Of a stretch of 64,000 bases of DNA, positions 1 through 64,000 are shown piece by piece. Position 1 is the stretch's first letter. Each line of letters opens with the position of its first letter. This DNA is from Strigamia acuminata. Its lineage: Eukaryota. A model generated the notes under the pieces. That model made no database searches. It saw only the letters and a list, made by a program, of their open reading frames with translations, and was not told where the DNA came from. Location: NCBI GenBank assembly GCA_949358305.1, contig OX442314.1, forward strand, positions 2,480,001 to 2,544,000, read 5' to 3'. The position numbers and the translations under genes were made by a program.

Positions 1-350
1 AAAAGTTCGAAGAAAGTGAAAAAGTTCGAAAAAAGTTCGAAGAAAATGTGAAAAAGTTCGAAAACAATTCGAAAAAAGTTCGAAAACAATTCGAAAAAAG
101 TTCGAAAACAATTCGAAAAAAGTTTGAAAAAAGTGAAAAAGTTCGAAAAGTTCGAAAAATGTGTAAAAAAGTTCGAAAGAAGTTTGAAAAAGTTCGAAAA
201 AAGTTTGAAAAAGTGAAAAAGTTCGAAAAAAAGTGTGAAAAAGTTCGAAAAAAGTGTGAAAAAGTTCGAAAAAAGTGTGAAAAACTTCGAAAAAAGTGTG
301 AAAAACTTCGAAAAAAGTGTGAAAAACTTCGAAAAAAGTGTGAAAAACTT
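1..350. repeat. Intronic low-complexity tandem repeat (AAAAAGTTCG / GAAAAAAGTGTGAAAAACTTC units)
   Basis: Visible 10-21 bp tandem units; lies in an intron of the minus-strand WAP/Tg1 gene and produces the spurious K/E/F-rich ORFs. Confidence 0.9.
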
Positions 351-357
351 CGAATTA

Positions 358-2406
358 CCAGTCGTGCAGTCCACGATTTGTTTGTCAGAGCCCCTTGTTG
401 CGGCCAACTCAACTCCAAACTCATCCACGCACCAGCAATCGCCTTCCGCGCACTGGATCGGCTCGAACAGACCGTCTTTGGCGCACTGTGGCGCCGGGTA
501 AGCCAAATTCCGCGACAGAGGCGAATCCACCACACTCAGCGCATACGCTCGCAGATATTCGCACACTAAATAAACAAAAAAAATATATATCGACACCAAA
601 AAATTATTTAATTCGAATTAATTTACTGGTGGGGAGATGAGTGGGCGGACGAAGTGGCCTGACGCATCCGGACCCACAAGTGTGCGGACAACACTTCTCA
701 TCTTCACGACAATCGTCATCTCGCACGCACGTCGTGCTGTCGTTGACGCACACGTCCGATCGCGGACATATCCCCGGCTTCTGCGTCTTCTCAACGCTCG
801 ATTTACACTCGGGAATCGACGGACAGAACGTCCCGATGCAAGTCTCGCTGTACGACGTGATGCACTGCTCGCCAGCCGGACACGAAAAACCCTAAAAGAA
901 AAATATATTTAAAAAAAAAATAATTTTATTTTTTATTTTTCTGATTCTCACGTCACAGGGGTCCGCGCAGTCGCAGGTCGGACACCCCTTGAAGTCCAAC
1001 TTGGTGCCGTACTCGCAGAACGTGTGACACATGGTTTCGTCGCAGTCGGACGTCAACATCGTATGCGCCACGACGAGCACGTCGACGCACGAAACGTTCT
1101 CCGCGGGTCCCATCGTCCTCGGTAATTTATTTCCTCGCAAATCCACGCACCAACACACCAGTCCGTTGCGACTGCACTGTTTCGCCTTGAAATCCCCGAC
1201 ATCGTCGCACTCGGGCACGTACCCGCGATCGCTCTTCTCGTTCCGCGACAAAAGTTCCGCCAACAACCGCTGCTGTTCGCACGCTAAAAACGCAAAACAA
1301 ATCAACAATCGTACAAATATTGACGTGCGTTCAATTTCAAATCGAATTTCAAACCGATTCCCTCGATTCCCCTCATTTCTCTAACGGAAATGACGTAAAA
1401 CGCGTCATGTTTCTCTCTGCGCATCCCATTCTGCGCAGACGATTTTCTAATAACAACTTAGCAGTATTAAGCCTAATATTAGGCCTAATAATGCTAAAAT
1501 AAAGAAAAAATGCTAAAATAGAGTAATTTACAGCATAGTACCAAAATATTTTTATTTATTTACCTCATTTTTAGCATTATTAGGCCTAATGATAGGCTTA
1601 ATGCTGCTAGAAAATCGTCTGCGCAGAACGGGATGCGCAGAATGGAATGCGCAGAATGAGATGCGCAGTATCAAGAGTACTTGATTTCGGTTGTTGACAA
1701 TTTCAAATTGAATGCACCTGATAAAATTGCTCAATTATTATACCGGTGCTGTTTGACGGCACGCAGTGCGTTCCGCAGTCGTTCGAGGAACAGCACTTGA
1801 GCAGCCCCATGCAACTCGAATCGTCCGCGCATTTATCGCCGCATTCCATCGTCGTGGCGACGTCGGGGCATTTGCCCGGTTTCTCTATCTTGTCCAATGC
1901 GGGACAACACGCGCCGTAGTCCATGTTTTCCTGCACGATACACGCGAAAAACGGCGGACATTGCGGTTTATTCGCTTCGGTGCCGCACAAAAACGGTTGC
2001 GACTGCTCGTTCAAGAACAGCGGTTCCCCGGACGGACACAGGGAGTCCAAAAATCGAGCTTGTTTACCTGGAAAATTAAGCCAAGATGTTAAAAATAATT
2101 AAATTAAATTTGCGACCAACTGACACCAGTTGGCACCAGTTGCCAGTGCCAACTGGTGTCAATTGGTTAATTAATCGTTTAATTTACACGACGGGATCGG
2201 CGGACAGGGCTCGGAATCGCAAACGACTTCCTCCAGGTGACATTTCTGACTGCCCGGACACGTGACACCGGAGCAGGGGTCGCGGCACTGGCACAAGGGA
2301 CATCCGTCCACATCCAGCGAAAAGCCGTACGGACACAACATGCGACACATCAGTCCCGAACACGGACGCGGCTCTGCGGATTTTAAAATAATTTTTAAGT
2401 ATGAAA

Positions 2407-2445
<39 letters not shown>

Positions 2446-5400
2446 ATATTTTGCATTTTGCATTTTGCATTTTACTCGAGCAGTTGATGTTCGTTTCGTT
2501 GGTTTTGGTTCCAGCAAGTTCGAAGCCGCCGTCGTCGACGCACCAGCACTCGCCGCCGTCGCATTGGATCGCCTCGAAATGACCGTCGGATTGACATTTG
2601 GCGGTAGGAACGCGAGTGTCCAACGCCCGGGCACGTTTTTCGCCGGCCAGCAACTGGTGTTCGCAAGCTGAAATGTTTACGCATTTAAATTAGAACAGAA
2701 ACTAGCGTCCAACTGAGTAGGTGTTGTGGACAGAAGGCTCCACAGCCAGGAGGGACTAATGCTGTTTCTTGGTTTTTGGCACGTTCTTGGGTTTTTTCTT
2801 AACAAAGGGGGGGGGGGGGGGGCAGCGTAAACCTCACCTTAACTGGTTTTTTTTAATGTGATGGGGAATTAGGCACTGATTTAGTTGCGATATGGTTAGC
2901 ATGGATTAGTCATTCCTGGTTTGTGTCTGTAATTTCATTGGTCTGGAGCCCCCCTGTCGCCAAGCGCTTCTGTAGAAACGGGTCTGTACATGACTTTACG
3001 TTGTCTGAAATTGACAAATAGATTAAGCCAATGGGGTAAGCTTCCTGCGCCTTTTTAAGGAACCATCCATCGCTATCTCCAGGAGCTCCAGATCTCCAGA
3101 AACTAAAGATCTCCAGAAACTCCAAATCTCCAGATCTCCAGAAACTCCAGATCTCCAAAACCTCCAGAAACTCCAGATCTCCAGAGATCTCTGGAAAATC
3201 CAGATCTCAAGAAACTCCAGAAACTTTAGATCTCCAGAAACTCCAAAACCTCCAGATCTCCAGAAACTCCAGATCTCTAGAAAATCCAGATCTCAAGAAA
3301 CTCCAGAAACTTTAGATCTCCAGAAACTCCAATCGCCAGAAACTCCAGATCTCCAGAAAATCCAGATCTCCAGAAACTTCAGATCTCAAGAAACTCCAGA
3401 AACTCCAATCTCCAGAAACTCCAGATCTCCAGAAACTCCAGATCTCCAGAAACTCCAGATCTCCAGAAACTCCAGATCTCCAGAAACTCCAGATCTCCAG
3501 AAACTTCAGATCTCAAGAAACTCCAATCTCCAGAAACTCCAGATCTCCAGAAACTCCAGATCTCCAGAAACTCCAGAAACTCCAGATCTCCAGAAACTCC
3601 AGAAACTCCAGATCTCCAGAAACTCCAGATCTCCAGATCTCCAGAAACTCCAGATCTCCAGAAACTCCAGATCTCCAGAAACTCCAAATCCCCACAAACT
3701 GGAGATCTCTGCGGCTATTATACAAAGAAATAGAAATAACTGCAATAAAATTCAACCTTTACAAATTGGCATAATAACTTCTCAGAACCATGATGTAACA
3801 ACATTATATAACAATGTTTGGAGATTTAAATTAGAGCATAAATTAACGGGGTCAATTAAATGTGTCATTTTCAAAAAATCTACCATTGTTTCTTTCTTTT
3901 TTTGTTTTTATTGAAAAATGCAGACACAATGAGGGAATCCATTTTGAATGCGAAGGTGAACGGCTGGCAAAGAATTAATTTTCTTTCTTTTTTCTTTTCA
4001 AAATTAAAATTTAAAAAGAAAAAATCACTTTCTTATGCTAGAGTGAGGAAATAGGCCACCGGGAATTAAATTACTCACCCGAATAAATGGGTTGAGTGCA
4101 GATATTCGTGCAGCCGTCGAAACAACATTTATCCGTTCCGTTACAGGTGGAATCCGAAACACATTGGTTGATGTCGGACGAAGAGCACAATTCGGGATGG
4201 GCGTCGATTAAAGTGGGACAACGGCCCAAATGGATTTTAACATCGCCTAATGATTAAAATAAATGAAATTCAAATTATTTTTATTCCCAACAAAATGGGG
4301 TCGAGTCGACAGTCGGATTTTTTAAATTTTAATTCCCCTCGCCGCCGGTAGTCGTTTTGCAAGTAGCGGCATCGGTAGCTGATGCTATCGTTGAATAACA
4401 TTAAACCTTTGAATCGTATCTGATCCTGAGTCATCTCATCAAAAATCAAACGTTTTTTTTTCGTTATTTAATTCTATTTAATTTCCCCCCCACACCAGAC
4501 GAACAAAACAGGTTCTATCCGCTAAATCTTTCGAAAGAATCCATTTTTTAACTAGTCGATTACGTCACAAACCGATCGGCCATTTTGAAACTACAAAGTT
4601 CACTCGACTCGGCCTTTTGCCTCTCGCACTCGCTTTTTACATATACAAACACATGTTCCGCTAGTTTGAACCTGACCACACACATCCTGGTCTTCCTAGC
4701 GAGTGAGGGTCACTCGGTAACATAATTTAAAAAATAAAAATAAAAATAAAAATTGCTAAAAACATCTCCTCAACGCGCATTTAATGTCCGACGATGTAAA
4801 TGCCGCATAAAATGATTTTAACGCTATTAATGGCGCTCTAAACGATAAATAATAAATCAAACAATAAATTTAGTGGTCAAGTGATTAAAATTGTGACCTT
4901 GGCGCAATTCGGGGAAACGAAACGAAGCATTTTGATTTGAATTTTGCATTTTCACTTTCCACTCGGTTTCATTTCCGCCCGAACGAGATTGGATTGTTTG
5001 ATTTCATGATTTCATCAAACAGGATTCGGCAAATGAAGCGAGAGCGCCTCTTGCTCAATTCCTACGTATTTAGTTCACGAGGTCAAGTGGGCCCATCGCA
5101 TCATCACATCACCCAACCCCGCGATTCTGCGAACAATCTCCGGGTGAGCGGCTAAGTGCAGACCGACACCCCGGCCAATAAAAAAAGATCCTCCACACTC
5201 GCTTTCGTCTTTATTGTTAATTAATTTTTTAGTTGTTAATTAAATTAAGATTTTGATTGTGATTCTAATTGTCGCTGGGCCAAGGAACCTTTTTCTATGG
5301 TGGGTGGAGTGGACTTGTTTCGACTCGAGTGCGCGGTCTCGCGGTTCCCACGAGAACGATTTTCTTCGCTCAAAACGACGTCTCGTTTTAATTAATTAAA

Positions 5401-5552
5401 TGTTGCTCGTAGGACGATACAGCGAAAGCGAGTGTGTGGGGAAATTTAATCGATTGAATTATCGAATTACCCGCGTCGTCGGTCCGGACGACTTTGGACG
5501 TGAGGACGAGAAGGGAAAACCAAAGCAACGTCGTCGGATGCCGCGTCGCCAT
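358..5552 (-). CDS. Secreted multidomain cysteine-rich protein with WAP, thyroglobulin type-1, antistasin and lustrin-like modules; 3' part runs off the window
   Basis: Signal-peptide exon 5471-5552 (MATRHPTTLLWFSLLVLTSKVVRTDD). WAP exon 4079-4246 (GRCP...C...CVSDSTCNGTDKCCFDGCTNICTQP). Tg1 exons with CWCVD (2476-2667, ~950-1283, ~358-565), antistasin (CRMLCPYGFSLDVDGCPLCQC) and a second WAP (KPGKCP...CCSSNDCGTHC). GT-AG phases checked for the first exons. Architecture recalls Drosophila CG5639-type proteins. Confidence 0.9.
3075..3690. repeat. Intronic minisatellite of CTCCAGATCTCCAGAAA-type units
   Basis: Dozens of 8/9/17-bp units read directly. Confidence 0.95.
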
Positions 5553-5689
5553 GGTGACCAACGGTCTTGTCGTATCTAAAATAAAACATTAAAAAATATA
5601 GAAAACTTTCGAAGATCCGGGGTCATCTAAATTTATGACCGGGGAAAGGTATCGCGAGGGGGGTTTCCACTGTTCAAAAAACCTGTTAT

Positions 5690-5768
5690 TTATTTTTTTA
5701 AATTTATTTTTTTAAATTTATTTTTTTAAATTTATTTTTTTAAATTTATTTTTTTAAATTTATTTTTT
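5690..5768. repeat. Short AT-rich tandem repeat (AAATTTATTTTTTT)n
   Basis: About five adjacent copies. Confidence 0.8.
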
Positions 5769-7424
5769 ATTTTCCTCTCAATTCCGCCATGTTTGTTTAT
5801 CTTTGAGTTGCGGGATTTCTTCGTTCTGCCGAAAGGGGGAAAAAAGAAACTTTTCTAACGTAAATAAATGTGAAAATGAGGAGTGGCGGGGACGAGCAAG
5901 GTCAAAATCCGGCAAATAAACGTTAAAAAAGTATTTTGTCTTTCAATATTTTCGTATAAAATAAAATAAGGACGAGGAAAAAGGATGTAACAACTATGAA
6001 ATGTGAATGACAAATTTTTGTACGTACATCCTGGTGGCGAAATGGGACGGTAGAGAAATTCCTCGGATGTAAATTGAATTGTTTGGAGACGTTTAACGAG
6101 CGGCCGAGTGTCGGAATTCGCTGCAATTAGAAGGAACGGGTTAAAGTTGGGAGTTTGTTACGCGAGTTGTGTCATCGGCGGTCGGCCATCGCTCACCTTT
6201 AAGCGGACGAGGAGTCGCGTGTGAGTCGGGGTTAGTTGTTTAGTCCGATAGAGCGAGGATGGTTCTTATATATGTTTGCCGGAGTTGCTGCAACCCGGGA
6301 CACGATGCAAAAACAAAAAAATAAATTGTAGTCGTCACAAGTGACGTGAGTCAGAGCGGGTCAACCAACCGCGACGCGAGTTTACGTTTACCTGCCCTCA
6401 GGTGGTGAATGGGCGAAACTCCTGGCGGTGAGTGAAGGATTTTTGTTTGGATTTTCGGGGAATTTGGGTGTTAAATGGAAAGGAGGGAAGGGTTTGTTTT
6501 GGGGAGGTTTTTGAGTTTGGTTTGGATGAGAGTGATTGTTTGTGAAGTGTGGGGGAAATTTCAATGTAAATATAAATGAAATGTAAGTCACCGCTGGACG
6601 GCGCTACTTTCAGGTATCTTAGGGAAAAGATTTTGGATTTTGAAATCCGTGAAATTTCGGTAAATCTTAGAAATCTGTGAAATTTTATGAAATCTCAGAA
6701 ATTTGTGAAATTTTATGAAATCTTAGAAATTTGTGAAATTTTATGAAATTCCAGAAATCTCAGAAAACTCTTGAAATCCCGGAAATCCAATATTCTTATC
6801 TAGGGAAATCCGTCTGAAATCTTAAAATTTTCCAATTCACAGCAAATTTTAAAAATATTTCAGGTTTTTTCGGGCTTCTTTCCAATTTTTTTTATACTTT
6901 TTCCAATTTTTTCCAATTTATTCAAAATTTTTCTAATTCTTTCCATTTTTTTTCCAATTATTTCCACTTTTTTCCAATTTCTCTCCACTTTTTTACAATT
7001 TTCTCAGACTATTTCCAATTTTTTCAGACTTTTCCCAATTTTTCAGACTTTTTCCAATTTTTCGGACTTTTTCCAATATTTTCAGACTTTTTCCATTTTT
7101 TCCCCGATTTTCTTCGCGTTCTTTTCGAAGAATCAGATTTGCAAACATCCAAGATTCAGAAGATTCAGATTCAATTAATTGGCCCATCTAACATTTTTAA
7201 ATAAAATTTATACCCAAACAAAAGAGCAATTTTTCTTTTTAAATAACAATAAAAATGCAAACGATTCAATAATTTCTTTACTTCAAAAACAAATAATAAT
7301 TCATTCATTCGCAACTCGCGACGATTACATTTCCGAACCGCAAACAAAAACAAAAACAAACACAAACAAAAGAGAAACGACATCAAAATAAACAACTAAC
7401 GCCATCCAGCGCCAAATCCCCAAA

Positions 7425-10281
7425 TCACTGCGCCGACGACAAAACCGGAATCGGCTTCCACTCCAAACTCACAAAATTCGCTTTCTGCAGCGACACGCGA
7501 CGGATATTCGTCTGGAACCGAAACGGAACGACCGAATGGTGTTCCCTGAAGAAAAACTTCAAATGAAACCCGAGTTGCCTCACGAAATCCTCCACGTTGA
7601 GCGTCCTGCTCAGCGTGGCCTTCTCCTCCAACCGCGCACAAAACTCGAAGATTTCCGCCTGCAGGTGGCGATAAACGAGCGGCCACGAGTCGAGATAGTC
7701 GTCCGAGCAGCTCCAGTGGCGACACACGGCCTCGCTCTTCCTCGTCTCGAGCTGGTCGAGCACGAACGGCCGCGCCTCGACGTCGCGCAGCGAGAGAAGA
7801 AGCGCCGGCTCGCGCACCGCCATGTTGCCGCAGCGGTCGAGCTCGTTCGCGTCGTACCAGGACTCGTGGTGGGTCATGAGCACCGAGTGGCAGTTGCTCG
7901 TGTTGAGCAGCCAGCGAAGGTTGGCGAGGGCGGAGATGGTGTTGAGGGATTCTTCGGCGTCTACGATGGCTATGCGGTCCATTTTGGTCGTGTCGGAGAG
8001 TTGGGATGCGAGGGATTCGACGGGGCCGGAGAGGAAGTGGAGACTGGCGATGCCGCGGGAGAGGGATTTGCAGAATGAGTAGATTGTTGTGTTGATGTAT
8101 TGGGAGTACATCTCGAGGAGGTCGCTGGTTTGGCAGTTTCCGGTCGCCGCTTTCACCTGAAATTAACGTTTTTAGTTATTTTTTAGGTGTTAATATATAT
8201 TTTTTTAATTTCAATTTCGTCTGGAAAATTCGAGGTTTTTCATTTTTTCGACATTTTTTTAACAAATTTTTCAACTTTTTCGACTTTTTTAAATGTATTT
8301 TTCAACTTTTTCGACTTTTTTAAATGAATTTTTCAACGTTTTCGACTTTTTTAAATGAATTTTTCAACGTTTTCGACTTTTTTAAATGAATTTTTCAACT
8401 TTTTCGACTTTTTTAAATGAAATTTTCAACGTTTTCGACATTTTTTAGAAGAATTTTTCAACTTTTTCGACTTTTTTAAACGACTTTTTCAACTTTATCG
8501 ACTTTTCTAACCGACTTTTTCAACTTTTTCGACTTTTTTAAATGAATTTTTCAACTTTTTCGACATTTTTAAATGAAGTTTTCAACTTTTTCGAAATTTT
8601 TTAAACGAATTTTTAACTTTTTCGACTTTTTTAAACGACTTTTTCATCTTTATCGACCTTTCTAACCGATTTTTTCAATTTTTTCGACTATTCTAACCGA
8701 CTTTTTCAACTTTTTCAGTTTTTATTCGAAAAAAAATCAAATTGTTTCTATTTTTCAAAAATTTTTCAGAATTTTTCGATTGTCTAACGACGTTTTTCGA
8801 CTATTTTGAAAGCATTTTTCGAAAAATGCCGATTTCCTTCAATAATTTCCAAATTTTTCACACTTTATCAAACTCTATTCCAATTATTCCAACTTTTTCA
8901 GACTTTGTTCGAATTTTTCAGACTTTTTTCGAATTTTTTCAGACATTATTCGAACTTTTTCAGACATTATTCGAACTTTTTCACACTTTTTTCGAACTTT
9001 TTCACACTTTTTTCGAATTTTTTATCCTATTGAATATTTACTTGAACGTAATCCCACGCTGCGAATACGTTGTCGTTGCTGGGCACCCCATACACAAGAT
9101 CTTCCTCTTCATCCACAATCTCCGCCAACTGCAGCGCCACTCGCGACGATCCGAGCTCCGGATACGAGTCAACATTCTCCAATCGCTTGCACGGATTCAA
9201 ACAAAACAACGTCGGGTTCGGTCTGCACGCAGCCGCCCGCTCGATGCTACGCACTGGAAGAAGCAGTCCATCTTCGTACCAAACCAACCAACTCTGCTGG
9301 TAATTCAGAGGAATCGAGCACTGGCGTTGATGTACCGACGGACTCAGTGACCACGCGCCCAATCGTCGATGTCGCAAGCGCGCGATGCTCTTCGCCGAGT
9401 CGTTGTTGTAACCAAACTGAAGCCAAGCGAGCCATACCTCGCAGCAGACGAGCCACTGCTCCCGATCCGCGCGTATCAATCCGCGCGTGCTTTTCATCAA
9501 CTTCTCGTATCCCCCGGACGACGTGAGCGTGCAAATAGCCGAATTAAGGTACCGGTAACACTTTTCCGTCAACTGAGTCGAATACCAGATCTGAGTCATA
9601 TACTGCGGCCACGGATTCGTGAAAGCCAAATAAAAGAAGAGCAAGTTCCGCGCCATAGAGTGCGCACGGTTCTCGTGCAAATAGAAAGTGACGCGGCCGC
9701 TGAAATCGGCGGGTAAATCGACCACGGTTTTCATCACGCTTCGCACGTCGCCGAACGAAACGAGCAGCAAATTAAGCTCCCGCGCTTCGATGCCCTCGTT
9801 GTGGCGCAACTGAAGGTAGTCGAGCGCCGGTGTGTGGCCGATGTAGCAAGGCACGGCCGGCAGTTTGTGTTTGGCCCATTTCGTGCGCTGTGTGGCATTC
9901 ATTAGGATCGCTTGGCGCAGACTCAGGCATTGGCTGGAGTGCGTGGTGCTGTGCGCTTCGCAGCAGTCCTCGCTGCAGTACGTTACGGAATAGCACTGTT
10001 GGCAGTCGACCGTCGGCGAGAAAAGCACTTTTCGGCACAAGGCGCACATTGTTTTTTGACCGAAATGGATGCATTCCAACTATTAAAGACGTTTAAAATC
10101 AAAATTTAGCGTTATTTAGTGTTAACGAGTCGTTTATTTGTATTTTTTTTACTTGTTTATGGCGGTGGAGATCGCGCAGCATGCAGTAGTCGCTGCAATA
10201 TGGCGCCAGGTTGCATTCGGGACAGCGTAAGGTGCATTCGTAACGAAGGCAAAACCAGCAGCTGAATCGCGCTTCGACCAT
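7425..10281 (-). CDS. Protein with two MYND-type zinc fingers followed by a DUF4470-like domain (~632 aa)
   Basis: Exons 10153-10281, 9042-10079 and 7425-8156 join in phase 0 with GT-AG. MYND patterns CWFC...CPECNLAPYCSDYCMLRDLHRHK and CALC...CQQCYSVTYCSEDCCEAHSTTHSSQC, then LNLLLVSFGDVRSVMKT...E...MARNLL typical of DUF4470. Confidence 0.8.
8230..9022. repeat. Intronic T-rich minisatellite (TTTTTCAACTTTTTCGACTTTTTTAAATGAA-type)
   Basis: Repeated ~31-bp and ~21-bp units filling the intron. Confidence 0.85.
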
Positions 10282-10550
10282 TGTAAACTGCGAAATAAGA
10301 ATGGTTTGTGACTGGAAAAGACTGGAGGAGACGTGGGAAGACTCGATGTGGGTCACGTGGGTATTTAAATTAGGAAAAACGTGGATTTGTGGCGGTTGAT
10401 TTGGTTAGGGAAAGACCCGGATGCGAAATATAGAAAGGAATTTTTGAAAATATTTATTTTTTATTTTTTTAAAACCCGTCACACGAATGTTCGAACCCTA
10501 AAGTGGAAATTACATTTTCCAACTATTTTTATTTGATTTTTGTTTTTTGT

Positions 10551-13500
10551 TTATTTTTTATTCGATCTGATGTTTTGACATTTGGGCACGTGACGCTCGG
10601 CGACGCCCTCGTTGAATTTTCGTCCGCAGTGTGGACATTGGATGTAGTCCGAAGTGTCCATCGGTGGGGGCGGAGGAAGATCGGATGCTTTGCCGCCACA
10701 CGCCACGTGCTGCTGCACCACTTTGGCCTGGCGGATCGTCTGCAGAAAATTCTCGTGTTTTTCGCGCCAACTCGACTTGGTCGGTGGCTGAAAACGAACG
10801 AAAAACGTGAAAATAACGGAAGAAAAAAAACAGAAATAAATGGTGAAAATAGTGAAAATAACGCAAAGAAAACGCAAAAAAGTGGGAATAACGCAAAACG
10901 CAAAAAAATTGTTAAAATAACGCGTAAATGCAAAAAATTGTTGAAATAACGCATAAAAACACGAAAATAGTTGAAATAACGCAAAAAAATACGAAAATAG
11001 TTGAAATAACGCAAAAAAGCCATCAAAATAGTAAAAATAACTCAAAAAAACAAATATTGTGAAAATAACGCAAAGAAAACACAAAAATAGTGGAAATAAC
11101 GCAAAAAGCAAAAAATTGTAAAAATTGCGCAAAACGAAAAAAATTGTTAAAATAGAGCAAAATATTGTTACAACAACGCATAAATGCGAAAAATTGTTGA
11201 AATAACGAAATTAGTTGAAATAACGCAAAAAAAGACGAAAATAGTAGAAAGAACGCCAAAAAAAACACGAAAATAGTTGAAATTACGCAAAAAAAACACG
11301 AAAATAGTTGAAAAAACGAAAAAAATACACGAAAATAGTTGAAATAACGCAAAAAAAAACACGAAAATAGTAGAAATAACGCAAAAAACACGAAAATAGT
11401 TGAAATAACGCAAAAAAAAACACAGAAATAGTGAAAACAGTGTGGCGAAAGATAGAACAACATCCGGAGGAATGTCTGGTTATTTAGATCCGGTTGTATT
11501 CGTTGGTCGTGTGGTTTTGTTGTTGTGTTTGCTGTGATTATTGGTGTGTGGTATTGAGAAGTAAGACATGTGTTTGTTAGGCTTTCAGTGTCTTGCGGAC
11601 AGCATTTAGATGCAGGATACTCCTAGTGTTGTTGGTGTTTTGTCTGATGAGAGTTGCGAGCCAAAGTTGTAGTGCATGAGTTTTAGGAACGTGTTGTTGT
11701 TGTGGTTGGATATGTCCAAGTTGAAGTCGTATTTCGTTCTTTCTGTTTCCCTCATTGGTGGGGCTGTAATCAGTTAAGTTGTGTATAATGAAGCGACAAC
11801 AGGCGGTTTTTGTGTGTGGAAAAAACACGAAAATAGTGAAAGTGATAAAAAAAACGCAAAAAAATTGTGAAAATAACGCAAAAAAACATGAAAATAATAA
11901 AAACACGAAAAAAAAACGCTAAAAATGCTTTTAGAAATTAAAAATAACGAAAAACTACTTGAAAAACATGGAAAAAAACGCAAAAATTGTGAAAATAACG
12001 CAAAAAAACATGAAAATAATAAAAACACGAAAAGAAAACGCTAAAAATGCTTTTAAAAATTAAAAATAACGAAAAACTACTTGAAAAACATGCAATAAGT
12101 ATCGAAAAACAAAAAACGCGAAAAAAAATTGAAAAACGTGAAAAAAACGCAAAAAATATAAAAAAAAAACACAAAAAAGGGAAAAAAAACGTGGACAAAA
12201 CGCGAAAACACTTTAAAAAACGTGAAAACATTAGAAACCGTAAAAAGAAACGCAAAAACGTGGATAAATAAAAAAAAAAATAAAAAAGAGGAAATAACGC
12301 AAGAAATATTTTCAAAACGTGATAAAAACACGAATTCAATCGAAAAATGTGCCGTAACTCTAGATAAATCAAATAAAAACATTCGACGCGGTGATTACGA
12401 CACCCACGAGTGAATAACTCACCGCCTTCGATACTGGTTTGGGCACTGGAGCCTGTGGGAATTTAAACATTTAAACTTCAATTCCGCTCGATCTCGTGAA
12501 TCGCGTCACAAGCGAGGTCAACCGAAGAGCCAACATTTCATGTTTACCTTTTTTATCTCCTTCTCCTTCGTTTTGCACTTGACCGTCACGAAAGACTCCA
12601 GCTCCGTGCCCCGAGTCCTCATCTTGACCGGGTCGAAAATTTTTCTCTTTTTCGTCGTCGTTTTCGCGCAAACTTGCCCGTGCTTGTCGATCCGGTCGGG
12701 CGCAAAATGGCGGCCGCAAATGTCGCAGGCGGGAAAATCCGAATTGGCCGAACAAGGACGGGGCGTCGGCTTCTTACATGCAAGAAATTTGTTGAAAATA
12801 ATCGAAGATAATGTATTTTTTTTACGTTTACCTCTTTCAAAACCACTTTTTTCTTCGGCGATAATGGCGTCGGCGCACGCGAGGGACTGGCCGGCGCGGA
12901 TTTGTACGACGACGACGGAGGGAAATTTTCCGGTTCGCAGCCGGGGACGATGGTCGGTTTTAACGTCGGTTTCGCCGGTTTCACAGTGCCCGGGATCGGT
13001 TTTCTCAGCAAACGAGCTTTTTGTGCCTGAAAAATAAAAAATTTTCGTGAAAAAAAATTTAAATTTGTCGATTTTTCGTGAGAAAAAAACGTATTTTCCA
13101 AATTTTCAAAGAAAAAAAATTGATTTTTTTTAATTTTTCTTGTAGAAAAATCGAATTTGTCATAAAAAAAAATCAATTTTCGTGAAATAAATCAATTTTT
13201 CATGAAATAAATTAATTTTTCATGAAATAAATCAATTTTTCATGAAATAAATCAATTTTTCATGAAATAAATCAATTTTTCATGAAAAAAATCAAATTTT
13301 CTCAATTTAACCAGAAAAAAAATTTAAATTTATTTTATTTTCGTGGAAAAAATAAATAAATTTTCTCAGTTCTCAAAAAAATATAAATTTTCCTCAAATT
13401 TTATCAAAATTAACAAAAAAAATCGAATTTTGTCAAATTTTATCAAAATTAACAAAAAAAATCGAATTTTGTCAAATTTCTCAAATCTTAAAAATGGCGC

Positions 13501-14712
13501 CCGCGATGCGGTTAGGGTCAAGTTGAACCGACAAAAAATGGCTAAACGGCAGATAAATTTCGCATCATTTTTGGTCCAGGTGTTTCAACCGGAAATGCGG
13601 ATGAGTTAATAAACCATCTGCGAGTCAGTCGCGTGTCCAACGACTTTTTTCATCACTGAAATTTTTAATTATTTTTTGTTTATCGTATTAAAATTTAATC
13701 GTCTAGACTCGCCATATTAGGAAACAACAAACAATTCCTTTTACGACCAGTCCAACTGGGTTAATTATTCATCCGGGAATTGCATCACTTCTCCAAATCC
13801 TGTCACAACATTTTTTTTTCAACCTAATTCGCCGTACCATTAAAACGGCAAAATCATTTGATGTCGATCGGGCTCAAACTTGCGAGAAACAACGAATTGC
13901 AATCGGTTGCCATGGAAACACTCAAAAACAACATGGGCGCCGTTTCCGCTGGCAACGGGCCACAAATTCCTTTTTCATTCGACCGAGAACAATCGCATCG
14001 TCGCTCCGACAACTTTTATTTTTTTTAAAAAAAAAAAAATAAAAAATAATAAAAATTAAACTTTTGTTACTTTTTCTTCTTTAATTTTCTCCCGTTTCAT
14101 CCTTTCGATCTCCGCTTGTTGTTCCTTGATCTTGTCGATCAAATCCTGCTCCCTTTTCCGCGCCTCCTGCTGCAGTTTCACCTTTTCGATATTCCTCGTC
14201 GGCGAGACCAAAATCTGCGACTTTGATCGCGTCATTCCGTTCGCCACCGACGATTTGACATTGCCGCGCTCCAGCGACGGCCGACGGCGCTCCGGCACGC
14301 TGTAGACGGGTTTACCGTTGACGGACTCGTAGCCGCTGCTGCCCGAGTTGGTGCGCTCTATCGGCACGAGCGGGAACGATTTGTCCCATCCGACCGGACT
14401 GCCCTTGATCGGACGTCCGATGCTGCGGTTCAGGTTGAGTCCGTTGCGCCCGTGACTCGCATTGAGCAGATACGAGTCGAGTGACGTCATGCTGCTGTCC
14501 AAACTCGCGTCGGGATTCACGCGACGTTCGTTGAAGAATCGACGAACGTTCCCGTTCCCGTTCGTGTTGTAGTCGGCGTTGGCGCTGTTGCTCTTGCGCA
14601 CTTTTTCAAGCACTTTGGCTTGGTTGTCCTCGTAGAGTTTCGTCATTTTCTCCTCCTTTTCGGCCAGCATTTTGCGCTGCAGGTCCGCCTGCATTTGCTC
14701 GAGACGTGACAT
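10551..14712 (-). CDS. ZC2HC1C: Zinc finger C2HC domain-containing protein (ZC2HC1 family, ZC2HC1C-like)
   Basis: Exons 14071-14712, 12832-13026, 12548-12772, micro-exon 12423-12452 and 10551-10787, all phase 0. Motifs CDICGRHFAPDRIDKHGQVC, KRKIFDPVKMRTRGT, WREKHENFLQTIRQAK, CPHCGRKFNEGVAERHVPKC. Confidence 0.85.
10790..12400. repeat. Intronic A-rich degenerate tandem repeat (GAAAATAGTTGAAATAACGCAAAAAAACAC-type)
   Basis: Repeated ~30-bp units; source of the Phe-rich spurious ORFs. Confidence 0.85.
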
Positions 14713-15258
14713 GTCCGATTAAATGTTGTTGTGCATGTTGTGAGAGAGTTGTGTGGCGTGAGTCAGCGCGGCGGAATTTGCCAACAACAGAGGGAGGAAA
14801 ACCGGTCCGTGGTTGCCACGCTCCACGGCCCCGCTCGTCTGGTGTCAATGTCGTGCGGCGACGCTGACCGATTCGTTGGATTCGGTCTGACAAAGCATAA
14901 AACTTGAAGTGAATAAATCGAAAACAAATAGTTCGGGTTTAAACCGATGGAAAGCACCTGTTTCGCCACTTTCCTCCCACGGTGACCGCAATCGAAATAA
15001 GATCTCGGATCGATGAAATCGAAATTTTAAGAAAAATAAATAAATAAATTTTTATTTTTAAATAAAAAAACATAAAATAATTAATTTAATTTAATTTATT
15101 TGTTTATTAAATATTTATTTAATAAAATTTTATGAAATTAATTTAAAAGTTTTATTTACTGCGGGACTGCCGCGCCATGTTCGCAAATGGCGGCCGGTTG
15201 AAGGAATTATGTACACACACGACGAACATCGTGAGATATTTCCACTACTCGTTATGAA

Positions 15259-18165
15259 ATGAGCGTGAATTTTTTACCGGTGGAAGTACAGTCACGTTTG
15301 CGGTCAGGAATCGCCATAACTTGCCCTCGTCAGTGCGTGGAAGAGCTGGTGTTGAACGCTTTGGATGCGGGCGCCACTTGCATCGCGGTCAGAGTCAATC
15401 TAAACCTCATGAAAATACAAGTGATCGACAACGGAACTGGAATCGCGCACGACCAACTCGAATTAATCGGCGAAAGGTTGCATCGCAAGTCCAAAAAAAT
15501 ACTTAAATGAATTTAATATTTTATTTTTTAATTTTTTTTAAGGTACGCGACGAGCAAATGTCATTCGCTGAGCGACTTGGACAAGTTGGAGTGGTACGGG
15601 TACCGCGGCGAGGCGCTGGCCAGCATCCGGGACGTGTCGGGAGTGCTGGAGATCGTTTCCCGCTCGAAAGGCGACGAGAGGACCTTCTGCAAGATTTTCA
15701 ACGGCGGCAAACGGCTGCGGACGAACGAATCCGTGACGCGGAGACCGAGCGCCGGCACGACGTGCACCGTGCACAGTTTCCTGCACAATCTGCCCGTGCG
15801 ACGCGAGAACGTGCGCGCGGCGCTCGACTTGGAGGACATCCGCACTCGCGTCGAGAGCATCGCGTTGATTCATCCGCGGGTCAAGTTCTCGCTGCGCAAC
15901 GACGCGACGGGCGCCGTGTGCGTGCAGACCGAACGATGCGACAGCGTTTTGGAGAGATTTTCAAATTTGTTCGGCGAAATTCGCACGAATCACCTGCAGT
16001 CGGTGCGGAAAAGGGTCAAGTGCGTGTCGGTCGAAGGATACGTGTCCACCGAAGGCGCGCACAACAAAAACTTGCAGTTTGTTTACGTGAACAGGAGACT
16101 CGTTTTGACGACCAGACTGCACAAAATCGTCAATTCGTGTTTTTCAAGACATTTTTCGGCCAGAAATGCGGGCAAAACGGCGCGGAAATTACACGCGATT
16201 TACGTTCTGAACGTGTGGTGTCCGTTGGCCGACTACGACGTGTGTTTCGAGCCGAGTAAAACGCTCGTGGAGTTCGCCGACTGGGATTTGGTGACGTTGT
16301 GCATCGAGCGAGCGCTAGACGACGTGTGGAGCGAGCCGGAGGAACTGCAACGAGTGGTCGCGGACGAAAAGTGCGACGGAAAAGCCGAAAAGCGGATCGA
16401 AATGCGCGAGCTGAGAAGCGCGCTGACGTCGGTGCCGGCGAAACGGAAGAGGCCGGAGTGCGTGACGCCTCCGAATTGCGTGACGCCTCCGAATTGCGGG
16501 GAAATGGCGCCCGTGCGTGTGCGCAAACTCAAACTGAAGGAACTGGCGGCGCACCTGGTGGTCACTTCGCTCGACGATTACGTGAGGAAAATGAGCGGGA
16601 AAAAACCGATCCGTCGCAAGAAAAGTTTGCAGAAGTTCGTGTACGAGCCGATAAAAGCGACGCCGTGTGCGGAGAAATTCGTGTCGGAGCCGAAACGAGT
16701 GGCGGCGACCGAGGAAGAAATGGCGGACGAGCCGAAACCGGTGTGGACGACCACGCCGCCGTCGACGATTCTGTCGGATTGCCGCGAACGCGTGAAACGG
16801 TTGCGAGACAAAATGGATCGAGCAAAGTCGAGGCAAATCGAGTCACCCGAAAGGGAATTGCAGCCGTCGCCGGTCATTGGTCGGTGCGACGTGTCGTGCG
16901 GAACGTCCGAGAGCAGTTTCTCTGCATTGTTGAAGGAATTCGCGGCGGAAAATGACCCGAACTGCTTCGCCCGGACGGAAAATAGCGAAGAGAGAGACGA
17001 AATCGCGTCCGAGGAGTCACGGAACGTTTACAACGTCCAGAACTGCATCGCTCGGACGGAAAATGGCGAAGAGAGCGACGAAATTGCGTCCGAGGAGTCA
17101 CGGAACGTTTACAACGACCGGAATTACATTGCTCGGACGGAAAATGGCGAAGAGAGAGACGAAATCGCGTCCGAACAACAAGAAAACGTTTACAACGACC
17201 CGAACTGGATCGCTCGGACGGACGGAGCGGCGAATAAAACTGTGTATGTTCACAAAATTACCGGGAATTCGACTTACTCGCCACCGGCGGCGCCGAACGT
17301 CGAAGAGGACGTTGCGGATCGTTGTTCGGAGTTCGCGTCCACGATTTATTTGGGCTCGGCGGCGACGGCGTTTAATTCGCGCGGATCGAGCGTGCGCACT
17401 ACGAAAACGCTGGATAAGTGGCGCGTACGAGAGTCGACGTTGCTGGCCGAACTGCTCGGCGACTTGGACGGCGTTGCACCGCCTTCGTCGTCGCCCATCG
17501 CCGTCTACAACGCGATCCAGCCGTACAAGTTCGCGCGGGAAATGCTCGATGACTGCCAAGTGATCCGACAAGTCGACCGCAAATTCATCGCGTGCAAACT
17601 GAGCGGCGGGCTCGTCGTTTTGTTCGACCAACACGCCGTGCACGAACGCATCCGACTCGAGCAACTCCAAGCTGAGATTTTAGGCGAGGACGATTCGGTC
17701 AACGTGAAACGCGTTTCGCTCGAGCCGCCGATGGATTTGACGATGCGCGGGGAGGAAATTCGCATCGTCGGCGCGTTTCTGCCGGTTTTTGCTCAGTGGG
17801 GCTTCGAGCTGAGTATTGAGACGGAAGAAAACGTGAGGATACACACGATGCCGCTCGTGCTGGTGGAGCGGAGGTCGGTGCTGCGAGCTGTGATCGAGAC
17901 GGTTTTTCAGGACGTGATTGACGAGTTGCGCAGTAGCGGCACGTGCGCCACCGTGCCCAGGTCGTTGGTGCGCATCTTGCACTCGCTGGCGTGCAAAAGC
18001 GCCGTGAAATTCGGCGATTTTTTGGAGAAGTCCGAGTGCGAGCGACTCATCTCGCTGTTGCGCAAGTGTCGGCTGCCGTTCCAGTGCGCGCACGGTCGGC
18101 CGGCCATCGCGCCGTTGTTTGAACTTAATTTGCTGAGTCAATTTGGCAAAATCAAAGTAATTTAG
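15259..18165 (+). CDS. MLH3: DNA mismatch repair / meiotic crossover endonuclease MLH3
   Basis: Exons 15259-15476 and 15543-18165. GHKL ATPase motifs EELVLNALDAGA, DNGTGI, RYATSK, YGYRGEALASI. C-terminal DQHAVHERIRLE, ACKSAVKFGD and PFQCAHGRP match MLH3. Confidence 0.95.
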
Positions 18166-19077
18166 TAATCGATTTCATTGAAATTTAAATTTAAATCTAA
18201 TTTTATATTTTTTAATTTTTAAATTTATTTCTCAGCTGAGAAAGAGACCGAGGCTTTGGAAACTGCAACTACACGACTACACGGCGAGGGAAGAATTTTA
18301 ATGATAAATTATAAATTGAATCGTAATAAAATGTGTAAATAAAGTGATAGTGGAATAGAAATGACTCGTTCTTACGTGAATGAAATGAAATAATGACGTG
18401 TGTAGTCCAGACAAGGCAAAAATTGAGAAAAAAAGGCAAAATTTGAAGAAAAAAGGACAAAATTTGGAAAGAAAAAAGACAAATTTAAAACATTGTAAAA
18501 ATATAATTTGAAAAACTTAGATAAATGTCGAGCAAAGCTAGAAAAATTGTGAAATCAAAAATACGTTTTGTGATAAAAGCATGTAGAAATTTGTAGAAAT
18601 TTGTAGAAATTTGAAGAAATCGCTCGAGATGGTGGCGGTTAATTGCTGGTCTTCTTGGTGGCCTGTACTTTTAGCCCTGCAAAATTAAATTAAATTAATT
18701 ACATTTAATTAATTTTTTTATACTGGTAACAGCTAACTTGCAAGCTGCATTCACCCATGGCGAGCGACTATTTCTCTTCCAGCCATTGGGGCCGGGTGCA
18801 GGTGGCTGGCTTTTGTCGTTCTCCTCGACAGTGGCTTTTCTGGAGCGGCGACTTGGATCTCCAGTATCCAGTGTCTTATCTCCAGTATTTCAGGACGGCA
18901 GCCATTAGAGTTGTTCTTGTAGTTTTTGACATGCCCAAATGGATGTTTCTTCTGCTTCTCACATATTTGAATAATATGGCATCAGTGATGAAGTCGTGGT
19001 TCAAAATATGATGAAATTCGCTGGAAAAATTTAAGATATCCTTCACGAGACAAGCTGGGAAAAAAAAATATTATATA

Positions 19078-19336
19078 CCGTATTTTACCAAATAAGAGCC
19101 GCGGCTCTTATTCAAAACTGCCACTTTGAGCTGCGGCTTTAATTCGGGGGCAGCTCCAATTCGGAGGCGGCTCTTATTTTAAATAGTGGCCAATATCTTA
19201 CTATTACATTCATTGAACGTATATAGCCGCGGCTACTACTCGAGGGCGGCTCTTATATCAAGTCGCCTATCTTGGCCGCGGCTACTATTCGAGGGCGGCT
19301 ACAATTCGAGAGCGACTCTTATTCGGTAAAATACAG
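19078..19336. mobile_element. Tc1/mariner(pogo)-type MITE
   Basis: TA|CCGTATTTTACC ... GGTAAAATACAG|TA terminal inverted repeats; internal GCCGCGGCT repeats. Confidence 0.75.
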
Positions 19337-20174
19337 TACATGCAGTAATTGGTGCACAGCGTTGCCAGCGTCCAGGACTGCCAGCGTTTTAAGTTGTAGC
19401 CTTTCTAAAATTTTTTTTTTTGCCAGCGTTCTCCTTTTTAGCGTTGTAAATATTTAATTAAAAAGTGATTATATTCTATCCCATTGTAGCTTTTTATTTG
19501 CCAGTGTTGCTGGTGCCAGCATTTCTAGTGCCAGCGTTTTTTAAAATTATATTAATATTATTAATATTATATTTAAAAATTATATTAATAAAAGAACGCG
19601 GAATCAGAAGAAGCTGGCACACACATATATATATACAGGGTGGAAGAAAAGTCTGTTCCCCTCAAATATCTCCTTAGCAATTGCATCTAGGCCAACTTTG
19701 ATGAAGCGATCATATAGGAAGGTGGGTGAGAGCAATCCAATGATGTCATCAAATTTGACCTTGAAGGCCATTTTCAAGGTCATTCACTTGCTAACTTCTA
19801 AATCAATCAGGTTAGAGCAAAATTTCCAATTACAAAGTTGTAGAGCACCATCAAAATTAGTACTATCCAACATATCTTAGTCATCTTAAGTTAAATATTT
19901 TCTTTTTAAAAAGCAGACAAATCAGAAAAAAAATCAGCAAAGTTAAATTTTTTATTTTTGTGATAAAATAATTATTGAGGCATAAAAAAAAGGCAGTGGT
20001 TTTTCTTGTTTACTTGCGTAATAATGCACATTTGAATACGTTTATTCAAGTAATTCATTATTTTTGTAGTAGAAATTAAGTTTTGTCACAATAGCTGGCT
20101 TTATTTTAGCTGATTTATTTTCATTTTAAAACGAAAACATTTAACTTAAGCTGACTTAGATAAATTGGATAGTA

Positions 20175-22605
20175 CAGTGTAGGCTGCGTAGCCCGGACAT
20201 AGGACGGGACCCAGAAACTTGTCCGGTCTAGGGAATGTCCGGATGAGAGAGGAGATTTAATATTGCTGGGTATTGGGTGGGACCAAATCAGGCCCTCCAA
20301 ACTGTCCGGACCACACAGCTGTCCGGTCGGTGCTATGTCCGGGCTATGCAGCCTATTGTGTTCTTTGGATTGATGAATACTTGGAAGTTGGAATAATGTG
20401 TAAGTTGGTTAAAAAGCAGCCATGTTGTACAGTGGAATTAACATAAGTGATTTATTACAAGTTTTTACATAGGGGGCGCTGGTGATTGTACCAGCGTCAT
20501 AATTTAACAAGCAAATTAGCATGGAGTTCGGACACTCCAGTATCCCCTTAATTGATAACCAATCGGGGGAGCAATTCACATAACTGAATATGAAATATTA
20601 AATTAACATGTAATTATCGAATAAAATGAAATGCATTGTTAAAGTTTAAACTGACTCATTATTTCGATGGAAAACCATAAAATTTGGTTGGTTTCTTGGT
20701 GCGAACAGGCGGAGTACTGCGGACGGGATTCGGAGGCGGTCCAGGCTGTGACACAGGGGCAACAGGCGGCGGAGAAGGCAGCGGCGGTGTCGACAGTTTT
20801 GCAGGTGAGGTTGCAGTTACAGGTTGCAGTGTTGAAGTTACCGCTGGAGAAACTGGTTGAGCAAATGTTGGGGAAGCAATTGCACTCTGAGGGCTCACAA
20901 ACGGACCAATGTGCCAATCATCCCCCTTAATTGGAAGTGGCGTTCCAATTGATAAATGTTTTTGCAATTGGTCAATGTGTTGTGACCAAATGACGGCGGA
21001 AGTCTTGCGAAACGAACGAAATGAGACCAAGAATTGGTCCACGGAATCTGCCAAAGAGAGTTGAAATTTCGTTAATTTCTCCATTTCGTCGTGGAAAAAG
21101 TTGCAATGCTGCAACAATAACGTGTGGAGCGTGTCGAGCGCGTCAGTGCTTGCCAAGCAGTTCGTGGAAGCCAGCGCCGTCGCTGCAGCAGCAACAATCA
21201 AGTTTGGAGTAGATTCGTTCGGCGGGGAAGCTTCTACATCCAGTCTGGGGGCGGTGAATTCAGCGGTCGTGCTTTTTGAAGGTTGAGTGCGCTTTCGGGC
21301 GGCGCGTTTGCGTGCGGACTTTGAGGTGGTCATGGCGGTGGTCGAATTCACGACAGCACCCAACGAAATACCAGCAAGGGACAACAAACTGAAGGCGTCC
21401 AGCCAATTGCGACCCAACACTGGAACTGACCCAGTCGCAGCAACACAGAGCGGTAGGACGTATTTGCGGCGATCGTGCTGCACTGGCACGTGGCAAACTC
21501 CGTCCATCGGCAGGACGTGTCCGTCGTAAGTGGACATCTGCGAATTGAGCGGCTGCAACTGAAATCGAGAAAAATTTTGATTATACATCTCGCGATTGAT
21601 GGTTGTCGCTTCAGCGCCCGTGTCGATCTGCATGAGCAGCAATGTGTCCGCTACTCGCATTTCCCGAACCAACGGTTTGGTCGGTTTGATGCTGATCGAA
21701 TTCATCGCTTTTCCGGCCTGTCGAGGTGTCGTACGAATCGAATAGAAGGTGAGCTTCCGAGGCTCTGCAAATACAGCGTGGTGGGGAGCAGTTGCAGCGG
21801 TTGACATGCAGGCCGATTGTGTGTGCCCGACGAGGCCACAGCCCTGGCACTTGGCGCGACGATGTTCGCAATCGTCTCTGCGGTGGCCAGTCTGTCCGCA
21901 CGATCTGCATTTCCCGTCGACATGACGTGGCTGGTGACCGGTGCCGTTGCACAATTTGCACTTGGTGTTGTCGTGCTGTTGTGGTGGCTGGTCTTGTTGT
22001 TGATCGGTGGTGCCCGTCGGGGAGCGTTTTCCACCCTCGTTTGAGTTCGCATGCGATCGAGAAGAGTTTCCCGACTTCTGCAGCTGGTGAACGGATTGTT
22101 GCGCATCTACAAAGCTGGACACGTCGGCTCCGGCGATTTCGGCGGAGGTAGCGGCCTCGAGAGCTATCGCAAAGGTGAGGTCCTTCTGCATATACAGCGT
22201 CTCTTGAACTTGCCGCATGTTCAAACCGATCACGAACTGGTTCCGCATCTCGTCGTCTTGTGCAGCATCGAAGTCGCAATATTTCGTGAGAGAATGTAGA
22301 GCGGCCGCAAAATCGCTTACGGACTCGCCTTGGTTGCGCTTCCGAGCTCGAAAACGGACGATTTCACCTTGCTTGACCGGTCTAGGCTTTTGGTTTTTGA
22401 TCATCAAGTCCGTCAGCTGTTTAAACGTCAACTCTGTTGGTTTCTTTGGTCGAGCGAGATCCACGAACTTGGCGAATGTCGCCATCCCCACGCAAGCCAA
22501 AAGCGTATTGACTTTTTCTGCGTCTGCGTCTGTGATTGTACCAGCGTCATAATTTAACAAGCAAATTAGCATGGAGTTCGGACACTCCACAGCCTACCTA
22601 CACTG
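20175..22605. mobile_element. Short MITE (CAGTGTAGGCTG ends, TA TSD) inserted in the previous MITE and itself interrupted by an LTR element
   Basis: TA|CAGTGTAGGCTGCGTAGCCCGGACATAG ... CCTACACTG|TA; removing it restores the host arm. A related uninterrupted copy is at ~46337-46496. Confidence 0.85.
20357..22591 (-). mobile_element. Internally deleted Ty3/gypsy LTR retrotransposon carrying a gag-protease ORF (20659-22590)
   Basis: TG...CA ends and an approximate GCCTA target duplication. ~180-bp 3' LTR (20357-20539) preceded by purine tract AAGGGG; 58-bp remnant of the 5' LTR (22532-22589). ORF has gag (RNQGESVSDF, MRNQFVIGL), CCHC knuckles and protease IDTGA. Confidence 0.9.
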
Positions 22606-22843
22606 TACTAATTTGATGGTGCTCTACAACTTTGTGATTGGAAATTTTGCTCTAACCTGATTGGTTTAGAAGTTAGCAAGTGATTGATCTTGAAAATGGC
22701 CTTCAAGGTCAAATTCGATGACATCATTGGATTGCTCTTACCCAACTTCCTATACGATCGCTTCATCAAAGTTGGCCTAGATGCAATTGCTCAGGATATA
22801 TTTGGAGGGAACAGACTTTTCTTCCACCCTGTATACATATATA

Positions 22844-23598
22844 CAGGGTGAACAAAAAGTCTGGTTCCCTACTAAATATTTCTGAAAGTGCTGACAATGC
22901 ATCTAATTCAATGATGGCAAAGTATTAAAGTTGGGTGGGGCAATCTTTTGGTGACCCGAAATTTGACCTTGGGATGTTCCTTCAAGGTCATTTGAAAATT
23001 ATCTCGGAAACCGTTAGAGATAGACAAAAATTTCCAATCGTAAACTTGTAGAGCAACATTTGTTTAGTCCAAAAATGACTAATTCTCAAATCTTTTGTAC
23101 TAAAAAATTTTAAGAAAAATGCAATTGAAAAAGTAGACACAAGTCAAAAAATAACATGACCAAAATTGAAAAAGTGCCAAAAACGTGCTGATTAGACGTA
23201 AAATGACCCAAAAAATCGATTCCCCTGGTTGGAATTTGCATATCTGGCACCGTTGCAGAGATATGGGTAGAAAACTAAATTTTTTATGACTTTTTCTTTT
23301 CAAAACTACTTTTTCAATTGCGATTTTCTTACAATTTTTTAGAACAAAAGATTTGAGAATTAGTCATTTTTAGACTAAACAAATGTTGCTCTACAAGTTT
23401 ACAATTGGAAATTTTTGTCTATCTCTAACGGTTTCCGAGATAATTTTCAAATGACCTTGAAGGAACATGCCAAGGTCAAATTTCGGGTCACCAAAAGATT
23501 GCCCCACCCAACTTTAATACTTTGCCATCATTGAATTAGATGCATTGTCAGCACTTTCAGAAATATTTAGTAGGGAACCAGACTTTTTGTTCACCCTG
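22844..23598. mobile_element. Foldback-like Tc1/mariner MITE (CAGGGTGAACAAAAAG ends)
   Basis: Near-perfect inverted arms of ~260+ bp with TA flanks; related to the 19636 element. Confidence 0.9.
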
Positions 23599-24046
23599 TA
23601 TATATATATATAATATATAATATAAATAATAATAATAGATATAATATTTTTTCAAACCTTTTGAATTTTTAGTCTTGAAAGAGTAATTGGACATGACAGA
23701 TGCCAATTCCAATTTAATTGGACGTGAGAGACTTAAGGTGAAGGTTTTAACTTTTCTTTTTTCAGATGTGTTGGTCCTAACTCATAGGCCGGCCTTCAGA
23801 AATACACAGAAGCATATTGTTAACAATACATGTTATCATGGCAACACTTTAATAGTATACTAGTAAAAACCAATAATGTAAACTCATATTAATTGTTACA
23901 TCCAAAATACATTACATATTAAATAGAAGATAAACCATCTAAAATGTAGCAAAGTCAATACAATGATGGAAAATCGATCAGGAAGACATCTCAAATCCGC
24001 AACCGCTGGTACCATAATTTTTCAATTGTTTTTTGTTTCTTTTAGG

Positions 24047-25114
24047 GTCATTGACAACGTTCAACAAGCGACAGTGGATCATCTTCGACAGCGACGTGGA
24101 CCCCGAGTGGGTGGAGAACCTGAACAGCGTGCTGGACGACAACAAACTGGTGACGCTGCCGAACGGCGAGCGACTCAGCCTCCCGCCCGACGTGCGCATT
24201 ATGTTCGAAGTGCAAGGCTTGCTCTACCCAACCCTGGCCACCGTGAGCCGGTGCGGCATGCAGGGGCGGATCTACATAGGGGCTAATGGGGCTTGAGCCC
24301 CGGGCCCCCGAAGTCTAGAGGGCCCCCAAAACGCAGGGCCATGTACTAAAAAAAAAAAAAAAAAAAAAAAGGTTGCTAAAAAACAAAAAAGATGAAAGGT
24401 CGCTATTAAAAATTTCGATAAAGGGGCCCCGAAAAAACCTCAAGCCCCGGGCCCCCGAAAAGCTAGATCCGCCCCTGGCGGCATGGTGTGGTTCAGCGAA
24501 GACGTGCTGTCCACCGAGATGATCTTCGACTTGCTCACCATCGACGAACAAATCGACATCGACGTCCGATCTATAAAGACTTGCGCGTACGGCGCCGCCA
24601 CGTTCGCGGACATCTTCAACAAGATACAGAAGGCCGTGGACGAGCTCAGCCTGCATCAGTATTCGAACCTCCACGTCTGGGCGGGCAAACTGGACGAAGA
24701 GGTGGACAGGAAACTTGCGTCGCGCCTCCAAGCAAGAATCTAAGCGTGAACGCAGTGCTTGGAGGGCCGAGGCGGCGGCAGAGGCGACTGCGGAGGCGGG
24801 CCGAGCACGGGAACCCGCAGATAGCGGCGCTGGTGCATGAAGTGCGCATCACGAACCAGATGATGTACTTGCACCCGAGCATCGAGGAGGCGCGCTACAA
24901 TATAGTGCAGCAGCTGTTTGGATGGGAGGCGGTGGTTTTGGCGCTCGCGCGCATTCAGAGCACGCGCTACCAGGTCGAGCTTGATAAGTTGACGAGGGAG
25001 ACGTACAAGAACTTGCTGAGCAAGCTGCCGGATGGGATTGAAGAGCGGATGGAGAGGATGAAGAGTTATGTAGACGAGTGGCTCACGTATCATGCGTTGT
25101 GGGATTTGCTTTGA
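24047..25114 (+). pseudogene. Scrambled cytoplasmic dynein heavy chain fragments
   Basis: AAA2 segment [37 protein letters not shown]...SRCGM/VWFSEDVLSTEMIF is fused to N-terminal tail segments (VRSIKTC...SNLHVW; VHEVRITNQMMYLHPSIEEAR...RIQSTRYQV). Has frameshifts, stops and a MITE insertion. Confidence 0.9.
24261..24477. mobile_element. hAT-type MITE
   Basis: TIRs CAGGGGCGGATCTA / TAGATCCGCCCCTG; perfect 8-bp TSD GCGGCATG. Confidence 0.92.
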
Positions 25115-25262
25115 TCAGACAGCGCTTTTTCATTTTACAGTCCTGACTCACGCAATAGAAGATCAAAACGAAATAAGCATTTAAGTTTAATATTGTGACT
25201 GCAATATGGTCTTACCCGCCATGGTATTGGGATTTATTACAGCGAGAGGGATGCATACATCA

Positions 25263-25755
25263 TGTAATAACAAGACAGGGACTCAGATTGTTGGGTTTTG
25301 GCCTTTAATTGTTGTCTAGGGGTTGGGTCACCTATCTTACTGTGTGGCTGTGCTGTTAGGTACGCTACACCGGCGTTCGACCCGTCACACACAGAACCTA
25401 AGTCCCATGGGTGACGTGGTCGGTCTCGTCAGACGAACATTCTGCCGTACTTACCCGTACGACCCATGAAGCCGCTCATGGAGGCTGCAGCAGGCACATC
25501 TTCCTGCTACTGAGCGTCACAATGGTGAATGGTGAGAGGAGCAAAGTCAGCAGTTGTCTCTGCTGGTGCTCGGACCGTGGCAGCTCACCCTGACACGTCT
25601 TCATCCTCGGCTCTCTCAGCAACGTCTCTCTCATCACACCACTCAGCTCCCTCCTCCCCTGCTAGGCCGGTCCACTCCTCCATGAGGGGGACGGCTTGGG
25701 GCCACCAGGCGGTGTGTGGAGTGACGTAGGCCACTAGGGTGGCCAAACGGTCACA
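25263..25755. mobile_element. Putative solo LTR (TGTAATAA...GGTCACA)
   Basis: TG..CA ends; start and end resemble the repeat at 29885-30319. No clear TSD. Confidence 0.5.
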
Positions 25756-27814
25756 ATTTAATAAATAAATAAATTGTTTTTTTTTATTTTAATGAGGAAG
25801 AAGTGCAAGCAGTTAGTGATGCGAATCTGATTTTGTTTAATAATTTTTGGTTTGGGTGAGAATGTAATTTGCATTCGCGGTGCAATCAATGTGTTTGAAA
25901 AGTTTTCAGGATGATTTCTATCGCAAAAAGAAGCTACTTGGCCCATCAGCAACCTGCATGTTAGTTTGTTGGTGGCCCAAGTGGCTGCTTTTTGTAATTG
26001 AAAATCACTGCTAAAAAAATAATTAGATTTTCAAACAGAAAATAACTTATGTTGGAGATGCAATTGAAATGTGAATTACATTTGTACGAATAATTCTTTT
26101 GTTTATTCGTGTTTTATTGTTTATTTTGATAGATAAAATTGAGTCTTTTAATTTCAACATTTTGCCAATTTCTGATTTTACGCATATTATCATCAAGCAC
26201 CGAGCAGGCATTAACAGCGGAAAGATTGTAAATTGTCCAATAGATGGCGCCGGTAGTTGACACAATTTTAAATTAATTTATTTGTTTCACGCTATCACGG
26301 TCACAAAAAGGTAATATTGTAATGAAAAGGATTTATTTGTGTTTTAAAATCACTTCATATATTATTAGAATTATGAGAATGAGTGAAAATCAGTAGTGTC
26401 GATGAGGGAAATACAAAATGGCTGCGCGCGCCACCCAACAGTTTGTGAGGTAAAAGTATTTTGTACAAGCAGTTGCGTGGGTAGTTGGGGAATTTGGGCT
26501 GCCGCCCATACAACTCCTTGTTTTCAATTAGGGCCCCGAAAAATAAAGGACTGATAGAAATCCGCTTCTGCAGAGTTCAGGCATAGACATAGACGATAAA
26601 ATAGCACAAACTTTAGACAAAAATGCAGCCTAATAATCCTTTGAAGAAATGTAACGTTTTTTTTTTATTTCCGGCAAAAATAGCGAACAAATTCAAATTG
26701 ACGTGGGTTATTCCATCGTTTATACGTTAAAAATCGCGTTATTTCTGCATTTTTAACAGAATCTAATCGAAAAATATCGTTTTATGTTTGTACAATACCC
26801 GGTCATCGGAGAAATTGTAAGAAAATTCGGAGCCCGTGATAAAAAAATTCATTCTACAGTATTGCTTTTCTTTTCTTTTTTTTAATTTTAGTTTTAATTT
26901 TTTCGTAGTGCCATCGACAGTGGAGTTGGAAATTTGGGAGCTGAGTCGGCCACAGGTGACATTTCGCCAAAAGAGATGAAAAGAGGTGAATTAATTTTAA
27001 CTTTTTATTATTGAATTGAATTGGTTTAATTTTTTTGTTGGTTTGAAAAATTGATTTAAAATTGACCACTGTAGAATTTTAATTTCTCATTTCTCGAAAT
27101 TCAAAATTTTCTGACACTGACTCATGAGTTTCAGAGTCGTGCGAACGTGATTTATCCGGCTGGTATTGGCTATGGACAGTTCATGAGCAATTCCTGGTAA
27201 GGTATTGCTTTTTTTGCCTGTTTTGCAGCGCCACCTGCCTTTTTGCATAAATAAGACCAGAGATTTACATATCTGTTGGCCGCTCATCATTGAATTACAC
27301 CCGACTCTCCTGGGCGTTATTTGGAACCAGGTTATTAAATTTAAATCATTTAAATTAGATTTCAACTTGGGCAATCGGATGTCCCTCAACCGGTTTCCAG
27401 TCGATCGACTGATGTTCCAAATCCGGTCCGAAATCCTTCCCCACCTCCGTCCTATGGAACGTCGTCCGCAACGGTTGCGTTGATCGCCGAAAACGTAAGC
27501 ACCGGCACTTGCACTTTATTATGTAAAGCAAGGTGCGTCATACCATTCATACAATTAATAACATTTTTTCCCACCAGGAAATGTAGCTAAATAACCACTT
27601 GCGCCACCGCCTCAATCCTCATCTTCTGCGAGATGACGTCAGTAACTCTCAAGCCGCCATTTTACATACAAAAAGTGAGAAAATTGTATTAGCCTTAAAA
27701 GTGCTTGTTTTGTTTCTGCCTGTGTTGAAAATTAAAAGTTTTACATAAGCAAAAATCAGCACAGTGACAAACTTGCTTTAATTTTAAATTGACAAAATTG
27801 AAGTAATTTTAAAA

Positions 27815-28365
27815 TGTCAAAATTGCATTAATTATAAAATGTCAAAATTGCATTAATTATAAATTGTCAAAATTGCATTAATTATAAATTGTCAAAATTG
27901 CATTAATTATAAATTGTCAAAATTGCATTAATTATAAATTGTCAAAATTGCATTAATTTTAAAAATGACAAAATTGAATTATTTTCAAAGTGAAGAAATG
28001 ACATAATTTTAAAAATGACAAAATTGAATTATTTTCTAAGTGAAGAAATGACATAATTTTAAAAATGACAAAATTGAATTATTTTCTAAGTGAAGAAATG
28101 ACATAATTTTAAAAATGACAAAATTGAATTATTTTCTAAGTGAAGAAATGACATAATTTTAAAAATGACAAAATTGAATTATTTTCTAAGTGAAGAAATG
28201 ACATAATTTTAAAAATGACAAAATTGAATTATTTTCTAAGTGAAGAAATGACATAATTTTAAAAATGACAAAATTGAATTATTTTCTAAGTGAAGAAATG
28301 ACATAATTTTAAAAATGACAAAATTGAATTATTTTCAATATGACAAAATGACATAATTTTAAATT
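27815..28365. repeat. Compound minisatellite (~25-bp then 50-bp units)
   Basis: TGTCAAAATTGCATTAATTATAAAT repeats, then AAAAATGACAAAATTGAATTATTTTCTAAGTGAAGAAATGACATAATTTT about eight times. Confidence 0.95.
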
Positions 28366-28920
28366 GCCAGAAATCTCACAACCGCTTGTTCTTTAAAAGG
28401 TTAAAAGTTTTACACCAATATATTATAATTTAATTAACAACAGCACGGATAATACGTTTTTACAGTAATCATGTCTGTGCTGATATTTCAATCAAATGAA
28501 GCGATCAATAACAGCGAATGTCGAGAGACCAGTGAGAATACCAATTACAGATCCAATATTTGAAAACAATTTTGCGACCGAAACTTTTCGCATTTCTTCA
28601 ATTACTTCTCTAATGTTTTGTTGTATTATGTATGTAGTACGGCTACGGTGATTTAAAGGTGGAGGTGGTATTTCCCTTTTGTCTATCACCGCTAGATTAA
28701 ATATGGCTTCTTGGCATTGTTCTCGGCAGTTACAGTCTTTCTGAGGGTTTGTTTTCATTTGAGTTTCCAAGTAAATTTTTTGCATTGCTTTAGCTTTTTC
28801 TAGAGAAGTGCAAAGCGATGAATTGCTATTTTGCATAAATGGTAATCTGTGAATAATTGAAAAAATAAATAATATCTACTCAGATCTAGTGCTCTGTAGG
28901 AGACAACAATGAGGGGCGCT

Positions 28921-29426
28921 ATACTGGGAGCAACATGTCTAACAGCAACATTGCTCTTTGACATGTTAAAGGAATGTCTAAGAGCAACATTGCTTTTCGG
29001 CATGTTAAATAAATATCTAAGAATAACATTGTGTTGCTCTTAAACATGTTAAGTAAATTGCTATTAGGCATGAAAATGTAATGACCAAGAGCAACACCAT
29101 ACATTTTTTTTTTCAAAAACCAAAAATGTAACCTAACCTAACCTGACCTGACCTGACCTGACCTGACCTGACCTGACCTTACCTGACCTAACCTACCCTA
29201 ACCTAACCGATGAAACGCACCGAGCGGAATTTAAATTCGATGAAACGACTCCCGTTTTCCCACATTTCAAAAAATAATAAAAAATTAGCAATGTTGCTCT
29301 TAGACGTTATTAGGACTTCAACTGTTGTGCCACGTCATTTTTTTAATAATGTCTAAGAGCAATGTTGCTCTTAGACATTATTAGACCAACTTGAATTGTT
29401 GCTCTTGGGCATGTTGCTCCCAGTAT
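28921..29426. mobile_element. Non-autonomous TIR element with internal subrepeats and (ACCTG/ACCTA)n tract
   Basis: Inverted ends ATACTGGGAGCAACATG / CATGTTGCTCCCAGTAT; no TSD recognised. Confidence 0.7.
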
Positions 29427-29884
29427 GCGGCAGCGTAAACCACATACGGAACGTATGCCAAACGTTACAAAACCTTCTGCAAAACGTTCACAAAGTCTCA
29501 GCAAAACTATCGTAACAAATTAGTAAAAATAGTGGTAATATCAGTTTCTTTTTTGAAGTTTAATTTTATTGGGAAAATTAGTTAATTTGGGTTTAGTTAA
29601 AATAGTGGGACAAAAAAATTAATTTAGTGTGAAAGTCAGTAGGTTGAAGATTTAGTTTTTATTTAATGGAAATCCAAGGAAAAATATTGGGCCAATAAAT
29701 GGGACTTTATATATTGACCAATTAACTTATGCAAACACATTGGTTTTATAAACACCCGTGTTCCCGATTAGTTCGGAAAATTTTCCAAGTTCATCATCCT
29801 GGTTTGGCCTCCAATTAAAATGGACTTGGTCTTCGCCATGACACCTGAAGACTGGTTACCATGGTGTGGGACGACCCATCCTCA

Positions 29885-30319
29885 TGTAATAATTAGACAG
29901 GGACTCCGGATTGTTTGGTTTTTGTCCTTTAATCAGTTGCTAGGGGTCGTAGTCTCCTATCTACCCACGTGTTGGCAGTGCAGCAAAGGCACTCTACACT
30001 ATGAATGACATGGCCGGTCAAACATAACCATTCTGGCTGTATTGGATCCATCATCGCACTACTGAGTTTCGCAGTGATAAATGGGGAGGAGAGGAGAGTC
30101 AGCACAGAGCAAAACGACTCTTGCTGGCTTCAGGACTTCTCTTACACGTTTTTCTCGGTTGAGACCCACCGCTTTTCTCTCCACTCCCCACACCACTGCA
30201 GCTCTCTCCTTCCCTATACTGGGTCATACAGTACCACTTTTCTAATAGGGATGACCTTAGGGCCATTGGGCAGTGTATGGTAGTGACGCAGATCACTCTT
30301 GGCTGGCCAAGTGGTCACA
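29885..30319. mobile_element. Putative solo LTR related to 25263-25755
   Basis: TGTAATAATTAGACAGGGACTC...GGCCAAGTGGTCACA. Confidence 0.5.
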
Positions 30320-30369
30320 TCTTTTTACAGTGTGCTTTAGAATAATGTGATTTGCTTAATTAGTTAGAT

Positions 30370-30803
30370 CAGCGTTTCCCAAACGGTGAGGCGCGAGCTG
30401 ATTTTTGGTGGGGCGCGACACATCGCTCACAAAAAATTTCTTTTTTAAAAATTTTAACAATCAAACTAACTTATAGACATGATGCCCTCCCCTTAGAATA
30501 GTGCACTTGTCTTGTCGTCTAGAAGAGTCAATTCTATCTAGACAATACACAACTGCCAAATTCAAATCCATTTCAGTTTGTGTGCTCAATTCTATTATGG
30601 ATAAATGGCTGATAAATAAGCCTTCATGCTCATAAAATTATATGTAAAATTGTATAAATTGTATGCAATATTATATAAAAATTTCTTTTTTCTTTTAAGT
30701 AGTTCATTTTTGAAAAATTTAATGCACCGGTAGATGAAGTGGGGCGCGGAAGATTGCCTTGCTTAAAAATGGGGCGCGATGCTAAAAAGTTTGGGAACCC
30801 CTG
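30370..30803. mobile_element. hAT (Charlie-like) MITE
   Basis: CAGCGTTTCCCAAAC / GTTTGGGAACCCCTG ends; perfect 8-bp TSD AGTTAGAT. Confidence 0.9.
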
Positions 30804-32608
30804 AGTTAGATGATCATAAGTTATTACCTGCAAGAAACATTCAGTTTGGATGCATAACATTTCCGTTCACATTCTGAAACTTCCTTGTTGTCATCACATG
30901 GCCTTTTTGGAGTATTTATTCGAAGAATCTAGAAGGAACAAGTGTCTTACAAATAACAAACAATTTTAAATTACTAATTACTAATTACTAAATTACTAAT
31001 TTACCGTTTGACGGGTAATATCATTTTTAGTATTGAATCCGGAGTGTATGTAAACAATATGTTTTAGGAAGAAAAAATTGATCTTCTGGCAGAATGAAGT
31101 GCTAGAAAGCATGAATTGAAATATTTTATGTAATTAAAGTGTTCAAAATATCTCACTGGCTGCTTTCTGTCGTAGCCTATCCTAACTTTGTTCAAACTGC
31201 TCCAAATGTAGATATAGTTCTTATACGGTATGAACTTCATTTCCCCTAGAAACAATTAGAAATAAAAATTATTGTCTGGCGTGTTTTATTATGGGAATTA
31301 CTGCAATCGTGAATCAAAGTTAACATAAACACATATCATTCTGTTCAGTGCGGTTTGCTATCGAAGGCGCCACATAAAACTGTATATAGCTACACTGTAT
31401 TCTGGGATGACAACAGGTAACAAACATGCTTAGTTAGCAAGCAATGCATGACACGTGATTGCTGTCATCCAAGTGAACGTGATTAACCGTCGCGCGATGG
31501 AGCGGCGCGGTATGAAAAGTCGGGATATAGGCAATGTGAAGTATAGCTTACCTGCAGTTAACACTTTGAAATAAATTGTTGTGCACGAAAGCGTTTTTAC
31601 ACTTGAAATGAACATTTTTGTTCTCTTCGCATGGATTACGCTTTGTATTTCTTCGTATAATCTATTAAAAAGAAGCTTAGTATGACAGTTTATATAATTA
31701 TTTCAATTACCTTATATTCTCGAAGTGTTACAGTGATAAAATATCCATAGTTTAAAACCAGTAGTGTCAGAAAGTTATATTCCTCTTCGTGGTCGTTTAG
31801 TAATAGCTGAATATTATAATAATCCAAAATAATTATATCATCACCATCTTCATATACTTGTAAATGATTTATTTATATGCTAAAACTACCGGGTGGCCCA
31901 CATAAAACCGGAGAAAAACTATTGTCAGGCCAGGTGTCTTTTCACCAACCGATTATTTCCAAGGGATTTGGATTGGATGTGACAATTACTTTGTAGAATG
32001 ACGTGTGTAAATGAATTCCATTTCTAAAGTAGTACAGTACAATCTTTTATCAGAAGGTGAAATTCTGCCATTTTTACTCCATTCGGGTTGACACTTCCCA
32101 GTTACACCTTTTAACATCTATTAATTATTATTCACCATTTTAGGTGTTATAAATTTTTATGAAGCTTTTTTCATGTTTTTTCACCTTTTTCCACCTTTTT
32201 TCCACCTTAAGCTATTTCTAGCAGTTTAAATACATTGGCATAATGTGCTTTCGAAATATTAAATTTGTTTTTCGTTTTGGTCAATTGAAGTGTTGAATTA
32301 CCGGATTATATTTTTCTTTCTTGTGCTACTGTATAATCAACTGCTTCAATAAATAGATTTTCTACATTCCATCAATATTGTGTACGGTATAAATCCAAGT
32401 GTTGAAACTGTCAATCCGAGCATTTTTTAAAATTATTCTAGTGGTCATGCTGTGACGGTTAAAAAACCGTATTATCCAATGTTCACACTAGACGGCGCTG
32501 TTTATCTAACGCGCGCAGTTTAAACTCGAGAAAATTACGAGTTATATTAAAGAATTAATATAACGTTGTGAATAAAATATATAGTATTTTATTCAATCTA
32601 ATTAAGTA

Positions 32609-33391
32609 CTCCCTCTGTCCCAAATTATGGTATACATTTCTCTAAAAAATTCTTGATTATTGTTGGTTTTGTATATTTCTAAGATATTTTAACTGAATAT
32701 CCTTCAAAATTAAGTGTGTTTGCTAACCAATGGATTGCATTATGGGTAATTAGTTTTATCATTCCGTTATTGCTGAGTTGCATCTTCTCAAAATGCACTC
32801 AAAATTAAGTGACACCTGTTGTGCTTAAAGTAAAGTGAAAATGAATTTGAAAAATGGCTGTTTCCAAAGAAAAATGTCAAAATGGAATAAATTTACTAAT
32901 AATCAGCAAAATTGTATACAACAGCTCTAGCTGAAACAAAGAATAAGGCACCATTAATGAAATTTGCAAGCAAATTGAAATTACTCCACTAACTATTTCA
33001 CGAATTCGACGAGAAGTTAAAAAACAATACAATGAAGGACATATTCCTGCCAAAAGATAAACATAACAATGTATTTTTGACATTGCAATGTTGTATGGAG
33101 TCAGGGATGATAGCAAAGAATGGCAACAATTACAAAATTCACAAATTCAGAGCAATTATTACAAGTTATTGTTATGGAGTATTATTTATTGTTATTGTTT
33201 ACTCTTTATTTTTTATTGTTATTATTTACTCCATATTATTTGTTGTTTACTTAATTTATTTATAATTTAACTTATTTATATTAATTTTGCATTTTTATAA
33301 TGATAAAAATCAAATAAAACTTGAAATGTATACCATAATTTGGGACAAAAATATTAGTAGAAATGTATACCATAATTTGGGACAGAGGGAG
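32609..33391. mobile_element. Stowaway-like Tc1/mariner MITE
   Basis: TA|CTCCCTCTGTCCCAAATTATGGTATACATTTC ... GAAATGTATACCATAATTTGGGACAGAGGGAG|TA. Confidence 0.9.
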
Positions 33392-33931
33392 TATTATTTA
33401 CTTGAGATATTGATTCTATCGAATCAATATCCTGTTTTACTTACCTGTCGAAGAGAACCAATCAAAGTCTTCTGGACACAGTCTCTATTAGGTCGAGACT
33501 AAAGTGACCCACGAATCCATCGATTCGGGCATCTGATTGGCTATTGCCAATCCTACTGTTCTTCTGAACTATATAAGCTCTGGTTTTCACCAGAACTACC
33601 CCTTGGCCTGAATGAATATTGTTGTATTGCATTGTTGTTATCGTATGATCTCACTTTCTCTCACGACACATCGGGCCTCCTCAGCTCTCAATGGATATGT
33701 ATTATTACTATCACGTTATTGCTTGTTGTAGGGCCCATCTGGGAAGGCTAACCTTGTAAACATGTTTATGTTAAATACATGAAATGGCTCCGTAGCGTTA
33801 GCTTGCTGTTCTAAGGGACAGTTAGATTTCGTACGGTGGCGTAGTATATCGCTCATACACGGGATTGACTAACCCGTTAAATAAATGTCAAACTATATGA
33901 TCGGTGATAGTCGCATCTATTTGCGCTAATA

Positions 33932-35415
33932 CAACCCCAAGCGAAAATATTGAAATACTCGGATTTTGTCAGTATTCCATGTTCCCCAAATGGGCTAAAA
34001 ACAAAAGTTTCAAAGTTAAACAAATATCCACAAAAATACTTTGAAAACATGTTTAATTGGCTTTATTTTAAGCAAAAAAAATTTAAAAAAGGTGAGATAT
34101 TTATCCCACTATCCACAAAAACGTCTGTGACAAAACATTAGAATCACAAAAGTGTTGAGACAAAAAATTAGAATAATTGTGAGAAGAGACAGAAATCTTA
34201 TCTATCCCACTCATTTAAAAAATGATAGCATTTAGTATTTGGTTGGTCTTCCTTTTGCATCAATCACAGCCCTCACTCGTCGCGGCATCAAGTCCACCAA
34301 CTTCTTACACTGCTCACTAGTAATAGAGGCCCACACCATGAGCGGGAGCCAGGTCATGTTGAAAAATAAATTTATCATCACTGAACATTGATTCTGATGA
34401 AGGCATCATGAAGTAGTTGAGTATCTATTGATACACAGCAGAGTTTATTGTACCTTTCACAAACGTTAACTCCCTCATTCCAGATGCAGCCATACAACCC
34501 CACACCATGACACAAGCAGGAAATTTTACACACTTCTTCAAACAGTTTTTATTGTACATTTCATGTTTTTCCCACCAAACTCGTGGACCCTGGTCCCCAT
34601 AATATAAGTTAAATTTTGATTCATCGCTGTAGAGAATCATTGCCCATTGGTCTGGGGTCCAATCTATCCTTGCCTTGCATCACTCAAGTCTTCTTTTCAT
34701 CTACTTGCTGCTTAGAAGTGGTTTTCGTTTGGGAACACGAGGTGCCAATTGAAATTCATATAAACGACACAGTGTTGTACATTGGGAGACATTTATTCCA
34801 TTTTTTCCCACTGTGCATGATGAATTTTAGATGACTTGAAACGGTTATTCATTACAATCGAATGAAGTTTGCGATCATCTTGTGGTGTTGTTTTACGTTT
34901 TCATCCACTATAGTGCCGCATGGTGTTTAGTCCTTGTCCAGAGGTAATCTGCTTTATTGTTTTGGAAACTGCAGATTGACTGCACCCTACAATTGTTGCA
35001 ACTGATCGTTGTTTACGACCGGCTGCATTAAGTTAGACAATCTGCTCTCTTTCTCCATGGAGATGTCATTGTTGGCACCCATTTTAATTTAGTCATAATG
35101 TGTACACATTGTTTGAGGTTATTTGCGGCAATTTGGTCACGTGGAATGATGTTTTGCTAATTTTTGCAAATTATTCTAATTTTTTGTCTCAACACTTTTG
35201 TGATTCTAATGTTTTGTCACAGACGTTTTTGTGGATAGTGGGATAAATATCTCACCTTTTTTAATTTTTTTTTGCTTAAAATAAAGCCAATTAAACATGT
35301 TTTCAAAGTATTTTTGTGGATATTTGTTTAACTTTGAAACTTTTGTTTCTAGCCCATTTGAGGAACATGGAATACTGACAAAATCCGAGTATTCTAATAT
35401 TTTGGCTTGGGGTTG
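33932..35415 (-). mobile_element. Tc1-like transposon with ~240-bp TIRs and a degenerate transposase
   Basis: TA|CAACCCCAAGC ... GCTTGGGGTTG|TA; motifs ILYSDESKFNL, VMVWGCMAASG, MPRRVRAVIDAKGRPTKY; frameshifts and deletion. Confidence 0.92.
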
Positions 35416-36531
35416 TACTTGATCATAGGTCAGATGCTCTGCCAGAGCACATACACGGGAAGTCGAACCCGTTAAACAAATATGGGCAACCTATCTCCTC
35501 AGGGTCCAATGCGGTGCATTTGTCCTTCCGTATGTTAAAGGTTGGTAAAAGGCCTATTCATAGGCAACACGCCGGGTTGGTAGCCCTTGAGCAATTGCAT
35601 TCATACCTTGCGCAAAACCAATACTTGGGTATTGGTAATGCCGATCTGGTAGTCCCCCAGGAACTGTTTACCCAGTGGTTGGTACCACTGAAAGCGACTT
35701 GTCGCACGCAAACAAATACCCGGCGCCTGATCACGAGATCTTGTCGTCGTAAGGCATGCTGGCGGATGGAGCCTCAACAACTCCCGCGATGGTCCCCTCG
35801 ACTATCGTGACTGTCCCCGCCCAAAGAATAACAATATAACAATTCATTTGTTATATTACATTAATAATGTTTCGTTAACTAGATCTCGGAATATTCTAAT
35901 GAACATTCCCGTCCAAATGCGAAGGACTCTTCGCATTAATAGATACTCGAGCTGCGGGACCGAATACGTCTCCGTAGCGCTAACTGTGACGATGCCGCAA
36001 AGTCAGCCGCACCCTTCGAGCATCGCCCGGATCCTCAACCAGTGTAGCCGCCGTTACACTTATCCAGAACCCCCAACCCAGTTGTAATGTTAATAAACAT
36101 GTAATATATCGCACGAAAACTGTAAGTTATTATATTTGATCACATATTTACGTTGCACAGACTTCCGTAGCTTATCTCGGTTAGGTTGTTACTAGGTTTA
36201 GTAATGTCTTGTTTAAACCGATTTATCTCTTATAATGGTTAATTATTCAGCCAAAAGTAGAATCGTTACAATGCTGCATTTCGTAGCATCATTGTGTGCT
36301 GTGATTGCAAAGTATCGTGTGTTTTGTGTGAAAGTGTTTTACCATACCTTTAGCTGCTGGTCACATACATTTGATGAAACATTTGCATTTCTAAATAAAA
36401 TTCTAAGGATAGGAGTAAAACGTCTTTGTTTTGCTGAAAAACAGTGAAAGGTCGGAATCAATTTTCAAATGCATCACCGAGAATGCAACTTTTGGAAACA
36501 AGAGTTTGAACAACATGTCTATTGTCTACTG

Positions 36532-36944
36532 TATACTCTGGCTTATCGTAAGTGGGTACCCAGTTCCTATTGGCCGAGCCTGTTTACTCCTAACTGCAGC
36601 CTTTATATTACCACCAGGAAATGTAGTTTTGTTGTGTTTTACATTTGTGTCATTATTGTAATGGTTGAAATGATGTTAATTTGCTAATATTTACTAATAA
36701 AATGTTTTAAGAAACCATAAAGCAATGTTTTCTGCTATTATTGTTTTAAAATACCTGTTTGTTCAGTTTGTTTATTTTATTGGTTGCTAAGTCAGGAAAG
36801 CAACCATTTTTTGAATTTTATGATTGATTGTTTTGTCTGGCAAGCACACAACATGTATTTTGGCCTATTTTCATGTATACTTACATCGGCCAATAGGAAC
36901 TGGGTACCCATTGGCCGAGCCATTTTAGGGATAAGCCAGAGTAT
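36532..36944. mobile_element. MITE with TATACTCTGGCT / AGCCAGAGTATA ends
   Basis: Terminal inverted repeats; the same ends occur at ~58256-58859 and in the duplicate copy. Confidence 0.65.
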
Positions 36945-38372
36945 AGTAATTAACTAAAATTAAGGCATTAACTAATTTTTTTTTCTTTCATGTTTTACAT
37001 CAAGTACTGTGTTTAAACTCAAGAACTAAAAGAAATTAATTTTGTAAATTACTTGGTTTTAGTTGCATACAATTTCCAAATGGAAATTTCACACGCTGCT
37101 TTGGTGTTAACTATAAAAAAAATACATTATTTTTGTGTTTGTTGTAGGAATATGTCTTATTATTTGTTACATTCAACGGATCGTTTATTATTTCAAAGCT
37201 TGTCACAAGTGTTTTCCAGATGTCCTCCACTGACAAATTGTTATTGACCAAATGCCAGGGTAACATGTTGCTACAAGTTGTATTGGTGTTTTGAAGCAAG
37301 TGTAATCTGGCTCTTTCTACATTTTCATTTTGCACTTCACCGCAGAAGGTGATTAAAGGAAATTGGCTGTAGCGCCTTTGAACTACTCTAACGATTGTTG
37401 TTACCGGTTCATCGAAGTAGTAGTTTGAACGAATGTAAACGCAATATAAAGTCAACCCTGCAACAACTAATACAAATATTAACTTGAGCTTTTTTGCGAC
37501 CTTATTTACGTTGGTTTGGCCGTCACTTTTGATGATTTTGTTTTTGCACGTCTTATACAGACGATCAATCGCATTATCGGTTTTCTTTTGGTGAATGTGC
37601 GATGTAACGTAATACAAATACGAAATGACATCAGGTAATGAGACTAAGGAGAGACCAAGGAACAGGCCCAGGTTGCCTCCTAAATCGGACAGTAAGGCAA
37701 TGACATCGTAAATGTACCGTTGTTCATATACGGTGACTTTCTTATTAGTAATTGCTAACGATACAGCCGTCGTATTTTCATCATTTGTTACGCTTGAATC
37801 AGTAACTGGGGTAAAAATTATTTGTCGACACGGACGTCGATAGTGGCAACCAATTGGTTCTGTGGTTAAAACCAAATCCCTGAAAGCAACATACAGCTTG
37901 CGTGCATTGTTTGTACATTTGCAAAGTGGTAAGTCTGTCTTCATGAATGGATATCTCGTGTAGAAGATGTTTAATTAGTTTTTTAATTGTGTGATGTATG
38001 TGAAACGGTCTTACCTGCAGGTCATAAATTTATTAATTTTTTTCATTAAACAAGTTTGATAGCATTGTTTGTATTCGTCTTCACTAGCGCATGGATTTAT
38101 CGGTGAATTAAGAAATACAAACTACAATTAAATACATTACAAGGTATCGCTAAGAAATTTTAAGTTCTTGCGTAAACATAATACTTTGTCATAAGTGTAA
38201 TCTATTTTCAATCTTGAACCACCATATAGATTTGCTAGCTGCCACTCTGTTCTAATATCATGGGACATAAGAAAAATCTAAGAGCAAGGGAAAATAATAA
38301 TAAAATAGCAATAGCAATTCTACTATATTTAAGTTACCACACGAAAAGAGCCGCATTCACTGATTTTTACGA

Positions 38373-38756
38373 CTAGTAAAACAACCCAGTTGCGATTGCA
38401 GCACGCGCGAGCAGCAATTGAAAGACAAGATGTTAAAACTTAACTAGTTTAATGATGGAAATTTTGTTACGAAAAAACGCGTGCTAACACACGTTCATAC
38501 ATAAAAAAAGATGGTGGTCAACCCCAAAAAACGGGGTCAACTTCCGGTCAACAAGGACCGGTCGCTGAATTTACATACCAGAGGGCTCTTGTAACAACCC
38601 TCGATAAGAACAATAATATAACACTTGTAATTAATTCAAACACTGTAAAACATATCGTTATTCAAATAAATTCAGAAAACAAATAACTTGGACTAATTTT
38701 AAAACTAACATAAAACATGAAATTTAACACTTTAACAACAATATTAAATCGACAGA
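38373..38756 (-). mobile_element. Possible non-autonomous Helitron inserted in a DEG/ENaC exon
   Basis: Minus strand A|TC ... CTAG|T without TSD; only an imperfect subterminal hairpin. Coding-like sequence (ECGSFRV then GT donor at 38337) resumes after it. Confidence 0.4.
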
Positions 38757-40961
38757 TTTTACACTGATCAGGCTGTCTTTTGTTTCAAAATTCACTGTTA
38801 GTAACTTTTCAACAAATGATTCGCTAGTAGTTTCAGCTGTGTCAATGAATAACATTAGTGTAATTTAGTGATAAATGCTAGTTTGTAGTTACGAAATTGA
38901 AATGTTGAGCATATTCTGCGTATATTATTAGTTTTCGTCTGAACAACAGTGTTATTTGAATATCCCTAAGCAAATACGTTTTAAAAATTGAGTTTTTACT
39001 AAACTTGTTTTTTCTTTTTTTCTTTTTTTTCTTTTTTTTCTTTATTAATTTTTTTACTTTCATTTGTATACTGACTATCTCATCAGTATTATTAGTTGCT
39101 TTCCAGAGTTCATCCATATCGTAACTTGTATTTTCAAAGTTCATCAGTGCATCAAACGTGGTTATGCATGGATCGGCTATTGATTTATATTTATTTGATT
39201 TCAGAATTTCTGCCCGAAGCTGGAATAGTTTTTATGTATTGACACTACAGATCATTATGTCAGGTAAATTAACATTTTCCGATCTACTGGTTATGTCAAC
39301 AGCGGTAGGATAACTTAAGTAATGCATTATTCTGTCGTATGTCTGATAAGTATTCATGCACATGCAAAATGAGAATAAAAGCAGCCAAAAGATGTGATGT
39401 TTGTCTCGTTTCCTACTCTTTATAAAATCATCTAAACCAATTAAATTGCAGTTGGGTTTGTGGGCATCATCCTTCATTAATTTGAGAATTGTCAGACAGA
39501 GTTTTCTTTTCCCTCTTCTGTATCTCCACGTCAAATTATTATTCTCCATTAATTCGGTACCTTCCAAGCTCGTAGAGATAGTGAATGAGTTTGATCTAAC
39601 TATTTGTTTGCTTGAGCACACATGCAGAGGGACTGCCAAACTGAAAAAGAAAACAAAATTATTTTTTTAACATCTGCGATGCTCAGTGGTGAGATGTCAG
39701 ATCCACCACAGCCTCAATGAGTGGTTGCATGGGCCACACGGGTGAGTACGGCAGAATAGTTATGTCCAACTGGCCACGTCACCCATGGAGATCCCTCTCT
39801 TGTGCGACAGGTCGGTTGCTTGTGTGGCATGCCTTTGTGGCACTGCCAAAACATGTGTAGAAGGGAAACCAATCCCTAGACAAATGGATTAAAGGCCAAC
39901 AAACCAACAATCTGGAGTCTTTGTCTATCTGATATTTACGTGAGTATGCGGCCCACCCCATGGTATCTAGTCCCCAGGTTATCCTGGGCAAGACCACAAC
40001 CTGGGCGAAATGGGAAAAATCTATCACTGTACTTTTTTGGGTGCAAATGAGCTGGTCTGAATGGAAAACACGAATGTCCAAATGTTTTTCAGTTCCAAAT
40101 TCTTAAGAAATTGTGGGAAACTTTAAGTCTATACAGTACGTCAATTAACTATGGAATTAAATTTTAACAGCATTTGGGCCAAAAATCTGTTTGATTTTTC
40201 TTCCCATTTATAGATAAAATTTTGATTTAGGCATAGAATAACTTATTAAAATGAATTTTTTTTACTTAACCAAAACTTTCTTGAAAAGAATGAAAAGAAC
40301 CATTTAATTTGGTTTTTATTTTGGTGGTTTAATTTTTGGTTGTTGGTCAAAATCAAAATTTCTTAACTTTAAGCTGTTTTACTCAGCTTTAGAAAGCTTA
40401 CCTGAACTTTGGTGTGCAAATGATGACTTGAGCTTAGGATAAGACAGCAGACGAGGAAAATAAAACGTTGTTTGTTTCTAACACCGTACAGCTGTCGTGT
40501 GAGATATCTTAGAACAACTTGGCCCAGCTGACTCTCAGTATCTACAACAGCTTGCTTTCAAATGCAAAGAGAAAAACAAGTTAGTAAATCATTCATTTTA
40601 TGATGAAGATTATGCGTCATTAAAAAAGGCCTATGAATTATATTTCCGGTGTTTTTGAAATCAATCCTTGAGAGTTTTTAACGACATAAAAGTAGTTCTG
40701 TATCTTCAATAGAGTTGACCCAAACACCAGGAGCAAGTGAGCAATATTTGTTAAAAATGAGAATGAAAAATGTTTAATACACCTTCCACACCTCTTGATT
40801 ATAGAACTGTAAACAATTAGCTAATTGAACCCCGTCGCTTATTCGAACCCCGCAACTTTTTAAATTTTTTTAGATTGTTTCCAAGAAACGATAATTTTCT
40901 TGTTAAAATCGCTAATTTTTGCAAGAAAATTATCGTTTTTTAAAATTGAATGGTTTACTTT

Positions 40962-41170
40962 TTGGCTCTGTGTTTGACGGAGTCCGAGAGAGCCGTTTGG
41001 TTGTTATTTGCAACTGGAAAGAAACATGGCGGCGCATCTCGTTCTTGTCGGTCGAATGGTTGCGCGTCATCAAGTTGCATCACGGCTGCAACATGACCTG
41101 CACGTGTCGGTCGTATTTGTGCTACGTGTGTCGCGAGCCCATCGCCGACTACACAAGCGTTTCCAGAACA
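40962..41170 (+). pseudogene. Degenerate RBR E3 ligase RING2/Rcat fragment (copy 1)
   Basis: HGCN-MTCTCRSYLCYVCREPIADY matches the GCNxMxC..C.xC RBR motif (RNF216-like); frameshifted and isolated. Confidence 0.65.
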
Positions 41171-42066
41171 GAAGGTGAGACTTGATTCAAAGTGAAATAG
41201 TGAATCCAATTGCATTTCAACGCAGGTGTCCTATTGTCTGTATTGCGGTTGGTCATAACGGATTGCTGTAGAGCGATTTCAATAAGCATCAGCTATTGCG
41301 TTAAGGAAATTAACATGCTTCAAGCCTTCAAACTTCGTATTCCTTCAATTAAGAGCCGGCCTCGAATAAGAGCCGCGGCTGATGGAGCATGAATACCGTT
41401 TTATCGCGACAATACGGTATTTTTTTATTTAACGTAACGAATGTTTAATGTTCGCTACGTTCGTTATGTTGAATAGGGGAAAATTATTCTTGTACAAGTA
41501 TGAAAAACGTAAATTGTAGTTGCCGACGGTGCCAGTTTATTGTAGGGGCCGAGGTAAACCCATACCAGGCGTTTATTTATTTTTTGGTCTCGATTCCCTT
41601 TTGCATTCAATCTCAATTTTTTTTTGACATCCCCTTTTCACAAACAACATATTGGGTAAATACCAATATAAAAATGAAATAGTTAAAGAACAGAATTATT
41701 TTCATATATTTTTTTATTTTTTTGTTACTTTGGGTTAAAAATGACCCGGGTTGTATGGCAGAAGGATAGTGCTGGGCTTAAGCAAAGGGAAAAATGAATG
41801 GATAATTTATTACTCCGTAATTATTAATTAGAATTTAACCTTGCCTCGTCCCTCGTGTCAAATATAATTTAATTGCATTTCTCTTATTGTTAGTCATGAA
41901 ATCAATTGAATAGAAGTTTTTAAACTCCACATATGGCCATTAAATGTAATTACCATTCTCTCTATACATTTAAACTATCGCAATCCAGAGCAGTCACATC
42001 CTGCTAACAAGATCTTGTACAAGCCGCCAGTCAATTTGTTTCTCCCACTTGTTTCATCAATCGAAA

Positions 42067-42292
42067 ATGAAATATCTATCAATCATCTTGTTTCTTGTAA
42101 TTCTGTCGTACATGGGTGAGTTATATTTGTCACAAAAATAATTAATTTATTAGTGGGCATTGACATGTTTTTATCTGATTAGCAATGACGGCTATTGCAG
42201 GCTGTAAAGATGACGCTGCTTGCAGAGATCGTTGCAAAAGCAGAGGCAAAGAGGGCGGTGTTTGTAACGGCCCTTTATGCAAGTGCGGATAG
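42067..42292 (+). CDS. Defensin-like CS-alpha-beta peptide precursor (52 aa)
   Basis: Exons 42067-42115 and 42183-42292 with a phase-1 intron in the signal peptide: MKYLSIILFLVILSYMAMTAIA-GCKDDAACRDRCKSRGKEGGVCNGPLCKCG*. C-x5-C-x3-C-x9-C-x4-C-x-C spacing; AATAAA at ~42361. Confidence 0.88.
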
Positions 42293-42463
42293 CTCTGTAG
42301 CTATGTAGCTAGTAATGAGGAAAGGGCCAAAAGTGTGTAAACCTCGGGCTCCACCAAAAAAATAAAAATGTTAGCAATATTAAAACAAACAAAGAAGAGA
42401 GTATTATTAAATAAAACAAAATTGATTGGAAACTATGTGTTTTAAAATTGATTTGTTTACATG

Positions 42464-42670
42464 GTGGCTCTGTGTTTCACGGAGTCCGAGAAAGCCGTTT
42501 GATTTTAATTTGCATCTGGAAAGAAACATAGCGGCGCATCTCGTTCTTGTTGGTCGAATGGTTGTGTATCATCAAGAAGCATCACGGCTGCAACAACATG
42601 ACATGCAATGCACGTGCCGGTCATACTTGCACTACGTGTGTCACGAGCCGATCGCCGACTACAAGCGTAA
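42464..42670 (+). pseudogene. Degenerate RBR E3 ligase RING2/Rcat fragment (copy 2)
   Basis: IIKKHHGCNNMT...CTCRSYLHYVCHEPIADY; nucleotide paralog of 40962-41170. Confidence 0.65.
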
Positions 42671-42769
42671 CTCGCCTCTTCACCTTTCTTTACCCAGTAG
42701 TGCTCAGGACGACCCATAATTTCTGGAAACCTATCAAGCAATTATTTTACTATCAGAATAAATAATTAA

Positions 42770-42925
42770 ATAAATAAATTTAAATTTAAATAAATTTAAA
42801 TTTAAATAAATTTAAATTTAAATAAATTTAAATTTAAATAAATTTAAATTTAAATAAATTTAAATAAATTTAAATTTAAATAAATTTAAATTTAAATAAA
42901 TTTAAATTTAAATAAATTTAAATTT
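42770..42925. repeat. AT-only tandem repeat (AAATTTAAATTTAAAT)n
   Basis: Direct reading. Confidence 0.95.
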
Positions 42926-42939
42926 TACTTATGATTTAC

Positions 42940-43177
42940 TATTGCGCACGGCGCGGGCGGCCTCTCCGACTCCGTTCGCGGCCATAGCTGTTGTTCATGC
43001 GCCACTTGATTTGCGGGTCCGAGTTGCCCGTTGCTGAGCGGAAGAAATCCACCGCGCCAACGTTGGCCCCCGTCCTGTTCTTCGGCCGTACGACGAGACG
43101 AGCTGTGGTGCCTGTGCGGTGAGTGCATCCATCGCTAAAAGCACCACGAACGAAACAACAAACACCCCTCGATTCAT
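42940..43177 (-). pseudogene. Frameshifted signal peptide plus first Ig domain fragment (LAR-type receptor-like)
   Basis: MNRGVFVVSFVVLLAMDALTAQAPQLV, then in other frames VRPKNRTGANVGAVDFFRSATGNSDPQIKWRMN and AANGVGEA, resembling an I-set Ig domain of LAR-family PTPs. Confidence 0.55.
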
Positions 43178-44009
43178 GGAATCCAATGTTGTACTGGAAT
43201 CAATTGAGATCACTTATTGGCTCGAATTAAGGAAAAAGAGAAAAATTCAACTGACAGGAATTTATAAAAATCCTGATAAATGCATCATTTTCACTTTTAT
43301 TTAAAAATACGAAAAAAAAATGATGAAACGTTATTTAAAGTGAGGAAATCGTATCAAAATGCAAATATCATTTGCCTGGAAAAAGCTAAAAATAAAAATG
43401 TAACACTTTTCAATATTTTGTACTCCGTATAAAACAAGTGAAAAAATACAAATTTATGATACTGTCAAGAGCCAGTTTTGCATTACCCTACCACTATATA
43501 TTTTTTAAATTTCATTTTAAACATTTTGCATATTATGTATCTTACTAAAATGTAATTGTGCTTCTGGAGTACTCGAAGAACACGTCAGCCATTGATGTGG
43601 GTTGAATTACAAGTGTCTTTTCAACATGCTAATTTTGCTGGGGGATCAGCGCCAATTCCAAACAGTGATTAAAATATAGGCAATGCAGTGAAGCTCAACA
43701 CAGCATGGTAGAGTCCACTAAATGTCATTCAATCGAGCTACAGTGTTTGTCTTATTTTTTCTCAAAAATATTTTCCCGTAAAAACAGATTATTGTGTCTA
43801 CACATGTTTAGACTAACCAAATGGTGGTCTACAACTTCATAATTCGAAACTAATGTCTATCTTTAGCCACTTAAAAGATAGAAACTCAAAGTCAATGAAA
43901 CAATCATCATAGCCATTAAATTCGGCACGCTTGGTTTGCTACGATTTACATTGAAACGTCCAACTTTTAGAAATTTAAAAACATCATGTATCATGGCACA
44001 CCCCATCTA

Positions 44010-47000
44010 TTAATTGTGGGATTCGTAAGCCTGGCACAAACAACACGAGAACTTTTCGTCTTCAAACCAATTAGCTTCGTATTCGATGGAACAATGCATC
44101 ATCTTGACGAGGAGACATTGTGTTTGAAACCACACCGCTTCGTCGCTCGCTTCGTCGCTCGCTTCGTCGCTCGCTTCGTCGCTCGCTTCGTCTTTTAAAT
44201 TAAGCAGCTCCAACTTCGGACAGTTTTCGACCAAAAATGCCGCGCTTTCCATTTGCAAGCGATCCAAACTCAGATGTGTCAGATTTGTCAAATTTGCACC
44301 GTTCATCCCATTGAACTGCGTTTCTGTATAATTGCACAATGCCAAGGTCTTCACACCTGGACACAAGTTTACACATCTCTCCAACACCTTTCCATTATTA
44401 TCATTTAGCATTAAATGCAAAACACTCGACTTGATCGTCTCGGCTTTCGTGTGAGTGCATCCAAAGTCGGGCACGCCGTCAACGGTCAAATACTCGAGAC
44501 ACGGCGCGGCGTTGAACACCGAATGGAAGCAAACATTGTCCACTTCATAAAGAATGAGTTGGGTCAAACTGTTCATTTGTGGTGGGTGCAAATGGGCGCG
44601 GTAGTTGTCGCATGGGAATATATGGCCGATGTGGGCCGTCATGAGCTTTAATTTTGCAAGTTTTGATAAAGACGTTAAAAAAAGCAAGCATGCTGGGTCG
44701 TGGTCTTTCATCATTTCCAGTGGTTTCACAATTTTCACATGGCACAAGTTCGGGAAAACAGACGGCACTTTGTGCACCAAATTGTTGTACTTCTTCTTAT
44801 CTGTCAAGGTTATTGATATTCTTTTCAGCTGAGGGAACACCAGTTGTTGGTCTGACAGGGATTTAATGAGTTGGAGAGAGTCCAATTTCCAGCTGCATCG
44901 TATGTATTCGAGACGAGATAGGTTTTTCAAGGCCTTTTCTACTCCTCTTGCGGTCACGTTGGTGTAACCGAGCTTCAGCCGCTCCAAATTGTTCGCTACG
45001 GATTGCGGCGAGCAGAGATGTTCTATTCCTTGATCCGTCACACGACGGGCAGAACGCACCCACAGTCTCTTCAAATGCGGGCAGTGTTTAGCGGCTAAGC
45101 GCAAAGTGTAGTCGTTGCCGATTTTCTCGCACTTTGTCAAGAGATTCAATTCTTGCAGGTGTGTAAATGATCTTAGGACAAACTCGACGGTTTGAGGTGA
45201 ACGGAATTTCTGGCAGATCGAACAATGCTCCAAACATGGATCAAGATGTAAGGCTTTTAGGCTCTATGTCAAAGAGTGGAAGAAATTAATTAATTAAGTA
45301 TTTAATTTAAAAAAAAACTAAATCCAGTGTTGTATCGAACTAGAACTAATAGTTCGCGTTCGCGAACTTAGTTCGTAGTTCGCGAACTAAGAACGCGAAC
45401 TAGTTCACCTTTTTTGAAGAACTTAAAAAACGAACGAAGTTCGTTTTTTTAACACGAACTAAGTTCTAGTTCGTTAATTAGTTCGTTCCTCCGACGTTAT
45501 AGGTCACGGCCAATCATAGACGATTTTTATAGTATAAAACGAGTGTAATTTCATTGAATAAAACAACTTGTGATTTTCTTCCCTGACTACTTGTTGCGTG
45601 CTTTATTGTTTTGGTGGATTTGGCGGATTTGCAACAATAGTTTTCGTAATTCACTTTCGTAATCGCTTTTTCCGAGATCTGTTATCGTAATATGGAATAA
45701 ATTTAATAATTTAATAATTTTTTACAGTAAATAAATGTCTTCTTCCAGTATAAAATGGTGTAAATAAAAATTTGAATTCAGAAAAAAAAAGTTTGTAAAG
45801 TGAACTGAACTAGAACTGAACTAGAACTGAACTAGAACTTAGTTCACTTTGAGATTTTGGGGTGAACGGGAACTAGAACTAGTTCACTGAATTGAAAACG
45901 GTGATGAACGCGAACTAGAACTAGTTCGCGATTTAGTGAACGAGATACAACACTGACTAAATCAAAATTTTAGACCGAAATTCTACACCGAAAACGAATT
46001 TTAAATAAAGAACTAGTATTTTTGACCAATATTCGACATTTTAGACCAAAATACGACATTTTAGGCCAAAATTCGACATTTTAGACCAAATTTCGACATT
46101 TTAGACCAAATTTCGACATTTTAGACCAAATTTCGACATTTTAGACCAAATTTCGACATTTTAGACCAACATTCGACATTTAAAAGCAAAAATCGACGTT
46201 TAAAAGCAAAAATCGACATTTAAAAGCAAAAATCAACATTTTAAACCAAAGATTGTAGTTTTTATCCAAAGTGTTGATATTTTAGACTAGAATTTGCTAC
46301 GTTACGAATCGTAAGTGTAGTAATGGATTGGTAATACAGTGTAAGGTCTGTAGCCCGGACATAGAACGGGTACAAGAAAGTTGTCTGTACTAAGACGCTG
46401 TCCGCATGGGATGGAGAGGGTCATTTAATATTGCTGGGTGTAAAGCGGGTCCAAGATAGGATCTCCAAACCTGTCTGGGTTACAGAGCTTACACAGTATA
46501 TGGTAATTTCGGCCAGATTTTTTTTTAATTTTCGGGGCCTTGAAAATTCGGCCGATTTCCCGGAGCACTCGTTGAATTGAATGCATTTATTATCTTACGA
46601 AAGTTGTATCGGTATTAGATACAACGAAAACGATGTTGGTTAAGAATGTTACTTTTTTTCCAAATTCAAGCAAATTCAAGAATCTCAAATCCCCACTCAA
46701 GTGTAAATAATCGAAACACGCAAGTGTTTCATAACCCATTTCAATTGTAGAGTTTCGGGGTCATTGACACACGTTGCAGGGGGGGAGTCAGACTTGTGAC
46801 GCTGGGGGGACCACCAGCGCACGTTGCAAGGGGAAATCGAACTCGTGATACTTGATGATCACCAGCGCGCGTTGCTTGAGGGGGGGTCACCGGACGCTGC
46901 CGCCCCGTGACCACCCAGGCAAGGTAATTATTGTGAGCAGCCAATCAAGGCTGTCGTGGAAAGGGGGAGAAACCCTGGTTGTGTAAAATAAAGAGACACT

Positions 47001-47930
47001 TGAGATGGGGTGCCGTTCCAACGGCGAATCGCGTAAGGGCGAATCTGGCCATTCGGACGAATGGCGAATTTCGACTTTATTCTGTCCAAAAGCAGTCCCA
47101 ATGACAAATTTCTCCCAATTCGCCATTGGGAACGTATTTGGACCTTTCTAATGGCGAATTTGTGGGGGCGCACATTTAGCATGACAACAATTTACCACGA
47201 CAAGTCAGCTCAATTAAATGTTTTTATACCAAAAAAACCAGTAAGGTTAGGTTTGCGGGGGGGTCAAGGGGGGGCGCAGCCCCTCCTTGTTAGCCCTTCT
47301 TAGGAATTAAACCTAAAATATACGTTTCCAATGGCGAATTTTCCTAGATTCGCCATTGGAAACGTCAAAATAGCTTTCCAATGGCGAATTTTGAAAATTC
47401 GCCCTTAGACGATTCGCCATTAGAACGGGTCCCCTTGAGATATAGTTGTCAGAAAGCAAAGACGTGTTTCTTGTCCGCTATTTTCATTTCAACACAACAT
47501 TCAATGAAAGTTCACACAATCATGAGCAGCATTTGGAATAAATTTTCCCCTTCGTATTGTGTACGAAGTACGTGCGAAAGTTCCACTTTCAAACTTGTGG
47601 CTGCAAGAATAGAAAAGAAAGATTGAATTAAAGCGTTGATTCCTCTTCTATTTCATGAATTACGAATAAAAACTTACGCAAACACATCAAAACTTGGCTT
47701 AACTGTTGGAAAATGGTTTCCAAGTTTGCAGGTTTCATTCGGGAATCATCCCACACTGACAAGTGAATTCATTAACAATATGCCATTAACAAAATTGACT
47801 TTAACTATACTTATCGGGTCTGTTGGTTCCAAAGGTGGAGACGGAGATCGAATTTTAAGTACATTCCACGAAATATCTGCCATCGCTCTCAAACTCAGAG
47901 ATTTTAAAGATGAAACTCTACTCATTTTTG
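44010..47930 (-). CDS. Leucine-rich repeat protein (FBXL/AMN1-like LRRs) with a putative N-terminal BC-box-like motif
   Basis: Large terminal exon ~44010-45263 with LRRs (CPHLKRLWV..VTDQGIEHL, LERLKLGYTNVTARGV, CPKLELLNL) and a (DEAS)4 repeat. Upstream exons ~47520-47930 start MSRVSSLKSLSLRAM; the 5' structure is tentative. Confidence 0.7.
45325..45955. mobile_element. hAT-type MITE rich in GAACTAG subrepeats
   Basis: CAGTGTTGTATC / GATACAACACTG ends; perfect 8-bp TSD ACTAAATC. Confidence 0.92.
46020..46250. repeat. 20-bp minisatellite (TTAGACCAAATTTCGACATT)
   Basis: About 11 adjacent units. Confidence 0.9.
46337..46496. mobile_element. Short MITE related to the 20175 element
   Basis: TA|CAGTGTAAG...CTTACACAG|TA; shares TAGCCCGGACATAG and ATTTAATATTGCTGGGT. 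Confidence 0.7.
47007..47433. mobile_element. TIR MITE with GG ends and 8-bp TSD (Merlin- or Mutator-like)
   Basis: GGGGTGCCGTTCCAACGGCGAATCG / CGATTCGCCATTAGAACGGGTCCC; TSD CTTGAGAT. Confidence 0.8.
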
Positions 47931-48218
47931 TCAATCGCGGATCATCTCCGGCCGCCATTAGCAGAAGCTTGCTGGTCGACTGGCTGCGACCGGTCTTCGC
48001 CCGGTTCAAAAGCACACAACGACGCACCACAGCGCGCGAAATTTCAAATTCAAATTCCCTATTTGTCCAAGCTCAAACCTAGAAGCAGTCACGCGGGATT
48101 ACTCGGTTGTAATTGGTTGCACCTTGTGATTCTTCCATAAGCCACGGGATACGATATGACGTCATAAATGCGTATATGTGGTTTTAATTTTAACACGATT
48201 AGTCAAATTGCCGATAAA

Positions 48219-49627
48219 ATGAATGCAGAACTTGAAAACGTACCGTGTTTAATTTCATACAAATTAAACACTCACTCACGTGTCTCCAAACCCACAGCGG
48301 ACAGAATAATCGTTCTAAACAAGGATGCGGTAAAGAAATTGGTCGAATGTACGATTATTTAATCCAATTAAATGAAATTGTTTTTGAATCTCCAGTTTAC
48401 CATTGGTCGCGCTAATTCCGCCGATTTCGTCATCAAAAATTCAATCGTATCTTCGAACCACGCTATTTTCACCAGACGTAAGGAAGTGTGGCAAGTGATG
48501 GACGATAACGTACGTAACAATCGCTAAAACCATGATTTTCTAATTTTCATTTTTTAAATAATTGATAGAGCACGAATGGAGTTTACGTTAATGAGGTGAA
48601 ATTAGAAGCGCGCAAAGCCAAGAGACTCAAACATGGCGACACGGTTTGTTTAGGAGAGGAAACAGCGAGCCGGGAATTGTTGTTCACGTTCAAAAGTAAC
48701 TGGAGCGGAGCGAGAGATAGAGGTCCATCTGGCGGCGATAAAATGAAGAAGGAAAACGAGAGATTGGAAAGAGTTGAAGCGCATGCAGCGTGAATTAAGC
48801 CAGCAGAAGAGGAAAGCAGAGGAAACGTTGAAACGAAGGCTGAAGAAGAAGGAAGAGGAATTCGAAAAGAAAATGGCAAAAATTTTATTCTTTTTTATAA
48901 TTTTTTTTTAAATAATTAACAAAAATTAATTGTGATTAATTTTTAGGCGAATGAGAAGGAGAAAGTTCGGGCTCTGCGGAGAAATGAAGGAGAAATACAA
49001 TTTGAAAGATTTGTCGACAACATGAAGCGTCAGGTGGACGCTAATCGATCGCAGTTGAAGTTGGCGGAAGACGGCGATAAGATTCGGTTGGAACGGATGC
49101 TCGAAGTGAAGGAGCGACATCTGGCGATTGTGAGTAAGGAATTGGAGACCATGGCGGAGAAACACAAAAGTCAAAGCGAAATTGTGACGAAACTCAGCTC
49201 GGTGCTCGAAAGCGAACTCGAGTGCTGCGTTTGTTCGGAAATGATAATCAAGGTGATTTTCATTTTTGCTTTTTAATATTTATTAATTATTATATTTAAT
49301 CTAATGTTTCAGGCTGTTGTGTTGAATTGTTCGCATTCGTTCTGCTCGTACTGCATCAACGAATGGAAGATAGAAAAGTTTGAATGTCCGGTTTGTCGAA
49401 CAGAGATCACGAGCCAAACTCCGTCGCGAGTTTTAGATTCGATAATCGATTGCATGGTGGACACGTGGTCCAGCAAATTGAAAACTCGTCGTCGACGATT
49501 ACTTGAGAGTAGAATGAGCAACCAACACCAGCAAAGTGTGCAAGAACGTCCTGGATCTCGTCATTCTGTGCACGAAGTTGCTGTTCTACGATTTTCTTTC
49601 GGGCAACAATGTTATGTCTTAGAATAA
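48219..49627 (+). CDS. RNF8: RNF8-like FHA + coiled-coil + RING E3 ligase, with an apparent frameshift
   Basis: FHA (FTIGR...VSSNHA...STNGVYVN), coiled coil and RING (ELECCVCSEMIIKAVVLNCSHSFCSYCINEW...CPVCR) over five exons. Frame breaks near 48772. Confidence 0.75.
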
Positions 49628-51109
49628 TCTTCGTTTTCCGATTCTTCTGACTCATTTAAAGTGCTTGTTGAGTTTTGCCTTATTTACATTTATTTTACAC
49701 CATTTTCTACCACGGTTGATCTAAAAAACATGCGCAGTTATTGTAGAAGAACCTTATGCTCTGTTTTGGCATTTAAAGTGCATGTTGGGCTGGAATTTAA
49801 ATGATTTTTATTTTTACCTGACGTGTTATTGTTGTCAGTTGTCACACGTCTGAGGATGTAATGTGAAGATGCGCAATTTCTTCTCGACTTTCTTCGCTGT
49901 TTTATGTTTTGCAGCAGTTTTGTAAGTAAAGGTCTAGTAAATAAAGCAGTCCATCCATATATCATTTTACATTCGACTTTATTTGAATTTATTCGAGGAC
50001 AAAGTCGTTGTCGGAGTAGAAGACGAGTTAGCGTCGGTTCTGGGCGGAGGCCTGGGCGGATTCCTCGGCGCAGGTTGTACTGGTCGGATGATGGCGTTGG
50101 CATAAGCGTTGGCGGCGACCATCAGTTGGGCTTGGGCTTGAAGATTCTGCTGCAACAGTTCGGCTTAGACTTGCTGCTGCTGCATGAGACGATTTGGCCA
50201 TGCTCATTGACCATGGGCATGAAGCCCTGCGCTTAATATACGTATACAGCAAGTATCAGGTTTTGATTTGATTTGAAGAAATTTAAGCAAAATTTTGAGT
50301 TACAAACAAAAACAAAATGTCATTTGAAATAAAATTAGAAGGACAAAAAAAAACAGCTTTTAACACTATTTTTTACTAGATTTTGGAAGAAATAATAAAT
50401 TGGAAATAAAATGAGAAAAATATACAGAAACGGCAGATTTTGTTTCGTGGATGAAACAAATTTAAACATGTTACAGTTTTCTGAAATTTGAGTTGAACAC
50501 AAAATGCAATTTCAAATACAGAACTTTCAACGCAAAAATAAATAAATAAATGCAGAAATAATAACACGTTTTCATGGTAAGCGTTATTTTCTTTACCAGA
50601 GATATTTTCTACCGGGAATATTTTCGACATGGTTGAAAGAAATTCTGATAACAAATATTTATATAATAGTTATTTTTAAAAATTAAATTGAAACGCATTA
50701 ATGCACCAATTAAAACAGAAATTAAATCGTTTTGAATTTAAGAATACAGGAATATGCACACAAATAGCACTTGAATTGTTTTCTCTCGTGTGGGTTAATA
50801 AAGGTTTATTCAAATCCTCACTTCGAGTCGAGGAGAAGGCACACTAAAGGCAATTTCATGGTTTTTCTCCCGTATGTATTTATAAATAAATTTTCAAATT
50901 CCTATTTCGATTGCAAGATAAAACACAATTTTTCGTGTGACGCTCACCATAAAAAATTGGAAATAAAACGAGAAAAATATAGAAACGCAGGTTTTGATGT
51001 CTGGATTCAACAAATTGAAGCAAAATTTTTGAGTTGAAAACAATAACAAAATGTCATTTGAAATAAAATTAGAATTACAGAATTACGAACTTAATGAACA
51101 ATGTGATTT

Positions 51110-52020
51110 TTACTTTGTATGCTTTGTCAAATGTTTTTTAAAAGTATCATTTCGACTACTAGAATAAGCACACAAATGGCACTTGAATGGTTTTTCTCCA
51201 GTATGGGTTAACAAATGCATTTTTAAATTACTACTTGTAGTACAGGAATATGCACACAAATGGCACTTGAATGGTTTTTCTCCTGTGTGGGTTAATAAAT
51301 GCTTTTTTAGACTTCCACTTTCTCTGCAGGAATAAACACACAAATGGCACTTGAATGGCTTTTCTCCGGTATGGGTCAATAAATGTCTTCTTAAAACCCC
51401 ACTTCCAATACAGGAATAATCACACAAATGGCACTTGAATGGTTTTTCTCCTGAATGGGTTAATAGATGACTTTTTAAATTCCCACTTTGATTGCAAGAA
51501 TAATCACACAAATGACAATTGAATGGTTTTTCTCCACTATGGGTTAACATATGATTTTTTAGAGTTCCACTTTCACTGCTGCAATAATCACATAAATGGC
51601 ACTTGAAAGGTTTTTCTCCCGTATGGATTAATAAATGTTTTCTTAAATTACCACTTTGAATGCAGGAATAATCACATAAATGGCACTTGAAAGGTTTTTC
51701 TCCCGTATGGATTAATAAATGTTTTCTTAAACTGCCACTTTGAATGCAGGAATAAACACACAAATGGCACTTGAAAGGTTTTTCTCCAGTATGAGTTCTC
51801 ATATGGACAATCATGCATTGTTTAAGTCGAAAGGAAAGTGCACATGTTTGACATTTGTAAGGCTTTTCACCAGTGTGTTTGAGCATGTGATGTTTCAAAA
51901 GATAACAATTTGAACACGAATAGTCGCACAAATTGCAACTGTATATTTGAAGTTTACTTTCCATTTTTGACTTTCAGTTTTTCGCAGATGACTCCCGATG
52001 ACGCCGAAGTAAACTTATTC
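51110..52020 (-). CDS. Tandem C2H2 zinc-finger protein (10 fingers), terminal exon
   Basis: Ten CxxC..HxxxH units with TGEKPF linkers; splice acceptor near 52020; upstream exon(s) not resolved. Confidence 0.9.
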
Positions 52021-53994
52021 TGAAATTTAAAAAAAATTATTTAATTCTTTAATTTGTTCCCCTGACCGCTCATCTACCCTAGCGCTACTCTGCTGATCAA
52101 TCTACTCGCTTTACAAACCTGTAACTGATTTTAACTTAAAAAATATACGTTGTGAGGTCACTAGAGATCTCTGATTACAAAGAATCGAGTCGAAATGAGC
52201 CCTGGTAGACAAGAATCGCAATCGAATGCAATTCGTCTGTTAGGCCTAACTTTTGTAGCCCGAGCACAATTGCACCATACGTTTATAAACTAGAACATAT
52301 AAAATTAAAACGCAATCAAAAGAAATCCACAGATTCGTATCTCCTTCTTCAACCATCTGTCTGTAAATCTTTCAAATTTTTCAAGTATTTAGAAGCTTTG
52401 ATACCTTTAAGACGTAATAGAAATGACGAACGAGAAAGTGAGATGTGAGGCGTGGTAAACAATGTCACAACAAACCCACACCCGACGGCGCACACACAAA
52501 CCCAATAAATAAGCACTCAGAGGATTAGTTGAGCGCATCTCAGCATTCTGGCTTTATTTTTTGCTCAGACCAGGGGTCCTGTCCATTTATTGTTGAAGTA
52601 CTTATAAAATGTCGAACCAAGAAAAGGAGACAAAACCTTGCCAGGCAGGGGTCAATTATAGTTTTTTAGATGAAATAAAATTGCAGGTCTCTTTCCACCT
52701 TATGTGAGAATGATTAGACAACCATTAGGTTTGGTTGTTGTAACCTTTTATTGTAAACTACTAGTCCAAGGTCCATGTTAGGAGATGAAAAGTGCCCCTC
52801 GTGCTTTCCTGCAATGTCGCCAGTAAGTCTTCCATAGGATAATTAAAATATATTTAGTTTAAAAATAATAAAAGCAAGAATTGTTTTTTTTTATTATAAT
52901 TTTCCTCTTTTTAATTTTTTTGTCAATTTTTTTTATAAACTATTTTCGTAGTTAAATAAAGAACTCTAATTTCTATTTGTTTGGTTATGCGCCACTAGAT
53001 GGCGCCATCGATTTTAATACAGACAGGATTTGTCAGAAGATTTATTTGTACAAGTTTTCGGTAAAAATACATTTAGTAGAAAAAAATTAAGGGTTGATAT
53101 TGTCAATTGTTCAACGCTGAACTGCCTAACCGCGGAAATAAAAGACAATAATTTGTATAAATTCTTTTGGAGCAATAGCGAAGCCGCGCGCGCATGTGAC
53201 TTCACATTTTGCTCAGTGCATGACTGCCCGTAACGATTACATCACATCCGGTTAATGGCGCGGCGTTTGTTGCTTGGACATCATCTCCTTCTATCCATTA
53301 CTAACAAACCTAAAATCGTATTGAAGAGCAGTGAAAAACAATGTTCTCTTAAGGTATGTGACATTCTGCTCTGAAATTCCATTTTTAATTAGAGATTACG
53401 AAATTTTATTCGCGATTGAATCGAACGATGTGTAGCGTTGAGCTGGTTGAATTTCATATTAATGATTTGGACATTTGGTTTTGTAAAACTGCTTTTTACT
53501 TATGACTAGTATTTACTATGCGCCAATTTTCATTTGTTATATCCGAATCTGTTATAAATTAGAAGTTCGACCCAATTTTAAATGTTAAAAAGTCGTCACA
53601 AATTCTAGTCTAGAACTTCTAACACGCAATTAATTGAGCATTCGCAACACGTTGAATTGTACGAATATTTAGCATCGCACGATGGTTGATTTTGTATCAA
53701 TGATTTTGAAATTTGTTAAGACTGCATTCTAAGGTATAAATTAAGATTAATTAAATTGGCGATAATTGTGTACAATTAACTAATCCTTTAGTTCTCTGGT
53801 TCTTAATATTTGAAGCCGTCGGCACCCCCTTGACCACCCCTTACCCAAAGGAAAATAATGTTTAGATCTAATTTTTTACTGGTGTCACTTAACCACTCAT
53901 GTATTAAACATTTTTCTGAAGTGGTTAAAAATTCAAAAGTTCAAAATTGATAAAATTTTATAATTACAAAATTGCCTTAATTAATGAAACTCTC

Positions 53995-54182
53995 TATTTC
54001 AAAATGCGACAGAATATTTCCAAATGTGACAGAAAATTTCAAAATGTGACAGAAAATTTCAAACTGTGACAGAATATTTCAAAATGTGACAGAATACTTC
54101 AAATTGTGAGAGAATTTTTCCAAATTCTGAGAGAATATTTCAAAATGCGACAGAATATTTCAAACTGTGACAGAATATTTAA
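53995..54182. repeat. 20-21 bp minisatellite (AAATGTGACAGAATATTTCA)
   Basis: About nine units. Confidence 0.9.
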
Positions 54183-55431
54183 CTGCACTGCACATTTAAC
54201 ATGCAAAATTTTACGTTTAGACTGGTTTAAAAATATACTAAAAACAAGTTTAAATGACACTATGAGTCCGCCTTCTGTCCACAACGTTGCATTAATTATT
54301 CGAAATTTAAATTGCACATGGTAACTAACTGTTATCTTAATAAATTAATACGGAATACGTAATAAGTTGGTGATGAAGTTACGAGTGTTGTGAGATTTTA
54401 ATTGTGCTTACAAGATAAAATATTTCTATGTTGAACAATATATCTGAGAATTTACCACTATCTATGTCATAAACATACAACCAATGTGGAGATTGCAAAA
54501 CAGTCACCTTTTAGCTCTCCAATGACCAATCCCAAAGCATGTAACTCTCCGCATATGAAACTGATTAGTTTTATTTTGCCGGTGCTGCCATCTGTTATGA
54601 GTGTTTCAAACATGTTGCATTCAAATTTAATTCCACATGATGGTATGATTGACTTTGAATTGGTTGATTGATTGTTGCGATTAAGTCAGCTCTCATCTTA
54701 TCTTGCAAGAAGATTCATGTTGACCTAATTGTCTAGACAATCACTCATCGTGCTATGGATAATTAAAACTTTATTTCGAGAGACTCTTTTTGAGAAAATA
54801 TGTGACTTCAATTATTGTTCAGACTATGCTACTTTTTAAACGCTTGTTTTGCTACTTCACAGCTATTTATCAGCTCTGCCTTGTGTGAAAAGTGTATTTA
54901 AAAGTGGCTGTTGTGCAAGAAAGAAAAGAATTTGTTGTATTCTGGTGATGTTGAGATGTGTAGCAGCAGCTGAAAGATGCTGACACTCTATCTACGTCTT
55001 AAACTGCAATGCTTTGTTTGGAGAAAGTGCATAGGGAGAAACAACGTGAGCACCCTGATTGGTTTCCGTAATTTTCAGGGGGTCATGCGCAGTAAGAAGG
55101 AGGATAATAAAAGAGGGTCTGCAAGATTGCAATAAAGAGGACAAAAAACTTCACTGCAAAACACTGCACAAGTGGCGTAAGCACTAACTGTAAATGCTTT
55201 AAATAGAAAGCGGGCGTTTTGTTGTCAGAATCTAAATTCCTCCATGACTTTTTCGTGTTTTTGATCAATTTAGACATTTATTTTAGTCGTTTTGTTCAAT
55301 TTAGTTTGATTTAGACCTGCGTTGTAAAGGACATGTTGCATTCCATTAGAGCATTTACAGTACAAATTCAATGCATCCAGTTATAAGCTAAGCAGTGCTT
55401 TATTATTTTAAACCCGTGGAAATAAGGCCAA

Positions 55432-58400
55432 TCAAAATTGAAGAAGAGAAAAGAAGGAGAAACCAGTAAGAATACCAATAATAGATCCTATCTGACAAAA
55501 TAACTTTACAATGGTAATCTCTGGCTGTTCTTCAATTATTTCTCTGATGTTATTTTCAAAGCTATACGAAACAGATTTTGTGAAGACTTTCCAGTCCTCT
55601 ATGTTGCTGGTGATTGAAGGATTGAAGATGGTTTCTTGACAAGATGCTTTGCAGGAACATTCTTCCTTGGGGTATGTCGTCATCAGAGTTTTCAAATATG
55701 TCTCGTAAGTTGTTTTAGCCGTCTCTTGAGATAGGCAAATGGGGAATTTACTTTTATCCATGGATGGAAGTCTAGTAATACAACAATATTTAATGGAAAT
55801 ATACAGTGTGCCATGACACATGATTTTTTCCAGTTATTAAAAATTGTGCATACATTTGAACTGTTTGGGTGCACGAGGGTAGCAAGGTAGATCAAATGTG
55901 ACAAATTAAATTTATTGGTAAAAATGACAATTTGTGACGATTCTACTTTTAGGCTAAATTATTAGCCATTTTAATAGATAAATCAGTTTAAACAAGACGT
56001 TGCTAAACCTAGCAACAACCTAACCGAGGCAAGCTACGGAATTCCTTGCAGCATGAATCATTAATCGAATAGAAATAACTTACGGTTTTGTATGACATAA
56101 AACATGTTTATTAACATTATAAATGGGTTCGGGGTTCTGGGCACTTGTAAACGGGCGGCATCAACTGGTTGAGGATCCGGGCGAAGCCAGAGGGATACGG
56201 CTGACTTTACGGCATCGTCACAATGAACGCTACGGAGACGTATTCAATCCCGTGGCACGAACAGCTATTTAATGTGAAGAGTCCTTCACATTTGATGGGA
56301 ATATTCTTTAGAATATTCCAGGATCTAATTAATACAAAGTTATTAGCGGAATATAACAATTTATTGTTTTATTATTATTATTGGGGCGGGGACAGTCACG
56401 ATGGTTGAGAGAACCATCGCGGGAGTTGTTGAGACTCCATCCGCCAGCATGCCTTACGACGACAAGATCTCGTGATCAGGCGCCGAGTATTTGTTTGTGC
56501 ACGACAAGTCGCTTTCAGTGGTACCAACCACTGGGTAAACATTTCCTGGGATTACCAGAGCGGCATTACCAATACCCGAGTATTTGTTTAATGTAATATT
56601 TTCACGGCTATTACTCACGAACTACCAACCTGGCGTGTTTACCTGTAAATAGTGTTTTAACCGACCTCTAAAATACGGAAGGACCTCCTGTACGAGAGCG
56701 AACCCTGAGAATATGGCTGTCCATATTTGTTTCGTCTTCGGGTTCGACTTCCCGCATACATGCTCTGGCAGAGCGTCTAGCCTACGACCAAAGAATCGCA
56801 TCGACAGATGCGACCGTTACCGATCATAAGATGGCACAGGTTAATCATCCTGTGCTTGGATGCTTGGATGCTTGGATGCTTGGATGATTTACTATGTCAC
56901 CGTACAGATCTCGCTGTTCCTTGGAACAGCAAGCTAAAGCTACAAGGCTATTTCATCTATTTAACATGTCTATTATCGGAGTCAGCCTTCCCGAAAGGGC
57001 CCTACAACAACAATAACAAAATAGTATTAATACTAATTGTGAAAAGCTGAGGAGGCCCGATGTGTCGATAGTGAAAGAGAGATCAAACGATAACCAATAC
57101 AACTACAGACAATATAAACATATTCAGTATCAAGCCAAGAGGGTTTTCTGGTGAGAAACCAGAACAGTGATATTGGCGATAGCCAATCAGATGTCCGAAT
57201 CGATGGATTCGTGGGTCACTTTAGTCCCGACCTAGTAGAAGACTTGGTCTGGACCTAGCAGAAGACTTGGTCCGGACCTAGCAGAAGACTGGGTCCAAGA
57301 GAGTCCGATTGGTTCTCCCCTTTAAGGTAAGTAAAACGGGTTATTGAGTCGGTAGAATCAATATCTCAACTAAATAATATTTAATTATGCTGAATAAAAT
57401 ATCTTATATTTTATTCCCGTCAACAAAACAATGATTTATCATAATTCTAAACTTTCTCGAGTTTAAACTGCGGGCGTTATTTAAACAGCGCCATCTAGTG
57501 TGAACATTAGTTATTACGGTGTTTATAACCGTCACAAATTGCTTATGTTATGATCATTTTTTTCAATGATTTGAAAGCTTTAAACATAAATAATTTTTTT
57601 TTAGTTTAAAAATTTTTCAGAAACTTTAATAAATTGTGCTTCTCCAACATTTTTGTTGTTTTTGTTGTTTATAAACACCAATAATCACAGAAACGGAATC
57701 TTTGAATACACCGGCTGTTACCAATAAATTTGCTCCACTTGATTGTTAGAAATATACCGTATACTCAAACAATGTGTGTAGTGTATGATTTGTAAATTGC
57801 AATATGGGATGCACGGTAATTAGTGGATGAATTACAAGTTACCTGCAATTGAAAGGTTGTTGCTCAAGTTTCTTTTCAAAGCAGTCTTCTTCACATCTTA
57901 AAACTTCATCATTTGGTCTGCAAGGACTTCTCGGGGTATTTAATCGAACAAGCTGGAAAGATTAATCAACTAAGTGGCAATTTGAACAGATTGAACAAAT
58001 TGGGGCCCCAAATCAAAGAAAAATTTGATTTTGTCAAAACTGTCGATAATTTCTCAAAAGTGACAACAATTTATCAAATTTGATAAATCCGTCAATTTAC
58101 GGTCGGCGCATTCAATAGCACTCGTTAAACATTTTTTCTATTTATATTTTTTTAATCAAGAGATTTAAATGACAACTGATGCAGATTAAATTGGGTGCCA
58201 TTTTTGAAATCTAATCACTCTATTTAAAATATTGCAATGGCTTTTCGAATGTGCTTATACTCTGGCTTAGGTTGGCCTTTCGCCCATTGGTCGAGCCACA
58301 CACAAAAATAGACCAAAACACCAGAAATGCAATTCATGTTCACTACAAATTTTTTCAAAGTGAACCAAGTTCTAGATCGCGAACTTGAACCAATAGTTCA

Positions 58401-61400
58401 GTTTACTTTTCAAAATTTGTTTTTAAATTGAAATTACAACACTCAGCCCTGATTGGCTGTCACATAAAACGTCTAGTGGACGTATCATCAACATTTTCAA
58501 AATGTTGATGATATTTCCACTAGAAATGTCATTTTGTAAATTTCGAATTTGAATTTGAAATTAAAAAATTATCGAAAAAATTCAATTGAATTGAAATTGT
58601 CAAATTGAGTGACTAATACCAACAGCCTCTAGGAACTTCCCTGCAACACAATCACTGATTTATTTATATTTTAAGAACTTAACAAAGTGAACGCAAACTT
58701 CGTTCACTTATAAAAGTGAACTAGTTCGCGATCTTAGTTCGCGAACGCGAACTAATAGTTTGCGTTCGATACAACACTGGTTGTAGTACAGTTTACAGTT
58801 AGAAGTAGTGAGACTCGGCCAATGGCAGAAAAGGCAACCTTATAGTGAGCCAGAGTATAGTGGAGTTATCATTTTTTGAATTCACCGTTTGAGGGTTAAA
58901 GTTGACAAAAGCACTTAATTTGCTGGGTACATCAAAAAGATATTTCGGATGAAAAAATTGATTTGTTGGCAAAATGAAGTGCTGGAATACATAAAGTCAA
59001 ATTAGTAACTACTGCAATTAACAGTGCGAAGGATGAACTTCTATCTCACTTCTCGTTTAAGAGGACAGTAGGGACTGGGCTGATCGACAATCAATAGAAA
59101 GGTTCTTTTTCGAACAAATGGCCGGTCACCTGTGTACAAATATTTTAGTGAGAATTAAAAGAGACTTTTTTTTTTTTTACCTTTATTGAATGCAGTACAC
59201 ATTCCATACACTGTTTGTTTTAATGAGAAGTTGGCAAAATAAAATGCAATATCCTCTGCTGTTGCCCCATACTATAAGTTTGTTAAATTTTTACACTTTT
59301 GAATTGATAACTGTTATTAAAAATTGTGCATACATTTGAACTGTTTGGGTGCACGAGGGTAGCAAGGTAGATCAAATGTGACAAATTAAATTTATTGGTA
59401 AAAATGACAATTTGTGACGATTCTACTTTTAGGCTAAATTATTAGCCATTTTAATAGATAAATCAGTTTAAACAAGACGTTGCTAAACCTAGCAACAACC
59501 TAACCGAGGCAAGCTACGGAATTCCTTGCAGCATGAATCATTAATCGAATAGAAATAACTTACGGTTTTGTATGACATAAAACATGTTTATTAACATTAT
59601 AAATGGGTTCGGGGTTCTGGGCACTTGTAAACGGGCGGCATCAACTGGTTGAGGATCCGGGCGAAGCCAGAGGGATACGGCTGACTTTACGGCATCGTCA
59701 CAATGAACGCTACGGAGACGTATTCAATCCCGTGGCACGAACAGCTATTTAATGTGAAGAGTCCTTCACATTTGATGGGAATATTCTTTAGAATATTCCA
59801 GGATCTAATTAATACAAAGTTATTAGCGGAATATAACAATTTATTGTTTTATTATTATTATTGGGGCGGGGACAGTCACGATGGTTGAGAGAACCATCGC
59901 GGGAGTTGTTGAGACTCCATCCGCCAGCATGCCTTACGACGACAAGATCTCGTGATCAGGCGCCGAGTATTTGTTTGTGCACGACAAGTCGCTTTCAGTG
60001 GTACCAACCACTGGGTAAACATTTCCTGGGATTACCAGAGCGGCATTACCAATACCCGAGTATTTGTTTAATGTAATATTTTCACGGCTATTACTCACGA
60101 ACTACCAACCTGGCGTGTTTACCTGTAAATAGTGTTTTAACCGACCTCTAAAATACGGAAGGACCTCCTGTACGAGAGCGAACCCTGAGAATATGGCTGT
60201 CCATATTTGTTTCGTCTTCGGGTTCGACTTCCCGCATACATGCTCTGGCAGAGCGTCTAGCCTACGACCAAGGAATCGCATCGACAGATGCGACCGTTAC
60301 CGATCATAAGATGGCACAGGTTAATCATCCTGTGCTTGGATGCTTGGATGCTTGGATGCTTGGATGATTTACTATGTCACCGTACAGATCTCGCTGTTCC
60401 TTGGAACAGCAAGCTAAAGCTACAAGGCTATTTCATCTATTTAACATGTCTATTATCGGAGTCAGCCTTCCCGAAAGGGCCCTACAACAACAATAACAAA
60501 ATAGTATTAATACTAATTGTGAAAAGCTGAGGAGGCCCGATGTGTCGATAGTGAAAGAGAGATCAAACGATAACCAATACAACTACAGACAATATAAACA
60601 TATTCAGTATCAAGCCAAGAGGGTTTTCTGGTGAGAAACCAGAACAGTGATATTGGCGATAGCCAATCAGATGTCCGAATCGATGGATTCGTGGGTCACT
60701 TTAGTCCCGACCTAGTAGAAGACTTGGTCTGGACCTAGCAGAAGACTTGGTCCGGACCTAGCAGAAGACTGGGTCCAAGAGAGTCCGATTGGTTCTCCCC
60801 TTTAAGGTAAGTAAAACGGGTTATTGAGTCGGTAGAATCAATATCTCAACTAAATAATATTTAATTATGCTGAATAAAATATCTTATATTTTATTCCCGT
60901 CAACAAAACAATGATTTATCATAATTCTAAACTTTCTCGAGTTTAAACTGCGGGCGTTATTTAACACTAGAACGGCCAGACCGGTCATTTTGACCGGTAC
61001 AGCTGTTTAAACAGCTGCAGCAATAAACCCAATGGGTTTACGGTGCTGCTAATTTGTGACTTTAGCTGATTTATGATGCTTTATATCATAAATCATCAAA
61101 AGTTGAATTTTTCTTAAGAAATAATAAAAAAAAAAGTGAATTGACCTAGAACGGCCGAAACCGGTTAAAATGACCGGTTGAAATCACCTGAACAATACGT
61201 GCACCAAACTGCACTAAACGTGCACCAAACGTGCACCAAACGTGCACAATATGTGCATACAACGTTTTGGCATCAAACTGATTCAGTAACACGCGAAACA
61301 TGCGAAGAAAATACCAAAACAAAAATTGATGGTTTTTATAAAATCTGATAAAATTAAAAACGGAAATTTAATTTTATCAGGTTTTATAATAACCATCAAT

Positions 61401-64000
61401 TTTTGTTTTGGTATTTTCTTCGCATATTTTGCGTGTTATTGAATCAATTTGATGCCAAAACGTTGTTTACACGTATTGTGCACGTATTGTAAAAGTATTT
61501 TGCATATTTGGTGCACGTACTGTTCACGTTATTGCAACCGGTCATTTTAACCGGTTTCGGCCGTTCTAGGTAGGCCGAAATTCCGGCCGTTCTAGTGTTA
61601 AACAGCGCCATCTAGTGTGAACATTAGTTATTACGGTGTTTATAACCGTCACAAATTGCTTATGTTATGATCATTTTTTTCAATGATTTGAAAGCTTTAA
61701 ACATAAATAATTTTTTTTTAGTTTAAAAATTTTTCAGAAACTTTAATAAATTGTGCTTCTCCAACATTTTTGTTGTTTTTGTTGTTTATAAACACCAATA
61801 ATCACAGAAACGGAATCTTTGAATACACCGGCTGTTACCAATAAATTTGCTCCACTTGATTGTTAGAAATATACCGTATACTCAAACAATGTGTGTAGTG
61901 TATGATTTGTAAATTGCAATATGGGATGCACGGTAATTAGTGGATGAATTACAAGTTACCTGCAATTGAAAGGTTGTTGCTCAAGTTTCTTTTCAAAGCA
62001 GTCTTCTTCACATCTTAAAACTTCATCATTTGGTCTGCAAGGACTTCTCGGGGTATTTAATCGAACAAGCTGGAAAGATTAATCAACTAAGTGGCAATTT
62101 GAACAGATTGAACAAATTGGGGCCCCAAATCAAAGAAAAATTTGATTTTGTCAAAACTGTCGATAATTTCTCAAAAGTGACAACAATTTATCAAATTTGA
62201 TAAATCCGTCAATTTACGGTCGGCGCATTCAATAGCACTCGTTAAACATTTTTTCTATTTATATTTTTTTAATCAAGAGATTTAAATGACAACTGATGCA
62301 GATTAAATTGGGTGCCATTTTTGAAATCTAATCACTCTATTTAAAATATTGCAATGGCTTTTCGAATGTGCTTATACTCTGGCTTAGGTTGGCCTTTCGC
62401 CCATTGGTCGAGCCACACACAAAAATAGACCAAAACACCAGAAATGCAATTCATGTTCACTACAAATTTTTTCAAAGTGAACCAAGTTCTAGATCGCGAA
62501 CTTGAACCAATAGTTCAGTTTACTTTTCAAAATTTGTTTTTAAATTGAAATTACAACACTCAGCCCTGATTGGCTGTCACATAAAACGTCTAGTGGACGT
62601 ATCATCAACATTTTCAAAATGTTGATGATATTTCCACTAGAAATGTCATTTTGTAAATTTCGAATTTGAATTTGAAATTAAAAAATTATCGAAAAAATTC
62701 AATTGAATTGAAATTGTCAAATTGAGTGACTAATACCAACAGCCTCTAGGAACTTCCCTGCAACACAATCACTGATTTATTTATATTTTAAGAACTTAAC
62801 AAAGTGAACGCAAACTTCGTTCACTTATAAAAGTGAACTAGTTCGCGATCTTAGTTCGCGAACGCGAACTAATAGTTTGCGTTCGATACAACACTGGTTG
62901 TAGTACAGTTTACAGTTAGAAGTAGTGAGACTCGGCCAATGGCAGAAAAGGCAACCTTATAGTGAGCCAGAGTATAGTGGAGTTATCATTTTTTGAATTC
63001 ACCGTTTGAGGGTTAAAGTTGACAAAAGCACTTAATTTGCTGGGTACATCAAAAAGATATTTCGGATGAAAAAATTGATTTGTTGGCAAAATGAAGTGCT
63101 GGAATACATAAAGTCAAATTAGTAACTACTGCAATTAACAGTGCGAAGGATGAACTTCTATCTCACTTCTCGTTTAAGAGGACAGTAGGGACTGGGCTGA
63201 TCGACAATCAATAGAAAGGTTCCTTTTCGAACAAATGGCCGGTCACCTGTGTACAAATATTTTAGTGAGAATTAAAAGAGACTTTTTTTTTTTTTTACCT
63301 TTATTGAATGCAGTACACATTCCATACACTGTTTGTTTTAATGAGAAGTTGGCAAAATAAAATGCAATATCCTCTGCTGTTGCCCCATACTATAAGTTTG
63401 TTAAATTTTTACACTTTTGAATTGATAATTTAATATTCTGATTTTTTTTTACCTTGATTGCAGATCTTCGGTCTTTGTCGTATAAATCAAGACGAGACGA
63501 GACATTCCATAATTGCAGTGTTTGATTTGCGAATTCAGATAGTGGATGGAGTAAATCCAACAGTTGTAAATGATCACAATCAGTTGTGTTGAGTTTTTGG
63601 GCTAAGTCCTTTTTAGCAGCTGATATGATTGTACTATCTGTACATGCAATGATGAGTGGAAAATGAATTTTTTCATCTCTAATGAGTTTAACAGTTTTCA
63701 AGAGTTGAAATTGAAAATATGAATCAATCAAATGGTAAATGTAGTAGACAGATATCAAGCCAAAGAATAGTGAAGTTGTGATTTTGATCACTTTTTGAAC
63801 AAAAGTTGGTTTTCGGTTATTCTGTATCTTTTCAAGTGACATTTCAATTTTATCTGTCAACTTGGAATTTGCTGTTGTTGGTTTGTTGGTGCATGTTTTG
63901 CATGAGTGAATGAATATTTCGACCAAAGTCAAGCAAGACATGCCGAAATAGAGGCCGATGTTTCCTCCAATGTCGCATAGCAAATTGATGATGTCATAAG
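55432..64000 (-). CDS. Second concatenated DEG/ENaC gene, 3' portion; 5' part lies outside the window
   Basis: Junction exon 63453->64000 (LCDIGGNIGLYFGMS...TM1...FPLIIAC), then 63299-63389 (TVYGMCTAFN), 63167-63246, 63003-63098 (HFILP), 61960-62069 (thumb) and last exon 55432-55771 (CQIGSIIGILTGFS*). Phases are consistent; four exons are duplicated at 57843-59271. Confidence 0.88.
55933..57536. mobile_element. Solo LTR (1.6 kb); duplicated at 59413-61653
   Basis: TGTGACGA...CGTCACA ends; 4-bp TSD AATT; same family as 32451-36270. Confidence 0.88.
60965..61597. mobile_element. piggyBac-like (TTAA-specific) MITE
   Basis: TTAA|CACTAGAACGGCC ... GGCCGTTCTAGTG|TTAA; the empty TTAA site is present in the other duplicate at 57481-57484. 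Confidence 0.93.

What the first reader, a model, noticed from the sequence alone, without database searches (positions are those of the whole stretch)
28492..39640. Natural concatemer DEG/ENaC: probable single-chain three-subunit channel gene
Seen: exon 37171-37954 reads without stop or intron from a DEG/ENaC TM2 (YDVIALLSDLGGNLGLFLGLS), through a ~40-aa basic linker, into a new TM1 and post-TM1 motif (YYFDEPVTT...FPLITFC). The locus has three homologous thumb exons of identical phase (38015-38121 LNSPINPC...CR; 31552-31661 RNTKRNPC...CR; 30828-30928 INTPKRPC...CR), one N-terminal TM1 and one terminal TM2. Established: ENaC/ASIC/pickpocket channels are trimers of separate 2-TM subunits, and concatemers are known to me only as laboratory constructs. 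Inference: the intact gene encodes three divergent subunits in one 6-TM polypeptide with fixed stoichiometry. This copy has lost the domain 2-to-3 junction exon, since only ~300 bp and a phase mismatch separate exons 31552 and 31245.
Basis: partly seen in the sequence, partly recalled or inferred. Interest (0 to 1): 0.95.

Follow-up and report, generated by a model that had tools for sequence, protein, structure and literature searches.

The report
Naturally fused sodium-channel subunits
This stretch holds a broken copy of a centipede-type sodium-channel gene in which two channel subunits are written as one continuous protein, a fusion that recurs in many related genes and that our literature searches met only as lab-made constructs; the fused pair likely supplies two of the three subunits of a sensory channel.

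Summary
The fusion is real. One exon (37954-37171, minus strand) reads without a stop from a DEG/ENaC TM2 through a basic linker into a new TM1. A divergent paralogue in the same window (63998-63453, 26% identical) does the same, as do 21 gene models named Strigamia maritima; 0 of 34 ordinary DEG/ENaC loci do.

The three-subunit reading of this locus is not supported. It holds two TM1 and two TM2. Its 'third domain' groups with the terminal domain of the neighbouring paralogue's subfamily, whose upstream partner is a first-position domain (AU p 0.024 against a middle-domain clade). Most likely two two-domain genes were joined by a deletion. The copy also carries an in-frame stop and a frameshift.

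The family's main form is a two-domain, four-helix tandem related to centipede antennal BRTNaC1/PDPNaC1. Three-domain chains exist elsewhere: a Strigamia subfamily (two overlapping models) and six complete 1245-1307 aa proteins on unnamed Logan contigs, probably of independent origin. Transcription across the junction and channel stoichiometry are untested.

The parts
39058..39549 (-). Gene 1 exon A: N-terminus, TM1 and post-TM1 region of domain A; in-frame TAA at 39234-39232
   Evidence: Pfam ASC E 4.3e-12; 51% identical to S. maritima T1JEH2 over 158 aa; stop at codon 106 of the spliced frame
38893..38965 (-). Gene 1 domain A small exon X1
   Evidence: AG/GT bounded, phase 0 to 1; tblastn to T1JEH2
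38763..38836 (-). Gene 1 domain A small exon X2 (donor chosen by phase)
38185..38277 (-). Gene 1 domain A small exon X3
   Evidence: AG/GT, phase 0/0, in frame
38015..38121 (-). Gene 1 domain A thumb exon
   Evidence: profile hit iE 3e-7; phase 0 to 2
37171..37954 (-). Junction exon: end of domain A thumb, TM2, basic linker of about 37 aa, TM1 and post-TM1 of domain B, one open frame
   Evidence: 49% identical to T1JEH2 over 89% of the ORF
37053..37110 (-). Gene 1 domain B exon X1
   Evidence: AG/GT, in frame with the junction exon
33930..35417 (.). Decayed Tc1/mariner-like element with 249-bp inverted termini inside the long intron of domain B
   Evidence: 97.6% inverted repeat; broken transposase-like motifs in three frames (motif names recalled; Pfam found nothing on one 84-aa piece)
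31946..32023 (-). Candidate domain B exon X2; phase does not fit, so broken or misplaced (uncertain)
31711..31806 (-). Gene 1 domain B exon X3
   Evidence: 42% identical to T1IYF0 domain 2; AG/GT phase 0/0
31552..31661 (-). Gene 1 domain B thumb exon; the exon that should follow is absent
   Evidence: 47% identical to T1IYF0 domain 2
31246..31551 (.). Inferred deletion joint between two genes; contains a genome-wide repeat near 31380-31480
   Evidence: phase clash; many contigs with loose ends at 31383 and 31472
31157..31245 (-). Remnant gene: exon X2 of a terminal (B2-type) domain
   Evidence: same phases (1 to 0) as exon X2 of gene 2
31005..31101 (-). Remnant gene: exon X3 with a one-base frameshift
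   Evidence: 97 nt between phase-0 sites; two-frame tblastn hit to P0009
30828..30928 (-). Remnant gene: thumb exon
   Evidence: 50% identical to the gene 2 thumb exon
28492..28846 (-). Remnant gene: last exon with terminal TM2 and stop
   Evidence: Pfam ASC E 3e-6; 40% identical to gene 2's last exon
63453..63998 (-). Gene 2 junction exon (cut by the window edge): TM2, 33-aa basic linker, TM1, open frame
   Evidence: Pfam ASC 2 stretches; 26% identical to the gene 1 junction
61960..63389 (-). Gene 2 terminal-domain exons X1 (63389-63299), X2 (63246-63167), X3 (63098-63003), thumb (62069-61960); repeated at 59271-57842 by a 99.9% tandem duplication
   Evidence: splice in frame with no stop; duplication
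55432..55771 (-). Gene 2 last exon with terminal TM2 and stop
   Evidence: Pfam ASC E 4.4e-9; 420-aa spliced frame without internal stop

Best explanation
The locus is a broken member of a centipede DEG/ENaC family in which two divergent subunits (A then B) are encoded head-to-tail in one reading frame, here likely fused by a deletion to the 3' end of a second two-domain gene; intact members would make a four-helix protein that likely fills two of the three positions of a trimeric sensory cation channel. Shown: the open TM2-linker-TM1 exon in two window paralogues, its recurrence in the family, complete A-B models, and this copy's stop, frameshift and missing exons. Inferred from trees (about 0.8): domain B of gene 1 and the 'third domain' are terminal domains of two different two-domain subfamilies. 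Inferred from topology (established DEG/ENaC knowledge: both termini cytosolic): the basic 26-60 aa linker stays in the cytosol and keeps each domain the right way round. Inferred and untested (about 0.5): a free third subunit completes the trimer, so A and B are always neighbours, the pore is asymmetric (B-type TM2s are degenerate) and the third subunit can vary. A role in antennal heat or pH sensing is only suggested by kinship to BRTNaC1 and PDPNaC1.
For: Open junction in gene 1 and gene 2. 35 of 150 listed hits of a junction-profile search have TM2 followed by TM1 (the query enriches for this); 21 of the 35 are named S. maritima. Control: 0 of 34 ordinary DEG/ENaC loci read from TM2 into TM1. 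Complete TM1-TM2-TM1-TM2 models: P0013, P0014, P0020; four more named models end in junction-domain-TM2-stop. Trees: first-position domains form one clade (98/97; 96/94 with the mixture model), including the domains upstream of gene-2-type terminal domains (P0005, P0011). Gene 1 domain B groups with terminal domains of P0013, P0017 and P0020 (93/95). The 'third domain' groups with gene 2's terminal domain (100/100, both trees). AU test rejects a shared middle-domain clade, p 0.024. Held-out profiles agree: gene 1 domain 2 scores A 38 / B 73 bits, 'domain 3' 73 / 135, and the four upstream fragments score higher on A. AlphaFold2 of P0013 gives two ASC-like units (pLDDT 69, pTM 0.64); best Foldseek and sequence matches are BRTNaC1 and PDPNaC1. 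An engineered ASIC1a dimer gives currents in oocytes (PMC4529235, passages).
Against: No S. maritima model shows the last exon of gene 1's own subfamily (P0001 and P0004 stop inside it), so that domain B being terminal is inferred from sister clades. The S. maritima proteins are automatic models, mostly partial, and their DNA was not seen. B domains form two groups, not one supported clade, and P0014 domain 2 falls inside the A clade. The AU test used LG+G4, was run after a FastTree tree had been seen, and involves long branches. Profile scores compare fragments that cover different parts of the domain. A two-domain chain does not fit a three-fold channel by itself, and nothing here identifies a third subunit.
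Confidence: 0.6

Rival explanations
1. Same two-domain family, but A-B chains assemble among themselves: three chains give two tethered trimers, two chains give a trimer with one domain left outside, or two chains give a pseudo-tetramer.
For: Tandems far outnumber recognised single-domain Strigamia models among the hits (P0029 is the one looked up and named). Engineered ASIC1a dimers conduct, and that paper argues for tetramers (PMC4529235, passages). A and B distances are weakly correlated across 15 proteins (Spearman 0.27, Mantel p 0.005; partly driven by close paralogues).
Against: The closest solved relatives are trimers (3 chains per entry; PDPNaC1 homotrimer, PMC12714832). The search was built on the junction and so under-samples single-domain partners.
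Confidence: 0.22
2. One reading: this gene was a single-chain A-B-C trimer (or a longer A-B-A-B chain) that lost an internal junction exon.
For: Three thumb exons in one orientation with only about 300 bp between 31552 and 31245. The last exon of gene 1's subfamily is unseen in relatives. Three-domain chains occur in the genus: P0010 (TM1-TM2-TM1-TM2-TM1) and P0006 (TM2-TM1-TM2-TM1-TM2) overlap at 96%, 74% and 99% identity.
Against: The domain that precedes a 'third-domain'-type unit in relatives is a first-position domain, not gene 1's domain 2. The three-domain Strigamia subfamily is a separate clade of recent internal repeats (100/100). Only 2 TM1 and 2 TM2 lie in the locus.
Confidence: 0.1
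3. The fusion is a polyprotein or read-through arrangement: the chain is cut in the basic linker, or transcripts start or end inside the junction exon, so the subunits act separately.
For: Linkers are rich in Lys/Arg (median net charge +6). Engineered concatemers show lower-mass by-products (PMC4529235; PMC10329638; passages). P0019 and P0035 linkers keep a full N-terminal-like pre-TM1 stretch.
Against: Most linkers are shortened to 32-46 aa and have lost the pre-TM1 motif, and length is held at 36-39 aa in gene 1's subfamily. Basic residues are expected next to cytosolic helix ends anyway (established topology rule, recalled).
Confidence: 0.07
4. Chance loss of a stop or an assembly or annotation artefact in a tandem gene array.
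For: This copy is a pseudogene. Fused models from automatic annotation exist among the hits (for example P0018, P0065; P0030 and P0036 unchecked).
Against: The junction lies inside one exon, in two paralogues only 26% identical, and recurs in 21 named models. A stop-free 45-codon run has p about 0.03 per gene at local composition, and 0 of 34 control loci show it.
Confidence: 0.01

Closest known systems
[quoted passage not shown]
   Same: Best matches among solved structures by profile (E 1e-42 and 3e-33), by single sequence (E 6e-20 for P0013) and by fold. Same compact ASC unit; PDPNaC1 also lacks a canonical HG motif (PMC12714832, passage).
   Different: They are single-domain 421-431 aa subunits forming homotrimers; identity is only about 20% in the structural alignments. 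The Strigamia-type genes put two (one subfamily three) divergent units in one chain.
ASIC / ENaC / pickpocket (Pfam ASC PF00858)
   Same: TM1, Cys-rich ectodomain, TM2 with G-x-S in the first-position domains.
   Different: One unit per chain, assembled from separate subunits; 0 of 34 control loci read on past TM2 into TM1.
Engineered ASIC concatemers (ASIC1a dimers, trimers, tetramers; ASIC2a/3 trimers)
   Same: Head-to-tail linkage of cytosolic C- and N-termini gives functional channels with fixed order (PMC4529235, PMC10329638; passages).
   Different: Artificial linkers join full-length tails. The natural linkers are 26-60 aa between helix regions, basic, and join units only 11-26% identical to each other.
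Naturally repeated channels of other folds (K2P and two-pore channels; four-repeat Nav/Cav)
   Same: Internal duplication fixes subunit order and allows an asymmetric pore (recalled, not tested).
   Different: Those folds are tetrameric, so two repeats divide evenly. Two repeats do not divide a trimer, which is the open puzzle here; the three-domain proteins are the direct analogue.

Membership tests
DEG/ENaC (Pfam ASC PF00858) | ASC profile match with two membrane helices flanking a large ectodomain | tested here: met
   Pfam ASC on exons A, junction and last exon; fold match to BRTNaC1 and ASIC1 for P0013
DEG/ENaC (Pfam ASC PF00858) | Cysteine-rich thumb | tested here: met
   three thumb exons plus downstream Cys pairs
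DEG/ENaC (Pfam ASC PF00858) | TM2 with G-x-S belt | tested here: met
   G-L-S in gene 1 domain A and in the remnant's terminal TM2, G-M-S and G-F-S in gene 2; several B-type TM2s are degenerate (G-x-C, G-x-T)
DEG/ENaC (Pfam ASC PF00858) | Pre-TM1 His-Gly motif | tested here: not met
   gene 1 domain A keeps only the Gly; the junction linkers lack it. Not strictly required: PDPNaC1 lacks it
DEG/ENaC (Pfam ASC PF00858) | One ASC unit per polypeptide | tested here: not met
   two units in one frame in both window genes and in relatives; this is the variant feature
DEG/ENaC (Pfam ASC PF00858) | Trimeric assembly and cation current | not testable with these tools
   needs expression and structure
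Centipede BRTNaC1/PDPNaC1-type antennal channels | Closest characterised relatives by sequence and fold | tested here: met
Centipede BRTNaC1/PDPNaC1-type antennal channels | Shared clade in a tree, antennal expression, heat or proton gating | not tested
   their sequences were not placed in my trees; gating residues not compared
Single-chain three-domain DEG/ENaC (this locus) | Three TM1 and three TM2 in one frame | tested here: not met
   2 TM1 and 2 TM2 in 28-40 kb; 'domain 3' belongs to another subfamily
Single-chain three-domain DEG/ENaC (other genes) | Three TM1 and three TM2 in one protein, conserved by position | tested here: met
   P0079 and P0153-P0157, 6 of 6; Pfam ASC 3 stretches on P0079; position-specific clades

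The most novel reading that the evidence does not exclude
Natural DEG/ENaC concatemers have arisen at least twice in animals: an old, expanded two-domain family plus a younger three-domain subfamily in Strigamia-type centipedes, and an unrelated, conserved three-domain family (six complete proteins, plus three with a shrunken middle domain). The three-domain proteins would be self-contained single-chain pseudo-trimeric channels, the trimeric counterpart of four-repeat Nav/Cav channels. The two-domain proteins would build channels of fixed asymmetric or non-canonical stoichiometry.
Probability: 0.65. Interest if true: 0.9.

Novelty: new variant of a known kind. Interest (0 to 1): 0.8.

Why it matters
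DEG/ENaC channels are known as assemblies of separate subunits, and concatemers are lab tools. A natural, conserved, expanded family of fused subunits shows that evolution has fixed subunit order in this fold. The two-domain form poses a testable stoichiometry question: a free third subunit, tethered trimer pairs, or a tetramer. The three-domain proteins would be ready-made single-gene heterotrimers for studying asymmetric gating and selectivity. Kinship to centipede antennal heat and pH sensors points to a sensory repertoire that the Strigamia genome paper's main text does not mention. The locus flagged here is itself a dead copy; its value is as a pointer to the family.

Tried and rejected
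No whole genome is held for this window, so intact paralogues of the same species could not be read. Sequencing runs: no RNA holder listed. In one search a 242-nt contig of run X6 (kind not on record) matches only exon 31552-31653 with 15 differences; whether X6 is RNA could not be settled, so it is not used. Summed contig depth was not read as copy number. A word-index search with P0001 returned only itself. ESM Atlas gave only ordinary single-domain ASC clusters for both queries. The metagenome scan found 34 ordinary DEG/ENaC loci and no junction (used as a control). AlphaFold2 of the three-domain P0143 failed (pLDDT 38.6, pTM 0.27) and was not searched. The complete three-domain proteins exceed the folding limit and were not modelled. 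Complex prediction of the P0013 tandem with a third ectodomain gave no answer (score 0.01, alignment not used). Kyte-Doolittle scanning missed several helices and was replaced by TM1/TM2 profiles. A candidate X2 exon for gene 1 domain B (32023-31946) does not fit in phase and is left uncertain. Literature: ten searches listed no natural DEG/ENaC concatemer; the library lacks most subscription papers and no supplements were read. The scan's earlier findings had nothing on this.
Full report
Observation. On the minus strand, ORF 37974-37111 runs without a stop from the end of a DEG/ENaC thumb through TM2, a basic linker, a second TM1 and the post-TM1 motif. Pfam ASC matches it twice. Tested apart, the first half scores E 1.6e-9 and the second E 5.8e-5, the latter just below the curated cut-off. 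Seven exons from 39549 to 37053 have AG/GT ends and splice into one 560-codon frame with a single stop at codon 106. At 63998-63453 a paralogue only 26% identical has the same open TM2-linker-TM1 exon, and its remaining exons splice into 420 codons without a stop. A profile scan of all 2661 stop-free fragments finds two TM1, two TM2 and three thumb exons in 28-40 kb and no trace of a second junction.

More than chance. At local base composition a 45-codon stop-free run has p about 0.03. None of 34 ordinary DEG/ENaC loci from metagenome contigs reads from TM2 into a TM1; their frames stop 2-75 residues after the TM2 match. The only hit of the first protein search was Strigamia maritima T1JEH2, 49% identical across the junction. 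A profile search of 1.84 billion representatives gave 1737 proteins at E 0.001; I examined the 150 listed. With TM1 and TM2 profiles built from those hits, 35 of 150 show TM2 followed by TM1 (the query favours such hits). Of the 35, 21 are named S. maritima, 8 were not looked up but sit among them in the tree, and 6 come from elsewhere. Linkers measure 26-60 residues between profile ends (median 43, 25 junctions) and are basic. That the window comes from a Strigamia-like centipede is my inference from these hits; I did not test it with other genes.

Two domains or three. Among the named models P0013, P0014 and P0020 are complete TM1-TM2-TM1-TM2 proteins of 791-907 aa; P0017, P0018, P0019 and P0065 end in junction, domain, TM2, stop. 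I cut the proteins into 103 domain rows. FastTree used all; IQ-TREE LG+G4 used 60 after dropping 43 short, redundant or distant rows; IQ-TREE LG+C20 used 33 chosen rows. First-position domains form one clade (98/97; 96/94). It contains gene 1's domain A and also the domains that precede gene-2-type terminal domains (P0005, P0011). Gene 1's domain B groups with P0001-P0004 and, less firmly, with the terminal domains of P0017, P0013 and P0020 (93/95). The 'third domain' groups with gene 2's terminal domain (100/100). If the locus were A-B-C, the unit upstream of C in relatives should resemble B. Forcing those together is rejected (AU p 0.024; simple model, long branches, run after a first tree had been seen). 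Profiles from other proteins agree. Against a clean picture: B domains form two groups, P0014's second domain falls in the A clade, and no relative shows the last exon of gene 1's own subfamily. The best reading is two two-domain genes in a tandem array joined by a deletion, with a genome-wide repeat at the joint, a stop and a frameshift: a pseudogene.

Three-domain chains exist elsewhere. In S. maritima, P0010 covers domains 1, 2 and the start of 3, and P0006 covers the end of 1, then 2 and 3. They overlap at 96% (52 aa), 74% and 99% (78 aa) and belong to a separate clade of recent internal repeats. These are automatic models whose DNA I did not see. Separately, P0079 and five relatives (6 hits among 7997 candidates scored) are complete TM1-TM2 x3 proteins of 1245-1307 aa, 44-74% identical to P0079. 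They lie on Logan contigs of 4236-5335 nt that the reading frame fills to 70-90%, as mRNA or intron-poor genes would. Their domains are 21-25% identical within a chain and cluster by position. P0100, P0131 and P0143 match the same positions in 8 of 9 domain comparisons and have a middle domain shrunk to about 200 aa. No tool named their organism. They form their own clade (100/99), so independent origin is likely but was not formally tested.

How it likely works. Each unit folds as an ASC subunit: AlphaFold2 of P0013 gives pLDDT 69 and pTM 0.64. The nearest solved structures by fold and sequence are the centipede antennal channels BRTNaC1 and PDPNaC1. BRTNaC1 is heat-activated (PMC9974506, passages); PDPNaC1 is a homotrimer gated by proton dissociation (PMC12714832, passages and section 7). 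Both termini of a DEG/ENaC subunit are cytosolic (established knowledge), so a TM2-to-TM1 linker keeps the topology. Engineered ASIC dimers and trimers are functional (PMC4529235, PMC10329638, passages). I commit to an A-B chain filling two adjacent positions of a trimer completed by a free subunit, about even odds. First-position TM2s keep the canonical motif while terminal ones are degenerate, which would make the pore asymmetric. Self-assembly into tethered trimers or a tetramer is the main rival. Transcription across the junction, stoichiometry and stimulus are all untested.

Comparison with print. Ten searches (listings and abstract starts) showed no natural DEG/ENaC concatemer. Term look-ups found no mention of ENaC, degenerin or ppk in the main text of the Strigamia genome paper (PMC4244043) or of PMC5850775. 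They found no fused or tandem forms in PMC5203786, PMC8438182 or bioRxiv 2022.06.28.497943, and the ENaC passages of PMC7067487 mention none (passages). PMC8438182 notes only that candidate PPK sequences exist in Strigamia. Supplements were not read and subscription papers are not held, so a prior mention cannot be excluded. The analogy to K2P, TPC and Nav/Cav repeats is recalled.

Verdict. The fusion is confirmed and the single-chain trimer at this locus is not supported. The finding leads to a real, apparently undescribed variant of DEG/ENaC architecture: an expanded two-domain family and, in other genes, three-domain chains. New variant of a known kind; interest 0.8.

Noticed in passing
window 55833-63428: Tandem duplication of about 3.5 kb at 99.9% identity that repeats gene 2's exons X1 to thumb; an assembly artefact or a very recent event. 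If real it would break the frame unless one set is skipped.
   Followed up: partly
window 33930-35417: Decayed Tc1/mariner-like element with 249-bp inverted termini in gene 1's long intron.
   Followed up: partly
window 35418-36271, 33392-33850 versus 55932-57379 and 59412-60859: The same repeat family (70-81% identical, opposite orientation) sits in introns of both channel genes.
   Followed up: no
P0143, P0131, P0100 (unnamed Logan/ENA proteins): Three-domain DEG/ENaC proteins whose middle domain has shrunk to about 200 aa but keeps TM1 and TM2, as if reduced to a pore-lining spacer.
   Followed up: partly
P0036 (Polypedilum vanderplanki, 1460 aa), P0030 (Helobdella robusta, 944 aa), P0137 (ENA, 636 aa): Further multi-domain DEG/ENaC models in other animals; may be annotation fusions of neighbouring genes or further independent concatemers.
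   Followed up: no
P0014 (S. maritima T1ITL7): Its second domain groups with its own first domain inside the A clade, hinting at a separate internal duplication or gene conversion.
   Followed up: no
window 15532-18165 (+): Long-exon MutL-family mismatch-repair gene (Pfam MutL_C, DNA_mis_repair).
   Followed up: no
window 20659-22593 (-): Retrotransposon gag-like ORF with zinc knuckle (weak Pfam hits), followed by inverted repeats at 22616-23610.
   Followed up: no
window 24467-25114 (+): GC-rich ORF that looks by recall like a dynein heavy-chain fragment; no Pfam match.
   Followed up: no
window 44010-45263 (-), 49277-49627 (+), 51110-51973 (-), 9027-10079 (-): Single-exon LRR protein, RING-finger gene, C2H2 zinc-finger array, and a zf-MYND plus DUF4470 gene.
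   Followed up: no

What the first reader, a model, noticed from the sequence alone, without database searches (positions are those of the whole stretch)
63453..64000. Second paralog shows an independent TM2-to-TM1 junction, probably the one missing from the first locus
Seen: LCDIGGNIGLYFGMSCLTLVEIF, a linker, then VIKITTSLFFGLISVYYIYHLIDSYFQF...FPLIIAC in one exon. The downstream exons (HFILP..., LNTPRSPC, IGSIIGILTGFS*) match the terminal domain of the left locus exon for exon (HFILPEDQ, INTPKRPC, IGSVIGILTGLS). They do not match its middle domain, which has a different exon pattern. Inference: this is junction 2-3 and 37171-37954 is junction 1-2, so the fusion is a family trait and not an assembly accident.
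Basis: partly seen in the sequence, partly recalled or inferred. Interest (0 to 1): 0.85.

Follow-up and report, generated by a model that had tools for sequence, protein, structure and literature searches.

The report
Centipede channel with two fused subunits
This centipede-like gene joins two sodium-channel subunits head to tail in one open reading frame, as many relatives in the centipede Strigamia do, so it likely encodes a two-subunit chain for a channel type that is normally built from three separate subunits, not the three-subunit chain first proposed.

Summary
On the minus strand, 63998-63453 is one open frame holding TM2 of one DEG/ENaC (ASC) domain, a ~43-residue linker and TM1 of the next. 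The fusion is a family trait: 24 named Strigamia maritima proteins carry such a junction. Domain trees and leave-out profiles place the domain upstream of this junction with the left locus's first domain, so both junctions are the same 1-2 junction of a two-domain gene. The left locus has only two TM1 and two TM2; its 'third domain' is the 3' remnant of another paralog. An AlphaFold model of a full two-domain relative folds as two complete subunits, closest to the centipede sensors BRTNaC1 and PDPNaC1. Most likely the chain fills two of three slots of a trimeric cation channel; assembly, expression and gating are untested. Both window copies look damaged. I found no report of naturally fused DEG/ENaC subunits in the searchable literature. 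New variant of a known family; interest 0.66.

The parts
63453..64000 (-). Right gene: junction exon, runs off the window. TM2 of domain 1 (63998-63933), cytoplasmic linker (~43 codons, predicted helix), TM1 of domain 2 (63803-63633) and start of its ectodomain
63299..63389 (-). Right gene domain 2, exon 2 (YGAT...CTAFNK), 91 nt
   Evidence: AG/GT ends and frame
63167..63246 (-). Right gene domain 2, exon 3, 80 nt
63003..63098 (-). Right gene domain 2, exon 4 (HFILP...), 96 nt
61960..62069 (-). Right gene domain 2, exon 5 (LVRLNTPRSPC...), 110 nt
55833..63430 (.). Tandem duplication (59313-63430 and 55833-59312) repeating exons 2-5; 3 substitutions, one 1-nt indel, and a 637-nt palindromic insert (60961-61597) in one copy only. 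377 coding nt, so splicing both copies shifts the frame
55432..55771 (-). Right gene last exon: thumb, terminal TM2 (QIGSIIGILTGFS) and stop, with almost no C-terminal tail
38015..39549 (-). Left gene domain 1, exons 1-5 (39549-39058, 38965-38893, 38836-38763, 38277-38185, 38121-38015); in-frame TAA at codon 106
37171..37954 (-). Left gene junction exon: thumb and TM2 of domain 1, ~47-codon linker, TM1 of domain 2; orthologous to the right junction
31552..37110 (-). Left gene domain 2, exons 2-5 (37110-37053, 36433-36348, 31806-31711, 31661-31552); its own last exon with TM2 is absent from the window
28492..31245 (-). 3' remnant (exons 3-6) of a domain 2 from a separate, right-type paralog; no TM1; one-base frameshift in exon 4.

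Best explanation
The exon joins TM2 of one DEG/ENaC subunit to TM1 of a second in one open frame and is likely the single junction of a two-domain gene, whose four-helix chain would fill two of the three positions of a trimeric cation channel, a separate subunit likely filling the third. Shown: the open junction; its recurrence in S. maritima; two position-specific domain classes; the same five intron phases in both domains. Inferred history: an ancestral six-exon gene was duplicated in tandem, the last exon of the first copy merged with the first exon of the second, and the fused gene then multiplied as a unit. Predicted: each half folds as a complete subunit and the linker is a cytoplasmic helix, so topology is kept (N in, two ectodomains out, C in). 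Inferred function: fusion fixes the order and ratio of two diverged subunits; domain 1 keeps the canonical pore residues while domain 2 has lost several, giving an asymmetric, probably poorly selective pore; by kinship to BRTNaC1 and PDPNaC1 it is probably a sensory channel for protons, heat or chemicals. Confidence by step: two-domain architecture about 0.85; translated as one chain in some family members about 0.75; 2+1 assembly about 0.5. The two copies in this window are probably damaged members of a birth-and-death family.
For: Junction in 20 S. maritima proteins of the two-domain group, none with a second junction; T1JD34, T1ITL7 and T1IPM9 read TM1-TM2-TM1-TM2 from start to last TM2; linkers 42-70 residues in 19 of 20. 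Trees: upstream and terminal classes each one side of a branch (94/94 and 92/90, 36 rows; 89/90 and 86/92, 53 rows); subfamily groupings mirror each other in the two classes, and the right gene's upstream domain sits in a 96/90 clade with T1IT41 and T1IP81, whose domain 1 is N-terminal. N-terminal halves give the same upstream class (94/92). Leave-subfamily-out profiles assign 35 of 36 segments to their own position, all 5 right-type upstream domains to domain 1. Intron phases 0-1-0-0-2 in both domains. AlphaFold of T1JD34: pLDDT 79.9, pTM 0.76; residues 51-381 match PDPNaC1 (Z 20.5, rmsd 3.6, 318 aligned) and 423-786 match BRTNaC1 (Z 22.0, rmsd 4.5, 328 aligned). The window's own junction is predicted as helix 12-37, linker helix 42-61, TM1 66-96 (pTM 0.39). 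Pore: D-x-G-G in 8 of 8 first domains but the second G replaced in 8 of 9 second domains; acidic residue at 18' in 6 of 8 against 2 of 9 (read; role of E18' from passages of PMC5449180). DNA contigs of three public runs from two studies: 87, 110 and 61 contigs lay on this exon at 85% or better, some with TM2 and the TM1 side on one contig. Engineered ASIC concatemers conduct (PMC5449180 passages); DEG/ENaCs are trimers (PMC10148893 passages).
Against: The window holds only about 30 residues of the upstream domain; its class rests largely on S. maritima proxies, and no right-type model reaches the N-terminus. The AU rejection depends on the model (0.0125 against 0.115). Without the TM2 columns support falls to 80/86 and two upstream rows leave the clade; in the N-half tree the after-junction domains do not form one clade (3 changes). 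S. maritima entries are uncharacterised gene models, most of them fragments. The left gene has a nonsense codon and lacks its own last exon; the right gene has a frame-shifting exon duplication. No listed contig spans the whole exon and the best run may be the window's own source. The third subunit is not identified.
Confidence: 0.55

Rival explanations
1. One reading: a three-domain, single-chain trimer in which 37171-37954 is junction 1-2 and this exon is junction 2-3.
For: Three domains would match the three-fold channel. The left locus has three sets of thumb exons. The right last domain is nearer the left terminal piece than the left middle domain (37% against 20%). Three-domain S. maritima models exist (T1IU28, T1IZL2). 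AU test not significant under the mixture model. Upstream of 64000 unread.
Against: Upstream domain classes with domain 1 and the left middle domain with terminal domains; left locus has two TM1 and two TM2 only; its terminal piece groups with T1JC02/T1IZ33, a different subfamily from the rest of the left gene; the three-domain models form a separate clade of near-identical repeats (100/100); none of 20 two-domain-group proteins has two junctions.
Confidence: 0.08
2. Two-domain chains assemble only with each other: three chains make two tethered trimers, two chains make a trimer with one domain left outside, or two chains make a four-domain pore.
For: Needs no unknown partner; the group is much expanded (20 proteins) while few single-domain S. 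maritima relatives were named (T1IGW0, T1JKA6). The linker is long enough to be flexible (pLDDT under 50 at 400-402 and 412-420).
Against: All solved relatives that I read about are trimers (PMC12714832, PMC10148893 passages); pTM 0.76 suggests a defined packing of the two halves, though I could not inspect the angle between them; a four-fold pore has no precedent among the structures matched.
Confidence: 0.2
3. The chain is a polyprotein: the linker is cut, or domain 2 starts on its own, and the two subunit types assemble freely at 2:1 or 1:2. Fusion then only ensures co-expression.
For: Solves the symmetry mismatch; linkers are rich in Lys and Arg and poorly conserved; the right linker holds a Met.
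Against: No conserved cleavage motif or Met in the linker alignment, and the left linker has no Met; the linker is cytoplasmic by topology; most second domains lost the pre-TM1 segment that free subunits keep, only T1JF12 and T1IT41 retain it.
Confidence: 0.1
4. The fusion is non-functional or an annotation effect: neighbouring single-domain genes or pseudogenes that merely lack a stop between them.
For: Both window copies carry lesions; an open linker arises in 5-9% of shuffles; gene predictors favour stop-free paths.
Against: Both junctions are open in raw genomic DNA; the junction recurs across eight subfamilies only about 20-30% identical, with linker length held at 42-70; domains co-diverge by position; a 241-residue protein from an unnamed ENA contig of 1154 bases has it too (P0026).
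Confidence: 0.07

Closest known systems
BRTNaC1 (PDB 8YMR/8YMW) and PDPNaC1 (PDB 9JF7), centipede antennal DEG/ENaC channels
   Same: Best sequence matches among solved structures (E 2e-43 and 5e-35, next family 5e-17) and best fold matches to each half; compact ectodomain; no HG motif, as stated for PDPNaC1 (PMC12714832 passage).
   Different: They are single-domain proteins of 431 and 421 residues with two TM helices; PDPNaC1 is a homotrimer. About 20% identity only; BRTNaC1 has seven exons and PDPNaC1 nine, against six per domain here. Their gating residues were not mapped.
DEG/ENaC/ASIC/pickpocket family (Pfam ASC, PF00858)
   Same: ASC match, TM1-ectodomain-TM2 fold, Cys-rich thumb, G-x-S motif.
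   Different: Two subunit units per chain, four TM helices; second domain lacks the gate Asp (right subfamily), the G-G pair and mostly E18'.
Engineered ASIC concatemers (e.g. PMC5449180; listing)
   Same: Head-to-tail TM2-to-TM1 linkage through a cytoplasmic linker, which fixes subunit order.
   Different: Man-made; here natural, two domains per chain, 42-70-residue linker with most of both termini lost.
Internally repeated channels: Nav/Cav (four repeats), two-pore channels and K2P (two repeats) (recalled, from no call)
   Same: Intragenic duplication turns a homo-oligomer into a pseudo-symmetric chain whose repeats diverge.
   Different: In those the repeat number divides the four-fold symmetry; two does not divide three.
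S. maritima three-repeat group (T1IU28, T1IZL2, T1ITG7, T1IL99)
   Same: TM2-to-TM1 junctions in the same species, two per chain in T1IU28 and T1IZL2.
   Different: A separate clade of near-identical repeats (100/100), so a second and younger fusion; not the window's genes. Also uncharacterised.

Membership tests
DEG/ENaC (ASC) | Pfam ASC match above the curated cut-off | tested here: met
   35.9, 56.3, 39.5, 27.1 and 46.7 bits against cut-off 23.6 for five window exons
DEG/ENaC (ASC) | Subunit fold: TM1, large Cys-rich ectodomain, TM2 | tested here: met
   Met twice in a full-length relative (T1JD34): Z 20.5 and 22.0 to PDPNaC1 and BRTNaC1; the window's spliced protein itself could not be folded
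DEG/ENaC (ASC) | G-x-S motif in TM2 | tested here: met
   GMS and GFS (right), GLS and GLS (left); G-x-C or G-x-T in 3 of 9 second domains
DEG/ENaC (ASC) | HG motif before TM1 (typical, not universal) | tested here: not met
   No HG at that position in the 26 rows; PDPNaC1 also lacks it (PMC12714832 passage)
DEG/ENaC (ASC) | One subunit unit (two TM helices) per chain | tested here: not met
   TM2 runs in frame into a second TM1; this is the variant feature
DEG/ENaC (ASC) | Trimeric assembly | not tested
DEG/ENaC (ASC) | Cation conduction and gating stimulus | not testable with these tools
   needs electrophysiology
   Left locus two TM1 and two TM2; no second junction in 20 group members; right gene unread beyond 64000
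   Two classes only; AU p 0.0125 and 0.115
BRTNaC1/PDPNaC1-type centipede sensors | Closest solved relatives by sequence and fold | tested here: met
BRTNaC1/PDPNaC1-type centipede sensors | Proton-sensing residues (D217/E218 in BRTNaC1) and antennal expression | not tested
   residues not mapped; no expression data

The most novel reading that the evidence does not exclude
Centipedes built DEG/ENaC channels that escape the plain three-subunit rule: the two-domain chains assemble without any single-domain partner, either as two chains around a four-domain pore or as three chains tethering two trimers, while a second, independent fusion in the same genome makes single-chain three-domain channels.
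Probability: 0.2. Interest if true: 0.92.

Novelty: new variant of a known kind. Interest (0 to 1): 0.66.

Why it matters
DEG/ENaC channels are described as trimers of separate two-helix subunits, and laboratories fuse subunits artificially to fix their ratio. A large natural family that fuses two diverged subunits poses a symmetry puzzle (two into three) that can be tested directly by expression and cryo-EM, and it shows pore asymmetry evolving by position. It belongs to the centipede lineage that gave the heat sensor BRTNaC1 and the proton sensor PDPNaC1, so it may be a large unrecognised sensory repertoire in a blind centipede. It also warns annotators: long multi-ASC models are not always prediction errors, since similar fusions appear separately in Strigamia, shrimps and a midge. 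The proteins have been public as 'uncharacterized' entries; six targeted searches and word searches in 12 papers showed no description of the fusion, but subscription papers and supplements were not seen.

Tried and rejected
Expression: no RNA holder listed, which is no evidence either way; run X4 laid 0 contigs. A profile search with alignment A1 returned only T1JD34 among 7988 scored candidates. ESM Atlas gave only generic ASC clusters of about 400 residues at 0.91. No earlier findings of the scan matched. No tRNA genes. Rejected: missing left exons hidden elsewhere or inverted in the window (six-frame scan found none); a different exon pattern in the left middle domain; P0039 as a single-domain outgroup (it is a two-domain fragment whose model skips the junction; relabelled terminal); homology of the centipede fusion with shrimp and midge fusions (quick tree with many long branches puts them apart, except one shrimp domain 1 among centipede domain 1, weak). 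Summed contig depth was not used as copy number. Rows dropped: shrimp and midge domains and P0018_s2; rows under 28 residues in the columns used; N-terminal partial duplications trimmed from P0005, P0014, P0017; four rows incl. the window's upstream stub; the stub was too short to score.

Full report
OBSERVATION. The minus strand from 63998 to 63453 is one open frame of 182 codons ending at a GT donor. Pfam ASC matches it in two stretches, best residues 1-30 to the end of the profile (E 6e-9). Family profiles place a TM2 at 63998-63933 and a TM1 at 63803-63633. So the end of one DEG/ENaC subunit runs in frame, through about 43 codons, into the start of another. With exons 63389-63299, 63246-63167, 63098-63003, 62069-61960 and 55771-55432, all with AG/GT ends, the frame stays open for 420 residues to a stop just after the terminal TM2. 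Exons 2-5 are present twice in a tandem repeat (59313-63430 and 55833-59312; three substitutions, a one-base indel and a 637-base palindromic insert in one copy). The block is 377 nt, and splicing both copies shifts the frame. The linker being open is weak evidence alone: 450 and 269 of 5000 shuffles keep the right and left linkers open.

RELATIVES. A search with this exon among longer proteins gave 3 hits among 476 candidates, all Strigamia maritima, 43-53% identical over 98-100% of the query, so across the junction. A HMMER scan of 1.84 billion representatives with the left junction exon gave 240 hits, of which 150 were listed. Of the 156 proteins held, 35 have TM2 followed by TM1 within 150 residues. 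Of these, 24 are named S. maritima, one is from an unnamed ENA contig, two were not looked up, and eight are shrimp or midge. The window is therefore likely from a centipede close to Strigamia (inference from hits). Twenty of the 24 have one junction; T1JD34, T1ITL7 and T1IPM9 read TM1-TM2-TM1-TM2. The other four form a separate group, with two junctions in T1IU28 and T1IZL2. In three public DNA runs of two studies, 87, 110 and 61 contigs lay on 63320-64000 at 85% or better, 8-10 of them at 99% or better, and single contigs matched both the TM2 side and the TM1 side (joints 63581-63931 and 63680-63938). No listed piece spans the whole stretch, a fourth run laid none, and the best run may be the window's source. 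A loose end beyond 63991, read by eye on the minus strand, continues as TLQERRSYD, like the strand before TM2 in T1JF29. The fusion is a multi-copy family trait.

WHICH JUNCTION. I split the proteins into domains and built trees. On thumb plus TM2 (162 columns), the domains before a junction form one side of a branch and the domains after it another: 94/94 and 92/90 with 36 rows under LG+G4, and 89/90 and 86/92 with 53 rows under the mixture model, bootstrap not fully settled (quick version). The right gene's upstream stub and five S. maritima counterparts lie with left domain 1, in a 96/90 clade with T1IT41 and T1IP81, whose first domain is N-terminal. The left middle domain, the right last domain and the left terminal piece all lie in the terminal class. 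Subfamily groupings mirror each other in the two classes, as expected if one fused gene was duplicated whole. Without TM2 columns the right-type upstream domains still go with left domain 1, at 80/86, and two upstream rows drop out of the clade. In the N-terminal halves the upstream class holds (94/92) but the after-junction domains are unresolved. Profiles built with each whole subfamily left out assign 35 of 36 segments to their own position; the miss is a 35-residue piece. The two junctions in the window are thus most likely the same 1-2 junction.

THE LEFT LOCUS. A six-frame scan finds three TM1 and four TM2 in the window; the left locus has two of each. Its model is domain 1 (five exons from 39549), the junction exon 37954-37171, and four exons of domain 2 to 31552. 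Then, 300 bases on, come exons 3-6 of a domain 2 that groups with T1JC02 and T1IZ33, a different subfamily. The simplest reading is a deletion or unequal crossover between two tandem two-domain genes. There is a TAA at codon 106 and a one-base frameshift in the remnant. Intron phases are 0-1-0-0-2 in left domain 1, left domain 2 and the right last domain.

STRUCTURE AND MECHANISM. AlphaFold on T1JD34 (791 residues, 80 rows) gave pLDDT 79.9 and pTM 0.76; TM2 continues as one helix to residue 412, and TM1 of domain 2 starts at 423. Each half matches a whole subunit: 51-381 to PDPNaC1 (Z 20.5) and 423-786 to BRTNaC1 (Z 22.0), above ASIC1 at about 15. The sequence search agrees (E 2e-43 and 5e-35, against 5e-17 for ASIC5). 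The window's own exon is predicted as TM2, a linker helix and TM1 (pLDDT 77, pTM 0.39). BRTNaC1 is a heat- and pH-gated non-selective cation channel of centipede antennae (PMC9974506: passages and section 7). PDPNaC1 is a proton-gated homotrimer without an HG motif (PMC12714832: abstract start and passages). First domains keep D-x-G-G in 8 of 8 and an acidic 18' residue in 6 of 8. Second domains replace the second G in 8 of 9 and keep an acidic 18' in 2 of 9, and the right subfamily has Gln or Asn at the gate Asp (read). In ASIC1a each E18' adds to Na+ selectivity (PMC5449180 passages), and Asp433 forms the upper gate of the trimer (PMC10148893 passages). I infer an asymmetric, weakly selective pore. 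Because two does not divide three, the chain needs a partner or an unusual assembly. I favour 2+1 with a single-domain subunit such as T1IGW0 or T1JKA6 (named; T1IGW0 falls inside the radiation at 95/91).

NOVELTY. Searches for natural fusions returned nothing relevant: one search listed 5 unrelated papers, none, five unrelated, and none on the point among 20 of 984 listed. Searches gave background listings. Word searches inside PMC4244043 and PMC5850775 found no ENaC terms. Passages of PMC8438182, PMC5203786, PMC5952958, PMC7067487, PMC3583452, PMC10148893 and PMC9822975 showed no fused subunits. I read no supplements and no whole text; gene tables in supplements of the Strigamia genome or chemoreceptor papers, and subscription papers, may mention these models. 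The comparison with Nav, Cav, TPC and K2P is recalled. Verdict: a new architectural variant of DEG/ENaC, real as a family trait, two-domain rather than three-domain at this locus, with function inferred and both local copies probably damaged. Interest 0.66.

Noticed in passing
P0049 (Halocaridina rubra), P0053/P0151-P0155 (cluster with Penaeus vannamei), P0056: Shrimp proteins with three ASC units; the middle one is much reduced in the Penaeus cluster and P0056. Five Logan contigs of 3.4-4.0 kb carry the 1001-residue frame, so probably transcripts. Domains 2 and 3 group by position across the two shrimps (88 and 96): a candidate natural single-chain trimer.
   Followed up: partly
P0008, P0009, P0010, P0018 (S. 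maritima T1IU28, T1IZL2, T1ITG7, T1IL99): A second, younger fusion with at least three near-identical ASC repeats, separate from the two-domain group (100/100).
   Followed up: partly
P0040 (Polypedilum vanderplanki PVAND_003017): 1460-residue pickpocket-type model with three ASC domains and linkers of 32 and 40 residues; could be real or merged tandem genes.
   Followed up: no
P0130/P0156 (unnamed ENA contigs): 636-residue protein in which, by eye, a TM2 runs on into a second N-terminal segment and TM1; not caught by the centipede profiles.
   Followed up: no
window 55833-63430: Recent tandem duplication with two extra bases at the joint and a 637-nt palindromic, MITE-like insert (60961-61597) in one copy; real duplication or two haplotypes assembled in series.
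   Followed up: partly
window 32451-36271 and 55932-57536 / 59412-60964: The same repeat family (70-81% identical) sits in introns of both channel genes, in opposite orientation and in different introns; the left copy holds a nested element with 249-nt inverted ends (33930-35417) and a decayed transposase-like frame.
   Followed up: no
window 7428-10079 (-): DUF4470 plus MYND-finger gene. The BRTNaC1 figure legend lists a DNAAF3-like neighbour; a weak synteny hint only.
   Followed up: no
window 15235-18162 (+), 44013-45263 (-), 51116-51943 (-), 607-1380 (-): Neighbours: a MutL-family mismatch-repair gene (MLH3-like by recall), a leucine-rich-repeat frame, a C2H2 zinc-finger array between the two channel genes, and a WAP-domain gene.
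   Followed up: no
P0014, P0059 (T1JF12, T1IT41): Only this subfamily keeps the pre-TM1 'PGL' segment inside the linker (69-70 residues), probably the ancestral state before linkers shortened.
   Followed up: partly
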